The notes under the pieces: model-generated
Seen by the model: the letters and a program-made list of their open reading frames with translations, nothing else
Told to the model about the DNA's origin: nothing
The model's database searches: none
Shown here: positions 1 to 44,693 of the stretch, in pieces
Layout: every line of letters begins with the position of its first letter
How positions within the stretch are numbered: position 1 is the stretch's first letter
Assembly: GCA_031416075.1 (NCBI GenBank)
Contig: JANOSY010000026.1
Span: 1 to 44,693, forward strand
Source: Candidatus Tenderia sp.
GTDB lineage: Bacteria; Pseudomonadota; Gammaproteobacteria; Tenderiales; Tenderiaceae
Reading direction: 5' to 3'
Length of the DNA: 44,693 bases
Program-made: the position numbers and the translations under genes

Positions 1-118
1 TAATGAATATAGGTGGGGGAAGGGCACCAATCTCAACTACAGGCTCAATGGCCTTGGGGCACGCCCGGCATCCCTTCTCCCTGCTCTTTCGCGTAAGAGC
101 AATTTAGCTCATTTCTGA

Positions 119-182
119 GCTGAAGGTAAGATACAAGGGGCGCGCCGCTTTTGGCGCGTCCCTCTCGAACGCAATGTTATGC
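119..182 (-). mobile_element. Integron attC site, degenerate at the R' end
   Basis: Minus strand reads GCATAAC (R'')-ATTGC-GTTCGAG-AGGGACGCGCC-AAAAGC-GGCGCGCCCCT-TGTATCTTAC-CTTCAGC. It has a typical attC stem 12 bp after the stop of ORF 195..425, but CTT stands where R' GTT is expected. Confidence 0.8.
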
Positions 183-194
183 GTTTCCGTCAGA

Positions 195-425
195 TTAGTT
201 ATTGATCTCGACGCTTCCAGATACATCCGCATCAATGTGCCCACCTTGAACCCGCACCAATGGAATTTGCACCATCTCGACTTTCTTGCTGCGAACATTC
301 TCGATCGTAAATGGAACAGGCATCTTCAGATAGAGGCCGACCAGAACGATTGCAATTACCGTGAGAACCGCGCATTTGTAAAACTCCAAGATGCGTGCCA
401 ATGGTGTCATAGCTACCCCCTTCAT
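195..425 (-). CDS. Small membrane-anchored hypothetical protein (integron cassette ORF2)
   Basis: 76 aa with one hydrophobic segment (AVLTVIAIVLVGLYL). It starts 1 bp after the ORF1 stop and ends just before attC. Confidence 0.65.
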   Translation of the reverse strand: MKGVAMTPLARILEFYKCAVLTVIAIVLVGLYLKMPVPFTIENVRSKKVEMVQIPLVRVQGGHIDADVSGSVEINN

Positions 426-426
426 T

Positions 427-1029
427 TCAGAAAAAAACGTCGCCTGTATATTGAATTTCTAATAACTCTCCGAGACCTGTCTTTACTTCAACCCGTTCGC
501 CATCTTCTCCACGCTCATCTGAAGTGTTTATGGCTTGAACCTTCGCCACCACAGCTACACCATTGTTGAAACCGGAATCGGCGAACAGCTTAGGGTACTT
601 TGCAAGGAATGGGTCAATGAGCGCCTTTGGTGCATGAAGAGAAAGCCTCAGTTCAGTGGCAAACATGGGGTCTGAAGTAAATAGGCCTCTCTCCATTAGC
701 ACCAGATAGTGGCCTCCAACTCCCGATGATATGTCTTTGATTGAGCCTATAAACAGAATGGGCCGATCACCTTGCCAGAGTTGTTCCAGCTCAATGGTGA
801 GAACAGGTGACATGCGATAGTTCTCATCTTTGCCCAGACGCTTGTCCCAATCTGTAACCGCGTTGCTGTCCGCCGCCATTTTCGACACGACTGTTTTGGT
901 TTCCTGTTCCACACGGTGTGTCTCTGCTCTCTGTGCGTCGCGTTTCGCTCTGTCGTCAAGAAGCTTGTTCACGAAAAATACACCGATTGCAACGGCAACG
1001 ACAATCCATATGAGCTTGGTTATTTTCAT
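427..1029 (-). CDS. Hypothetical protein with N-terminal membrane anchor (integron cassette ORF1)
   Basis: 200 aa, ATG start 10 bp after the GTTATGC core site, N-terminal TM (LIWIVVAVAIGVFFV). No family recognised. Confidence 0.8.
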   Translation of the reverse strand: MKITKLIWIVVAVAIGVFFVNKLLDDRAKRDAQRAETHRVEQETKTVVSKMAADSNAVTDWDKRLGKDENYRMSPVLTIELEQLWQGDRPILFIGSIKDISSGVGGHYLVLMERGLFTSDPMFATELRLSLHAPKALIDPFLAKYPKLFADSGFNNGVAVVAKVQAINTSDERGEDGERVEVKTGLGELLEIQYTGDVFF

Positions 1030-1039
1030 CGATTAAAAC

Positions 1040-1070
1040 GCATAACGTAAAGTAGACACCCTAAAACGCG
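1040..1070 (-). mobile_element. Putative attI site / cassette integration junction (G|TTATGC at 1046/1045)
   Basis: Minus strand ...GGGTGTCTACTTTACG|TTATGCGTTT. It lies between the divergent intI remnant and the cassette, and GTTATGCGTTT is the exact complement of AAACGCATAAC at the attC R''. Confidence 0.75.
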
Positions 1071-1100
1071 CCGGCAAAGGCACCTTCAGTGTGTGTAATC

Positions 1101-1116
1101 TGGCATCTGTTCTGCA
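1101..1116 (+). promoter_or_regulatory. Candidate sigma-54 (-24/-12) promoter upstream of intI
   Basis: TGGCATCTGTTCTGCA has the GG-N10-GC spacing. It is followed by a GGAGG RBS and the ATG at 1145. Confidence 0.45.
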
Positions 1117-1144
1117 ATGCCTTGTTTTTGGTGGAGGAGAAATT

Positions 1145-1324
1145 ATGGCCCCCCCCCTAATTTTCCGGATAAAAGCACCACGATAAAAGCCTCCCAAATT
1201 GCTGGATCAAGTACGCGATAAGCTGCGTGTGATGCACTATAGCATTCGTACTGAACAAACTTACGTGGACTGGATTAAACGCTATATCTTTTTTCATGAC
1301 AAGCGTCACCCTACGTTGGCTTAG
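1145..1324 (+). pseudogene. intI: Truncated integron integrase (N-terminal SAM-like domain only)
   Basis: Manual translation: MAPPLIFRIKAPR*KPPKLLDQVRDKLRVMHYSIRTEQTYVDWIKRYIFFHDKRHPTLA*. This is the characteristic IntI N-terminus, with an in-frame TAA at 1184-1186 and the catalytic domain missing. Confidence 0.9.
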
Positions 1325-2100
1325 CGGGGCAAGTACGCCTGCCCCCATTCACCACTGATGCTAAACAGCGGATGCAGATAGAGTCGCTCCAGATTGGCGC
1401 GTGTCAGCACCTCTTCCGTGGTTCCCGTTATCACCTCTCCGTCACCCAATAACAGCATGGCATGGTTGCAGTAACGCAGCGCCAGGTTGATGTCGTGCAG
1501 TGTCATCAGCAGCGCCCGTTCGCCTTGTTGCGACCACTGTTGCAGCTGGTTGAGCACGGCGATCTGGTGGTGGATGTCGAGGTGGTTGGTGGGTTCATCC
1601 AGCAGCATCAGGGCTGGTTCTTGTGTTAGCAGGGTGGCGATGGCGAGCCGCTGCCGTTCACCGCCGGAGAGGGTGGTGGTGATGCGTTCTGCCAGTGGTG
1701 CCAGTTGTAGCTGTTGCAGTGCTGCCAGCGCCTTTTCCTGATCATGTTTTGATTCCCATTGCCATGGCTTGAGATAGGGGTGGCGACCGATCAGCGTGGT
1801 CTCCATGACGCTGCTGGGGAAGCTGTCATCCTGTTGTTGGAACAGCAGGCCGAGGCGTTGGGCGATCTGTTGTGGTTTGAGCTGTTTGAGTGGTTTGCCC
1901 TGGAGTGCAATTTTGCCTGAGAGTGCGGGACGCAGTCCGGCCAGGGTGTGCAGCAGCGTGCTTTTGCCAACGCCGTTGCGGCCGAGCATGGCCCAGCGTT
2001 CGCCCGCCTTGATCTCTAATTCCAGTGCGTGGCAGATCGGCTGTTGGCCGATGGTGACGTCGAGCGCGGTTGTTGTCAGCAGTGCGCTTGTCTTGGTCAT
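1321..2100 (-). CDS. ABC transporter ATP-binding protein, cobalamin/iron-chelate family (BtuD/FepC-like)
   Basis: Walker A GRNGVGKST, signature LSGGERQR, Walker B LLLDEPTNHLD, HDINLA. Confidence 0.9.
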   Translation of the reverse strand: MTKTSALLTTTALDVTIGQQPICHALELEIKAGERWAMLGRNGVGKSTLLHTLAGLRPALSGKIALQGKPLKQLKPQQIAQRLGLLFQQQDDSFPSSVMETTLIGRHPYLKPWQWESKHDQEKALAALQQLQLAPLAERITTTLSGGERQRLAIATLLTQEPALMLLDEPTNHLDIHHQIAVLNQLQQWSQQGERALLMTLHDINLALRYCNHAMLLLGDGEVITGTTEEVLTRANLERLYLHPLFSISGEWGQAYLPR

Positions 2101-3092
2101 GGGTGGTTGCCCCGGCGCAGCAGATAGAGGAACACCGGCACGCCGAGCATGGCGGTGATGACACCTACCGGCAGCTGTTGCGGGGCGATGACGGTGCGCG
2201 CCAGGGTGTCGGCGCAGAGCAGCAGGGTGCCGCCCAGCAGCACGCTGGCTGGCAGTAGCAGGCGCTGGTCGTTGCCCAGCAGCAGCCGGATCAGGTGTGG
2301 CACTACCAGGCCAATAAAACCGATGCTGCCGGCCTGGGTGACGGCCACGGCGGTTAAAAATGCGGCGATGAAGTAGATGGACCAGCGTAGCCGTGTCACG
2401 TTGACCCCCAGCGCCTGGGCTTGCAGTTCACCCCGTCCTAGCAATGTGAGATTACGTGCCAGGGGCAGGCAGAGCAGTACCCCGATGCCCAGGGTGAGCA
2501 GGGCCACGGTGGGGTTGCCGGACTGGCCAAAATCACCCATGAGCCAGAAGAGCATGCCACGCAGGGTATTGTCGGCGCTGACGGCGAGCATGAAGCTGAT
2601 CAGCGCCGTCCATCCGGCGGAGATGACCACACCGGTCAGTAACAGGCGGTTGCTGGTCCAGCTGCCACTGCCGTGGGCAAGGCTGAAGACTAACAGCATC
2701 GAGAGTAGGGCACCCAGTACGCTGCCACTGGTGAGCCAGAACGAACCGAGCCCGAGCAACATGGCGCTGAGTGCCCCAACCGCTGCACCGCCGGAGATCC
2801 CCAGTACATAGGGGTCGGCAAGTGGGTTGCGTAGCAGGGTCTGCATCAACGCCCCGGCCAGCGCCAGCAGGCCGCCCACGGCAAAGGCGCTGAGGGCGCG
2901 TGGCAGACGCAGTTCGGTGATGAGCTGTTGGGCGAGCAGTGGTTCCGGGCCGGTATGGCTCCAGGCCTGCCACAGTTCGCTTACACTCAAAGGCAGGCTG
3001 CCGCGACTCAGTGACCAGACCAGGCTGAGGGCAGCGGCAGCGGTCAGGCTGAGGAGGGTGAGGATGAGTTTTGTTTGCGGGTGGCTGGCCAT
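2097..3092 (-). CDS. FecCD/BtuC family ABC permease
   Basis: ELRLPRAL, LRNPLADPYVLGISGGA and GSIGFIGLVVPH motifs; many TM segments. Confidence 0.92.
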   Translation of the reverse strand: MASHPQTKLILTLLSLTAAAALSLVWSLSRGSLPLSVSELWQAWSHTGPEPLLAQQLITELRLPRALSAFAVGGLLALAGALMQTLLRNPLADPYVLGISGGAAVGALSAMLLGLGSFWLTSGSVLGALLSMLLVFSLAHGSGSWTSNRLLLTGVVISAGWTALISFMLAVSADNTLRGMLFWLMGDFGQSGNPTVALLTLGIGVLLCLPLARNLTLLGRGELQAQALGVNVTRLRWSIYFIAAFLTAVAVTQAGSIGFIGLVVPHLIRLLLGNDQRLLLPASVLLGGTLLLCADTLARTVIAPQQLPVGVITAMLGVPVFLYLLRRGNHP

Positions 3093-3769
3093 TAATCGTT
3101 GGGAGGGGTGAATCCATCACGCAGGCTGATTACCGGCCAGCCCTTGGTCTGGGCGTGATGGGTGAGTGTTTCATCGGCGTCCACCGCAAACGGGTGGGTT
3201 ACGATTTCCAGCAGCGGCAGATCGTTGAGTGAGTCGGAGTAGAACCAGCTGGAGGCGAGGTTGTAGCCATTGTTGGCAAGCCACTGGTTGAGCCGGACGA
3301 TTTTACCCTCACGGAATGAGGGGGTGCCGCTCACCTCACCGGTATAGCGGCCATCCTTGAATTCAGGGTCGGTGGCGATGAGCTGGTCGATGCCAAAGGC
3401 GGTGGCAATCGGTTCTGTGACAAAGCGATTGGTGGCGGTGATGATCAGCAGGGTGTGGCCTTGGGCGCGGTGTTTATCCACTAAACGCTGTGCGGCGGGC
3501 AGCATGATCGGGCGGATCACCTCGGTCATGAAGCGCTGGCGCAGTGCCAGCAGTTTGTCGAGATCGTTGTCGGCTAACGGCCGTAGCGCGAAGCGCAGGA
3601 ACTCAAAGATATCCATGGTGCCGCTTTTGTATTCGCTGTAGAAACGCTGGTTCTCACGTTCGTAAAAGGCACCATCCACCAGTTGGTGCTGCACCAGCCA
3701 GCGGCCCCAGAGGTAGTCGCTGTCGCCGCCGAGCAGGGTGTTGTCGAGGTCAAAAATGGCCAGATCCAC
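3092..3769 (-). CDS. HAD-superfamily IB hydrolase (histidinol-phosphatase-like)
   Basis: FDLDNTLL motif I, ITATN motif II, YSDSLNDLPLL motif IV. Start moved to GTG 3769 after a CAGGAG RBS. Confidence 0.88.
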   Translation of the reverse strand: MDLAIFDLDNTLLGGDSDYLWGRWLVQHQLVDGAFYERENQRFYSEYKSGTMDIFEFLRFALRPLADNDLDKLLALRQRFMTEVIRPIMLPAAQRLVDKHRAQGHTLLIITATNRFVTEPIATAFGIDQLIATDPEFKDGRYTGEVSGTPSFREGKIVRLNQWLANNGYNLASSWFYSDSLNDLPLLEIVTHPFAVDADETLTHHAQTKGWPVISLRDGFTPPND

Positions 3770-3950
3770 GGCGATAACTCCTGTTTTGTCTGAATTTTGT
3801 CTGAGGGGGCACAAGAATAGGCGTTTGGCTGTTAAAGGTAAATGGCGAACGTTTTGCTGTTGTACTGTCATACTCTGCAAGCAATTGATTAGTTTGTTCT
3901 ATTCGTGAAACAATGCTTTATATATTAGTGATACTTGAAGCAGGTTATAA

Positions 3951-4466
3951 GTGATTGATTCTGATGGATATCGACCGAATGTCGGGATCGTCCTGAGCAA
4001 CAGCGATGGCAGGTTGTTCTGGGCGCGACGAATCGGACAAGATGCATGGCAGTTCCCACAGGGGGGGATTCGTACTTACGAAACCCCGCTGGAGGCGATG
4101 TATCGTGAGTTGGCTGAGGAGGTGGGACTCTCCCCTGAGCAGGTGGAGGTGGTGGGTAGCACCCGTGGCTGGCTGCGCTACCGCCTGCCACGGCGTATGG
4201 TGCGCCGCCATAGCAAACCGGTCTGCATTGGTCAGAAACAGGTCTGGTTTCTGTTGCGGTTGCAGGCGCAGGAGAGCGAGTTTCGTTTTGACCTGACCGA
4301 TCACCCTGAGTTCGACCTGTGGCGCTGGGTTGACTACTGGGAACCCGTCAGTGAGGTGGTCCATTTTAAACGGGCTGTGTATGCACGGGCACTACAGGAG
4401 CTGGCACCGCTGCTGGGGTATGAGCGGCGCAGCTTTTCGATCCTCCATCTTGGGCGCAAAAGGTAA
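3951..4466 (+). CDS. rppH: RNA pyrophosphohydrolase
   Basis: [20 protein letters not shown] Nudix box, CIGQKQ; directly upstream of ptsP. Confidence 0.97.
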
Positions 4467-4475
4467 TCGATAGTT

Positions 4476-6764
4476 ATGTTGGAGACGTTGCGCCGTATTA
4501 TTCAAGAGGTCAACCTGGCCAGTGATCTGGAGCAGGCGCTGAATATCATCGTGACCCGGGTCAAAGAGAAGATGTGTGTGGATGTCTGCTCGGTCTATCT
4601 GGCCAGCGAGAGCCAGAAGCGCCATATTTTAATGGCGTCCGATGGACTTAATCCTGGTTCGATTGGCAAAGTCTGGCTCGAATTTGGTCAGGGGTTGGTG
4701 AGTCTGGTGGCAGAGCGGGCAGAACCGGTCAACCTTGAAGATGCCCCCAGCCATCCCCGCTTTTTCTTTTTGGCAGCGACAAAAGAGAACCCCTTCCACG
4801 CCTTTTTAGGTGTGCCCATCATGCATCACCGCAAAGTGCTGGGGGTGCTGATTGTGCAGCAACGTGCGATGCGCCGTTTTCTGGAGGATGAAACCGCCTT
4901 TCTGCTCACCATTGCTGCCCAGCTGGCGGGTGCCATTGCCCATGCTGAGGTGAGTGGTGGCATTAGTGGTATCGGTGGCATTAGCAGTCTGCCGGGGAGT
5001 GTGGCGGATGGCATTTCGCTGAGGGGGTTGCCAGGCGCTCCAGGGGTGGCGATTGGTACGGCGTTGGTGGTCTATCCGCCGGCGGATCTGGACTCAGTGC
5101 CTGACCGTCAAGCCCCGCCTGCTGATCTGGAGCTGGAGGTGAGCTGTTTTCGGGATGCGGTGGATCAGGCGCAGTCGGACATCCGTACACTCCAGACGCG
5201 GTTGAAAACGGTCTTGAGCAGTGAGGACCAAGCGCTTTTTGACGCCTATCTGCAGATGCTTGGCAGCGCCAGCATTGTGGATGATGTGATCGAACGTATC
5301 CGCAACGGTGGTTGGGCCTCCAGCGCACTGCGTGACACCATCGCCAACCATGTCCGGGTCTTTGAGAACATGGATGACCCCTACATGCGTGAACGGGCGG
5401 TGGATGTGAAGGATCTGGGCCGCCGGATATTGATGTGTATTCAAAAGGGTCGCCATAATCCGCCGCCCTACCCAGAACGGACGATCCTGGTGGGTAATGA
5501 GATTACCGCCACCATGCTGGCTGAGGCACCGGTAGAGCGTCTGGTGGGGGTGATCTCAGCCAAAGGCTCCTCCTCTTCCCATGTGGCCATTCTGGCACGG
5601 GCGCTGGGCATTCCAGCGGTGGTGGGGGTGCAGGATATTCCGGTTTCACGGATGGATGGCCGTGAGCTGATTGCTGACGGGTATAACGGTCTGGTCTATG
5701 TGGCCCCTTCGGAACAGATCCGCCGCGAATATGAGCGACTGGCCCGTGACGAGGCGGAGCTGATGGCAGAGCTGGAGGAGCTGCGCGATCTGCCGGCGGA
5801 GACCCCTGACGGTTACCGCATGCCGCTGTACGCCAACACCGGACTGCTCTCGGATATCCCCCCGTCGTTGCGGAGCGGTGCCGAGGGGGTGGGGCTCTAT
5901 CGCACCGAGTTTCCTTTTATGATCCGTGACCGCTTCCCCAGCGAGGATGAGCAGTACCGCATCTACCGCAAGCTGGTGGAGGAGTTTGCGCCGCGCCCGG
6001 TGGTATTGCGTACCCTCGATGTAGGGGGAGATAAGGCGTTGAGTTATTTCCCGATTGTTGAAGACAACCCGTTCCTTGGCTGGCGTGGCATTCGTATCAC
6101 CCTGGACCATCCGGAGCTTTTTCTGGTACAGGTGCGTGCCATGTTGCGCGCTGGGGCCGGGTATGGAAATGCCAGCATCTTGTTGCCGATGATCTGCAAT
6201 ATCTCGGAGCTGGATGAGGCGCTGTTTCTGATCCACCAGGCCTACCGTGAGTTGCGGGAGGAGTGTGAACAGGTCACTAAACCGTGTATTGGTGTGATGA
6301 TCGAAGTGCCATCCCTGGTCTACCAGATTGATGCCGTCGCGCAGCGGGTCGATTTTCTCTCCGTGGGCACTAACGATCTGACCCAATATCTGCTGGCGGT
6401 GGATCGTAATAACAGCAGTGTGGCCAGCCTCTATGACAGTTTGAGCCCGGCGGTGATCCAGGCGATCAAACTGGTGGTGGAAGGGGCGGCGCGCCACCAG
6501 CGTCCGGTCAGTGTTTGTGGTGAGATGGCGGGTGACCCACGGGCCGCGCTGCTGCTGCTCGGCCTGGGGGTGGATAGTTTGAGTATGAGTCCCTCCAGCC
6601 TGTCGCGGATTAAATGGGTGATCCGTAATGTTGAGCGCAGCAAGGCGCAGGCGCTGCTGGCCGATGTGCTGTTGCTGGAGACGGCCAAAGAGATCCGCAG
6701 TTATCTGGACGAGGTGCTGATCGCCGCCGGACTGGGGGGGCTGGTACGGGCAGGTGGCAAGTAA
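4476..6764 (+). CDS. ptsP: PEP-protein phosphotransferase EI-Ntr
   Basis: N-terminal GAF domain, SHVAILARALG phospho-His motif, GLYRTE, GTNDLTQY, CGEMAG. Confidence 0.97.
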   Translation: MLETLRRIIQEVNLASDLEQALNIIVTRVKEKMCVDVCSVYLASESQKRHILMASDGLNPGSIGKVWLEFGQGLVSLVAERAEPVNLEDAPSHPRFFFLAATKENPFHAFLGVPIMHHRKVLGVLIVQQRAMRRFLEDETAFLLTIAAQLAGAIAHAEVSGGISGIGGISSLPGSVADGISLRGLPGAPGVAIGTALVVYPPADLDSVPDRQAPPADLELEVSCFRDAVDQAQSDIRTLQTRLKTVLSSEDQALFDAYLQMLGSASIVDDVIERIRNGGWASSALRDTIANHVRVFENMDDPYMRERAVDVKDLGRRILMCIQKGRHNPPPYPERTILVGNEITATMLAEAPVERLVGVISAKGSSSSHVAILARALGIPAVVGVQDIPVSRMDGRELIADGYNGLVYVAPSEQIRREYERLARDEAELMAELEELRDLPAETPDGYRMPLYANTGLLSDIPPSLRSGAEGVGLYRTEFPFMIRDRFPSEDEQYRIYRKLVEEFAPRPVVLRTLDVGGDKALSYFPIVEDNPFLGWRGIRITLDHPELFLVQVRAMLRAGAGYGNASILLPMICNISELDEALFLIHQAYRELREECEQVTKPCIGVMIEVPSLVYQIDAVAQRVDFLSVGTNDLTQYLLAVDRNNSSVASLYDSLSPAVIQAIKLVVEGAARHQRPVSVCGEMAGDPRAALLLLGLGVDSLSMSPSSLSRIKWVIRNVERSKAQALLADVLLLETAKEIRSYLDEVLIAAGLGGLVRAGGK

Positions 6765-6775
6765 CCTGTCTGTGG

Positions 6776-7521
6776 TTAGTTGCGCAAATAGATGGCAATC
6801 AGCAGTATCAGCAGTGAGATAACCCAGAAGACCATATACGGTGGTGAGTGAGAGTACGGCCGCGGCACCTGATGCCAGCGCCAGCACTACGGAGCTGATG
6901 CCTACCGAGGTGCGTGACATCAGCTCCTGACTTTCGAAGTTGATAGGCAGGATCACACCGATGATGATGGAGAGCAGCAGCGCCAGCCCCAGTCACACTA
7001 AGTTGGTTTTTAACGCCTCCCACATCAGCGGTTTGCCCCCCAGAGCCGCCGCCAGGGCGAGGGCGATGTTGGGCCACAGCAGTGGCGCAATGACCATGGC
7101 CCCAACGACCACGGCGACGTTATTTTCGATCAGGCCAATGGCGGCAACGATGGTGGACAAAAAGACCCGCAGCAGGAAGTTGCTGTTCAGCTCGGTATTT
7201 TTTGAGACGCTGTGGTACAGCTCTTCACGGGTGGCACCACCAACACTGTTTTTCTCTGTTTTTATCCTCGATGTCAGTTTTTTGCAGTGTGGCCTCAATG
7301 GGCAGAATGACAACGCGGGTGTTTGTATCCATGCCCATGCCGTTTTGCAAGCCATCCATCACTGCCTGTCTATGGGGGTCGTCGACGAGCAGACGTATCA
7401 CCTGACGATCCTCCCCTTCTGGCGAGCTGATCACCCACGGGTCGATGGCACCATGCTGTTTGCCGACTGCTTTGATGGTGTCGATGTGGTCGCGATGAGT
7501 GGTTATTTCAATTATTTTCAT
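6776..7521 (-). pseudogene. TIGR00341/DUF389 family membrane protein pseudogene
   Basis: Split across frames: MKIIEI...VVILPIEATL, then REELYHSV...LSTIVAAIGLIENNVAVVVGAMVIAPLL, an in-frame TGA at 6993-6995, ELMSRT...LALASGAAAVLSLTT, and a C-terminal YMVFWVISLLILLIAIYLRN* in another frame. Confidence 0.82.
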
Positions 7522-7605
7522 ATGGATTAAAAAGTGTACAAATGAATGTTATGGGCGCTAACGACGCCAGCATTCCGTTGAAATCTGTATCATTGATTGA
7601 TAATT

Positions 7606-8592
7606 ATGGAGAAGCAGATGGGTTCTGATAGTGGTCTTGTGGTGGCCTATGCGCTCAATGGCGAAGGGGGTGGCACGGCCCTTGGTTGGGATGAGGTGCG
7701 TTCGTGGCGGGGTGACGAAGGGTTTCTCTGGGTCCATCTGGACCTTACGGACCCGGTTGCCCAGCGCTGGGTCGGTAGCGAGAGTGGCCTGGATGAGGTG
7801 GTGGCGGAGGCGCTGCTGGCGGACGAGACACGGCCACGCAGCTCGTTTATGAAAAATGGCCTGTTGGTCATGCTGCGGGGTGTGAATACCAATCCTGGTG
7901 CCGACCCCGAGGATATGGTGGCACTGCGTATCTGGGTGGAGGATAGGCGGGTGGTGACCACTCGCAGACGCCGCCTGCTGTCGATTATGGATGTCAGTGA
8001 TTCCATCGATAAAAATGATGGTCCCATGAGCCCCGGTGAGCTGCTGGTGACACTGTCAGACTGCCTGGTTGAGCGAATGGCGGTGGTGATTGATGAGATT
8101 GACGAACATGTCGACCGGCTTGAGAGCGATGTGGTGGAGTCGGAAAACCCGCGCCTGCGCCATGAACTGGCGGACCTGCGTACCCAGGTGATTGCGCTGC
8201 GCCGTTATCTCTCCCCACAACGTGAAGCGATGGTGAGGCTGAGCCAGGAGAGGAGTCCGTGGCTGAGTGATGTGGACCAGGTCCATCTGCGCGAGGTGAG
8301 TGACCGTATTATTCGTTATGTTGAGGATCTTGATGCCGTGCGTGATCGTGCGGCAGTTGTGCAGGAGGAGTTGGCCAGTCGTCTCTCTGAACAGTTGAAC
8401 AAACGGATGTATATGTTATCCATGGTGACAGCGGTGTTTTTACCGCTGGGGTTTCTCACCGGACTGCTGGGGGTAAATGTGGGTGGCATTCCTGGGGCTG
8501 AGAACACACTCGGTTTTGTCTGGGTGATTGGGTTGGTGGTGGCGCTGGTGATCCTGCAGGTGTGGGTCTTTAAACGCCAGCGCTGGTTTTAG
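7606..8592 (+). CDS. zntB: Zinc transporter ZntB (CorA family)
   Basis: LWVHLD, ETRPR, LRGVNTN, FLPLGFLTGLLGVNVGGIPG (GVN rather than GMN), two C-terminal TMs. Confidence 0.9.
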   Translation: MEKQMGSDSGLVVAYALNGEGGGTALGWDEVRSWRGDEGFLWVHLDLTDPVAQRWVGSESGLDEVVAEALLADETRPRSSFMKNGLLVMLRGVNTNPGADPEDMVALRIWVEDRRVVTTRRRRLLSIMDVSDSIDKNDGPMSPGELLVTLSDCLVERMAVVIDEIDEHVDRLESDVVESENPRLRHELADLRTQVIALRRYLSPQREAMVRLSQERSPWLSDVDQVHLREVSDRIIRYVEDLDAVRDRAAVVQEELASRLSEQLNKRMYMLSMVTAVFLPLGFLTGLLGVNVGGIPGAENTLGFVWVIGLVVALVILQVWVFKRQRWF

Positions 8593-8708
8593 CAGTAGAA
8601 ACTTAGTTACGGCGCTGGATACTCTGGGGCAATCGGCCTCGTGTTAATATAGCGCCCCAGCAGGTGGATATGCCGCCTGAATCGAATAGACAATATTGGA
8701 GAGTATCA

Positions 8709-9284
8709 ATGATGAAATTGCAGATGACAGCAGTGGCTGCGGTGATGTGTGTATCAAGCATGGCCGCCTCAGCGCAGCAGATCGACCTGAGCATGAGCAA
8801 TGATACCGCCCTGCTCAGCTACACCATGCCCATCAGCTATAGCCCGGCTGGTCGTACCGATGCTGATTTTGGTGTGCTCTATACAGAGGACAATGACCTG
8901 ATGATTATGGCCGGTATTGCCATGAGCGGCGAAGCAGGCAGCCAGGTGCCAGGGCTGGACGGTGGGGTTGGTTTTAAATTTTATGGTTTATCTATGGACA
9001 ATGGTGCCGATATCGGTGCTGTAACGATTGGCGGAATGCTCCGCTATGTATTGCCAGGGTTGAATCGTGTGGGTCTGGTGGGTTCTTTGAACTACGCCCC
9101 GAATATCACCACCGTGGGTGATGCTGACCGCTTGTGGGACTTTAATGCCCGTGTTGAGTTTGAGGTGTTGCCAGCAGCGATTGTCTATCTAGGGTACCGT
9201 GATGTCGGCGCGCGCATGGAGATCAACAAGTTTGATATCGACATGGATAAGGGCGCGCACATCGGTCTGAAGATGTCATTTTAA
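8709..9284 (+). CDS. YfaZ-like outer-membrane beta-barrel protein
   Basis: Signal peptide, IDLSMSNDTA, YAPNITT, VYLGYR, terminal Phe. Confidence 0.75.
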   Translation: MMKLQMTAVAAVMCVSSMAASAQQIDLSMSNDTALLSYTMPISYSPAGRTDADFGVLYTEDNDLMIMAGIAMSGEAGSQVPGLDGGVGFKFYGLSMDNGADIGAVTIGGMLRYVLPGLNRVGLVGSLNYAPNITTVGDADRLWDFNARVEFEVLPAAIVYLGYRDVGARMEINKFDIDMDKGAHIGLKMSF

Positions 9285-9315
9285 TGGCATAAATTGAGGG
9301 TGCTGGGCCGCAGCG

Positions 9316-9669
9316 ATGAAAGTTCCGGGTTCTTCAGTAGCAGCCTACTATGTTGGTAATGCTGCGCTCGCCCTGGATCGTCAGGCGGCGCAGCAGTCAC
9401 AACGGGCTGCCCAGCAACTTCAATCTCCCCCACGCCCCCAGCCCCTCAGTGAACAGGTGCTGGAGGGGGAGCTGCTCAACGAGCAGCGCCAGCAGGCCCA
9501 CTCTCAAAAGGATTCTGTGGATGAGTCGGTACTGCGTCAGCAGGGCGCGCCGCCACCGCCGCCAAATCCCCTGAGTAACAATCCCGCTATTCGTCACTAT
9601 CAAAGTACGGCCCTTCTGGATGGCTTTGCCAAGGTGGGGCCGCCCCATCTGGTGGATATCTACGTCTGA
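9316..9669 (+). CDS. Hypothetical Q/P-rich protein
   Basis: 117 aa ATG ORF filling the operon gap; its stop overlaps the next ATG (TGATG). Confidence 0.7.
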   Translation: MKVPGSSVAAYYVGNAALALDRQAAQQSQRAAQQLQSPPRPQPLSEQVLEGELLNEQRQQAHSQKDSVDESVLRQQGAPPPPPNPLSNNPAIRHYQSTALLDGFAKVGPPHLVDIYV

Positions 9670-10160
9670 TGAGCCAAAACAACAGAATGAACCCCCTTGA
9701 CGAGGTGCGTTTACAGCGCCTGCTACAGGGGCAGCGCTGGGGATGTCTCGGTACGCTGGATGGTGGCCATCCAGCGCTGTCGTGGGTGGCCTATGCACTA
9801 GACGGGCAGGGGGCGTTGTTACTGCACTTGAGTCGCTTGGCCAGACATACCCGTAATCTGTTGGTGGATGGGCGGGTTTCGCTGGCACTGACTGAGTGGG
9901 ATGAGGGGGGCTGCGACCCACAAACCCTGGCGCGTATCACCCTTGACGGCGTGGTGGAGCCGCTGGCTGGTGACGACGAGGCCTATCATGCCGCGCGGCA
10001 ATGTTACCTGGCACGTCTGCCAGACGCAGAGATGCTGTTTGGTTTTAAAGACTTTTCGCTTTTCAAACTAACGCCACAAACTGCCCGTTATGTAGAGGGT
10101 TTTGGCAGTAGCCACCGCTTGACGGCGGAGCAACTGCAGGCGTTATTGATCCCCTTATGA
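9669..10160 (+). CDS. Pyridoxamine 5'-phosphate oxidase-like / HugZ family split-barrel protein
   Basis: LHLSRLARHTRNL, DPQTLARITL, FGFKDFSLF, YVEGFG. Confidence 0.85.
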   Translation: MSQNNRMNPLDEVRLQRLLQGQRWGCLGTLDGGHPALSWVAYALDGQGALLLHLSRLARHTRNLLVDGRVSLALTEWDEGGCDPQTLARITLDGVVEPLAGDDEAYHAARQCYLARLPDAEMLFGFKDFSLFKLTPQTARYVEGFGSSHRLTAEQLQALLIPL

Positions 10161-11113
10161 GATATATACATGTGGTTGCCGCCGTGATTGTTAACCCGGC
10201 GGGTGAGGTGCTTCTGGCACTGCGCCCCAAGGATAAACATCAGGGCGGTCTATGGGAGTTCCCCGGCGGCAAGGTAGAGCCGGGGGAGGCGGCACTGGCA
10301 GCGCTCAAGCGTGAACTGTATGAGGAACTAGGTATTAATGTGACTCAGGCGCGGCCATTGATCCAGGTACGGCACTGTTACCCCGATAAGTCGGTGATGT
10401 TAGACGTGTGGCGTGTGGATGGGTTTGAGGGGACAGCCCATGGACGTGAAGGGCAGGTGGTGGAGTGGGTGGTACCAGAGCAGTTGCCGCTCCGCCCCTT
10501 TCCGGCGGCCAACCAGCCGATTGTGACAGCAGCACAGCTGCCGGAATGTTATCTGATCACCCCAGAACCGACACAGCAGGATCAGTTTTTGCAGCAGCTA
10601 ACCGAGGCGTTAGAGGCGGGGATCCGCCTGGTGCAGCTGCGTGCCAAGGGGTTGGCGGGGCATGATTATCGTTCACTGGCCGTGGCCGCGCAGGCCCTTT
10701 GTCATCGTTACAGTGCCCGTCTGTTGTTGAATGCTACACCGGAGTGGGCGGTTGAGGTGGGTGCGGCTGGCGTCCATCTCAGCAGCCAGCGACTGCTGGC
10801 GTTACAGGCGCGGCCCGCCGGTTACGAGCCGTCGTCAGGGCGGTGGCTGGCGGCCTCTTGTCACAACGCTGTGGAGCTGCAACATGCGGTACAGATAGGG
10901 GTTGATTTTGTGGTGCTGTCGCCGGTGAAACCGACCCGCTCCCATCCGGGTGTAGCGGCGCTGGGGCTGGCGCAGATGCAGGCGCTGATGGCCGACGTTC
11001 CCATCCCTGTCTATGCCTTGGGGGGGATGGAACGGGGTGATCTGGAGACTGTTTTTAGCCACGGTGGACAGGGCATTGCCGCCATTCGCGGGCTATGGCC
11101 TGCGGCCCACTGA
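10157..11113 (+). CDS. mutT: MutT-like Nudix hydrolase fused to a thiamine-phosphate synthase-like domain
   Basis: HQGGLWEFPGGKVE...RELYEELG and FPAAN, followed by VQLRAK, GVHL, ASCH, SPVKPTRSHP, YALGG. Confidence 0.9.
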   Translation: MRYIHVVAAVIVNPAGEVLLALRPKDKHQGGLWEFPGGKVEPGEAALAALKRELYEELGINVTQARPLIQVRHCYPDKSVMLDVWRVDGFEGTAHGREGQVVEWVVPEQLPLRPFPAANQPIVTAAQLPECYLITPEPTQQDQFLQQLTEALEAGIRLVQLRAKGLAGHDYRSLAVAAQALCHRYSARLLLNATPEWAVEVGAAGVHLSSQRLLALQARPAGYEPSSGRWLAASCHNAVELQHAVQIGVDFVVLSPVKPTRSHPGVAALGLAQMQALMADVPIPVYALGGMERGDLETVFSHGGQGIAAIRGLWPAAH

Positions 11114-11115
11114 GT

Positions 11116-11310
11116 CTACGGGGTGGGGTCCAGATCACTGCTGAAGGGCGGCTCTTCACATGGGATGGCGCGGTTGCTGCCCTCCACCCACTCCCCCAGA
11201 TCAATCAGACGGCAGCGGTCGTTGCAGAAGGGGCGAAAGGGGGATTGTGGTCCCCAGGCAACGCTGTTGCCACAGGTGGGGCAGGTGACGGTGAGTGGTG
11301 TATTGTTCAT
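11116..11310 (-). CDS. yacG: DNA gyrase inhibitor YacG
   Basis: CPTC...[16 protein letters not shown] zinc finger; conserved coaE-zapD-yacG order. Confidence 0.95.
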
Positions 11311-12071
11311 AACATGCAGCAGGTCAGTTGGAAGGGGATGGTCTCTGTCACCTGCGTGGGGCGGTCATAAAGGCTTGGCTCCAGCAGGCGGATAGCGAAG
11401 CGGTGTTTGCTGCCGCTGATTTCGGCAAAGCAGGGGATCTCGGCAGCGAGGATGACCCGCACTAACTGGCAACCGCTGCTGGCGTCCAGGGACTTCTGAA
11501 AAAAGCCATCCTCAGCAAGCTCTTGAGTGGTCTGGCCACTGTCGCGAATTAGCCGCAGGGTTAACCGTACCGATTGATTGATGGCATCAAAAGGAGTTAG
11601 CCACTGCTGCAGGGCGAGGGTACGTTGGGCTGGGGGTTGCGAGAGCCAGTAGTGGAAGGCGGGCAGGTCAAAATCGCAACAGCCACCGGCGATGTTGGTG
11701 CGCTGTTTGATACTGCTGAGAAAGTCGTTGGTGCGGATATCCATCTCTTGATTTTTGAGGCTGTAGAGGCGGTCGATCAGGATGTCCATCTCATTCAGGA
11801 TCTGCTCCAGCCGTTTTTTATCCACGTGTGGATTTTCAGATAGCCGTTCCAGCAGTGAAGCCTGACGCTCCATCTCTTTCAGGATTTCGTTTTTGAGGTC
11901 GGTACGGGTGAAGACTTCGGCAATATCAAACAGGCTGTTGACTGCCGCACGGCTGTCCCACAGGGAGTCGCGGTGGCTGTGGGCAAAGGCCTGATCGAAC
12001 AGAAACTCTAGTCGTAGCAGGGTTCGAATGCGTTCGTTGAGCGGTTGTTCGTAGCAGATTTGATCTGGCAC
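11307..12071 (-). CDS. zapD: Cell division protein ZapD
   Basis: [37 protein letters not shown]; start taken at GTG 12071. Confidence 0.95.
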
Positions 12072-12234
12072 TGTAATGTTCTGTCTCCCCGGTGGTATCT
12101 GGTTGTGCAGCGGCGGTTTGCAATGGCCGGGTGTGGCACTGTTTTTGCCCACATCACGACGCTTAAATAAAAGCAGGAGTTAGTGTACGCCATCATTGTG
12201 ATGCAACAAAGGTTGTCAGATGAGTTTGGCGGAA

Positions 12235-12840
12235 TTATTTCTGATATTGCGGCGCTAATTGGGTGTAATGGTGGTGAAGTTGCTCAACCCGGTGCAGGAG
12301 CTGGTGGATGTCACCACTGTTGTTGATGACCTCATCGGCGTTAGCCAGGCGCTGTTCGCGACTCGCCTGGGCGGCAAAGGCGTTGGTGATGTCAGCATCG
12401 TTCATCTGGTCGCGCTGTTTGAGTCGCTGACGGCGAATCTCATCATCACAATCGATAACGAGAATATGGTTCACCAACGCCTGCTGCCCTGTTTCTACTA
12501 GCAGTGGAATGACAAAGATAGTGTAGGGGGTATTGAGTAGCGTGGCTTGGCGTAACATCTCGGCTCGGATGCGTGGATGGAGAATGGCCTCCAGTGCGTG
12601 GCGTTTGCTGCTGTCGGCAAAGATCAGCTGGCGCAGGGCGGGGCGATCAAGCTGGCCAGCATCAGTCACTATCTCAGCGCCAAAGGTTTGGACGATCTCA
12701 GTCAGCGCTGGTTGGCCCGGCTCCACCATCTGGCGGGCGATGAGGTCGGTATCGATAATCGGCACGCCAAGTCTGGCAAAGTGCTCTGCCGCCGCACTTT
12801 TGCCACTACCGATGCCGCCGGTAAGGCCAACGATGAGCAT
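12235..12840 (-). CDS. coaE: Dephospho-CoA kinase
   Basis: VGLTGGIGSGKS P-loop, LDRPALR, LEAILHPRIR. Confidence 0.97.
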   Translation of the reverse strand: MLIVGLTGGIGSGKSAAAEHFARLGVPIIDTDLIARQMVEPGQPALTEIVQTFGAEIVTDAGQLDRPALRQLIFADSSKRHALEAILHPRIRAEMLRQATLLNTPYTIFVIPLLVETGQQALVNHILVIDCDDEIRRQRLKQRDQMNDADITNAFAAQASREQRLANADEVINNSGDIHQLLHRVEQLHHHYTQLAPQYQK

Positions 12841-12848
12841 TTAATAGA

Positions 12849-13727
12849 TCACAAACCACTCACGCTCAGATAGGCGGCGGTGATGGTCTCGCCCCAGTAG
12901 AGCGCAATCAGGCCGGCAATTGCGAGATAGGGGCCAAAGGGGATGGGGATGTTGTGGTCACGGCCACGCAGCAGGATCAGGCTAATACCAATTACCGCGC
13001 CGACCAGGGAGGAGAGCAGGATAACAAGTGGTAACATCTGCCACCCCATCCAGGCCCCCAGCAGGGCCAGCAGTTTGAAATCGCCATACCCCATCCCCTC
13101 CTTGCCGGTGACCAGCTTAAAGCCCCAATAGACCGACCAGAGTGCAAGGTAGCCAGCAATAGCGCCGACCACGGCGCTGTTGATGTCGGTAACGGTGCCA
13201 GACAGGTTGAGTGCCAGTCCCACCCATAGAAAAGGGAGGGTAATGCTGTCGGGCAGTAGCTGGTGGTCCAGATCGATGACTGTCAGCGAGATCAGCACCC
13301 AGGTGAGCACTATAGCGGCGGCGCTCTCCCAGCCAAACCCAAAGTGCCATGCCGCAAATCCAGAGAGGAGCGCAGTGACCGTCTCGATGATGGGGTAGCG
13401 GAGTGAAATATGTACGCCACAGCCGGAACATTTGCCCCGCAGCATCAGGTAACTGATGACGGGGATATTCTCCCATGGACGGATCTTATGGCCACAGTGG
13501 GGACAGCTGGAGCCGGGCTTGGCGAGGTTGTAGGGTGTTCCCCCGCCCGGTTCTGTTGCCAGGGTTGGGGGGCTGATCTCGATACACTGTTGTCGCCACT
13601 GCCGCTCCATCATGATCGGCAGGCGGTGAATCACCACGTTGAGAAAGCTGCCTACCAGCGCCCCCAGCAGTGTGATGCAGGTGATAAAAAAGGTGGGGCT
13701 CTGTTCAAAGTAACCGGCAAGTGTCAT
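12849..13727 (-). CDS. pilD: Prepilin peptidase/N-methyltransferase
   Basis: GSFLNVVIHRLP, CPHC/CSGC zinc sites, IDLDHQLLPD, GMGYGDFKL, PFGPYL; start at ATG 13727. Confidence 0.97.
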   Translation of the reverse strand: MTLAGYFEQSPTFFITCITLLGALVGSFLNVVIHRLPIMMERQWRQQCIEISPPTLATEPGGGTPYNLAKPGSSCPHCGHKIRPWENIPVISYLMLRGKCSGCGVHISLRYPIIETVTALLSGFAAWHFGFGWESAAAIVLTWVLISLTVIDLDHQLLPDSITLPFLWVGLALNLSGTVTDINSAVVGAIAGYLALWSVYWGFKLVTGKEGMGYGDFKLLALLGAWMGWQMLPLVILLSSLVGAVIGISLILLRGRDHNIPIPFGPYLAIAGLIALYWGETITAAYLSVSGL

Positions 13728-13734
13728 GGATGTT

Positions 13735-14973
13735 TTATACCACTTGTCCCATTTTGAATATGGGCAGGTACATGGCGATGACCATGCCGCCAATCAGGAC
13801 ACCCAATACCCCCATGATGACCGGCTCCATCAGACTACTCAGACCATCGACGGCGTTATCGACCTCCTCCTCATAAAAGTCCGCCACCTTGGCCAGCATG
13901 GCATCCAGAGAGCCGGCCTCCTCACCGATGGCGATGAGCTGGCAGACCATGTTGGGGAATAGCCCGGTCTGGCGCATGGAGAGCTGCAGGGAGATACCGG
14001 TGGCAATCTCATCACGCATCCGCAAAATGGCGTTGGAGTAGACTACGTTGCCCGCTGCCCCTGCCACGGTGGTCATCGCTTCAACCAGGGGCACACCGGC
14101 GGCAAACATGGTTGAGAGGGTGCGGGCAAAACGGGCGATGGTCGCCTTCTGAAAGATGTCACCAAAGATCGGCAGCTTGAGCATGGTTTTGTCGATAAAG
14201 TCCCGAAAGGCCTGTGATTTGCGTTTGGCCTGCATCAGGGCATAAACAACAGCAATGATCACACCAAATAAGACGTACCACCACTCAATCAGAAAGTCCG
14301 ACATGTCGATCACCATCTGGGTCATGGCCGGCAGATCGGCACCAAACCCTTCAAACAGGGCTGAAAACTGCGGGATGACAAAGACCAGCAGGATGGTGGT
14401 GACGATGGCGGCGGCAACAATAATGGCGGCGGGGTAGAAGAGGGCCTTTTTGATCTTGCCCTTGATCGCCTCAATCTTCTCTTTGTAGAGGGCGATTTTA
14501 TGCAGCAGCCCTTCAAGGATACCGGCCTGTTCACCGGCATTCACCAAATTGCAGTAGAGGGCGTCAAACTGATCCGGGAATTTTGAGAGCGCCTCGGCCA
14601 AAGAGTTACCGCCTTCGATATCACTCTTGATCTTCATTAATAGCTCCTGCATGGCCGGGTTCTCATGGCCACGGCCGACAATCTCAAACGACTGTACCAG
14701 GGGCACACCGGAGCTCATCATGGTGGCCATCTGCCGACTGAAGATGGCAATATCCTTGGCGGTGATCTTTTTGCGCCCTTTTGCGCCAAAAAGCGGTTTA
14801 GACTTCTTTTTTACCTTAAGTGGGGTGATGCCCTGGCGGCGCAGCTCCGCCTTCACCAGTGTCACCGTCAGGCCACGCACCTCGCCCTTGGCGCGGTTGC
14901 CCCGTTTGTCACTCCCTTCCCAGAGATAGGTGTCCTGATTTTTTGCTTTTTTTGCTACCGCTTTTTCAGCCAT
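13735..14973 (-). CDS. pilC: Type IV pilus platform protein
   Basis: FSRQMATMMSSGVPL, AGEQAG, GEEAGSLD, AMYLPIF. Confidence 0.97.
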   Translation of the reverse strand: MAEKAVAKKAKNQDTYLWEGSDKRGNRAKGEVRGLTVTLVKAELRRQGITPLKVKKKSKPLFGAKGRKKITAKDIAIFSRQMATMMSSGVPLVQSFEIVGRGHENPAMQELLMKIKSDIEGGNSLAEALSKFPDQFDALYCNLVNAGEQAGILEGLLHKIALYKEKIEAIKGKIKKALFYPAAIIVAAAIVTTILLVFVIPQFSALFEGFGADLPAMTQMVIDMSDFLIEWWYVLFGVIIAVVYALMQAKRKSQAFRDFIDKTMLKLPIFGDIFQKATIARFARTLSTMFAAGVPLVEAMTTVAGAAGNVVYSNAILRMRDEIATGISLQLSMRQTGLFPNMVCQLIAIGEEAGSLDAMLAKVADFYEEEVDNAVDGLSSLMEPVIMGVLGVLIGGMVIAMYLPIFKMGQVV

Positions 14974-14975
14974 GG

Positions 14976-16679
14976 TTACTCCGTAACAACCCGGTTAAGT
15001 TCCTCCAGGCTGGTGACTCCTTGTCGTATCTTGTTTAGCCCCGATTCACGCAGGTCAGGGATACCCTCTTTTTTGGCTTGATCGGCCAGATTGATGGCAT
15101 TCCCCCCCGCCATGATGATTCTACCCATTTCTTCCGATATAGGCATTACCTGATATATACCGACACGCCCCTTATATCCTTCGCCGCACTGGTCACAGCC
15201 AACGGCGCGGTTGATTTTCAGGGTATCAACCTCCTCTTCACGAAACCCGGCATCAAGCAGCGCCTGGCGTGGAATGTCATGGGTGGTCTTGCAGTGTGAG
15301 CAGAGTCGCCGTGCCAGCCGCTGTGCAATGATCAATGAAACGGCTGATGCAATGTTGAACGGGGCGACCCCCATATTCATCAGGCGTGACAATGTTTGTG
15401 GTGCGTCATTAGTATGCAGGGTGGATAGTACCATATGGCCGGTTTGCGCGGCCTTGATGGCGATCTCCGCTGTCTCAAGGTCACGAATCTCCCCCACCAT
15501 GATCACATCCGGGTCCTGGCGCAGGAATGCCTTAAGTGCCGCCGCAAAGGTCAGCCCCACCTTGGGATTGACGTTGACCTGATTCACCCCGGGCAGATTG
15601 ATTTCAGCCGGGTCTTCCGCCGTTGAGATATTGCGATCCGAGGTGTTGAGAATATTCAGCCCGGTATAAAGCGATACGGTTTTACCACTGCCGGTAGGGC
15701 CGGTCACCAGGATCATGCCGTAGGGCATGTTGAGCGCATCCATGAAGAGCTTTTTCTGTGCCGGTTCATACCCCAAGGCATCGATGCCGAGCTTGGCGCT
15801 GCTGGGATCAAGGATACGCATGACGATCTTTTCACCAAACAGGGTCGGGCAGGTGCTGACACGAAAGTCGATTGCACGGCTCTTGGAAATTTTCAGCTTG
15901 ATGCGCCCATCCTGAGGCACACGTTTTTCAGAGATGTCGAGGCGTGACATTACTTTTATACGTGCCGCCAGTTTGCCCGCCAGTGCAATAGGGGGATTGG
16001 TCACCTCGTGCAACATGCCATCCTGGCGGAAGCGCACACGATAGAGGGCCTCGTAAGGTTCGAAGTGAATATCGGAAGCCCCTTTATTAATGGCGTCCAG
16101 CAGTACCTTGTTTACAAAACGGACCACCGGTGCATCTTCAGTATCCTGTTCAGTAACATTGTCACCCTGTGGCTCCTCATCGCCGCCGGTTATGTCCAGG
16201 TCATCCAGTGTTGCGTCGTCCAACCCCTCCATGGTTTTATCCATCGCCTCAAGGACCTTCTCCACCAGCTTGGAGAGTTTGTCCTCCTCCACCAGAACGG
16301 CCTCGGTATTGGTGCCGCTGGCAAATTTAAACTCATCCAGTGCCAGGATGTTGGTGGGGTCAGAGATGGCAATGTAGAGGCGGTTGCCACGTTTTGTAAG
16401 TGGCAGCGCGTTATGTTTTTTGATCAGTTTTTCATTGACCAGTGTGGTATTGGCCTGCTCCATATCCATGGCGTCCAGGTCAAACAGCGGCACCCCAAAT
16501 TCGTTGGCGGCGGCGTTGGCAATCTCTTTGGCGTTGGCCAGTTTTTTATGGACCAGGTGGCGCACAAACGGGATCTTCTCCTGTGCCGCATCGGCAGCCG
16601 CCTTTTGTGCGGTTTCGCTGCTGATCAAGCCGTCATTGACAAGGCGCAATGCCAGTCCGGTAAGTGCAAGGCCGTTCAT
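14976..16679 (-). CDS. pilB: Type IV-A pilus assembly ATPase
   Basis: ASDIHFEP, RVPQDGR, GPTGSGKT, LRQDPD, TGHMVLSTLHTN, Cys zinc motif. Confidence 0.97.
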   Translation of the reverse strand: MNGLALTGLALRLVNDGLISSETAQKAAADAAQEKIPFVRHLVHKKLANAKEIANAAANEFGVPLFDLDAMDMEQANTTLVNEKLIKKHNALPLTKRGNRLYIAISDPTNILALDEFKFASGTNTEAVLVEEDKLSKLVEKVLEAMDKTMEGLDDATLDDLDITGGDEEPQGDNVTEQDTEDAPVVRFVNKVLLDAINKGASDIHFEPYEALYRVRFRQDGMLHEVTNPPIALAGKLAARIKVMSRLDISEKRVPQDGRIKLKISKSRAIDFRVSTCPTLFGEKIVMRILDPSSAKLGIDALGYEPAQKKLFMDALNMPYGMILVTGPTGSGKTVSLYTGLNILNTSDRNISTAEDPAEINLPGVNQVNVNPKVGLTFAAALKAFLRQDPDVIMVGEIRDLETAEIAIKAAQTGHMVLSTLHTNDAPQTLSRLMNMGVAPFNIASAVSLIIAQRLARRLCSHCKTTHDIPRQALLDAGFREEEVDTLKINRAVGCDQCGEGYKGRVGIYQVMPISEEMGRIIMAGGNAINLADQAKKEGIPDLRESGLNKIRQGVTSLEELNRVVTE

Positions 16680-16745
16680 CGTAGTATCAGCTCTCTACCT
16701 GTGTTGTGTTCTCAGGGTTTTCGACCGTTGGGGCGGATACTTTAA

Positions 16746-16794
16746 GAAACCGCTGAATAACTCCTCCGTTCGTGGTGAGCTTGTCGAACCATGA
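16746..16794. repeat. Partial inverted copy (one end) of the MITE at 20961-21090
   Basis: GAAACCGCTGAATAACTCCTCCGTTCGTGGTGAGCTTGTCGAACCATGA matches the reverse complement of 21042-21090 with 3 mismatches by eye. Confidence 0.85.
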
Positions 16795-16820
16795 ACGGAG
16801 GTGCGCACCACGACCAGGAT

Positions 16821-17102
16821 CGTAGGGTGCAATGCCCAAAACATTCGCTACGTTCATGGGGCAGGCGGATATGCCCAAAGCGCTTGCCCAAAACGCTTCG
16901 CGGGGCAGCTCACGGGGAGGCTCTTGTGCCGCAGGGTTTGATGGATGTAATACGTTGAGTGTTGGCTTGGTTTAACGTTTCATTGTGGCGTTGAGCGTGG
17001 CGTTTGTTTGTCGATTGAGAAGAGAGAAATAATCAGCTTGCTTGAGTTGTGCTGGCTGTCATTCGGCGCAATGCCCGTTGGTTATTGCCCTACGGCCCTA
17101 CG
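16821..17102. repeat. Degenerate GTAG-type REP sequences in inverted orientation
   Basis: CGTAGGGTGCAATGCCC at 16821. At 17065-17094 the reverse complement reads CGTAGGGCAATAACCAACGGGCATTGCGCC, with GCCCTACG duplicated. Confidence 0.55.
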
Positions 17103-17135
17103 GTCTTAATAAGTGCTTGTGCTTCAGTGAGGGGG

Positions 17136-17165
17136 GGAGTGAGCCAGCGGCTCACTCCGTTTTTT
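17136..17165. terminator. Strong hairpin downstream of pilA
   Basis: GGAGTGAGCC-AGC-GGCTCACTCC is a 10-bp perfect stem. The T-run is on the + strand, so it is not a canonical U-tract for the pilA direction. Confidence 0.55.
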
Positions 17166-17200
17166 ATTTTGCGTGCAGCACATGCTACGCGGGACGACAG

Positions 17201-17629
17201 TTAGATACCAGTCTTGCTCTTTGTGCAGCCAGTACCAGAGGTGACGCCGTCCCAAGTGATTGCGTTGCTGCTTACTGTGGGTGTGAATGTTACTACGCAG
17301 CTACCAACAGCGGCAGTTCCAGTGGCGACGATGGCAGCAGTGGTAGCTGTGAGTGTCACCGTTGCGTTGGTAGGCACAGGCAATGTGGCGTATCCGACAA
17401 CTGTTGTAAGCTTAGCCAGAGTATCACACGCAGTAATAACTCCATTACTATTCTGAGTGCATTCTGCTATTGCGTTCTTTAAAGATGCAACTTGGGTGAT
17501 GTTGTCGGACCATTTTGCACGGGTTACATAATCTTGATACTGTGGAATCGCTACAGCTGCCAAAATACCGATGATCGCTACAACGATCATCAGCTCTATT
17601 AAGGTAAAACCTTTTTGCATCGTCTTCAT
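17201..17629 (-). CDS. pilA: Type IVa major pilin
   Basis: MKTMQKG|[27 protein letters not shown] class III signal, GGAG RBS, C-terminal Cys pair. Confidence 0.97.
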
Positions 17630-17773
17630 TTGTGTTTCTCCTAATGTGTGTAAGTGTGAATCCATTACTGTGATAACTTTAACCCTGGCTTAAAAACGTG
17701 CTTCGTTATGCGTTATCGGTTCTGTTGCTACAGACTTTAACGGTGATTTACGTTTTGGCCTTGGTGTGAGTAG

Positions 17774-17789
17774 TGCACTTCCTGTGCCA
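17774..17789 (-). promoter_or_regulatory. Sigma-54 promoter of pilA
   Basis: Minus strand TGGCACAGGAAGTGCA (GG-N10-GC) upstream of pilA, next to the sigma-54 activator gene pilR. Confidence 0.8.
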
Positions 17790-17950
17790 TTGAGTGGTTA
17801 GATACGGTTTTGTATCTGTCCGTCTATGGCTTGTGTCGATTATGTCACAAAAAAAATAGAAGAACAGCGGCCTGAGCGGTGTGTTTGGTGTAAAAGTTTA
17901 TTAACGGTGGGGGCTGATGTTGAATGTGTCGTCGCTCAGTGACGATGGTG

Positions 17951-17963
17951 GTCACATTGTGAC
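17951..17963. promoter_or_regulatory. Palindrome, candidate PilR upstream activator site
   Basis: GTCACA-T-TGTGAC is a perfect inverted repeat about 160 bp upstream of the sigma-54 site; there is a half site TGTCAC near 17843. Confidence 0.4.
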
Positions 17964-17978
17964 GCGAGCTGTCTGTTT

Positions 17979-19313
17979 TTAATCTATTCCCAGTTTTTTC
18001 AGGCGATAACGTAGCTGTCTGAAGCTGATGCCGAGCAGTTTGGCGGAGGCGGTTTTGTTGTATTTGGTTTCTATCAATGCCTTTTCAATGACGTCGCGGG
18101 CCTGGTGATCGAGATAGGTGTCGAGGGGCTGGCTTTCCAGGTCATGCTCTCTGTTCTCGGCTGTGTGTGGCAGGTGCAGATCTTCTGGTTGGATGGTGTT
18201 TTTTTCGCAGAGTGTCAGGGCGCGTTCGAGGATGTTTTCCAGTTCACGTACGTTGCCGGGAAAGTGGTAGGTATGGAGTGCGGCAAGTGCTGCGGGTGAG
18301 AGGGTGGGTTTGTCCAGTGCCATGCTGCGGCTGATTTTTTTCAGGCAGTGTTCTGCCAGCATGGGGATGTCGTCACGGCGTTGACGCAGGCTGGGCACGT
18401 GCAGTTCGATGACGTTGATGCGGTAAAAGAGGTCCTGGCGGAAGGTGCCTGCTGCCACTAATTCAGCAAGGTTTTTGTGGGTGGCGCTGAGCAGACGTAC
18501 GTCAATGGAAAACTCTTGCTGGGTGCCGATGGGGCGAATCGATTTTTCCTGGATGGCGCGCAGTAGTTTGACCTGCATCTGCAGGGGCAGGTCGGCCACC
18601 TCATCCAGAAACAGTGTGCCACCGTCGGCAGCCTGGAAGAGGCCATCTTTGTTGCTGTGGGCACCGGTGAAGCTCCCTTTTTTGTGGCCAAAAAATTCAC
18701 TCTCCATTAACGCTTCAGGAATAGCCCCGCAGTTGACCGGGACAAAGGGCAGTGCGGCGCGTGGCCCCTTTTCATGGATGAGGCGGGCGACCAGCTCTTT
18801 GCCACTGCCCGATTCGCCACTTATATAGATGGGGGCCTGGCTGCGTGCCACCTTGGCAATTTTGTGGCGGATCTGGCGCATCGCTTCCGATTCACCCAGC
18901 AGTGAGTCACGGCTGCGACGCTCCTGGGGGGTGTCTTCCCCTTTATGGAGTTTGAGTGCGGTGCTGACGAGGTTGCGCAGGACGTGCAGGTCGACGGGTT
19001 TGGATACAAAGTCAAAGGCCCCGGCCTTGAGTGCGGTGACGGCGGCCTCCATGTTGCCGTGGGCGGTGATCATGGCGACGGGGGTGTCGGGGTGGTGACG
19101 TTGTATATCCCGGACCAGTTCGATGCCGTCACCGTCGGGCAGGCGCATATCGGTGAGGCAGAAGTCGTAATGGCGGCTGGCCAGCAGTTTGCGCGCCTGC
19201 ATCAGGTCAGGGGCGCTGTGGCAGTCGATGGCCATGCGCTCCAATGTGAGGGTGAGGAGTTCGCGGATGTCGGGTTCGTCGTCGACGATGAGTGCGAGTG
19301 GTCGTCTAAGCAT
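17979..19313 (-). CDS. pilR: Sigma-54-dependent response regulator PilR
   Basis: Receiver domain, GESGSGKE, ESEFFGHKKGSFTGA, Fis-type HTH ending FRQLRYRLKKLGID. Confidence 0.95.
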   Translation of the reverse strand: MLRRPLALIVDDEPDIRELLTLTLERMAIDCHSAPDLMQARKLLASRHYDFCLTDMRLPDGDGIELVRDIQRHHPDTPVAMITAHGNMEAAVTALKAGAFDFVSKPVDLHVLRNLVSTALKLHKGEDTPQERRSRDSLLGESEAMRQIRHKIAKVARSQAPIYISGESGSGKELVARLIHEKGPRAALPFVPVNCGAIPEALMESEFFGHKKGSFTGAHSNKDGLFQAADGGTLFLDEVADLPLQMQVKLLRAIQEKSIRPIGTQQEFSIDVRLLSATHKNLAELVAAGTFRQDLFYRINVIELHVPSLRQRRDDIPMLAEHCLKKISRSMALDKPTLSPAALAALHTYHFPGNVRELENILERALTLCEKNTIQPEDLHLPHTAENREHDLESQPLDTYLDHQARDVIEKALIETKYNKTASAKLLGISFRQLRYRLKKLGID

Positions 19314-20918
19314 TTAATGAGTCCTTCGTCTGCGTGGATCGCCAAAGGTCAGGCGAAAACAGCTGCCACCGTCACTGGCGGGCAGGTAGTTTAAATGGGC
19401 ATGGTTACATTCGCTCAGTTCTCTGGCGATGTAAAGCCCCAGTCCACTGCCTTGTGCGGCGGTGGTGAAAAAAGGTTCAAAGATCTGTTGCTGTGCGCTG
19501 GGGCTGATGCCGGGGCCGTTGTCACTGATATCCAGATGTGGTGTGGTGTTGTTTGCCGCCTTGGCAATGAGTGTGAGCCGGGCGCGGCCGCTCTGTTCCT
19601 TGCCGTGGCGGATGCCATTTTGGCAGAGGTTCCAGAGGATCTGGTGGAGCTGGCTGGTATCAAATTCGGCGGTCAGGGCCTCTGGTTCCACGGTGAGTTG
19701 TATCTGGTCTGGGGCGAGGTGCTGATCGCGGGATAGCTCGGCGACAAAGTTTTCCAGCCAGGGTTTGAGTGGAACGGTTTCAGGTTTGGCTTGACTGCGT
19801 CGCCCGAGCTGGAGCACGTTTTCAATGATGTTGTTCATGCGCTGGCTGTTGTTGCGGATGATGTCGGTAAGGCGCAGGTCATGTTTGTCGAGCTGGGGTG
19901 ACTCGGCCAGCAGCTGGCCGGCGTGGCTGATGGCACCCAGTGGGTTGCGGATTTCGTGGGCAATGCTGGCAGAGAGTCGCCCCAGTGACGCAAGTTTGAG
20001 CTGTTGGGCCTGCTGGGACAGGGCGCTGGTATCTTCAAGAAAGATCAGTGTGCTGGCCTCATCACCCAGCGCCGCAAAGCGTGGTAGCAGTTCGGCAACG
20101 TCGCTGTGGAACCGTTGTGGCCGTTCGTCTTGGTGTTGCCAGCGCTGGTACTGCTCCGCCAGGGCCGGGCAGAGGGCGGTGAGTGAGGGCCTCTCGGGCA
20201 GCTGGGTGATGCCCAGTAGCTGGCGGGCGGAGTCGTTGATCTGCCAGATCTGGGCACGGTTGTCGATTACCACAACGCCGGTCTGCATGCGTTGGATGAC
20301 ATATTCGGCCAGCTGCTCCATGTTGGCCAGGTCGATTCCCCGTCTGGTGGCCAGTGCTTCGCTTTCGCGAATCCGCAGGGCCAGTACCCGTGTTAAAAGT
20401 GCGGTGACAAAAAAGGTGGCTCCCAGTAGTCCAGCATGGGTGTAGGCGGCAGAGAGCCCTGGGTTGCTGAGCTGAAAGTAGGCGTGTTCGCCGAGCATAA
20501 ACAAGGTGGCGGTGGCGGCGAGGCTGAGTGCGGCGCGCCCCTCTAGCAGCATGGCGCTGGCGGCGATGGCGATGATGAGCAACATGCCGAGTCCGGAGGC
20601 GGTGCCGCCGCTGGCGTGCATCAATAGTGTGATGGCGATGATGTCGGTGATGGTCTGGATATGGACTTGGGTGGTGAATTGGGGGGTTCGCTTGCCAATG
20701 GTAAAACAGGTGGTGATGGCAAAGAGCAGGTAGAGGATGGTGACGCTGTTAAACAAGGGTGGGTTGTATTCGCCAATCGGTTTGATACTGACGTCGGAAA
20801 AAACCAGTATCACAAACAGGCCAGAGAGTAGCAGGCGATAGAGGTTGAAGAGGCGCAATGGTCGCCACGTATGGGCCGGGTTGGTGTGCGTCTGTCTGTC
20901 TGTCTCTATGACCATCAA
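19314..20918 (-). CDS. pilS: Sensor histidine kinase PilS
   Basis: N-terminal TM region (LFNLYRL), PAS-like segment, AHEIRNPL H-box, FEPFFTT, GSGLGL. Confidence 0.95.
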   Translation of the reverse strand: MMVIETDRQTHTNPAHTWRPLRLFNLYRLLLSGLFVILVFSDVSIKPIGEYNPPLFNSVTILYLLFAITTCFTIGKRTPQFTTQVHIQTITDIIAITLLMHASGGTASGLGMLLIIAIAASAMLLEGRAALSLAATATLFMLGEHAYFQLSNPGLSAAYTHAGLLGATFFVTALLTRVLALRIRESEALATRRGIDLANMEQLAEYVIQRMQTGVVVIDNRAQIWQINDSARQLLGITQLPERPSLTALCPALAEQYQRWQHQDERPQRFHSDVAELLPRFAALGDEASTLIFLEDTSALSQQAQQLKLASLGRLSASIAHEIRNPLGAISHAGQLLAESPQLDKHDLRLTDIIRNNSQRMNNIIENVLQLGRRSQAKPETVPLKPWLENFVAELSRDQHLAPDQIQLTVEPEALTAEFDTSQLHQILWNLCQNGIRHGKEQSGRARLTLIAKAANNTTPHLDISDNGPGISPSAQQQIFEPFFTTAAQGSGLGLYIARELSECNHAHLNYLPASDGGSCFRLTFGDPRRRRTH

Positions 20919-20960
20919 GGTTCTGCTTTTTCCTTAAGGCAAAAATTGAAATATGGTTAG

Positions 20961-21090
20961 GGAACCTCTGAATAACCCCGTTCGCCCTGAGCCTGTCGAA
21001 GGGCTGGCAACGTAACCTATTGATTGTTAACTGTCCTCTAGTCATGGTTCGACAAGCTCACCACGAACGGAGGAATTATTCAGAGGTTCC
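20961..21090. mobile_element. 130-bp MITE with IS5-type ends
   Basis: Perfect 15-bp TIRs GGAACCTCTGAATAA / TTATTCAGAGGTTCC, flanked on both sides by TTAG (20957-60, 21091-94). It contains an inverted REP-like pair and an IHF consensus. Confidence 0.9.
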
Positions 21091-21126
21091 TTAGTTATCG
21101 GTGGTGATGGGCAGCACTATAGTCCG

Positions 21127-21363
21127 TCAGGGCTGTGACTTGTCGGCGTGGTCCTGGCAGCAGTAGGTCTGGTTGTTACGGCGGATCGCCTCATCATCAG
21201 GCACATGCAGGCCGCAGAGCGCACATTTGACGGCGTGGGTTGAGTTTGTTTGGGTCGAGTTTGCCTGGGGTGGTTTGGGTGGCGGCTTCATGGTGAGGCG
21301 GCGGTAGAGATAGAAACCAACCCCAATGACCAGGGTGATGATGAGCAGGCGGAATAGTGGCAT
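21127..21363 (-). CDS. PP0621-like small membrane protein with Cys/His cluster
   Basis: N-terminal TM, then CALCGLHVP...YCCQDH; usual position upstream of pilS. Confidence 0.85.
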   Translation of the reverse strand: MPLFRLLIITLVIGVGFYLYRRLTMKPPPKPPQANSTQTNSTHAVKCALCGLHVPDDEAIRRNNQTYCCQDHADKSQP

Positions 21364-21519
21364 AGGAGTGTTGCCTGGTTGGTATGAGCGTGAGCCGCCG
21401 ATTTCAGGGAGGGGGTGATCAGCCTGCGTCTGAAATCGATAAAGGGCTATTATGATCAATAAATTAGCGTGCAGCAATAGCGGTTGCCCAGTAGCGGCTG
21501 GGTGGCCCTGGGGGTCCTT

Positions 21520-22287
21520 TTAGCCGCTTTTTGGTTGATAGCCGAGCCGGGCGGAGAGTTTTACCCCGGCCTCTATCACCCGTGGCAACCACTCCTGACG
21601 GCGGCGCTGGATGGGGGCCGATACCGATAGCCCAGCCACCATTTGTCCAGAGGTATCACGGATGGGTACGGCGATGCAGCCCACGCCGGGTTCTGCCTCT
21701 TCGTCATCAAAGGCGTAACCGCGTTGGCGTGCCTCTTCGACGCAGGCAATAAGTTGGGCAAGGTCGGTGATGGTATTGGTGGTATAGGATTCCAGTCCGT
21801 GGTGCTGGGCGTAGCGGGCGCAGGCCATTGCCCCTTCGTCGGCCAGAAACAGTTTGCCGGCGGCGGTGACGTGCAGGGGTGCGCGGCTGCCGATCATCTG
21901 TTCGACCCGCATCGCCTTCTGGCTCAAGGCCCGCTCTATATATACCAGTACGTCACCTTCGCGGATGGTGAGGTTGACGGTTTCACCAATTTCGCTTCGC
22001 AGCCACTCCATCACCGGCAGTGCCTCCCGGCGCGGGTCAAACGGGCGTTGGGTGCGGGCGGCCAGTGTCAGCAGGTGGGGGCCGAGTCGGTATAGTCCCC
22101 CTTCGCTACGCTCCACCAGTTGGTGCTGGGTGAGTGATGCCAGGATGCGGTGGGCGGTGGAGGGGTGTAACCCGGTCTCGGCAGCGACTATTTTGAGGCT
22201 TAGTGGGGCCTCCTGTTGGCCAAGGGCGTCGAGTAGCCTAACAAGTCGATCGATCACCTGTATGGAGGTAGTGGTTGGCGCTTTCAT
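21520..22287 (-). CDS. IclR family transcriptional regulator
   Basis: SIQVIDR, GLHPSTAHRIL HTH, GETVNL, RAPLHVTAAGK, GYAFDDEE..GVGCIAVPI. Confidence 0.95.
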   Translation of the reverse strand: MKAPTTTSIQVIDRLVRLLDALGQQEAPLSLKIVAAETGLHPSTAHRILASLTQHQLVERSEGGLYRLGPHLLTLAARTQRPFDPRREALPVMEWLRSEIGETVNLTIREGDVLVYIERALSQKAMRVEQMIGSRAPLHVTAAGKLFLADEGAMACARYAQHHGLESYTTNTITDLAQLIACVEEARQRGYAFDDEEAEPGVGCIAVPIRDTSGQMVAGLSVSAPIQRRRQEWLPRVIEAGVKLSARLGYQPKSG

Positions 22288-22300
22288 TTCATCTTGAGCA

Positions 22301-22329
22301 TTTCATATTGTGCATTTCATATTATGAAA
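22301..22329. promoter_or_regulatory. Candidate IclR operator
   Basis: Perfect palindrome TTTCATA-T-TATGAAA (22315-22329) plus an imperfect copy TTTCATATTGTGCAT (22301-22315) in the divergent intergenic region. Confidence 0.7.
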
Positions 22330-22409
22330 CGTGTTGTGTATTGCGGAATAGTATTCCCTGGAATAGCATCGATGCAAGTTCAAAATCATCAATGTAAGGA
22401 GATTTGGTT

Positions 22410-24596
22410 ATGGCGATTCAGCCCCCAGCGTTTTGTGACGGCATTCAATATTTTGGCGAACCTTGGGCGGACCACGCCCAATATGCGGCAGAGGCGGTGA
22501 TTGGCAAAGGGGCGTCGGCGGTTGCCGACCCACGTAGCGCCAGTGCGGCGTACCAGACCTTGCTGGGGGCCGATGCCCTGCGTTACCTCACTTTGCAGAT
22601 GACGGCGGCCAAGGCCTCTGGTCACCCCGGAGGGTTTGCCAGCAGTGCCGAGGCACATGCGGCGCTGATTATGCTTGGCCATACCAACATCCTGACCGAG
22701 GTGGGACACCACGCCCCTGGGTTTTACAGCTCGATGTTTCTGGATACCTCGCTGGAGGCGATGGGGATCGGCACGGTTCAGCAGCTGCGTGACCGTTACC
22801 GTGAAAAACATGGGCTGCTGGGCCATCTCTCAGGGGCCATCCCTGGCATTCTGGCCCCGGCGGGGCCGCTGGGGCAGGGGCAGCACTTTGCTATGGCCGG
22901 GGCGCTGTTGCATCCTGGCACACTCTTCCCCTTCACCATCGGTGACGGTGGCATGGGGGAGCCGTATGTGTTGAATGCCATGATGCACTTTCATATTGCC
23001 TACCCCACGGTGACCAACTTTCTGCCGGTGCTGATCTGGAATGGTTATAGCCAGGAGCACCACTCCATGGTGGCGACCCTGAGCGAAGAGGCGTTGATCA
23101 ATTACTGGAGGGGACACGGTTTTGAGCAGGTTTATTTGGTGGATGCCAAGCCGTTTGATGATGCGGGCCAGAGCGGGGCGTTTGTAGATAGCAGCCGCTT
23201 TTCACTGCCACAGCGGCTGGCGTTTACGGCGGCGGTGCTGGAGGGGATGGATCAGGCGGCACAATCGGCGCTGGCGGGCAGGTTGACCGTCTTTATCATC
23301 AAACAGCTGAAAGGGGCGGGCGTACACGCCCTGGGGGCTAAATCCCACAACCTCTATCCACAACATACATTGGAAAACGAGGCGGTGGTTGAGGGGCTGA
23401 AGCGTCGTGCGCTCTCGCCCCAGGGGTGGCAGATTGTGCGTGACAACTTCAGCCGCGCCGGGGGTGGGCCATCATCCCGTACGGCGGTCACCGAGTCGGT
23501 ATTGTCACTGACCCCGATTGACCCTCTGACGCTGACAGATTTTGCCGTGGGTGAGAGCAAAGCCCCGACCACTGCCATGGGGGTATTGGTGGCAGAGGTG
23601 GGGCGTCAGGATCGCCGCTTTGTGGTGACCAACGCCGATGGCAACGAGGCCTCGGGTATTGGCAACATCAACGAAGCACTACAGATTCGTCACCCGACGG
23701 TGGATGCGCTCTATCACCAGGGGCCAACGGGCCAGGTCTATGAGCCGCTGAACGAAGATGCCTGTGCCGGTCTGGCCGCCGGGCTGGCACTACTGGGGAG
23801 CCGGACACTCTGGTGCTCCTATGAAAGTTTTGCCATCAATGGCCTGCCGATCTGGCAGACTGTGACCCAGGCGATGGCGGAGCTGCGTCGTAAGACCCCT
23901 TCAACGGTCACGCTCTTTACCGCTGGCGCATTGGAACAGGGGCGCAACGGTTGGACCCATCAGCGCCCGGAGATTGAGGCCTACTTTGCGGCGATGATGC
24001 GTAACGGCAATATATTCCCGCTGTTTCCGGTGGATGCCAACATGGTCCAGGTCGCCTATGCCTGGGCGCTGGATACTTATAATAAGGGGGTGGTGATCAC
24101 CGCCTCCAAGAGTCCCCTGCCGATTCGCACCACGCTGGAGCAGGGGCGCCAGGCGCTGCACGATGGTGCCATTACGCTCGTTGATCGTCCCGGTAATCGA
24201 AGTGTAGTCTTTGCCGTGGTGGGGGATATGGTGCTGTTACCAGTACTGGCAGCGGCTGAGCAGCTGGTGGCCCAGGGGTGTGGGGTACGGGTGGTAGCGG
24301 TGGTTAATCCACGCCGCCTCTACCGTGCCAGTGATGTTGCCTGGCAGGACTGTGCAGAGCCTGACAGTCTGTTTCTTGACGATAGCGGTTTTAATGCGCT
24401 GTTTGATGGCGACCTGCTGATCGGGGTGAGTGGTGGCCCCAGTGCCACGCTGGAGCCGGTTATGCTACGTAGCCGTGCCGCGCGGCGTGATCAGTTTGCC
24501 TGGAAGCGGGGCGAGACCACGGCCTCAGCGGCGGAGCTTATGGCGCTTAACGGCCTGACGGCGGATGCATTGGTGGCGCGGGCCTTGGCGATTTAG
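22410..24596 (+). CDS. ThDP-dependent transketolase/phosphoketolase-like enzyme
   Basis: SGHPGG, AGPLGQG, GDGGMGE...WNG ThDP motif, SYESF, NGWTHQRPE; AAGGAG RBS before ATG 22410. Confidence 0.85.
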   Translation: MAIQPPAFCDGIQYFGEPWADHAQYAAEAVIGKGASAVADPRSASAAYQTLLGADALRYLTLQMTAAKASGHPGGFASSAEAHAALIMLGHTNILTEVGHHAPGFYSSMFLDTSLEAMGIGTVQQLRDRYREKHGLLGHLSGAIPGILAPAGPLGQGQHFAMAGALLHPGTLFPFTIGDGGMGEPYVLNAMMHFHIAYPTVTNFLPVLIWNGYSQEHHSMVATLSEEALINYWRGHGFEQVYLVDAKPFDDAGQSGAFVDSSRFSLPQRLAFTAAVLEGMDQAAQSALAGRLTVFIIKQLKGAGVHALGAKSHNLYPQHTLENEAVVEGLKRRALSPQGWQIVRDNFSRAGGGPSSRTAVTESVLSLTPIDPLTLTDFAVGESKAPTTAMGVLVAEVGRQDRRFVVTNADGNEASGIGNINEALQIRHPTVDALYHQGPTGQVYEPLNEDACAGLAAGLALLGSRTLWCSYESFAINGLPIWQTVTQAMAELRRKTPSTVTLFTAGALEQGRNGWTHQRPEIEAYFAAMMRNGNIFPLFPVDANMVQVAYAWALDTYNKGVVITASKSPLPIRTTLEQGRQALHDGAITLVDRPGNRSVVFAVVGDMVLLPVLAAAEQLVAQGCGVRVVAVVNPRRLYRASDVAWQDCAEPDSLFLDDSGFNALFDGDLLIGVSGGPSATLEPVMLRSRAARRDQFAWKRGETTASAAELMALNGLTADALVARALAI

Positions 24597-24660
24597 GGGG
24601 AGGGGAGACTAACTGCCAGTGGCGGTGGGGTCACCCTGTATGGGTAGCGATGGGGTATAC

Positions 24661-25959
24661 ATGACAAAAAACAAGATCATCGTCCTTGATGACGACCCTA
24701 CCGGTTCACAGGCGGTGCATGGTTGCCTGCTGTTGACCCGCTGGGATACGGAGACGTTACGTGCCGGGCTGGCGGACAGTGCGCCGCTCTTTTTTATCCT
24801 GACCAATACCCGTGCCATGAGTCCTGAACGGGCTGCCGCCGTGACGCGGGAGGTCTGCTGCAATCTGCAACAGGCGCTGCTGGGCAGCGGCATCAATCCG
24901 GTGCTGGTGAGCCGTTCTGACTCCACCTTGCGTGGCCACTATCCGGTGGAGACCGATGTGATGGCGGAGCTGCTTGGCCCGTTTGACGCCCATTTTCTGG
25001 TGCCAGCCTTTTTTGAGGGGGGGCGCACCACCCGTGACGGTACCCACTACCTGCGGGTGGATGGTGTTGATACCCCGGTGCATGAGACGGAGTTTGCCCG
25101 TGATTCTCTGTTTGGTTATCAACACAGTTACCTGCCCGACTATGTAGAGGAGAAGACCCATGGCCGCATTGTGGCGGCTGATGTGGTGCATCTGACGCTT
25201 GATGCAATTAAAGAAGGGGTATTGCCACGACTGCTGGCGCTGGCTAATAACCAGTGTTGTGTTGTGGATGCCCAGGGTTACGACGATCTGAACCGGTTTA
25301 CTGCTGCTGTACGCGCCGCTGCCAGTGAGGGCAAACGGTTCCTGTTTCGCAGTGCCGCCAGCCTGGTCAAGGCGCTGGCCGATCTGCCGGTGCAGCCGGT
25401 GGCGGCCGAGGCGATGGGCCAATTCAACCGTGGCGGTCGGGCTGGCGCGGTGCTGGTGGGTTCCCATGTGGAGAAATCCAGCCGCCAATTGGCGCGGCTG
25501 CTACAGGAACCGGGGGTGACGGGCATCGAGATCGACGTCAGCCGCCTGCCGGCAGACCATAATGAGTTGCTGCGCAGCGCGCTGGCGGAGGTTGAGGCGG
25601 CGTTTGCGGCGGGGCGTACGGCGGTGATCTATACCCGGCGTGGTGAGGTAGTGTTTCCCGATGCGCAGCGGCGGCTTGCCTTTGGCGAGTCGATATCGGC
25701 GCTGCTGATGGCGCTGGTGCGGGGGTTGCCACGGGCGTTGGGATTTTTGATCAGTAAGGGGGGGATCACCTCTAACGATGTGCTGAGTGAGGGGTTGGCG
25801 CTGAGCGCTGCCCGCCTGCTGGGTCAGGTGGAGGCGGGGGTCTCGGTGGTGCGGTGTCCTGATGATCACCCCCGCTTTCCCTTGTTGCCGGTGGTGATTT
25901 TTCCCGGCAATGTAGGTGATGATGAGGCGCTGGCGCGGGTCTGCCAGCGGTTCTCCTGA
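24661..25959 (+). CDS. Four-carbon acid sugar kinase family protein (DUF1537, OtnK/DtnK-like)
   Basis: IVLDDDPTG, LTNTR, SRSDSTLRGH, PAFFEGGR, KGGITS, FPGNVG. Confidence 0.9.
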   Translation: MTKNKIIVLDDDPTGSQAVHGCLLLTRWDTETLRAGLADSAPLFFILTNTRAMSPERAAAVTREVCCNLQQALLGSGINPVLVSRSDSTLRGHYPVETDVMAELLGPFDAHFLVPAFFEGGRTTRDGTHYLRVDGVDTPVHETEFARDSLFGYQHSYLPDYVEEKTHGRIVAADVVHLTLDAIKEGVLPRLLALANNQCCVVDAQGYDDLNRFTAAVRAAASEGKRFLFRSAASLVKALADLPVQPVAAEAMGQFNRGGRAGAVLVGSHVEKSSRQLARLLQEPGVTGIEIDVSRLPADHNELLRSALAEVEAAFAAGRTAVIYTRRGEVVFPDAQRRLAFGESISALLMALVRGLPRALGFLISKGGITSNDVLSEGLALSAARLLGQVEAGVSVVRCPDDHPRFPLLPVVIFPGNVGDDEALARVCQRFS

Positions 25960-25961
25960 CC

Positions 25962-27419
25962 ATGTCGTCACAGACCGCACTGCTGGAGGCGTTGCGGCTG
26001 CTGTTGCCACGCGGCGCGCTGCTCTGTGATGAAGAGGATTTGCATCCGTACGAGTGTGATGGGCTGTCGGTCTACCGTGCCCTGCCACTGGCGGTCTGTC
26101 TGCCGGAGACGGTGGAGCAGGTGCAGCAGATCCTGCAGCTCTGTTATGCGCGGCGGGTGCCGGTTGTGGCCCGGGGGGCCGGTACCGGACTGTCGGGAGG
26201 GGCGCTGCCAAGCCCCGGTTGTGTGGTGCTGAGCCTGGCCAAATTTACCTCTATTCTGGAGATTGATCCGGATAACCGCATCGCCCGGCTCCAGCCCGGT
26301 GTGCGTAATCTGGCCATCTCCCAGGCGGTGGCCTGCCATGGGCTCTATTACGCGCCGGACCCCTCATCACAGATCGCCTGCACCATCGGTGGCAATGTGG
26401 CGGAGAATTCGGGTGGGGTGCACTGCTTGAAGTATGGGCTGACGGTGCATAACGTGCTGGGTATCAAACTGCTGACGATGGCCGGTGAGCTGCTGGTGAT
26501 CGGCGGTGCGACCCTTGATGCCCCTGGGTATGATCTGCTGGCAGTGATTAATGGCTCGGAAGGGTTGATGGGGGTGATTGTGGAGGTCACCGTCAAACTC
26601 CTGGTCAAGCCGGAGCGCGCCCAGGTAGTGCTGGCGGCGTTTGACGATATTGGTCGTGCCGGTGAGGCGGTGGGTGGCATTATCGCCGCCGGTATTTTGC
26701 CCGCCGGGCTGGAGATGATGGATAACCTGGCCATCCGTGCCGCCGAGGCCTATAGCCATGCCGGTTACCCGGTGGATGCGGCGGCGATTATTCTGTGCGA
26801 GCTGGATGGGGGTAATGAGGAGGTCTCGGAGCAGATCAGCTGCGTCCGTCAGCTGTTGCTGAAAGCGGGGGCGATTGATGTGCGTAGCTCCCGCGATGAG
26901 GCCGAGCGGCTCCAGCTCTGGGCCGGGCGTAAGGCGGCCTTTCCGGCGGTGGGGCGGATGGCCCCTGACTACTACTGCATGGATGGCACCATTCCCCGGC
27001 GGCGGCTGGCGGAGGTGCTGGTCCGGATCAGCGAGATGTCCCGTGAGTATGGGTTGGTGGTGGCCAATGTCTTTCATGCCGGTGACGGCAACCTGCATCC
27101 GCTGATCCTGTACGATGCCAACAAACCGGGTGAGTTGGCCCGTACGGAGGCGTTTGGCGGGCGGATTCTTGAGTTATGTATCGCCGTGGGCGGTACGATT
27201 ACCGGGGAACATGGGGTGGGCATGGAGAAGATCGACCAGATGTGCCACCAGTTTAACCCGCCTGAACTGGCGCAATTTCACGCCCTTAAACACGCCTTTG
27301 ACCCTGACGGTCTGCTCAACCCCGGTAAGGCGGTGCCAACGCTGCACCGTTGTGCCGAGCTGGGGGGGATGCACGTCCACGGTGGTAAGTTACCCTTTCC
27401 TGAGCTGGAGCGGTTTTGA
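25962..27419 (+). CDS. glcD: Glycolate oxidase/dehydrogenase FAD subunit
   Basis: YECDGL, RGAGTGLSGGA, YAPDPSSQIACTIGGN, HAGDGNLHP, GEHGVG, C-terminal LHRCAELGGMHVH. Confidence 0.96.
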   Translation: MSSQTALLEALRLLLPRGALLCDEEDLHPYECDGLSVYRALPLAVCLPETVEQVQQILQLCYARRVPVVARGAGTGLSGGALPSPGCVVLSLAKFTSILEIDPDNRIARLQPGVRNLAISQAVACHGLYYAPDPSSQIACTIGGNVAENSGGVHCLKYGLTVHNVLGIKLLTMAGELLVIGGATLDAPGYDLLAVINGSEGLMGVIVEVTVKLLVKPERAQVVLAAFDDIGRAGEAVGGIIAAGILPAGLEMMDNLAIRAAEAYSHAGYPVDAAAIILCELDGGNEEVSEQISCVRQLLLKAGAIDVRSSRDEAERLQLWAGRKAAFPAVGRMAPDYYCMDGTIPRRRLAEVLVRISEMSREYGLVVANVFHAGDGNLHPLILYDANKPGELARTEAFGGRILELCIAVGGTITGEHGVGMEKIDQMCHQFNPPELAQFHALKHAFDPDGLLNPGKAVPTLHRCAELGGMHVHGGKLPFPELERF

Positions 27420-28492
27420 TGGAGCAGGATTTGGATCAGGATCTGGGTCAGGTATTGCAGCAGCAGGTTCGTGCTGCCTATGAGCAGGGGCGACCACTCC
27501 ACATTGTGGGCAGTGGCAGTAAAGGTTTTTATGGTCGCCGTGTGGCGGCGATGCCACTGGCGCTGACGGGCCATCGGGGCGTGGTCAGTTATGAGCCAAC
27601 TGAGCTGGTGATCACCGCCCGAGCGGGAACGCCGCTGGTGGAGATTGAGGCGCTGTTGGCTGAACATGGTCAGATGCTTGCTTTTGAACCTCCCCGCTTT
27701 GGTGGTATGGGGACCATTGGCGGGGCGATTGCCTCTGGCTTTTCGGGGCCGCGTCGCCCTTATGTCGGTTCGGCGCGTGATTTTGTGCTTGGCTGTCGTA
27801 TGGTCAACGGTCAGGGCGAGACCCTCCGTTTTGGCGGTGAGGTGATGAAAAATGTCGCCGGTTTTGATGTGGCGCGGCTGATGGCCGGTGCCTTTGGCAC
27901 CCTTGGTCTGTTGCTGGAGGTGTCGCTGAAGGTGTTGCCACGCCCAGAGCAGTCGTTGACACTGGTCTTTGCCGTGGAGCCGCAGGCGGTGGTGGCGGAG
28001 ATGGTCCGCCTCTCAAACCAGCCGTTGCCACTCTCGGCCATGCTCTATGGGGAGGGGCAGCTCTATCTGCGACTCTCCGGTGCAGCATCGGCGCTGCGCG
28101 CGGCACAGACCGTGCTCGGGGGCGAGGTGGTAGAGGCGGCAGACCGTTTTTGGAATCAGCATCGGGATCAGAGCCACCCCTTTTTTGGTGGGCATGGGCC
28201 GCTGTGGCGACTCTCCCTGCCGCCCGCCACACCGTTGTTGGCGTTGCCCGGTGAGTCGTTGATCGAGTGGGGCGGGGCGCAGCGCTGGTTGCGAAGCGAC
28301 GCCCCGGTCGAGCAGGTCCGTCAGGCGGCGGCGAGTGTGGGTGGCCACGCCACCCTGTTTCGCGGCGGTGATCGTGACGCCGAACCTCAGCAACCGCCTG
28401 CGGCGGCGATGATGCAGATGCAGGGGCGTATTAAGACTGCGTTTGATCCTGGCGGCATCTTTAATCCTGGCCTTCTATATAGAGACTTTTGA
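27419..28492 (+). CDS. glcE: Glycolate oxidase FAD-binding subunit
   Basis: YEPTELVITARAGTPL, FGGEVMKNVAGFD, EWGGAQRW, FDPGGIFNPG. Confidence 0.95.
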   Translation: MEQDLDQDLGQVLQQQVRAAYEQGRPLHIVGSGSKGFYGRRVAAMPLALTGHRGVVSYEPTELVITARAGTPLVEIEALLAEHGQMLAFEPPRFGGMGTIGGAIASGFSGPRRPYVGSARDFVLGCRMVNGQGETLRFGGEVMKNVAGFDVARLMAGAFGTLGLLLEVSLKVLPRPEQSLTLVFAVEPQAVVAEMVRLSNQPLPLSAMLYGEGQLYLRLSGAASALRAAQTVLGGEVVEAADRFWNQHRDQSHPFFGGHGPLWRLSLPPATPLLALPGESLIEWGGAQRWLRSDAPVEQVRQAAASVGGHATLFRGGDRDAEPQQPPAAAMMQMQGRIKTAFDPGGIFNPGLLYRDF

Positions 28493-29721
28493 TGCAGACG
28501 CAACTCTCTGAACAGTTTGGTGCCACCGCTGCCGGCAGCGAGGCTGAGCGTATTATTCGTAGCTGTGTACATTGTGGTTTTTGCACCGCTACCTGTCCTA
28601 CCTATCAGTTGCTGGGGGATGAGCTGGATGGGCCGCGGGGCAGGATCTATCTGATCAAACAGATGTTGGAAGGGAACGAGGTGAGCCGGAAGACTCAGGG
28701 CCATCTTGATCGCTGCCTCACCTGTCGCGCCTGTGAAACAACCTGCCCATCTGGGGTGGAGTATGGCCGTTTGGTGGATATTGGCCGCGCTGAGACGGAG
28801 CGGCGGGTGGTGCGTCCGCTGAGCCAACGTCTGGCCCGTCGGTTGTTGATGGCGGTGATCCCGTATAAAACTCGGTTTGGTCTGTTGTTACGTATTGGAC
28901 AGGCAGTGCGGCCACTGCTGCCAATGAAGTTGCGCCGCGCTATTCCCATCGCGACAGCGCCACCGATATGGCCGGCGGTACGTCACTCCCGGCGAATGGT
29001 GGCGCTGGGTGGCTGTGTGCAACCGGCGCTGGCCCCCAATATTGATGCGGCACTGGCGCGGGTGCTTGATGGCATCGGCATCTCCCTGCTGCAGACCCCT
29101 GATTCAGGCTGTTGTGGTGCAGTGAGCCACCATCTTAGCGCCGAGGCGCGTACCCTGGCGTTTGCCCGGCGTAATATCGACGCCTGGTGGCCGGCGATTG
29201 AAGCGGGGGCTGAGGCGATTATTGTCACCGCCAGTGGCTGTGGTGTGGTGGTGAAAGAGTATGGCTACCTGCTGCGGGATGATCCCGACTATGCCGCCAA
29301 GGCGGCGCGGGTGGCTGAGCTGGCACGTGATCCGGTGGAGGTATTGCTGGCAGAGCGTGAGGCGGTGGTGGCCCGATTTCGTCTGGCCCAGCCGGTTGCC
29401 GTTGCCTTTCACTCCCCTTGCACCCTTCAGCACGGGCAGAAGCTGCCGGGGCGGGTGGAGTCTCTGCTACGGGAGTGTGGTTATCAATTGACGGAGGTGG
29501 CGGACGCTCACCTCTGCTGTGGATCTGCTGGCACCTATTCGTTGACACAGCCGACGTTGTCGCGGCAGTTACGCAGTAACAAACTCGCTGCATTAGAGGC
29601 GGGCAAACCGGTAATAATCGCTACGGCCAATATCGGTTGCCTTAGCCACTTGCAGGGTGGAACGGATACGCCGATCACACACTGGATCGAGATGTTTGAT
29701 CGTAATCTCAATGCAGTTTGA
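28492..29721 (+). CDS. glcF: Glycolate oxidase iron-sulfur subunit
   Basis: CVHCGFCTATCP and CLTCRACETTCP 4Fe-4S motifs; two CCG domains. Confidence 0.96.
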   Translation: MQTQLSEQFGATAAGSEAERIIRSCVHCGFCTATCPTYQLLGDELDGPRGRIYLIKQMLEGNEVSRKTQGHLDRCLTCRACETTCPSGVEYGRLVDIGRAETERRVVRPLSQRLARRLLMAVIPYKTRFGLLLRIGQAVRPLLPMKLRRAIPIATAPPIWPAVRHSRRMVALGGCVQPALAPNIDAALARVLDGIGISLLQTPDSGCCGAVSHHLSAEARTLAFARRNIDAWWPAIEAGAEAIIVTASGCGVVVKEYGYLLRDDPDYAAKAARVAELARDPVEVLLAEREAVVARFRLAQPVAVAFHSPCTLQHGQKLPGRVESLLRECGYQLTEVADAHLCCGSAGTYSLTQPTLSRQLRSNKLAALEAGKPVIIATANIGCLSHLQGGTDTPITHWIEMFDRNLNAV

Positions 29722-30734
29722 TTAGCGTGACTTCTCGTGTCGTAGTGCTGGTGGCCACCACTCTATTTTTATTATTCAGTGGTCAATCATATGTCAGTGC
29801 TGCTGATGTAGCATCCCCGTGTCTGTTGATGGATAACAATGTCGATCAGCTTGACTGTTTCAGAAAAAATAGCAGCAGTGACAATCATAGTGCTGCTTCT
29901 CAAACAGAAAACAAGCCAATGATAAAACCGTCGCTCACCAGCATATGGGAGCTGAATGACGAACATAATCGGGGTACTTTTCACCTTCAGCCATATCGCG
30001 CCAACTATTTTTTGCCGGTTAGATATAGCAACCGGATGAATCTGAAACCCAACAGCCCAGCAGATGATCATTCAATAATTAATGACCTGCCATTGAATGT
30101 GACGGAGGCAAAATTTCAGTTCAGTGTTAAATTCAAGGTATGGGAGACGTTGTTTAAAAACAATGGCGACCTCTGGTTTGGTTATACACAGCAATCAAAT
30201 TGGCAGCTTTATAATGGAACCGATATTGTCTCTGCCGCATTTCGTGAAACCAACTATGAACCAGAAGTGATCCTCACGTTAAGAACAGATAGATCTCTAT
30301 TGGGCTGGCACTGGCGTATGTTGAATATTGGATTTTTGCATCAATCGAATGGACGGGAGCTACCGTTGTCGCGCAGCTGGAATAGATTATACGGAGAGTT
30401 TGGATTGGAAAGAGGTCGGCTTACCCTGAATGTGCGACCGTGGTTAAGAGTGCCCGAAAAAAGTAAAAAAGATGACAATTCCGATATTCGTTATTATCTG
30501 GGGTCAAGTGATACACGTTTGACCTACGTGGATGACGGCAATGTCTATTCAATACTCGGTCGTTACAGTATGAGTGGCCGACGTGGTGCCTTGCAGTTGG
30601 ATTGGGCCTTTCCTATCTCTGGTGCATTAAAGGGATACGTACAGCTATTTAGTGGTTATGGTGAGAGCCTGATTGACTACAACCATTCGCAGACAGTGTT
30701 AGGTGTTGGTGTTCTGCTGGTGCCCTGGCAGTAG
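29718..30734 (+). CDS. pldA: Outer membrane phospholipase A1 (OMPLA)
   Basis: EAKFQFSVK, YTQQSNWQ, FRETNYEPE, catalytic HQSNG, SRSWNR, GYGESLIDYN; exact start uncertain. Confidence 0.9.
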   Translation: MISVTSRVVVLVATTLFLLFSGQSYVSAADVASPCLLMDNNVDQLDCFRKNSSSDNHSAASQTENKPMIKPSLTSIWELNDEHNRGTFHLQPYRANYFLPVRYSNRMNLKPNSPADDHSIINDLPLNVTEAKFQFSVKFKVWETLFKNNGDLWFGYTQQSNWQLYNGTDIVSAAFRETNYEPEVILTLRTDRSLLGWHWRMLNIGFLHQSNGRELPLSRSWNRLYGEFGLERGRLTLNVRPWLRVPEKSKKDDNSDIRYYLGSSDTRLTYVDDGNVYSILGRYSMSGRRGALQLDWAFPISGALKGYVQLFSGYGESLIDYNHSQTVLGVGVLLVPWQ

Positions 30735-30866
30735 CAGTATTGACTGTATAGTCAGGAATGGCTGCTTCGGTATGTTTACTGTGGAGCTGTTCTGGTGTAA
30801 TCCGCCATGTTAAACGGTATTGTTTGGCGATACTGATTGCCGTGGGCAAACAAAAGGAAGCGTGTT

Positions 30867-31664
30867 GTGTGGTTTCGTACTGGATGTGATATTACCTTTG
30901 ACGTCAGCGTTGATACGCCGTTTATCCTGATGTTGCGTCCACGCAGTGGACATAATCAATGGGTGGCGCGCGAGTCCTACACCTTGAAGCCCAGCGTACT
31001 GGCGGTTGAGTTCACCGATACTTATGGGAATCTTTGCCAGCGGCTGGTTGCACCGCCGGGTACTTTTTCCATACATACCTCGGCGGATATATTAATTGCC
31101 GACGGTATCATCACCAATCCAGGTGCTCCCTTTGAGGATGTGCAGACATTACCCGACGCGGTGCTTACCTATCTTCTGCCTTCACGGTATTGTGAGGCGG
31201 ACAGGTTTATCGATTTGGGTCAGGAGATTGTTGCCGGGGCCTTGCCAGGTTACGATCAAGTGGCCGCTATAGAGAACTGGATACGTAATAATATTCGTTT
31301 TAATCCAGACTCCCCTCATTTTCAGCTGTCTGCGGTAGAGGTCAATCGGCAGCGTGAAGGGGTGTGTCGTGATCTTGCGCACATAGCCATAGCGCTCTGT
31401 CGTGGTCTCTGTATCCCTGCACGTATGGTGGTGGGATATCTGCATAATTTGGTACCGATGGATTTTCATGCTTGGTTTGAGGCATATGTGGGTGGCCGCT
31501 GGTATACCTTTGATGCAACTCAGCCTCACTCTTGTGGTGGTCGTATCACGGTAGCCTACGGGCGTGATGCTGCGGATGTGGCCATCTTCAACCAGTTTGG
31601 CCCTGTGTTATATCCACGGACGATGTCCGTCCATGTGGCGATGCTGGATGAGGCACCTGATTAA
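30867..31664 (+). CDS. Transglutaminase-like protein
   Basis: [17 protein letters not shown] and FDAT supply the Cys-His-Asp triad; GRDAADVA. Start approximate. Confidence 0.9.
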
Positions 31665-31666
31665 TT

Positions 31667-32524
31667 ATGATGCAGCGATTGCGTATTAAACATCTGACGG
31701 AATATGTTTTCTCTACTCCTGTGGTGCTCAAGCAGCATCGATTGTTATTACGCCCACGCGAGGGACATGATGTACGTATTGAATCGTCAAAGCTGGATAT
31801 TACACCCGCGTACAATATTAAATGGCAGCGTGATGTATTTGATAACTCCCTGGCACTGGTCAATTTTCAGGGCCACTCAAGGCAGTTAACCATAGCCAGT
31901 GAGGTGGTTATCCAGCACTTTGACCATGCACCTTACGATTTTCTGGTTGACGACTATGCAGTTAATTTTCCTTTTAACTATGCGCTGGATGAACAGGCTG
32001 ATTTGGCGGCGTATCAGCAGCTGATCTTTCCCAATGATCGGTACATTATCAACGAGTGGTTGTTGCCATTGGGGCTGTATGGCATGCAGACCTTTGGCCT
32101 GTTGTTGAAATTGAATCAGACCATCAACAGTCAGTTTTTATATCAGGTAAGAGAGGAGGCGGGGGTTCAATCGCCGACACAGACGCTAGTACAGCGCAGT
32201 GGTTCTTGCCGCGATTACGCCACGCTTTTTATTGAAGCTTGCCGCTGTCTGGGTTTGGCTAGCCGTTTTGTTAGTGGTTATTTACACGCGCCAGCAACAG
32301 AAGCTGGTAATGCCACCACCCACGCTTGGGTGGAGGTTTATCTACCCGGCACCGGTTGGAAAGGGTTTGATCCGACGTCTGGTGTGGTGACCGGCAATCG
32401 ACATATCGCCGTTGCGGTTGCACGTGACCCAGAAGCGGTGCCGCCCGTCTCGGGCAGCTTTGTCGGGCCGGATGTGACAACGCCGACACTGCGGGTGAAT
32501 GTGCAAGTGAATCTGCTTGTATGA
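31667..32524 (+). CDS. Transglutaminase-like protein with bacterial N-terminal domain
   Basis: LRIKHLTEY, GSCRDYA, RFVSGY, THAWVEVYLPG, FDPT. Confidence 0.92.
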   Translation: MMQRLRIKHLTEYVFSTPVVLKQHRLLLRPREGHDVRIESSKLDITPAYNIKWQRDVFDNSLALVNFQGHSRQLTIASEVVIQHFDHAPYDFLVDDYAVNFPFNYALDEQADLAAYQQLIFPNDRYIINEWLLPLGLYGMQTFGLLLKLNQTINSQFLYQVREEAGVQSPTQTLVQRSGSCRDYATLFIEACRCLGLASRFVSGYLHAPATEAGNATTHAWVEVYLPGTGWKGFDPTSGVVTGNRHIAVAVARDPEAVPPVSGSFVGPDVTTPTLRVNVQVNLLV

Positions 32525-32683
32525 AGTGCAGATAATTACTTTATCTGGTTGACGGTGGTATATCCGCTCTACCCAGTATAGTTAACGACACATCTATTTA
32601 GTTTGTGGTTTGTTAGTGACCTGCCTTTATTTGAGCACGCATCTTGCTAAGAATGAATATGGAAGTTATTTATAGGACCGCGT

Positions 32684-34135
32684 ATGTCGATTGATTTTAA
32701 AAATTATGATTCTGGCAAGTGCTACGACGAACTGATCTCCAGTAAGGGTAATCCGCGGCGCGTGGCGCAAGTGTTGTGTCGCTATTTTTCCAAGTTGAAC
32801 GATGCCGAGGTCACCGAGCTGAAACAAGCGGTGGATCTGGCCATCAAGGCGCTGGGCATCTCTTTTACGGTGTATAGCGAAGGGAATAATATTGATCGTT
32901 CATGGCCGCTGGATCTGATTCCACGCATGATCAGCAGCAAGGAGTGGCAGAAGACCGATCGCGGCCTCAAACAGCGATTGATGGCCCTCAATCTGTTTAT
33001 TGATGATCTCTATCACAAACAGCGGATTGTGAAGGATGGTGTATTTCCGCCAGAGGTACTGGCGGGCGCACGTAACTATCGCAAACAGTGCGAAGGGGTC
33101 TCGCCCCCTTTTGGTGTCTGGGCCCATATTTGTGGCGCTGATTTGGTGCGTGGTGGTGATGGTACTCAGTATGTGCTGGAGGATAACCTGCGTGTCCCTT
33201 CCGGTGTCTCCTACATGCTGGAGAATCGCCACGTTATGAAGCGGGTCTTCCCGGAGCTTTTTGAAGATATAAATATACTGCCGGTGGATGATTACACCAC
33301 CCAGCTATACGAGATGCTGGCGGCCATCTCGCCACGTCAGGGCGAAGTGCCGGAGGTGGTGGTACTAACGCCGGGCATCTACAACTCCGCCTATTTTGAA
33401 CACAGCTATCTGGCCCAACAGATGGGCGCCGGACTGGTGCAGGGCAGCGACCTGGTGGTGGATAGTGATGATTGTGTCTACATGCGCACTATCTATGGCA
33501 TGAAACGGGTCGATGTGATCTACCGTCGTATCGATGATGACTTTCTCGATCCAGAGGCGTTTCGTAAAGATTCAGCCCTTGGCGTAAAGGGGCTGATGCG
33601 CGCCTGGCGCAAGGGCAACGTGGCAATCGCCAACGCACCCGGCGCGGGCGTGGCGGATGACAAGGTGGTCTACGCCTTTGTGCCGGAGATGATTCGTTAC
33701 TACCTGGGTGAAGAGCCGATCATCCCCAACGTGCCCACCTATCTCTGCATGAAGGAGGAGGATCGTAACTATGTGCTCGATCATCTTGCCGAGCTGGTGG
33801 TAAAACCGGCCAACGAATCGGGTGGTTATGGCCTGCTGATTGGGCCGCATGCCACCAAAAAGGAGCTTAAAGAGTTTGCCGCCCTGATCAAACATGATCC
33901 ACGCAACTATATCGCCCAGCCGACACTTGATCTCTCCACTGTGCCAACTCTGGTGGATGGTGGCGTGGCGCCACGCCATGTTGACCTGCGTCCCTTCACA
34001 CTGCAAGGCAAAAAGATTTATGTCACCACCGGTGGCCTGAGTCGTGTTGCACTGCCGGAAGGGTCGCTGGTGGTCAATTCGTCGCAAGGGGGTGGCAGTA
34101 AAGATACCTGGGTTGTAGATGTGGGAGATAAATAA
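32684..34135 (+). CDS. Circularly permuted type 2 ATP-grasp protein
   Basis: VLEDNLRVPSGVSY, LTPGIYNSAYFEH, DVIYRRIDDDFLDP, VVNSSQGGGSKDTWV. Confidence 0.95.
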   Translation: MSIDFKNYDSGKCYDELISSKGNPRRVAQVLCRYFSKLNDAEVTELKQAVDLAIKALGISFTVYSEGNNIDRSWPLDLIPRMISSKEWQKTDRGLKQRLMALNLFIDDLYHKQRIVKDGVFPPEVLAGARNYRKQCEGVSPPFGVWAHICGADLVRGGDGTQYVLEDNLRVPSGVSYMLENRHVMKRVFPELFEDINILPVDDYTTQLYEMLAAISPRQGEVPEVVVLTPGIYNSAYFEHSYLAQQMGAGLVQGSDLVVDSDDCVYMRTIYGMKRVDVIYRRIDDDFLDPEAFRKDSALGVKGLMRAWRKGNVAIANAPGAGVADDKVVYAFVPEMIRYYLGEEPIIPNVPTYLCMKEEDRNYVLDHLAELVVKPANESGGYGLLIGPHATKKELKEFAALIKHDPRNYIAQPTLDLSTVPTLVDGGVAPRHVDLRPFTLQGKKIYVTTGGLSRVALPEGSLVVNSSQGGGSKDTWVVDVGDK

Positions 34136-35067
34136 TGTTGTCGCGGGTAGCTGAAAACGTATATTGGATGGCGCGTTATCTGGAGCGGGCTGAAGATACC
34201 GCGCGGCTGATCAATAGCATGTCCAACTTGTTGCTCGACATGCCTAATGATGTGGAGATTGGCTGGTACGAGCTGCTCAATGTGGTCGGTGCTGAAAAAC
34301 TCTACAACGAACACTATCCGGATAAAACTGACGAGCGCACGGTGATGCGTTTTCTTATTTGCGATACGCGCAACCCCGGCGCCATCGTCACCTGCATCAA
34401 CGCCATGCGCGAAAATGCCCGTGTCAGCCGTGACATCGTGCCCAATGAAGTGTGGGAGCAGGCCAACGAGTTGTTTCTCTATTCGTCGGAGCACGCCAAG
34501 GCGTCGGTCAGCCGCCGCAAGCGCAGCGACTTTATGAGCGGTGTGATCCGCGGCTGTCAGACTATGACCGGCATCATGATGGGCACACTGCCCCATGACG
34601 ATGCCTACCAGTTTCTGCGCATCGGTCGTAACCTGGAGCGGGCCGATATGAGCAGCCGCATTATCGATATGGCGGCGGCCAGGCTGCTGTCGGAGGAGGA
34701 GGATTTCAACCCGGCCTTTGCCACGGTGCGCTGGATCAGCGTGCTTAAATCACTGAATGCCTTCCAGGCCTATCGGCAGCAGGGGTTTCTTGGTGTCAAT
34801 GGCGCCAATGTGCTCGACTATCTGCTGCATAAACGAGATTTCCCCCGCTCCATGGGTCACTGTCTGGAGGAGGTTGGTAGCTGTTTTGCGGCGATTCAAA
34901 ATCCAGAGGTGCCGTATACCCATCTCAATAAACTGCTTAAGGAGCTGGAGGCAGTCAACACCAAACAGCTTAAACGTAGCGGATTGCATAAATTCATCGA
35001 CCAGTTCCAGGTAGGCGTTGGCCAGTTGCACAAGGCGATTGCCGACACCTATTTTCGTATCCAATAG
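34135..35067 (+). CDS. Alpha-E domain protein
   Basis: MLSRVAENVYWMARYLERAEDTAR and GRNLERAD (ER motifs), FPRS; coupled to the ATP-grasp gene. Confidence 0.95.
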   Translation: MLSRVAENVYWMARYLERAEDTARLINSMSNLLLDMPNDVEIGWYELLNVVGAEKLYNEHYPDKTDERTVMRFLICDTRNPGAIVTCINAMRENARVSRDIVPNEVWEQANELFLYSSEHAKASVSRRKRSDFMSGVIRGCQTMTGIMMGTLPHDDAYQFLRIGRNLERADMSSRIIDMAAARLLSEEEDFNPAFATVRWISVLKSLNAFQAYRQQGFLGVNGANVLDYLLHKRDFPRSMGHCLEEVGSCFAAIQNPEVPYTHLNKLLKELEAVNTKQLKRSGLHKFIDQFQVGVGQLHKAIADTYFRIQ

Positions 35068-35613
35068 AACCAATGCGATGTTTTTAACGTAGTTGCGGAC
35101 AAGCGATATTTTTCGAAACATAGTGACCGCCACAAATGTAGCGGTGGCTTTTGTTATGACTCCGCGATAGGTAGCTATTGACCCCGACAAATAAAGTTCG
35201 TCGATAATGTATATGATAACCCATTGATTTATCAGAACCCACTCACAGAGTGAATGTCCGTCGCAGAGCAGCCCATGCGAGAGGCGAGCATCGTAGTAAA
35301 AATTAAGTCCGTCGGATCAATTCAGCCGTGATTTGTAGTGCGGTGAGCAATCACATGTGATTGACCTAAAAATCTATCTGGATGGCCAACCGGTCGCATC
35401 CACTTAAGCGATGGATTCCAACCATGTTTTGGTATTGTTTAGTCCGCTCCCGCTGCACAGATACCATTCCCAGCGGCTAGGCTGAAGCTGGCAATGGGTC
35501 GAGACAGCCATCGGCCAGGAGCTGCCCATCAGGACAAGAGCCGTGAACGGCTGCACCAATACTGATTGCGGACATTCACATTCTGATTAGTGAGGATGAT
35601 TGTCCAGTACAGT

Positions 35614-36321
35614 TCAATCACCACAAGACGCTTTCCTCGGCCTACCCACCCCTTTCGATATAGTGCGTCGTTGGGACAGGCGCTCGATCTGTTCCTTGAA
35701 CCGTTCACTACCCAGCGCCCAGCCCTTGTGCGTACATTCCCGAATTTCTTTCAACGCGTCGTTTGAAACAGCCGCCCTGAACAATTGCCGATAGGCGCTT
35801 TGTCGGTCCGCCGCGCTCCGACCCAGGCGCTGATACTCCTTGTGGGGCGTCAGCCAATCCGCGTTCGGCCCGGTTTCGCCCTGCGCATTGAAGGCGTAAC
35901 TTGACCAGGAATAGTCTCTCGGGTGCGTCACCATGCCTGCCCGCGCGGGGTTGAGTTCGATATAGCGCATCAAGGTCAGCAGGTACTGCTCGCTATCCAC
36001 CACCGTCGCGCGGTAGCGCCCTTCCCACAAGGTGCCGCTGCGCTTGTAGGTGTAGTTGAAGTACTGCACGTATTTTCTTCCCGCAGACTGGAAGACCTTG
36101 CTGATGCTGTCGTCGAATTCAGGGGTGGCCAGCAGATGAATGTGGTTGGTCATCCAGACATAGGCGTGAATGGCCAGGCCTTGCTTAAGCGCAGCATCAA
36201 CCAGCGCATCACGGAAGAACTGATAATCCGCTTCGGCGGCAAAGATCGCTTGCCGGTTGTTGCCACGCTGGATGATGTGCTGCGGCTGGCCAGGGATAAC
36301 GTAGCGAGGAAGACGGGCCAT
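35614..36321 (-). CDS. REP-associated tyrosine transposase (RAYT, HUH Y1 family), apparently intact
   Basis: MARLPR..HIIQRGNNR, MTNHIHLL (HUH), GTLWEGRY, RYIELNP (catalytic Tyr), WSSY. Confidence 0.92.
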   Translation of the reverse strand: MARLPRYVIPGQPQHIIQRGNNRQAIFAAEADYQFFRDALVDAALKQGLAIHAYVWMTNHIHLLATPEFDDSISKVFQSAGRKYVQYFNYTYKRSGTLWEGRYRATVVDSEQYLLTLMRYIELNPARAGMVTHPRDYSWSSYAFNAQGETGPNADWLTPHKEYQRLGRSAADRQSAYRQLFRAAVSNDALKEIRECTHKGWALGSERFKEQIERLSQRRTISKGVGRPRKASCGD

Positions 36322-36426
36322 GAGCGTTCATCCAAAATGATGTTCGAGGCCGAAGCATAGCATTAAACAATCGTGTCTGACCCCATTTCTGTGACCCCAT
36401 TTCTGGTCATGACCCATTTCTGGTCA

Positions 36427-36525
36427 ATAATCCGCTTCGGCGGCAAAGATGGCTTGCCGGTTGTTACCCCGCTGGATGATGTGCTGCGGCTGGCCAGGGA
36501 TAACGTAGCGAGGAAGACGGGCCAT
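36427..36525 (-). pseudogene. RAYT 5' fragment (33 codons), near-identical to the intact copy
   Basis: Translates MARLPRYVIPGQPQHIIQRGNNRQAIFAAEADY, then a TGA created by the repeat junction. Confidence 0.88.
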
Positions 36526-36604
36526 GAGCGTTCATCCAAAATAATGTTCGAGGCCGAATCATAGTATGAAACAATCGTGTCTGACCCCATTTCTTTCCAT
36601 TTCT

Positions 36605-36901
36605 TTACAGTGTACCGGTTCGTTTGTAAGAATAATTAAAGTATTGAACATAGTAACGCCCAAGCATTTGCATCATCTTCCCGATGCCGTTTTCGGTATG
36701 GGGTGTTACCAGTAAATGCACATGATTGGTCATCAATACGTAGGCATGAATAGCGCACTGATGTTTGTTTGCGGCTTCTGCCAGTTTTTCAAGAAAAAAT
36801 GGATAATCCACTTCGGCACGAAATATCGCCTGTCGATTATTGCCGCGCTGGATAACGTGTTGCGGCTGTCCGGGGATGGCAAAGCGGGGTAATCGGGCCA
36901 T
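36605..36901 (-). pseudogene. Truncated second RAYT paralogue (98 aa)
   Basis: MARLPRFAIPG...MTNHVHLL...KRTGTL*. It stops where the intact copy continues WEGRY and lacks the catalytic Tyr. Confidence 0.9.
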
Positions 36902-37215
36902 AGGTGCTGTCTTTTTACATGAATAATGAGGTCAAGTTAACAGGGTTTGGATTGAAGATCAACGAGTCTGACCCCTTGATCTTTTGTGATCTTTTGTGAT
37001 CTTTTGTGACCCCTTGATCTTTTGCGGACTTCAGCTTTTAATGAAGCAGTCGTGGGCAAGGTAGCCCGCTCCTTGGTCTTAAGTAAGTGCCATTCGAGTC
37101 TGACCCCTTGATTCTCATGAATAATGAGGTCAAGTTAACAGGGTTTGGATTGAAAATCAACGAGTCTGACCCCTTGATTTGCCGCTTGATTTGCCTTGAT
37201 TTGATTTCTTCGGTT

Positions 37216-40200
37216 TTAAAGCGCTTCGCTTGTTGGGTCGAAAGGGACTGGACACGAGCTATTCAGTTCGTGTTCGGCCTTCATTATTCCAAACTCATTC
37301 GCGAGTAAGTCCTGTAATTGAAAAGCCCAGGGACTATCGCCTCTTATTCTCGACGGAAGGTTCCATAAGTCGATCCAAATTCCTTGTATCTCGTTAACTA
37401 TGCCGGCCCGTCGTGCCCACGTCGGGCCGTACTTTCGGGCCAGCAAATAGCTTGATTCATAATGCCGTTGGATCGAATTCTTTTCGTCCGGGTAGGTCGC
37501 GTGTCCCCACGAACGTAGTTTCTTCGACCAAGAATAAAAGTCCACCGGATGGACTATTGGGTCCCACCAATCGCCTGGTGCCAACCCATACGGGTCAATG
37601 CGTCTCAACGGATCATTGGCAACATAGGTGTAGTGATTCCCATCCCCACCCTCAAACCCAATCGGATCCTTCGCGATCCACCTTCCGGTCTCCGCGTCAT
37701 AATCCCTCGCACCAAATCGCACGAGTTGGGTATCCCGGTCATATAACCCACCCGCAAAACCAAACGGCTGGAATCCCGGATTGCTATCGCTCAACACCTG
37801 CCCGAACTCGTCGTAGTCGATGCGTTGGGCGATGGTGCCGGTCGCGACATTTATCACCAATCTCGGGCTGCCAAGTTGATCGGTAATGAGGCGGTAGGTG
37901 ACGCCGCCCTTGATCATGTAATCGGGCACGTTGATATGCGTGGCGTAGACGAAGCGGCTGACGACGGCGTTGCTACCGTCAAGCTCAGCGACCGGGCGCA
38001 GTGAGCCTTGATACAGCAAACCTTGCACCAAGGTGCCGTTGACCTTTTTGCCGATACGGCGATTGGTTCCGTCGATCAGGTAGTCGATGACGGTGCCGCT
38101 GGGCAATGTGACCTTCAGCAGATTACCGAGGGCGTCGTATTGGTAGCTCGTGGTTCCGGCACCGTTGGTTTTGCTGAGCAACTCGCCGTTGGCGGTGTAG
38201 CTGTAGGTGTTGGCACCGTAACTGCTGAGGCGGTCTTGGGCGTCGTAACTGGCGCTCACACTCGGCCCGGTGCGGGCGGTGCGGTTACCGTTGCTGTCGT
38301 AGCTGTAGCTGCTGAGAGGGCTGCCGTTTTTGGTGACGGCGCTCAGGCGGCTGGCGCTGTCGTAGCTGTAGCCGTAGGTGGTGGTGGTGCCGCCGAGGGT
38401 TTCGACTTTTTGCGTGATGCGGCCGAGTTTGTCCTGGCTGTAGGCGGTGCTGTAGATGCCGGTGGATGTGTAGTTCGCGCTGTAGTGGGTCAATTCAGCC
38501 AGTGTGTTGTAGGTCAGGCTGTCGGTGAGACTCCCCAGAGTACTGCCGGTACGCAGGCCGTTCTGCGTGTTGTGGGTCAGGGCGAGACTACCTGCTGTTT
38601 TCAGCAGGCCATCGGCGTCGTAGCTGTAGCTCACGCTGGATGGAGAATTGGCTGCGTTAACGGTTTCTGCGGTCACGCGCAGGTCGTTGTTATAAGTGTA
38701 GGCGGTGCTGCCTGCCACCGCGCCGCTCCAGGTGATGCCTTTGAGCAGATCGCCATCGTAGCTGTAACTCAAGCCGAGTCCGCCCGGCGCGGCGATGCCG
38801 GTTAATTTGCTGGTGGTCGCGTCGTAGCTGAAATTGATGCTGGAATTGATTGGGGCACGGGCGATGGTAAGTGAAGTCGCGCGCCCGGCAGTGTCGTAGC
38901 TGACGTCGATGCGCTGGCCATCGGGGCGGGTCTGGCGCGTCAGTGCGCGGTCGGTGTTGTAGCTGTATTGCGTGGCGGTGCTGCCGCTGCCGACATCGGG
39001 CGGCGTGTAGCTCGCGGTCTGGTCTATCGGCGTGTAGCCAAAACTATGCGCGGTGCGACCGGGCGGCGTGATCGCCGTGGTGTTGCCTGCGGCATCGTAA
39101 GCGAATTTTACCGTGCGGCCGTCCGGCAGGGTCTGGGTGACTAAACGTCCGGCGCTGTCGTAGGCCAGGCCCAGCGTACGGGCCAGCGGATCGGTGAGGC
39201 CGGTGAGTTCAAACGCCGCGTTGTAGGCGAGGCTGGTGGTGCGGCTGGTCGCATCGCTGCCTTCGGTAATGGTGCTGAGCAAGCCACGACTGTCGTAAGA
39301 GTAACTGACCGGCTCGAGCCCCAATGCTTGCGCCTGGGTGGTGCGCCCCAGCGCATCCAGCGTTACGGTGCTGCTGCGGCCGACGGCCGTGGTGGTGGTG
39401 AGTGTGCGCGTGGCGGCATTGTTATACACGCGGGTGCTCACCACGCCGTTGTCGGTGACGGTGTCGGTGAGTTTGGTCAGGCTCAACGCGTTAGTGGGGT
39501 CGGCAAGTGTAACCGTGCGCGTGGTGGTGACGGTGCGCGTGAGCCCCGCAGGAGTTTTGACGATCACCTTGCTGGCGATGGGCGCCAACATGCCGAAGCG
39601 CGGATCGGGGCCGTAGGTGACGGTGGTGCTGCTACCGTCGGCATAGGTGGTCTGCTTGCTGCCGTCGCTGTTGTGCAGCGTGACGGTTTTGACGCCGCTC
39701 GCGCCAGTGATGGTGCGGCGTTGCGCGCCGGTGGGCAATTGCTCCACTTGGTAGATATGGCTGCGGCCCAGCGCCGAAGTGGTGGTGACGCTGTAGCCGT
39801 TGCTTTGCTGCGTGCGAACGAGCGTGGTGCTGCCGCCGACCGGATCTTCATCTTTGAGCAAACGACCCAACGCATCATAGGTAAAGGTGTGAATATCGCC
39901 GCGCGGGCCGGTGAAGGTTTGCAACAAGCCGTCGGGCGAATAACTCATGGTGTGAGCTTCGCTGGCAGGATTGGTTGCGCTTAGTAACCAACCGTCAGCG
40001 CCGACATTCAGCGTGGTGCGCTGACCGCCGGGGGCGACGATGGCGGTGGCGATTGCACCGCTACGTTCGACGGTAGTGACGTTGCCGCTGGCATCGGTGA
40101 CGGAGATCAGGTAACCGTCGCTGCTGTAGCCAAATTGGTAAATTAACGCTCCGGTGAGGGCGTCGAGGGTTTTCAGGTGGCGGCCACTGCCGGTGAAGAG

Positions 40201-43200
40201 GTAGAGTTCGCTGCCGTCTTCGGAGGGGAGCAGGCTGTCTGAAGCAGAAATGCCCGGCAGAACGGATTGCACGCGGTGGACGCGGTGGTTGCCTTGGCCC
40301 GAGATAAACAGGCTGCCGTCCAATCCCACGGCAATACTCCAGGGGTAATGGAGTTGCGCTGCCGTTGCCGGGCCGCCGACACCGCTGAAGCCAGCTACTC
40401 CAGTGCCCGCCACAGTGGTGGTGATGCCTTCCGGGCTGACGTGACGGATGCGATGATTGCCATATTCAGCGATAAATAGACTACCGTTCGACCCCACGGC
40501 AACACCCCAAGGGTAAAACAGTTGCGCTGCCGTTGCCGGGCCGCCGTCACCGTTGAAGCCAGGTGCACCGGTGCCCGCCACGGTGGTGATGACGCCATCC
40601 GGTCCGACACGACGGATGCGGTTAGAGAGATATTCGGCGATGAACAGCGCACCATCCGATCCCACGGCAACATCAATGGGGAAATATAGTTGCGCTACCG
40701 TTGCCGATCCACCGTCACCGCTGAACCCAGGCGCACCGGAACCCACCACGGTGGTGATGATGCCATCCGGCCCGACGCGACGAATGCGGTGATTGTACAA
40801 GTCGGCGATAAACAGGCTGCCGTCTGGCCCCACGGCAATGCCAAAAAAGAGATTGAGTTGCGCTGCGGTTGCCGGGCCACCATCGCCTCTGAAACCAGGG
40901 ACACCGGTACCCACCACGGTGGTGATTATGCCATCCGGCCCAACGCGACGGATGCGGTAATTGCCATAGTCGGCGATAAACAGACTGCCATCCGGCCCCA
41001 CGGCAACAGCCGTAGGGGCATTCAGTCGCGCTGTGATTGCCGGTCCGCCGTCGCCGCTGAAACCAGGCACACCCGTACCTGCCACGGTGGTAATGATGCC
41101 ATCTGGCCCAACACGACGAATGCGGTGATTGCCATGGTCAGCGATAAACAGGCTACCGTCCGATCCCACTGCGACACGATGAGGCGAATTCAATTGCGCT
41201 GCGGTTGCCGATCCGCCGTCGCCGCTGAAACCAGCCACACCGTTACCCGCCACGTTGGTAATGGTGTTCGCTGTCATAGCTTCGGCACGGCGCTGTCCAC
41301 CTTCGCCGAGCAATAGTATGCGCGACACAGGGTCGTAGGCATGTTGAATGCCCAGACTCCAGCCCCCCAGCCCGTAAGCGCGGGCGTCCGGTGCAGCCAC
41401 CGACTCGGTCCAATTTCTGGAGAGTGCGATGGTGCTCGCCCCACGCGAAGCCGTGACCGCCACCCCGGCCGCTTCAGCCCGCGCGAAGCTGTTCTCAAAA
41501 TCGCTAGGCACGGCGTAGTACTGCGGCACATAGTCATAATGCACGCGCACGCTCGCGGTTTGCGTGCCTTGCAGCCCGCGACCGTAGGCATCCTTACCAT
41601 CCCACGCTACGGTGTAGCTGAGATTCTGTGCGGGCGTGAAAGTCTGTTGATACAAGCGCCCGGCAAGACTGACCTCGACGCGGATCGCTTTCAGGGTCGC
41701 TGGTAGTGGTGTCGCATCACTCACTTTAAAACTCATGGTGTTGGCCACCTTGCGGCCGGGCGTGCGTTCGCTCTGGTAGTGCAGTCGCCACGGCGTGCCA
41801 TTGACCGGCACCGATTCACCCAGCGTCTGATCTTCGCAGCCGATGACTGAACCGCATATTTTGCTCGCCCCGCCTAGCAAATTCTTGAGCCATTCCCAAA
41901 TTTGCTCCCAAAATGGAGGGATCGCATCCGTCGGCGGGCCGTAGGGCCAGTTGCAATCCCACGGTGTAAAGTGTGTCATCGGCACACGCCATAGCGTTTG
42001 ACCGGCCGTGTAAAGCAGTGCGAGGCGCGAGCGTTCTTCATTCGTGACACCCAGCGCGGTAAGGGCGGCGGCATTGGCGGCGATGCCGCTGCCGGTGATG
42101 TCAAGATCGGCCATGCCGCTGGTGATGCTGAGCACCTTGATGACGCGACCATTCTTTGAGGCAATCCACTGCCCCTTCTGTCGATCGTAGTAACCGGTGG
42201 GTACCGCACCGCCGACGGGGAAGCCGAGGAAGTTTTCAACGTATACGGGCAAAGCTTGACTGAAGCGCACTTCCGTCGCACCGGCGGCGATGGCTTCGTC
42301 GACGCTGAATTCAGCCGCGTAGGTGTAGCCGCTGCTGGGCGGTAACGGCGCGGGCATGGCCTTGGGGCCGGCATCGCCGACGGTGTATTCGGTGGCGCGT
42401 ACGTTGAGCGTGGTCAACGACTGGGTGGTGCCGTTGGGCAGTACCATGGTAGCGGTTGTGCCCGCTGGAAAGAGGATGGTGGCGCGGCGCGCGCCGTCGG
42501 CATCGCTCACTGGATTGCCGCGCGCGACTTGTATCGATGTGGAGGCCGCGAGGTTGACTGTGGTGACGGCAGTGTCAAGCGGGATCATCACGATTTCAGG
42601 CAGCCAGGCGTAGTCGCGCCACGGGGCAATGACATTGCGCTGAACGGCGAGCAAGCCCTCTTTTTCATAACGCACGGTGAGTTGGCCGCCGCCGTTGACG
42701 GCGAGGTCGAACAGGCCATCCGCGCGGGTGAGGGTTTGGCCGAACTCGGGATGGCCGAGCACAGTGATTTTGACTGCGCTTAGTGCGCTGCCGTTACGGC
42801 CCGTCACTTTGCCGCGCAGCACAGCGACGCGTTTGAGTTCAAGGGTGCCGGGCGCAACGCCGGTTTGAATCGGATTGGCGCCGGTATAGAGGAAGGCGGT
42901 GGTGGCGAGGATGTCGGCGGCCACGGTGCGGTCTACCGGCGGGGCGACAGTTTCAGGATTGGGCGGCAGGCCCGTGCCAGGCGGCAGGTTGGTCACGCAG
43001 TTGACCGCTACGTTTGTGACATTGGCGCCACTGAGTGTGCCAGATCCGTTAGTAACAGTGCAGGTCTGTCCGGTGGGTTGCGTGGCGACCGCAACGGCGT
43101 AGGCAGTACCGTTGGTTAGCGCTGTGGCGAAAGTGAAGCTGCCGCTTGTGGTACGTGTAAGGCTGTTGCTGCCGTTATTTTGCAGTACCAGCGTTCCAGA

Positions 43201-44693
43201 GAGGCCGCTAATGGTGCCGCCGACGGTGTAGGTGGCAATCACATTGTCGGCAATGGTCACCGTGGTGCTGCTGGGCGTGCCAATGGTGTAGGCGGCATTG
43301 GCAGCGAGGGTGAGCACCACGGTTTCACTGCCTTCGACGAGGTTGTCGGCCAGCGGGGTGATTGTTACCGCGACGCTGGACTGGTTGGCGGGAATAGTGA
43401 CGGTGGTGCCGATGTTGGTGTAGTCGACGCCATTGGTGGCGCTGCCGCTGATGGTGACACGTACATTCAACGGTTGATTGAGTGTGCCTCCGCTACGGGT
43501 GAGGGTGAAGGTGCCACTGTTTGGGCCTGCCTCTGAAGCGTTGGCGTCAGAGGTGGTGATTGCAATAACAGGCACCGGTGCGGCCACGGTGATTGCCACG
43601 GTGTCTGGTGCGCTGTTGAGCTTGCTGTCGTTAACAATCAGCCGGACGGTGTAGGTGCCAGCAACGTCCGGTGTGAAGGCAGGATTGACCGCCGTTGCAT
43701 TGGTTAACGTTGCTGTGCTGCCCGCCGGGCGTGAGGCGAAACTCCACTGGTAGGTGATCGTATCGCCATCCAGATCTTTAGATGCGGAGCCATTGAGCGC
43801 GACGGCTGTGCCGACAGTGCCTGTTCGGTCGGTGCCGGCATTGGCCGTGGGTGCGTCATTTAAGGCGGCAACATGGATGGTGACGGTGGTGGCATTACTG
43901 TTGTCCTTGCCATCATTGGCGCGGTAGCTGAAGGTTGCGTTGCCGTTGAAGTTGGCGGGAGGGGTGTAGGTGAATGTCCCGTTGGTATTGAGTGACAATA
44001 ACCCTGTTGAAACGTTGGTTGCCAGTTGTGCGGTGAGTGGATCACCATCGGCATCGGTATCGTTTGTGAGCACACTGGTACCGATGAGTGTTCCATCTTC
44101 GCTCATGTTGTATGTGTCGGGGTTGGCGACAGGCACTTTGTTGGGTACGGGTGTTGCGCTAACCACCACGGTGTCGGGCGGACTGTCCGCCGCGCCGTCA
44201 TTGACGATGAGCTGGAGGATGTAATCTCCGGCTTTGGTCGCGGTGAATGAGGGTTGGGACGAGGTGGGATTAGTGAGTACAGGTACACTGCCGCCTGTTG
44301 GTACAGAGGTGAACGTCCATCTATAAGATAGTGTGTTGCCATCTGCATCCGTAGACGCACGGCCATTGAGTGTGACGATTGTGCCGACAGTCATACTTTG
44401 ATCCTGACCGGCATTGGCTACTGGCGCAGTATTGAAGGTGGTGATGATCACTGTGTCTGCGACACTGTTGAGAGCGCCATCGTTGACGATAAGCTGGAGA
44501 ATATTGGTACCAATACGATCTACAACAAATACCGGATTGGCGATGTTGTTTGCAGAGAGGACTGCGTTACTGCCGACAGGACGCGATACAAAGGACCACA
44601 AATAGCTTAAGGGTGCGCCTTCGGGGTCGGACGAGGCAGAACCGTTCAATTGCACCATGCCACCCAGTGCAACATTTTGATCCGCACCGGCAT
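37216..44693 (-). CDS. Giant teneurin-like Rhs/YD-repeat protein, 5' partial
   Basis: The frame stays open to the window edge (..AGADQNVALGGMVQLNG). It has PKD-like repeats (ANAG.D), a cadherin/Big_9-like repeat, a Calx-beta-like domain, a carboxypeptidase-regulatory-like fold, six NHL repeats, YD repeats, the Rhs core PFGFAGGLYD...RDYD...DPIG...DPYGL and a 121-aa tip. Confidence 0.93.
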   Translation of the reverse strand, partial: AGADQNVALGGMVQLNGSASSDPEGAPLSYLWSFVSRPVGSNAVLSANNIANPVFVVDRIGTNILQLIVNDGALNSVADTVIITTFNTAPVANAGQDQSMTVGTIVTLNGRASTDADGNTLSYRWTFTSVPTGGSVPVLTNPTSSQPSFTATKAGDYILQLIVNDGAADSPPDTVVVSATPVPNKVPVANPDTYNMSEDGTLIGTSVLTNDTDADGDPLTAQLATNVSTGLLSLNTNGTFTYTPPANFNGNATFSYRANDGKDNSNATTVTIHVAALNDAPTANAGTDRTGTVGTAVALNGSASKDLDGDTITYQWSFASRPAGSTATLTNATAVNPAFTPDVAGTYTVRLIVNDSKLNSAPDTVAITVAAPVPVIAITTSDANASEAGPNSGTFTLTRSGGTLNQPLNVRVTISGSATNGVDYTNIGTTVTIPANQSSVAVTITPLADNLVEGSETVVLTLAANAAYTIGTPSSTTVTIADNVIATYTVGGTISGLSGTLVLQNNGSNSLTRTTSGSFTFATALTNGTAYAVAVATQPTGQTCTVTNGSGTLSGANVTNVAVNCVTNLPPGTGLPPNPETVAPPVDRTVAADILATTAFLYTGANPIQTGVAPGTLELKRVAVLRGKVTGRNGSALSAVKITVLGHPEFGQTLTRADGLFDLAVNGGGQLTVRYEKEGLLAVQRNVIAPWRDYAWLPEIVMIPLDTAVTTVNLAASTSIQVARGNPVSDADGARRATILFPAGTTATMVLPNGTTQSLTTLNVRATEYTVGDAGPKAMPAPLPPSSGYTYAAEFSVDEAIAAGATEVRFSQALPVYVENFLGFPVGGAVPTGYYDRQKGQWIASKNGRVIKVLSITSGMADLDITGSGIAANAAALTALGVTNEERSRLALLYTAGQTLWRVPMTHFTPWDCNWPYGPPTDAIPPFWEQIWEWLKNLLGGASKICGSVIGCEDQTLGESVPVNGTPWRLHYQSERTPGRKVANTMSFKVSDATPLPATLKAIRVEVSLAGRLYQQTFTPAQNLSYTVAWDGKDAYGRGLQGTQTASVRVHYDYVPQYYAVPSDFENSFARAEAAGVAVTASRGASTIALSRNWTESVAAPDARAYGLGGWSLGIQHAYDPVSRILLLGEGGQRRAEAMTANTITNVAGNGVAGFSGDGGSATAAQLNSPHRVAVGSDGSLFIADHGNHRIRRVGPDGIITTVAGTGVPGFSGDGGPAITARLNAPTAVAVGPDGSLFIADYGNYRIRRVGPDGIITTVVGTGVPGFRGDGGPATAAQLNLFFGIAVGPDGSLFIADLYNHRIRRVGPDGIITTVVGSGAPGFSGDGGSATVAQLYFPIDVAVGSDGALFIAEYLSNRIRRVGPDGVITTVAGTGAPGFNGDGGPATAAQLFYPWGVAVGSNGSLFIAEYGNHRIRHVSPEGITTTVAGTGVAGFSGVGGPATAAQLHYPWSIAVGLDGSLFISGQGNHRVHRVQSVLPGISASDSLLPSEDGSELYLFTGSGRHLKTLDALTGALIYQFGYSSDGYLISVTDASGNVTTVERSGAIATAIVAPGGQRTTLNVGADGWLLSATNPASEAHTMSYSPDGLLQTFTGPRGDIHTFTYDALGRLLKDEDPVGGSTTLVRTQQSNGYSVTTTSALGRSHIYQVEQLPTGAQRRTITGASGVKTVTLHNSDGSKQTTYADGSSTTVTYGPDPRFGMLAPIASKVIVKTPAGLTRTVTTTRTVTLADPTNALSLTKLTDTVTDNGVVSTRVYNNAATRTLTTTTAVGRSSTVTLDALGRTTQAQALGLEPVSYSYDSRGLLSTITEGSDATSRTTSLAYNAAFELTGLTDPLARTLGLAYDSAGRLVTQTLPDGRTVKFAYDAAGNTTAITPPGRTAHSFGYTPIDQTASYTPPDVGSGSTATQYSYNTDRALTRQTRPDGQRIDVSYDTAGRATSLTIARAPINSSINFSYDATTSKLTGIAAPGGLGLSYSYDGDLLKGITWSGAVAGSTAYTYNNDLRVTAETVNAANSPSSVSYSYDADGLLKTAGSLALTHNTQNGLRTGSTLGSLTDSLTYNTLAELTHYSANYTSTGIYSTAYSQDKLGRITQKVETLGGTTTTYGYSYDSASRLSAVTKNGSPLSSYSYDSNGNRTARTGPSVSASYDAQDRLSSYGANTYSYTANGELLSKTNGAGTTSYQYDALGNLLKVTLPSGTVIDYLIDGTNRRIGKKVNGTLVQGLLYQGSLRPVAELDGSNAVVSRFVYATHINVPDYMIKGGVTYRLITDQLGSPRLVINVATGTIAQRIDYDEFGQVLSDSNPGFQPFGFAGGLYDRDTQLVRFGARDYDAETGRWIAKDPIGFEGGDGNHYTYVANDPLRRIDPYGLAPGDWWDPIVHPVDFYSWSKKLRSWGHATYPDEKNSIQRHYESSYLLARKYGPTWARRAGIVNEIQGIWIDLWNLPSRIRGDSPWAFQLQDLLANEFGIMKAEHELNSSCPVPFDPTSEAL
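40265..41270 (-). repeat. Six intragenic NHL repeats (about 168 bp each)
   Basis: Repeated GIITTVAGTG.PGFSGDGGPATAAQL..P..VAVG.DGSLFIAD..NHRIRRV unit. Confidence 0.9.

Follow-up and report, generated by a model that had tools for sequence, protein, structure and literature searches.

The fate of glyoxylate in Calvin-cycle bacteria is understood only in part. We ask what consumes the glyoxylate from glycolate dehydrogenase at a locus of Candidatus Tenderia sp. (Gammaproteobacteria; Tenderiales; Tenderiaceae), where glycolate is the product of the oxygenase side reaction of Rubisco and the gene set is perhaps an undescribed way of recycling it. The window is positions 1 to 44,693 of contig JANOSY010000026.1 of assembly GCA_031416075.1. 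Open reading frame calls give an iclR gene divergent from a ThDP enzyme gene, which is followed by a DUF1537 kinase gene, glcD, glcE and glcF (Table 1).

Table 1. Features of the iclR-ThDP-kinase-glcDEF locus, in window positions.
Feature	Position	Strand	Evidence and remarks
iclR-family regulator gene	21520-22287	-	Divergent from operon; Pfam IclR_C 147 bits, HTH_IclR 54 bits
Candidate IclR operator	22315-22349	.	Palindrome and second element inside tandem repeats
ThDP enzyme, transketolase/phosphoketolase superfamily, 'Pkt2-like' branch, 728 aa	22410-24596	+	Weak XFP, XFP_N and Transket_pyr matches
DUF1537 kinase	24619-25959	+	Pfam SBD_N 198 bits (E 2e-58), NBD_C 130 bits (E 2e-37)
glcD, glycolate dehydrogenase FAD subunit	25962-27419	+	NF008408 827 bits (cut-off 897); 68% identity to E. 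coli GlcD
glcE, glycolate dehydrogenase FAD-binding subunit	27416-28492	+	NF008439 505 bits (cut-off 284); 50% identity to E. coli GlcE
glcF, glycolate dehydrogenase Fe-S subunit	28489-29721	+	NF008434 656 bits (cut-off 333); 59% identity to E. coli GlcF

Reading frame coordinates and domains bear out the tight operon of a preliminary description of this DNA: only 2 bp separate the kinase gene from glcD, and there is a 4-bp overlap at both glcD/glcE and glcE/glcF. The same arrangement recurs across many genomes and is therefore not a chance juxtaposition. The frame of the ThDP enzyme is 22404-24596 (+), with a probable start at the ATG at 22410, which has AAGGAG in front of it; the true start of the kinase is probably the ATG at 24661, because alignments with homologues begin only at residue 14-18. 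The dehydrogenase genes are in the order D-E-F, with GlcE and GlcF over their equivalog cut-offs and GlcD below its own. Profile searches of the window (Pfam, NCBIfam) detect no glcB, gcl or glxR, as had been described, and none of the scanned window frames is bhc-like, judged by appearance rather than by bhcABCD family models.

The host genome is 99.98% complete and has a form I Rubisco, which answers for the host the question of autotrophy that the window itself left unseen. It holds no Gcl over cut-off, and no malate synthase, hyi, glxK, glcG or glcA. The locus resembles the E. coli glc operon (glcDEFGBA, with GlcC) as an operon for glycolate use with GlcDEF orthologues (50-68% identical), and the glycerate pathway (gcl-hyi-glxR-glxK, with AllR) in having an IclR-family regulator, apparently of the AllR/IclR/BhcR kind. 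It differs from both in that the host lacks the genes just named, and the ThDP enzyme and kinase stand where the glyoxylate-consuming genes would. The genome does have gcvTHP, a gene resembling tartronate-semialdehyde reductase (TSR-like; 325 bits, cut-off 341) and a glycerate-2-kinase-like gene; because of these, the host may have other glyoxylate sinks and may not need a new one.

The ThDP enzyme and the kinase are inherited together. A kinase orthologue is present in 75/75 sampled genomes with the ThDP enzyme, across two phyla. In the host's class, 27 of the 300 scored genomes carry the ThDP enzyme and all 27 have the kinase, and only two further genomes of the sample, without the ThDP enzyme, hold a relative (41-42%). 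Among 151 Cyanobacteriota genomes, 48 have the ThDP enzyme and the same 48 the kinase, and five have a kinase only, at 43-53% identity. Roughly one in three of the Cyanobacteriota genomes sampled has the pair, as do many sulfur-oxidising chemolithoautotrophs. Of 26 proteobacterial genomes sampled, 24 have the kinase gene adjoining the ThDP gene (contig ends account for the remaining two), and 23 have a regulator orthologue divergent beside the ThDP gene, which ties the two enzymes to each other and to IclR. The cyanobacterial pair is mostly unlinked, with the kinase within 10 kb of the ThDP gene in 9 of 68 loci; the kinase was found elsewhere in all five genomes checked that have an unlinked ThDP gene.

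The tie to glcDEF, whose conservation had been proposed as a check, holds in part. A glcD, glcE or glcF gene occurs no more than 9 kb from the ThDP gene in 11 of the 26 proteobacterial genomes, and at one Gloeobacterales locus GlcE-like and GlcF-like genes are directly upstream; about half of the proteobacterial carriers, and nearly all cyanobacteria, have glcDEF apart from the pair. Three loci add a lactate-type TRAP transporter, described below, to this glycolate link. Where glcDEF is not linked, a GlcD orthologue (61-81% identity) lies elsewhere in ten of ten carriers tested, and GlcD is present in 21/21 carriers examined, a count taken on carriers alone. Across the neighbourhoods compared we see no third conserved partner of the pair. 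The proposed comparison with Rubisco gave an association: 24 of 27 class carriers have Rubisco, against 102 of 274 other genomes, and the three carriers without it are genomes 81-86% complete. Of the 126 Rubisco-bearing class genomes, two have glyoxylate carboligase and 24 the ThDP-kinase pair. The sampled genomes are related, not independent, so all these association counts overstate significance. There is good support for linking the pair with glycolate or glyoxylate and with autotrophy.

The regulator has both domains of its family, and scores below cut-off for every subtype: BhcR is its best NCBIfam match (171 bits against 350), then IclR (113 against 380) and AllR (91 against 406). BhcR, which regulates bhcABCD of the beta-hydroxyaspartate cycle, is a glyoxylate sensor. 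The locus resembles that cycle in this best match, but differs from it in that the regulator stays below the BhcR cut-off and no bhc-like genes are linked. The candidate operator consists of a palindrome, TTTCATATTATGAAA (22315-22329), and an element, TGTATTGCGGAAT (22337-22349), enclosed by three tandem 14-nt repeats starting at 22285. Inspection by eye of 23 other regions between iclR and the ThDP gene shows most of them to hold a similar motif in two parts (TTTCAC-n-TGAAA, then TATTGCGAAAT-like).

We think it probable that IclR, the ThDP enzyme and the DUF1537 kinase are one module by which Rubisco autotrophs dispose of the glyoxylate from GlcDEF, and that this module is the lower part of phosphoglycolate salvage or of glycolate use. 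We observed gene content, adjacency, co-inheritance, Rubisco association and operator conservation, and we infer all substrates and products given here. The most economical reading of the chemistry, offered tentatively, runs from glyoxylate to 3-oxo-tetronate, its 4-phosphate, and DHAP plus CO2. A Calvin-cycle ketose phosphate (Xu5P, F6P or S7P) would react with the ThDP enzyme to give a dihydroxyethyl-ThDP intermediate, and the enzyme would place the C2 unit onto glyoxylate in transketolase fashion. Glyoxylate that receives HOCH2-CO- becomes exactly 3-oxo-tetronate (2,4-dihydroxy-3-oxobutanoate), and its formation would explain the need for a kinase. The kinase would phosphorylate the new primary hydroxyl, and the resulting beta-keto acid would decarboxylate unaided or via a metal-dependent DHAP-enediolate enzyme, such as a class II aldolase; at one locus (L103) a class II FBA-type aldolase gene lies directly 3' of the kinase gene. 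At the conserved operator, the IclR protein would respond to glyoxylate or glycolate. According to the available text of PMC12994016, related 3-oxo acid products decarboxylate spontaneously and the decarboxylase gene is commonly missing from D-ribonate clusters. Against the 3-oxo-tetronate route, only one of two glycolate carbons would be kept, a poorer yield than that of the glycerate pathway.

The window kinase is the sole DUF1537 gene of the host and has the two-domain architecture of that family. The label of a 3-oxo-tetronate-type kinase, given to it earlier, does not stand as a statement of orthology, OtnK being only remotely related. We rejected the kinase as an OtnK orthologue on three results: E. 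coli OtnK (YgbK) finds no tblastn match at E 1e-3 in the host genome, pairwise BLASTP gives 30% identity over 219 residues (E 4e-7), and the only NCBIfam match is to DtnK, at 78.8 bits against a cut-off of 450. No solved DUF1537 structure is close to the kinase; the best match is 4xfr, at E 1e-6. Few keto acids are known to be substrates of DUF1537 kinases, and 3-oxo-tetronate is among them. The catabolism of L-threonate and D-erythronate, reportedly described by Zhang et al. in 2016, uses LtnD or DenD, OtnI, OtnK and OtnC (ygbJKLM in E. coli). It shares with the window a DUF1537 kinase, and its last two reactions are identical to those we propose. It differs in that the window operon has no acid-sugar dehydrogenase, OtnI or OtnC, the keto acid would come from glyoxylate through the ThDP enzyme rather than from a C4 acid sugar, and the hosts of the module are autotrophs. 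Of the earlier remarks on OtnC, its absence from the operon is confirmed; the suggestion that it lies elsewhere is not, since the genome has no OtnC orthologue. The sole match of E. coli OtnC there is 30% identical and is MtnB by NCBIfam (178 bits, cut-off 137), a second Aldolase_II gene is an aldolase/SDR fusion, and E. coli OtnI finds no match in the host genome.

In a rival explanation, which we regard as unlikely, the substrate of the pair is not glyoxylate but some other acid sugar met by autotrophs, and regulator and neighbourhood are shared with glcDEF via carbon recycling only. Candidates are an imported alpha-hydroxy or sugar acid, a breakdown product of the ascorbate/threonate type, or a dephosphorylated Rubisco misfire product. 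To our knowledge all DUF1537 substrates are C4-C5 acid sugars; the conserved core is iclR-ThDP-kinase, with glcDEF adjacent in only 11 of 26 genomes, and kinase-only genomes exist (two in the class, five in Cyanobacteriota). TRAP transporters, typical of catabolic operons, occur in three loci, after the kinase or between kinase and glcDEF, but they have a binding protein of the type for lactate (a small 2-hydroxy acid), not for acid sugars (423 bits, E 1e-125, against lactate-binding TTHA0766). Also against another acid sugar, no dehydrogenase or isomerase of an acid-sugar pathway is linked in the neighbourhoods compared, every carrier examined has GlcD (a count on carriers alone, as said above), and we know of no reason for sulfur-oxidising chemolithoautotrophs to meet ascorbate products. 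The accessible part of bioRxiv 10.1101/2025.05.18.654769 places L-threonate-pathway domains in a plant protein, a point in favour of an acid sugar.

The ThDP enzyme had been called transketolase-like, which does not hold as worded, the enzyme being equally phosphoketolase-like in its structure matches. Its closest fold and sequence matches include the phosphoketolases 3ahc (E 4e-23) and 8ioe (E 1e-24, TM 0.61), and the transketolase 8r3s matches as closely (E 6e-24). Pfam finds XFP (45.6 bits, E 8e-12), Transket_pyr (E 3e-8) and XFP_N (31.5 bits, E 1e-7), with XFP and XFP_N over their gathering scores and XFP_C undetected; PF09363 is in the precomputed Pfam annotation of 2 of the 120 relatives listed. 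These 120 are the best of more than 3,000 relatives, at 70-83% identity. All NCBIfam phosphoketolase cut-offs are far above the enzyme's scores (best 87.9 bits against 962), and the transketolase models give at most 35.9 bits against 488-788. We rejected the enzyme as the phosphoketolase of the host, which has a canonical gene on another contig (C71:1285-3645, 1466 bits). The enzyme shares superfamily, fold and several catalytic residues with phosphoketolases (Xfp, EC 4.1.2.9 / 4.1.2.22), but it is 17-19% identical to the solved ones and about 60-100 residues shorter. With transketolase it shares 'SGHPG', 'GPLGQG' and 'GDG' in the alignment, which we take to be transketolase motifs, and the proposed reaction is that of transketolase with glyoxylate as acceptor; the host has a separate TktA orthologue (68% identity). 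The enzyme is on a third branch, equidistant from phosphoketolases and transketolases, and it appears to be a member of a cyanobacterial family of unproven function, "Pkt2/Xfp2" (sll0529, alr1850). BAB73549.1, a protein of Nostocaceae, is a member of the family, sharing a 90% cluster with a protein 96% identical to the query from locus L057, and from accession numbering we take it to be alr1850. Its 'Transketolase' label in PMC4915528 is a second basis for this identification. In model cyanobacteria, the gene has been treated as that of a phosphoketolase isozyme in annotations, knock-outs and models, ahead of any biochemical proof.

Several active-site residues bear on the mechanism. B. breve phosphoketolase His142, Glu479, Tyr501, Asn549 and His553 align with H139, E449, Y471, N513 and H517, invariant in 20 of 20 family members; phosphoketolase H64 and H320 fall outside the alignment. 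PDB titles name H64, H142, H320 and H553 as the residues mutated in phosphoketolase structures. Those at the His142, Glu479 and His553 positions are presumably the ones expected for a dihydroxyethyl-ThDP intermediate. Phosphoketolase-type dehydration and phosphorolysis may also be possible, because the Tyr501 and Asn549 equivalents are kept and a 'SKSP' motif resembles the 'GKQP' of phosphoketolases (with a lysine that we take to be Lys605). An hhalign alignment with transketolase, of only 86% probability, places Ala505 at His461, Asn408 at Ser385, Lys567 at Arg520 and an Asn at Asp469. Change at the first three, which we assume to be substrate phosphate-binding positions, raises doubt about an ordinary sugar phosphate as donor.

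A carboligase variant of the glycerate pathway is a rival that we find improbable. Here the ThDP enzyme would decarboxylate one glyoxylate and join the C1 unit to a second, giving tartronate semialdehyde or hydroxypyruvate, and the kinase would make 3-phosphohydroxypyruvate from hydroxypyruvate (SerA leading on to 3-PGA) or phosphorylate glycerate. Glyoxylate carboligase performs the same reaction on a different fold, and DXS shows this superfamily capable of decarboxylating ligations. A functional Gcl substitute would be sensible: Gcl is absent from 27/27 carriers and 151/151 Cyanobacteriota genomes and present in 3 of the 300 class genomes. TSR-like genes are enriched in carriers (10/27, against 29/274 others), one adjoins glcF inside the cluster of one genome, the host has its TSR-like and glycerate-2-kinase-like genes, and three of four carbons would be kept. 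However, a TSR-like gene is missing at E 1e-75 from 17 of 27 carriers, the host genome has no hyi, tartronate semialdehyde offers no primary alcohol to the kinase, and we know of no C3 substrate of a DUF1537 kinase. The kept histidines, which handle the hydroxymethyl of the ketose donor in transketolase and phosphoketolase, would be superfluous for a C1 hydroxymethyl-ThDP mechanism.

Equally hard to credit is a true second phosphoketolase ('Pkt2'), as annotated and as flux models of cyanobacteria assume. It would make acetyl phosphate from Xu5P, F6P or a less usual ketose (hydroxypyruvate or 3-oxo-tetronate, for example), and the kinase would act in some other step. The matches to 3ahc and 8ioe, the five conserved residues and an acetate kinase in the host favour it, but the enzyme reaches 88 bits where the canonical phosphoketolase reaches 1466, transketolases are as close, and co-inheritance with a sugar-acid kinase and linkage to IclR and glcDEF are unexpected for a sugar-phosphate phosphoketolase. 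Recombinant Alr1850 is said to have shown no phosphoketolase activity (Moriyama et al., 2015). Modelling in the available text of PMC7744508 argues for residual phosphoketolase flux through sll0529, an activity that the same text calls in need of experimental proof.

Returning to the glyoxylate module, we found no description of it in the literature. Possibly, though we would not count on it, the sll0529/alr1850-family enzyme and its obligate DUF1537 partner are an unrecognised redox-neutral phosphoglycolate salvage that couples glyoxylate to Calvin-cycle sugar phosphates (glyoxylate + ketose-P -> aldose-P + 3-oxo-tetronate), under a glyoxylate-sensing IclR in proteobacteria. If so, it would be one more natural photorespiratory route and a short, two-enzyme, cofactor-neutral module for engineering photorespiration bypasses, and if the ThDP enzyme works with the kinase on glyoxylate, cyanobacterial flux models would be corrected. 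Whatever the chemistry, this Rubisco-tied pair, together in every one of the 75 genomes from two phyla, is a well-defined and directly testable target.

The six genes that the preliminary description placed at 21520-29721 are all present as described, by ORF calling and by Pfam and NCBIfam searches. We list them in the table with other features of the window. In the operon, the kinase and glcD genes are 2 bp apart, and there are two 4-bp overlaps. The iclR-ThDP intergenic regions of the sampled loci have in common a palindrome and a second element, which from their sequence are a likely candidate operator. The flanking genes are unrelated to the operon: pilSR and type IV pilus genes on the 5' side, and on the 3' side pldA, a transglutaminase/ATP-grasp cluster, an IS200-like transposase and a giant RHS/teneurin-like ORF. 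The phospholipase A1 (pldA) ORF, at 29718-30734 with its start as called, has a 4-bp overlap with the glcF stop; near this ORF, just 3' of the glcF stop, the GC fraction drops from 0.59 to 0.47.

Features of the operon and its surroundings in the window
Feature	Position	Strand	Evidence or remark
IclR-family regulator	within 21520-29721	minus	Pfam, NCBIfam
ThDP enzyme, 728 aa	ATG at 22410	plus	AAGGAG ahead of start
DUF1537 kinase, glcD, glcE, glcF	within 21520-29721	plus	Pfam, NCBIfam
Cluster of two transglutaminase-like genes, a circularly permuted ATP-grasp gene and an Alpha-E domain gene	30837-35067		
IS200-like transposase gene, beside the 2480-aa ORF	35614-36321	minus	
2480-aa ORF with PKD, cadherin-like, NHL, teneurin YD-shell and RHS repeats	37216-44658	minus	near window end

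Comparison with other genomes shows that the regulator, the ThDP enzyme and the kinase form a unit found in Rubisco autotrophs and connected with glycolate oxidation. Scanning one genome per species gave 578 relatives of the ThDP enzyme, of which we analysed the best 80 loci (12 proteobacterial, 65 cyanobacterial and 3 other, by record title). Among these best 80 of 578, 10 of the 12 proteobacterial loci have the kinase beside the ThDP gene (the remaining two leave no room for it), and 7 have glcDEF. In a separate even sample of the Gammaproteobacteria, which may overlap with the best 80 and is not independent of them, we inspected the surroundings of all 26 carriers of the ThDP enzyme other than the host. 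In 24 of the 26 the kinase adjoins the ThDP gene (the remaining two loci stop at a contig end), 23 have a divergent iclR, and 11 have glcD, glcE or glcF no more than 9 kb away. All ten of these carriers that have room for glcDEF but no linked copy encode a GlcD orthologue elsewhere, a count that covers carriers only. The neighbourhood and co-occurrence check that the preliminary description called for bears out the association with the kinase and with Rubisco (24 of 27 carriers, the host included); physical linkage to glcDEF holds in the host and in 11 of the 26 other carriers. In a Gloeobacterales locus, GlcE-like and GlcF-like genes are directly upstream of the ThDP gene.

In some genomes the same unit shows a tie to the uptake of small hydroxy acids. 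Three loci (L103, L106 and L109) have a TRAP transporter 3' of the kinase, in two of them between the kinase and glcDEF. The TRAP binding protein matches the lactate-binding Thermus protein TTHA0766 with 423 bits (E 1e-125). This close kinship suggests a small 2-hydroxy acid as the imported substrate, and the transporter may be a glycolate importer. At L103, in one genome, a class II FBA-type aldolase gene (PF01116; 12401-13252) is directly 3' of the kinase, and may supply the decarboxylase or aldolase step that is otherwise missing. Beside L109, a gene resembling tartronate-semialdehyde reductase (TSR; 340 bits, cut-off 341) adjoins glcF at G123:C2:180328-181191, in a cluster that also contains the kinase, ThDP and TRAP genes. 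We also looked for a further gene conserved with the pair (decarboxylase, isomerase or dehydrogenase) by all-versus-all clustering of the ORFs of the 80 loci, the 26 class-sample loci and 27 kinase loci, and this gave only iclR, the kinase and glcDEF; the ORF caller was a crude longest-ORF script that at times chose opposite-strand ORFs in GC-rich DNA.

The cyanobacterial neighbours are unrelated. In 23 of the best 80 loci the ThDP gene is preceded, on the other strand, by one to three cytochrome P450-like genes, often accompanied by a phytoene-desaturase-like and a saccharopine-dehydrogenase-like gene (names given by reading the sequence only). An ORF of about 220 aa with no Pfam match is directly 5' of the kinase in several cyanobacteria, for instance at L131:7145-7834 and L069:13924-14586, and was found in 7 loci of the 80-locus clustering and in 7 of the kinase-locus clustering. 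The minC, minD and minE genes are 3' of the kinase and on the same strand in 11 of 20 cyanobacterial loci.

The ThDP enzyme and the kinase are inherited together. In the class sample, the ThDP enzyme is present in 27 of 300 scored genomes, and a kinase orthologue in all 27, with a distant kinase in just 2 others. In the Cyanobacteriota sample, 48 of 151 genomes have the ThDP enzyme, all 48 with a kinase of at least 55% identity, and 5 others have a kinase (43-53%) alone. Since the two cyanobacterial genes are usually far apart, adjacency does not account for this co-inheritance. Rubisco was found in 24 of 27 class carriers versus 102 of 274 other genomes. Completeness is 81-86% for the three Rubisco-negative carriers, and none of the 23 high-quality carriers lacks Rubisco. 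Because the genomes are related, these co-occurrence counts are descriptive. One genome (G253) is left unscored for the ThDP enzyme, the kinase and glyoxylate carboligase (Gcl), and the class tallies include one ThDP-negative genome with a TSR-like match (G301), on which alone no claim rests. Gcl occurs in 3 of 300 class genomes and in none of the 151 Cyanobacteriota, a rarity that makes its anti-correlation with the carriers uninformative. In a FastTree phylogeny of 104 ThDP sequences, all 68 non-proteobacterial sequences group together in a clade (support 0.98) that contains none from proteobacteria; this argues against frequent recent exchange between phyla. The ThDP protein of L051, a locus titled as an Actinomycetota MAG, falls inside the cyanobacterial clade and its neighbours resemble those of cyanobacterial loci; the contig is probably mis-binned.

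From its sequence, the ThDP enzyme is predicted to be an intact ThDP ketolase that forms a branch of its own, with a substrate pocket unlike that of phosphoketolase or transketolase. This assignment follows from model scores, searches and residue alignments. The Pfam matches to XFP, XFP_N and Transket_pyr are weak (E 1e-12 to 1e-7), and the protein scores 88 bits on the NCBIfam phosphoketolase model (cut-off 962) and at most 36 bits on the transketolase models. Among solved structures, those closest in sequence are phosphoketolases (3ahc, E 4e-23), followed by transketolases (E 1e-6). The fold search is a tie between the phosphoketolase 8ioe (E 1.1e-24, TM 0.61) and the transketolase 8r3s (E 5.8e-24, TM 0.53) at 17-19% identity, so that the predicted fold appears about equally near to both classes; the AlphaFold model is moderate (pLDDT 70.9, active-site loops of low confidence) and was used for fold class only. 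A HMMER alignment to the B. breve phosphoketolase pairs H139, E449, Y471, N513 and H517 with His142, Glu479, Tyr501, Asn549 and His553, and these five residues are invariant in 20 of 20 family members. Alignment to E. coli TktA with hhalign (probability 86%) identifies transketolase-like SGHPG and GPLGQG motifs, and pairs transketolase His461, Arg520, Ser385 and Asp469, the first three of which bind the substrate phosphate in that enzyme, with Ala, Lys, Asn and Asn. Conservation in the family is striking: there are more than 3,000 relatives, and the best 120 have 70-83% identity. The host has, besides, a canonical phosphoketolase (786 aa, 1466 bits) and a TktA orthologue (68% identity), which makes the window protein a third paralogue; it also encodes an acetate kinase.

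The kinase has two DUF1537 domains by Pfam, is the sole DUF1537 gene of the host genome, and is by sequence distant from every characterised member. It scores 79 bits on the NCBIfam DtnK model (cut-off 450), its best solved structure is 4xfr (E 1e-6), and a tblastn search with E. coli OtnK gave no match at E 1e-3; a pairwise comparison with OtnK aligns 219 residues at 30%. In one carrier (G113:C3:1659653-1660955) the kinase match is split into two overlapping parts, covering residues 15-241 and 231-443, which suggests a frameshift or a split gene. Divergent kinases (41-53% identity) occur in seven genomes that lack the ThDP enzyme (G037, G249, G343, G358, G415, G436 and G447), and their neighbourhoods gave no functional hint.

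On the simplest reading, which we consider probable, the unit serves to consume glyoxylate. A ketolase and a kinase alone suffice for few two-step routes from glyoxylate. Of these we favour, tentatively and as a possible route, a C2 transfer to glyoxylate giving 3-oxo-tetronate, which would be phosphorylated and decarboxylated to DHAP. The retained ketolase histidines suggest that a HOCH2-CO-R donor would form a dihydroxyethyl-ThDP intermediate, whose C2 unit would pass to glyoxylate. The kinase would phosphorylate the new primary alcohol of 3-oxo-tetronate, which would explain the presence of a kinase and fits a known DUF1537 substrate class. The 4-phosphate, a carboxylated form of DHAP, should readily lose CO2. 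Related 3-oxo acids are described as decarboxylating spontaneously, and clusters without a decarboxylase gene occur (PMC12994016). The route would be redox-neutral and save one carbon per glycolate only.

That the pair acts on another acid sugar we judge unlikely. A variant in which the ThDP enzyme is a carboligase and the kinase then acts on hydroxypyruvate or glycerate seems improbable: TSR-like genes are enriched but not universal, and their occurrence in 10 of 27 carriers versus 29 of 274 other genomes speaks for this variant, their absence from 17 carriers against it. We give little credence to a true phosphoketolase, the class that ranks first among solved structures and on whose model the protein falls far below cut-off. 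The family includes the Nostocaceae protein BAB73549.1, which we infer to be Alr1850, and Alr1850 reportedly lacks phosphoketolase activity (Moriyama et al., 2015). In the literature sll0529 and alr1850 are named Pkt2, PKET2 or xfp2, and the phosphoketolase activity of sll0529 is said to be in need of verification (PMC7744508).

For the proposed consumption of glyoxylate by the unit, the host genome (3.49 Mb, 99.98% complete) provides the metabolic setting. Autotrophy, which could not be seen in the window, is indicated by a form I Rubisco. The whole genome has no Gcl over cut-off, no malate synthase, hyi, glxK, glcB, glcG or glcA, and neither OtnC nor OtnI; of the two aldolase-II genes that it does have, one is MtnB and the other an aldolase/SDR fusion. 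Since gcvTHP, a TSR-like gene just below cut-off and a MOFRL glycerate-2-kinase-like gene are present, the host may have a plant-like C2 cycle and the argument from necessity is weak. The canonical phosphoketolase is followed on its contig (C71:1285-5436, L154) by a histidine-phosphatase-family gene and a class I fructose-bisphosphate aldolase; acetate kinase is on C87, and tblastn of the host genome with E. coli Pta found no pta. On C46 (L085), a glycerol-3-phosphate-dehydrogenase-like gene has as its neighbour a bifunctional class II aldolase/short-chain dehydrogenase (1109 bits), which one would not expect in a presumed chemolithoautotroph.

The enzyme families and GlcDEF are already known, and the ThDP gene is annotated, loosely, as phosphoketolase or transketolase. 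Our literature search, thin on subscription journals, returned no description of the obligate pairing with a DUF1537 kinase, of the IclR/glcDEF/TRAP context or of the tie to Rubisco. The operon thus appears to be a glycolate-utilisation operon with a different lower half and, in a stronger reading that we raise as a possibility, may be a new salvage pathway.

Follow-up and report, generated by a model that had tools for sequence, protein, structure and literature searches.

Nested left ends of two TIRtrons between an Rhs gene and a TIRYT transposase gene in Candidatus Tenderia

Behind a large Rhs gene of Candidatus Tenderia sp., one short motif recurs in a single orientation up to an intact RAYT-like transposase gene, with truncated versions of such genes in between. 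What are these repeated pieces, how did they accumulate, and why do they lie at the end of an Rhs gene? A preliminary description proposed a one-ended cleavage and joining site through which the transposase inserts and deletes adjacent DNA and may diversify or prune toxin tails. We analyzed the window, i.e., the whole 44,693-nt stretch of contig JANOSY010000026.1, together with the rest of the genome and homologous loci.

Motifs and modules behind the Rhs gene

The window contained exactly five copies of GGGGTCAGAC, all on the minus strand, compared with a mean of 0.06 in shuffled windows and five or more copies in 0/100 shuffles. Coordinates and shuffles therefore confirmed the co-oriented series between the Rhs stop and the intact transposase gene. 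All five copies shared the extended form GGGGTCAGAC[T/A]CG. The exact motif occurred 11 times in the 3.49 Mb genome: five in the window, four within 118 nt on another contig (C14), and two isolated. The features are listed below from the Rhs gene to the transposase; "stutter" denotes outward partial copies before a motif.

37216..44658, minus strand: Rhs/teneurin-like YD-shell gene, 2480 aa from the first ATG, frame open to the window end
37174..37215, minus strand: stutter 1, degenerate partial copies AAATCAA / ATCAAGG / CAAATCAAGCGG / CAAATCAA
37116..37180, minus strand: module 1, type-A hairpin with arm AAATCAA, loop GGGGTCAGACTCG and arm TTGATTT
37024..37115, minus strand: module 2, half hairpin with arm GAATCAA and GGGGTCAGACT, interrupted by an IS end
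36976..37023, minus strand: stutter 3, nested partial arm and loop copies AAAAGATCAAGGGGTCAC, AAAAGATCAC, AAAAGATCAC, AAAAGATCAA
36605..36982, minus strand: module 3, type-A hairpin AGATCAA / GGGGTCAGACTCG / TTGATCT, full leader, TIRYT-A codons 1-98
36589..36607, minus strand: stutter 4, (T)AAAGAAATGG, then AAAGAAAT
36424..36588, minus strand: module 4, type-B motif, leader, TIRYT-B codons 1-33
36385..36426, minus strand: stutter 5, TGACCAGAAATGGGTCA, TGACCAGAAATGGGGTCA, CAGAAAT
35563..36384, minus strand: module 5, type-B motif (36375-36384), 53-nt leader, intact TIRYT-B gene
35614-36321, minus strand: intact TIRYT-B gene, 235 aa, Y1_Tnp PF01797 (3e-12)
36375-36384, 36579-36588, 36966-36975, 37098-37107, 37164-37173, minus strand: exact copies of GGGGTCAGAC

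The Rhs ORF (RHS_repeat 120.6 bits, TEN_YD-shell 124, TEN_NHL 144.7) ended in a TAA stop at 37216-37218. Past the DPYGL that closes its core came a tip of 150 aa to which Pfam gave no match. The 43-nt gap between the Rhs stop and the first motif contained no immunity-like ORF. Stutter 1 began 1 nt past that stop, with partial copies spanning the 5' hairpin arm and the opening bases of the motif, and such partial copies of [5' arm + part of motif] preceded every motif, a feature that had gone unmentioned.

Beyond its 3' arm, module 1 retained 38 nt of leader, cut after CATTATTCATG. It matched module 3 at 63/65 positions, and both differences were compensatory within the stem. The 98-codon fragment of module 3 (36605-36901), 68% identical to the intact 235-aa gene, kept the HUH motif but was cut after GTL and had lost the catalytic Tyr. 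The 33-codon fragment of module 4 (36424-36525) was 100% identical to the intact gene; modules 4 and 5 were identical at 155/162 nt, with all 3 coding differences synonymous. In module 5, ~50 nt of sequence past the gene was shared with a second copy of the gene on contig C77.

What had been read as a different leader in module 2 was an IS4-like insertion sequence end, namely its terminal inverted repeat CGAATGGCACTTACTTAAG, followed by ~54 nt of further sequence. A third leader type was therefore rejected: the module is a TIRtron hairpin struck by this IS4-like element, which targets the loop. Its insertion point in the TIR loop is fixed, and a 9-bp duplication accompanies it (GGTCAGTGT in the sister-genus genome G010). 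IS elements that target REP palindromes exist, e.g., IS1397 and ISPpu10; the element here has the same habit of palindrome targeting but belongs to a different IS family and has a different target repeat.

The preliminary statement that the motifs are not hairpin GTAG REPs held for the GTAG head, which was absent, but not for the hairpins, since two of the five motifs folded: module 1 (AAATCAA/TTGATTT, -5.5 kcal/mol, z -2.6) and module 3 (AGATCAA/TTGATCT, -7.3 kcal/mol, z -3.6). Modules 2, 4, and 5 folded no better than shuffles.

The element is a TIRtron

In the intact protein, the HUH motif at H60/H62 (NHIHLL) and the tyrosine at Y120 (YIELNP) were invariant in 16 homologues and aligned with the HUH and YI..NP motifs of E. 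coli TnpA_REP (PDB 4ER8, E 4.4e-6). A conserved C-terminal extension of ~95 aa followed. In TIRYTs such an extension carries an HTH/DnaA_C-like domain; in the window protein, Pfam assigned only Y1_Tnp at E <= 0.01. The genome carried two near-full copies of the gene and two stumps. The C77 copy was 94% identical, started at codon 8, and was joined straight to GGGGTC. The left repeat of the locus (GGGGTCAG) was present in 5 copies; no right repeat followed the stop codon of either the window copy or the C77 copy.

Two familiar classes did not fit. The locus shares with REPtrons (REPIN-RAYT, TnpA_REP) the inverted palindromic repeats around the gene and a homologous catalytic core, but we rejected a classical RAYT because the GT(A/G)G head, GC-rich stems, and high-copy repeats were all missing (stems were AT-rich, with the 11 exact motif copies genome-wide) and NF047646 scored 70.5 bits, below its cut-off of 80. 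An IS200/IS605 TnpA (~130-150 aa, multiple near-identical copies) was rejected on protein length, on the divergence of the second copy, and on a score of 18.5 bits against a cut-off of 55 for NF033573, the IS200 equivalog.

The window motif agrees with GGGGWSAS, the consensus reported for the repeats of TIRYT genes (Di Nocera, De Gregorio & Rocco 2013, PMC3733652). TIRYT has been equated with TnpA-Y1 subclass 2.1 and Group 1 RAYT (Quentin et al. 2018, PMC6006769), the latter being the naming of Bertels et al. 2017 (PMC5581495). The element is a TIRtron, its gene is a TIRYT (Group 1 RAYT, TnpA-Y1 subclass 2.1), and the motif is not new, having been described in PMC3733652 and PMC6006769 as the GGGGWSAS terminal inverted repeat of TIRtrons. 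As described there, the Y1 HUH transposase of TIRtrons also exceeds IS200 TnpA in length and has a C-terminal extension, the flanking repeats contain GGGG[AT][CG]A[CG], copy number is low without a large genomic repeat family, and the distribution is wide and patchy; the window differs in its five left ends and missing right repeat. Quentin et al. (PMC6006769) report no REP-like secondary structure near subclass 2.1 genes, whereas many repeats in our homologues were hairpins with 7-bp stems.

The canonical unit, from 94 homologues, had a hairpin with a 7-bp stem and a 13-nt loop ~60-80 nt before the ATG, and perfect 7/7 stems were found in many homologues (e.g., AATCAAT/ATTGATT). The motif core lay 5' of the gene in 72/89 homologues (<=2 mismatches, within 200 nt upstream), an inverted core lay over the stop codon in 64/90, and both were found in 52/85. 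The motif therefore belongs to this transposase class, as had been supposed. It is not a one-ended site peculiar to the locus: homologues carry inverted copies at both ends, and the one-endedness of the window, which holds five left ends and no inverted right-end hairpin, is that of a decayed locus. Two paralogous elements, A and B (68% identical), contributed modules 1 and 3-5 as nested fragments of their left ends. Element B is intact save for its missing right hairpin, and element A is reduced to the 98-codon stump and a second leader stump. Codons 99 onward of A were absent from the whole genome.

Polar copies and the origin of the tract

Stutter was not confined to the window. Additional outward copies of [5 nt of arm + GG], one or more per end, were found at 45/134 ends, compared with inward copies at 1/134, and outward copies averaged 0.63 per end against a shuffle mean of 0.009. 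The outward polarity was the same at both element ends. Among 100 units from 50 ends, starts peaked at -7 (33) and ends peaked at +2 (21) and at +6 to +8 (39); +2 was as frequent as +7, and 42/100 units ended at +1 to +4, within the G-run. Isolate or complete genomes also had stutter (e.g., L095, L093, L007). Gene fragments occurred as 5' parts upstream of full copies (L035, L040, L055, L107), as 3' parts downstream of full copies (L083, L085, L109), and at further stump loci (L155, L160, L165, L189). These counts and peaks upheld the earlier view that rearrangements are anchored at the motif and polar. We found no published description of stutter, and a word search of the main texts of PMC3733652 and PMC6006769 gave no mention of nested partial copies, truncated gene stumps, or Rhs.

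The tract is probably a pile-up of TIRtron left ends from elements A and B, and nicking and rejoining at the motif is our favored explanation of how it arose, with a better than even chance of being right. The transposase would nick single-stranded DNA at its own hairpin, with favored points, judging from the sequences, apparently at the outer foot of the stem and at loop positions 6-8. The 5'-tyrosine-linked end may occasionally be rejoined to a different nearby 3'-OH, e.g., of the nascent or sister strand. Rejoining upstream would produce a direct duplication from the stem foot to a variable inner point; short duplications would be stutter units and long ones would be leader and gene stumps. 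The reciprocal event would delete DNA from the loop inward, and the C77 copy would be an example. We thus regard the stem foot (-7) and the loop (+6 to +8) as putative TIRYT cleavage points. For REP elements, nicks next to the flanking repeats had already been suggested as possible primers for replication of the gene (Nunvar 2010, PMC2817692).

Anchoring at one end has parallels among larger HUH enzymes. In IS91, ISCR, and Helitron elements one end is fixed and the other varies, which yields truncated or over-long adjoining copies; their enzymes are of the Rep type, mostly with two tyrosines, and their ori and ter ends are defined. The TIRtron would be alike in its one-end anchoring but has a 235-aa Y1 enzyme and inverted hairpins. 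Against nicking and rejoining at a hairpin stand the type-B motifs of the locus, which lack convincing hairpins, and the missing remainder of element A, for which one or more ordinary deletions or replacements must be assumed in addition. The 7/162 nt differences of module 4 suit a copy that came in separately and had once been functional more than they suit a recent duplication in place.

These same differences, synonymous where coding, suggest independent donors, as does the compensatory pair between modules 1 and 3, and two different paralogues occupy one site. Serial targeted insertion would account for this: each module would be the remnant of a separate TIRtron inserted in or next to a resident hairpin or leader, with the displaced 3' parts lost by ordinary recombination and the enzyme only inserting, without local duplication. 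Since an unrelated IS targets the same loop, the hairpin can indeed act as a target site. The displaced 3' halves were nevertheless absent from the locus, from L040, and from loci of the L083 type, where fragments are one-sided. Units of 9-20 nt are hard to explain as whole-element insertions, and the outward polarity is identical at both ends. We consider serial insertion unlikely, though not negligible.

The Rhs association and the remaining explanations

An Rhs core was found in the flanks of 15/172 TIRYT homologues, where ~0.15 were expected. Fourteen cores were upstream and co-oriented, one was downstream and co-oriented, and none was opposite. The Rhs-TIRtron link is statistically real, as the preliminary description had anticipated, but not general: 157/172 homologues had no Rhs in the flanks examined, and only 1/51 other Rhs ends sampled had a TIRYT gene within 1.5 kb. 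Neighbors of the non-Rhs homologues included MutS, RecA, ribonucleotide reductase, toxin-antitoxin genes, and other IS; the Pfam neighbor survey covered 150/302 upstream ORFs, and counts of other toxin families beside the element are incomplete. In our favored explanation, the site behind Rhs reflects a recurrent preference for, or retention of, TIRtrons just 3' of Rhs toxin-immunity modules.

A single inherited Rhs-TIRYT lineage was rejected, as the 16 labelled rows on a FastTree phylogeny of the transposase proteins needed 12 changes. Shuffled labels gave 13-16 changes, with 12 or fewer in 0/1000 shuffles, indicating only mild clustering of Rhs-linked rows. A shared toxin-immunity cassette was also rejected: an all-against-all tblastx of 15 segments gave one weak match, from an IS. 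The segments of the linked loci were mutually unrelated, so no shared cassette was seen travelling. Nothing pointed to the suggested diversification of toxin tails. A circle-integration model was rejected as well: the orphan rhs core fragment that it places directly behind the element was seen only in L157, and in none of the 8 linked loci for which 2 kb or more of downstream sequence was available. Inside Rhs arrays of relatives, a strict search for solo hairpins (29 loci, 92 kb) gave none, and a looser motif search of 51 loci returned two candidates, L233 and L239.

Could the transposase class be dedicated to Rhs tails, remodelling, pruning, or swapping toxin-immunity tails through the motif? 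The excess and uniform orientation of Rhs neighbors favor this, as do at least 12 separate origins on the protein tree and the presence of the element at the orthologous Rhs in the sister genus (G010). In L169 the hairpin lies 8 codons past the DPLGL core end, so the toxin tip is gone, and in L157 a 5'-truncated rhs core resembling an orphan module lies directly against the right hairpin; the window itself has no immunity ORF. The many homologues and Rhs ends without a partner count against it, as do the unrelated toxin-immunity segments and the lack of orphan core fragments in those 8 linked loci. E. coli Rhs loci likewise gather unrelated IS. The H-repeat, an ISAs1-family IS, habitually places its DDE transposase gene just beyond the E. 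coli Rhs toxin-immunity module, the same place as the TIRtron with an unrelated transposase. A dedicated toxin-remodelling role for the TIRYT class is unproven, and we doubt that it is the explanation here.

Enzyme-independent slippage, in which the hairpin stalls replication and polymerase template switching leaves partial copies and deletions with the transposase as a bystander, is improbable. Short AT-rich stems with a G-run are classic substrates, many units end inside the G-run, and stutter consists of short, near-identical units. Forks arriving from either side should stall at a symmetric hairpin, however, and the effect was strictly outward (45/134 vs 1/134). Unit starts cluster at the stem foot, stumps of hundreds of nt have the same start point, and weakly folding type-B motifs stutter too. 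An assembly artefact of the metagenome bin is extremely unlikely: repeats of this kind do break assemblies, the assembly comprises 95 contigs, and C14 and C77 each carry a related locus close to a contig end, but independent short contigs of two public runs (possibly from the same source sample) matched each junction with 0 mismatches, though none among them spanned the whole tract, and complete and isolate genomes have the same architecture.

In their sections on this class, Di Nocera 2013, Quentin 2018, and Bertels 2017 contain no tests of the DNA site, cleavage points, or biological activity of TIRYT/Group 1 RAYT. The nested, strictly outward copies predict both the strand and the place of the cut (stem foot, loop positions 6-8) and that the enzyme can join a covalently held end to foreign 3' ends. 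If the link with Rhs is mere insertion tolerance behind these genes, the locus is an ordinary decayed mobile-element graveyard. More tentatively, and with a small chance of being correct, TIRtrons may be habitual partners of Rhs loci whose nicking and one-ended excision, carrying upstream DNA, would make truncated or orphan rhs boundaries and could move toxin-immunity tails between Rhs genes. If so, stutter and stumps would be a readable in vivo record of an HUH enzyme cutting and rejoining. The Rhs enrichment, together with the two cases of a hairpin exactly on a truncated rhs, makes TIRtrons a testable candidate origin of the sharp boundaries in some Rhs tails and orphan fragments.

A decayed TIRtron behind an Rhs gene

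On the minus strand of the window, an Rhs/teneurin-like gene is followed by five motifs and then by an intact Y1 HUH transposase gene. The five motifs that the preliminary description had placed between the Rhs stop and the transposase were confirmed, as shuffles gave an expectation of 0.06 copies in the window and at least five copies in 0/100 shuffles. Modules 1 to 5 are the units headed by one motif each (1 and 3 of type A, 4 and 5 of type B, 2 hit by an insertion sequence). The stumps, or truncated gene fragments, between the motifs comprise 98 codons of a 68%-identical paralogue and 33 codons of the intact gene.

Features of the window, with the parts of the tract covered by short contigs from public runs
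37216-44658, minus strand: Rhs/teneurin-like gene, 2480 aa (RHS_repeat 120.6 bits, TEN_YD-shell 124 bits)
37164-37173, 37098-37107, 36966-36975, 36579-36588, 36375-36384, minus strand: five copies of motif GGGGTCAGAC[T/A]CG
37078-37107: IS4-family terminal repeat CGAATGGCACTTACTTAAG
35614-36321, minus strand: intact Y1 HUH transposase gene, 235 aa (PF01797 at 3e-12)
37084-37700: contig cover of motifs 2 and 1 and the Rhs stop
36927-37073: contig cover of stutter 3 and motif 3
36513-36641: contig cover of the element-A truncation point, stutter 4 and motif 4
36309-36499: contig cover of motif 5 and stutter 5

The Rhs product is teneurin-like, with a PKD/cadherin-like/Calx-beta head, TTR, FN-plug, NHL propeller and YD shell. 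Its 150-aa tip had no Pfam match and no immunity ORF lies downstream of it; a ~140-aa ORF fills the immunity slot in the orthologue of the complete relative G010 and in L111, the closest metagenome relative. Short contigs from two public runs of one study, possibly the source sample, reproduced all junctions at 0 mismatches, with no single short contig spanning the whole tract. Their summed depth at 37017-37170 was 20-30x that of the flanking Rhs gene, which indicates that the hairpin/IS-end sequence is very abundant in other organisms of those communities.

Y1 HUH transposase genes bracketed by inverted hairpin repeats were named TIRtrons, and their enzymes TIRYTs, by Di Nocera et al. 2013, who give GGGGWSAS as common to the flanking inverted repeats (PMC3733652); GGGGTCAG fits this pattern. 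Quentin et al. 2018 equate TIRYTs with TnpA-Y1 subclass 2.1, where 291/292 of the Group 1 RAYTs of Bertels et al. 2017 (PMC5581495) were also placed (PMC6006769). Repeat motif and protein length point to the same subclass for the window transposase. E. coli TnpA_REP (4ER8) aligned to it at E 4.4e-6 with HUH and YI..NP in register, and its scores against the classical RAYT model (70.5 bits) and the IS200 model (18.5 bits) were below the curated thresholds of 80 and 55. The locus is a real, decayed TIRtron of an already described family.

Hairpin ends and an IS4-like insertion

The type-B motifs of modules 4 and 5 folded no better than shuffles. In modules 1 and 3, the 13-nt GGGGTCAGACTCG is flanked by mutually pairing 7-base arms (module 1, AAATCAA/TTGATTT, -5.5 kcal/mol, z -2.6; module 3, AGATCAA/TTGATCT, -7.3 kcal/mol, z -3.6). 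The two modules are identical at 63/65 positions and their sole difference is a compensatory stem pair.

Homologues of the transposase occurred in 23/61 related genomes at E <= 1e-20, and scans of genome contigs and metagenome contigs returned 611 and 601 confirmed loci, the best 80 of each being kept. For end architecture, the first two sets supplied 94 distinct full-length genes. A 5' core (<=2 mismatches, <=200 nt upstream) was present in 72/89 homologues, usually at a distance of 58-84 nt from the ATG. An inverted core was present at the stop codon in 64/90, and cores at both ends in 52/85; by simple arithmetic the chance level is ~8% per strand. The TIRtron family is thus two-ended, contrary to the one-ended motif first proposed, and the presence of left ends only in the window is a local, decayed condition. 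Many repeats are perfect hairpins with a 7-bp stem and 13-nt loop, commonly AATCAAT-GGGGTCAGACTCG-ATTGATT. The TGA often lies inside GTCTGACC, and in L045, L049, L052, L056, L006 and other loci the right-hand hairpin loop (GTCTGACCCC) holds the transposase stop, so that the last codons are encoded by the repeat itself.

Module 2, initially read as a different leader, was found instead to carry CGAATGGCACTTACTTAAG, the terminal inverted repeat of an IS4-like insertion sequence. In G010, this IS interrupts such a loop and is accompanied by a 9-bp duplication, GGTCAGTGT, and the CGAATGGCACTTACTTAAG repeat adjoins the same loop position at many further loci. Terminal repeats of this family were also recorded at L005, L014, L026, L094, L110, L151 and L155. 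The IS4-family insertion recurs at a single position of the GGGGTCAGA-type hairpin loop; TIRtron hairpins appear to be its target.

IS4-family elements or terminal repeats CGAATGGCACTTACTTAAG, and other related sites, outside the window
C14 of the window's own genome (G000), ~124500-126005: IS4-family element or repeat
C60 of G000, ~1006-1141: IS4-family element or repeat
C90 of G000, ~46380: IS4-family element or repeat
L221, 8723-10262: IS4-family element or repeat
C14 of G000, 125993-126140: second motif cluster with heavy stutter, units GAATAAAT.., TAATAAAT.., AAGAAGTAAT..
C77 of G000, ~12617-13345: second transposase gene copy, 94% identical, without the first 7 codons and leader

Nested partial copies at element ends

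Every motif in the window is preceded by partial copies consisting of a few flank bases and the first motif bases (stutter), as in AAAAGATCAAGGGGTCAC / AAAAGATCAC / AAAAGATCAC / AAAAGATCAA-GGGGTCAGAC. Across the family, among 134 element ends with enough flank, an extra outward copy of five arm bases plus GG occurred at 45, with two or more at 21, and an inward copy at only 1. Outward copies averaged 0.63 per end vs 0.009 in shuffled flanks and were alike at both sides (22/70 5' ends, 23/64 3' ends). In 100 units parsed from 50 ends (L050, with two tandem copies, enters this set twice), starts peaked at -7, the outer stem foot (33 units), and ends at +2 (21) and +6 to +8 (39). Gene fragments form longer versions of this pattern, 5' ones upstream of full copies at L035, L040 (twice), L055, L107 and L155, and 3' ones downstream at L083 (twice), L085 and L109. 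Complete genomes and genomes of isolates show the pattern too (e.g. L095, L093 and L007), so it is not an artefact of binning. Word searches of the main texts of PMC3733652 and PMC6006769 found neither "truncated" nor "partial copies", and literature searches found no description of TIRYT end stutter; polar nested copies at TIRtron ends appear to be undescribed in print.

Over the whole 3.49 Mb genome, the exact motif totals only 11 copies: five in the window, four on C14 and two isolated ones that are probably chance. The C14 copies lie within 118 nt, are stuttered and adjoin an IS4-like element copy, with no transposase gene of the TIRYT family beside them. A contig end is ~1 kb away, and a Pro-rich ORF that looks secreted lies upstream of the cluster. 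The C77 transposase copy begins at codon 8, fused directly to ...GAAAAATGGGGTC (GGGGTC) after four stutter units, which makes it an inward deletion from loop position 6. Homology between C77 and C26, the contig holding the window copy, stops ~50 nt past the stop codon, and the right-hand repeat is absent after both copies. By eye, the gene upstream of the C77 copy has repeated pre-peptidase-like domains.

HUH enzymes keep their self-made 5' end bound to the tyrosine and are able to rejoin it with a 3'-OH. If a cut fell at the foot of the stem and the tyrosine-bound end were joined to a 3'-OH further inside a sister or nascent strand, the product would be a direct duplication from the stem foot to that inner point. 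Short duplications would leave stutter units and long ones leader plus gene stumps, while a reciprocal or loop-anchored event would produce inward deletions of the kind present at C77 and L015. Nunvar et al. 2010 had already raised the possibility that replication into the gene is primed from nicks adjacent to the flanking repeats (PMC2817692). A model of successive insertions at the hairpin combined with ordinary deletion remains a serious rival to this enzymatic duplication, because modules 4 and 5 differ at 7/162 nt with all 3 coding changes synonymous, and because the 3' part of element A is nowhere in the genome; module 4 looks as if it came from a different donor that had once been functional. 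Slippage without the enzyme is less likely, since the stutter is strictly outward.

Position behind Rhs toxin-immunity modules

We searched the window Rhs core by tblastn against the flanks (806.7 kb total) of 172 distinct full-length homologues outside G000. The core was present at 15, of which 14 were upstream and co-oriented, 1 downstream and co-oriented, and 0 on the opposite strand, and two further cases had incomplete transposase genes (L022, L029). Chance would give ~0.15 hits (Poisson P 2e-25; the background rate was taken from 61 relatives, ~165 Mb, with 30 core matches), which bears out the suspected association of Rhs genes with this transposase. Flanks of at least 1 kb were about equally available upstream (120 loci) and downstream (116), and the nearest upstream ORF was co-oriented 83:43 in general, a bias that the 15/15 Rhs co-orientation exceeds.

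Typically, the Rhs core and its tip are followed by an immunity-like ORF of 62-141 aa, with the left hairpin 100-700 nt further on. At L169, the rhs gene ends 8 codons past DPLGL, directly at the hairpin, and at L157 a 5'-truncated rhs core immediately follows the right hairpin, like an orphan module. G010, from a sister genus, has an orthologous 2454-aa Rhs with a 69% identical core. Behind it come an immunity-like ORF, one hairpin into which the IS4-like element has inserted, another hairpin, and a TIRYT gene that lacks its 3' end. Rhs-adjacent genes were scattered on the protein tree, requiring 12 changes for 16 rows where label shuffles needed 13-16 (<=12 in 0/1000), and the toxin-immunity segments of the linked loci were unrelated to one another. 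Rhs genes and the transposase have therefore become neighbours on many occasions, and no cassette is shared among them.

Rhs was absent from the examined flanks of 157/172 homologues. Of the 302 upstream ORFs, 150 were scanned, and the neighbours among them included integrases, housekeeping and toxin-antitoxin genes, and other IS. Conversely, the transposase gene was within ±1.5 kb of only 1/51 other Rhs ends (L200) from the relatives and a 200-genome class sample, the G010 copy being just beyond that distance; excluding L222 of the unpublished genome G157, which had no hit, gives 1/50. Literature searches found no description of an Rhs link to RAYT, IS200 or tyrosine transposases, nor did a word search of Zhang et al. 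2012 find an Rhs-transposase link.

Two homologues follow other large ORFs. At L127, a 758-aa filamentous-haemagglutinin-repeat ORF (2-2275) ends 43 nt before the transposase gene (from 2318), and at L068 a 666-aa DUF6862-containing ORF (1002-2999) precedes the homologue. Further classes of polymorphic toxin may share the link, judged from the half of the neighbour ORFs that was scanned. These elements have a strong and repeatedly evolved tendency to lie immediately behind Rhs toxin-immunity modules, a trait that appears undescribed in print; a dedicated toxin-remodelling function is possible.
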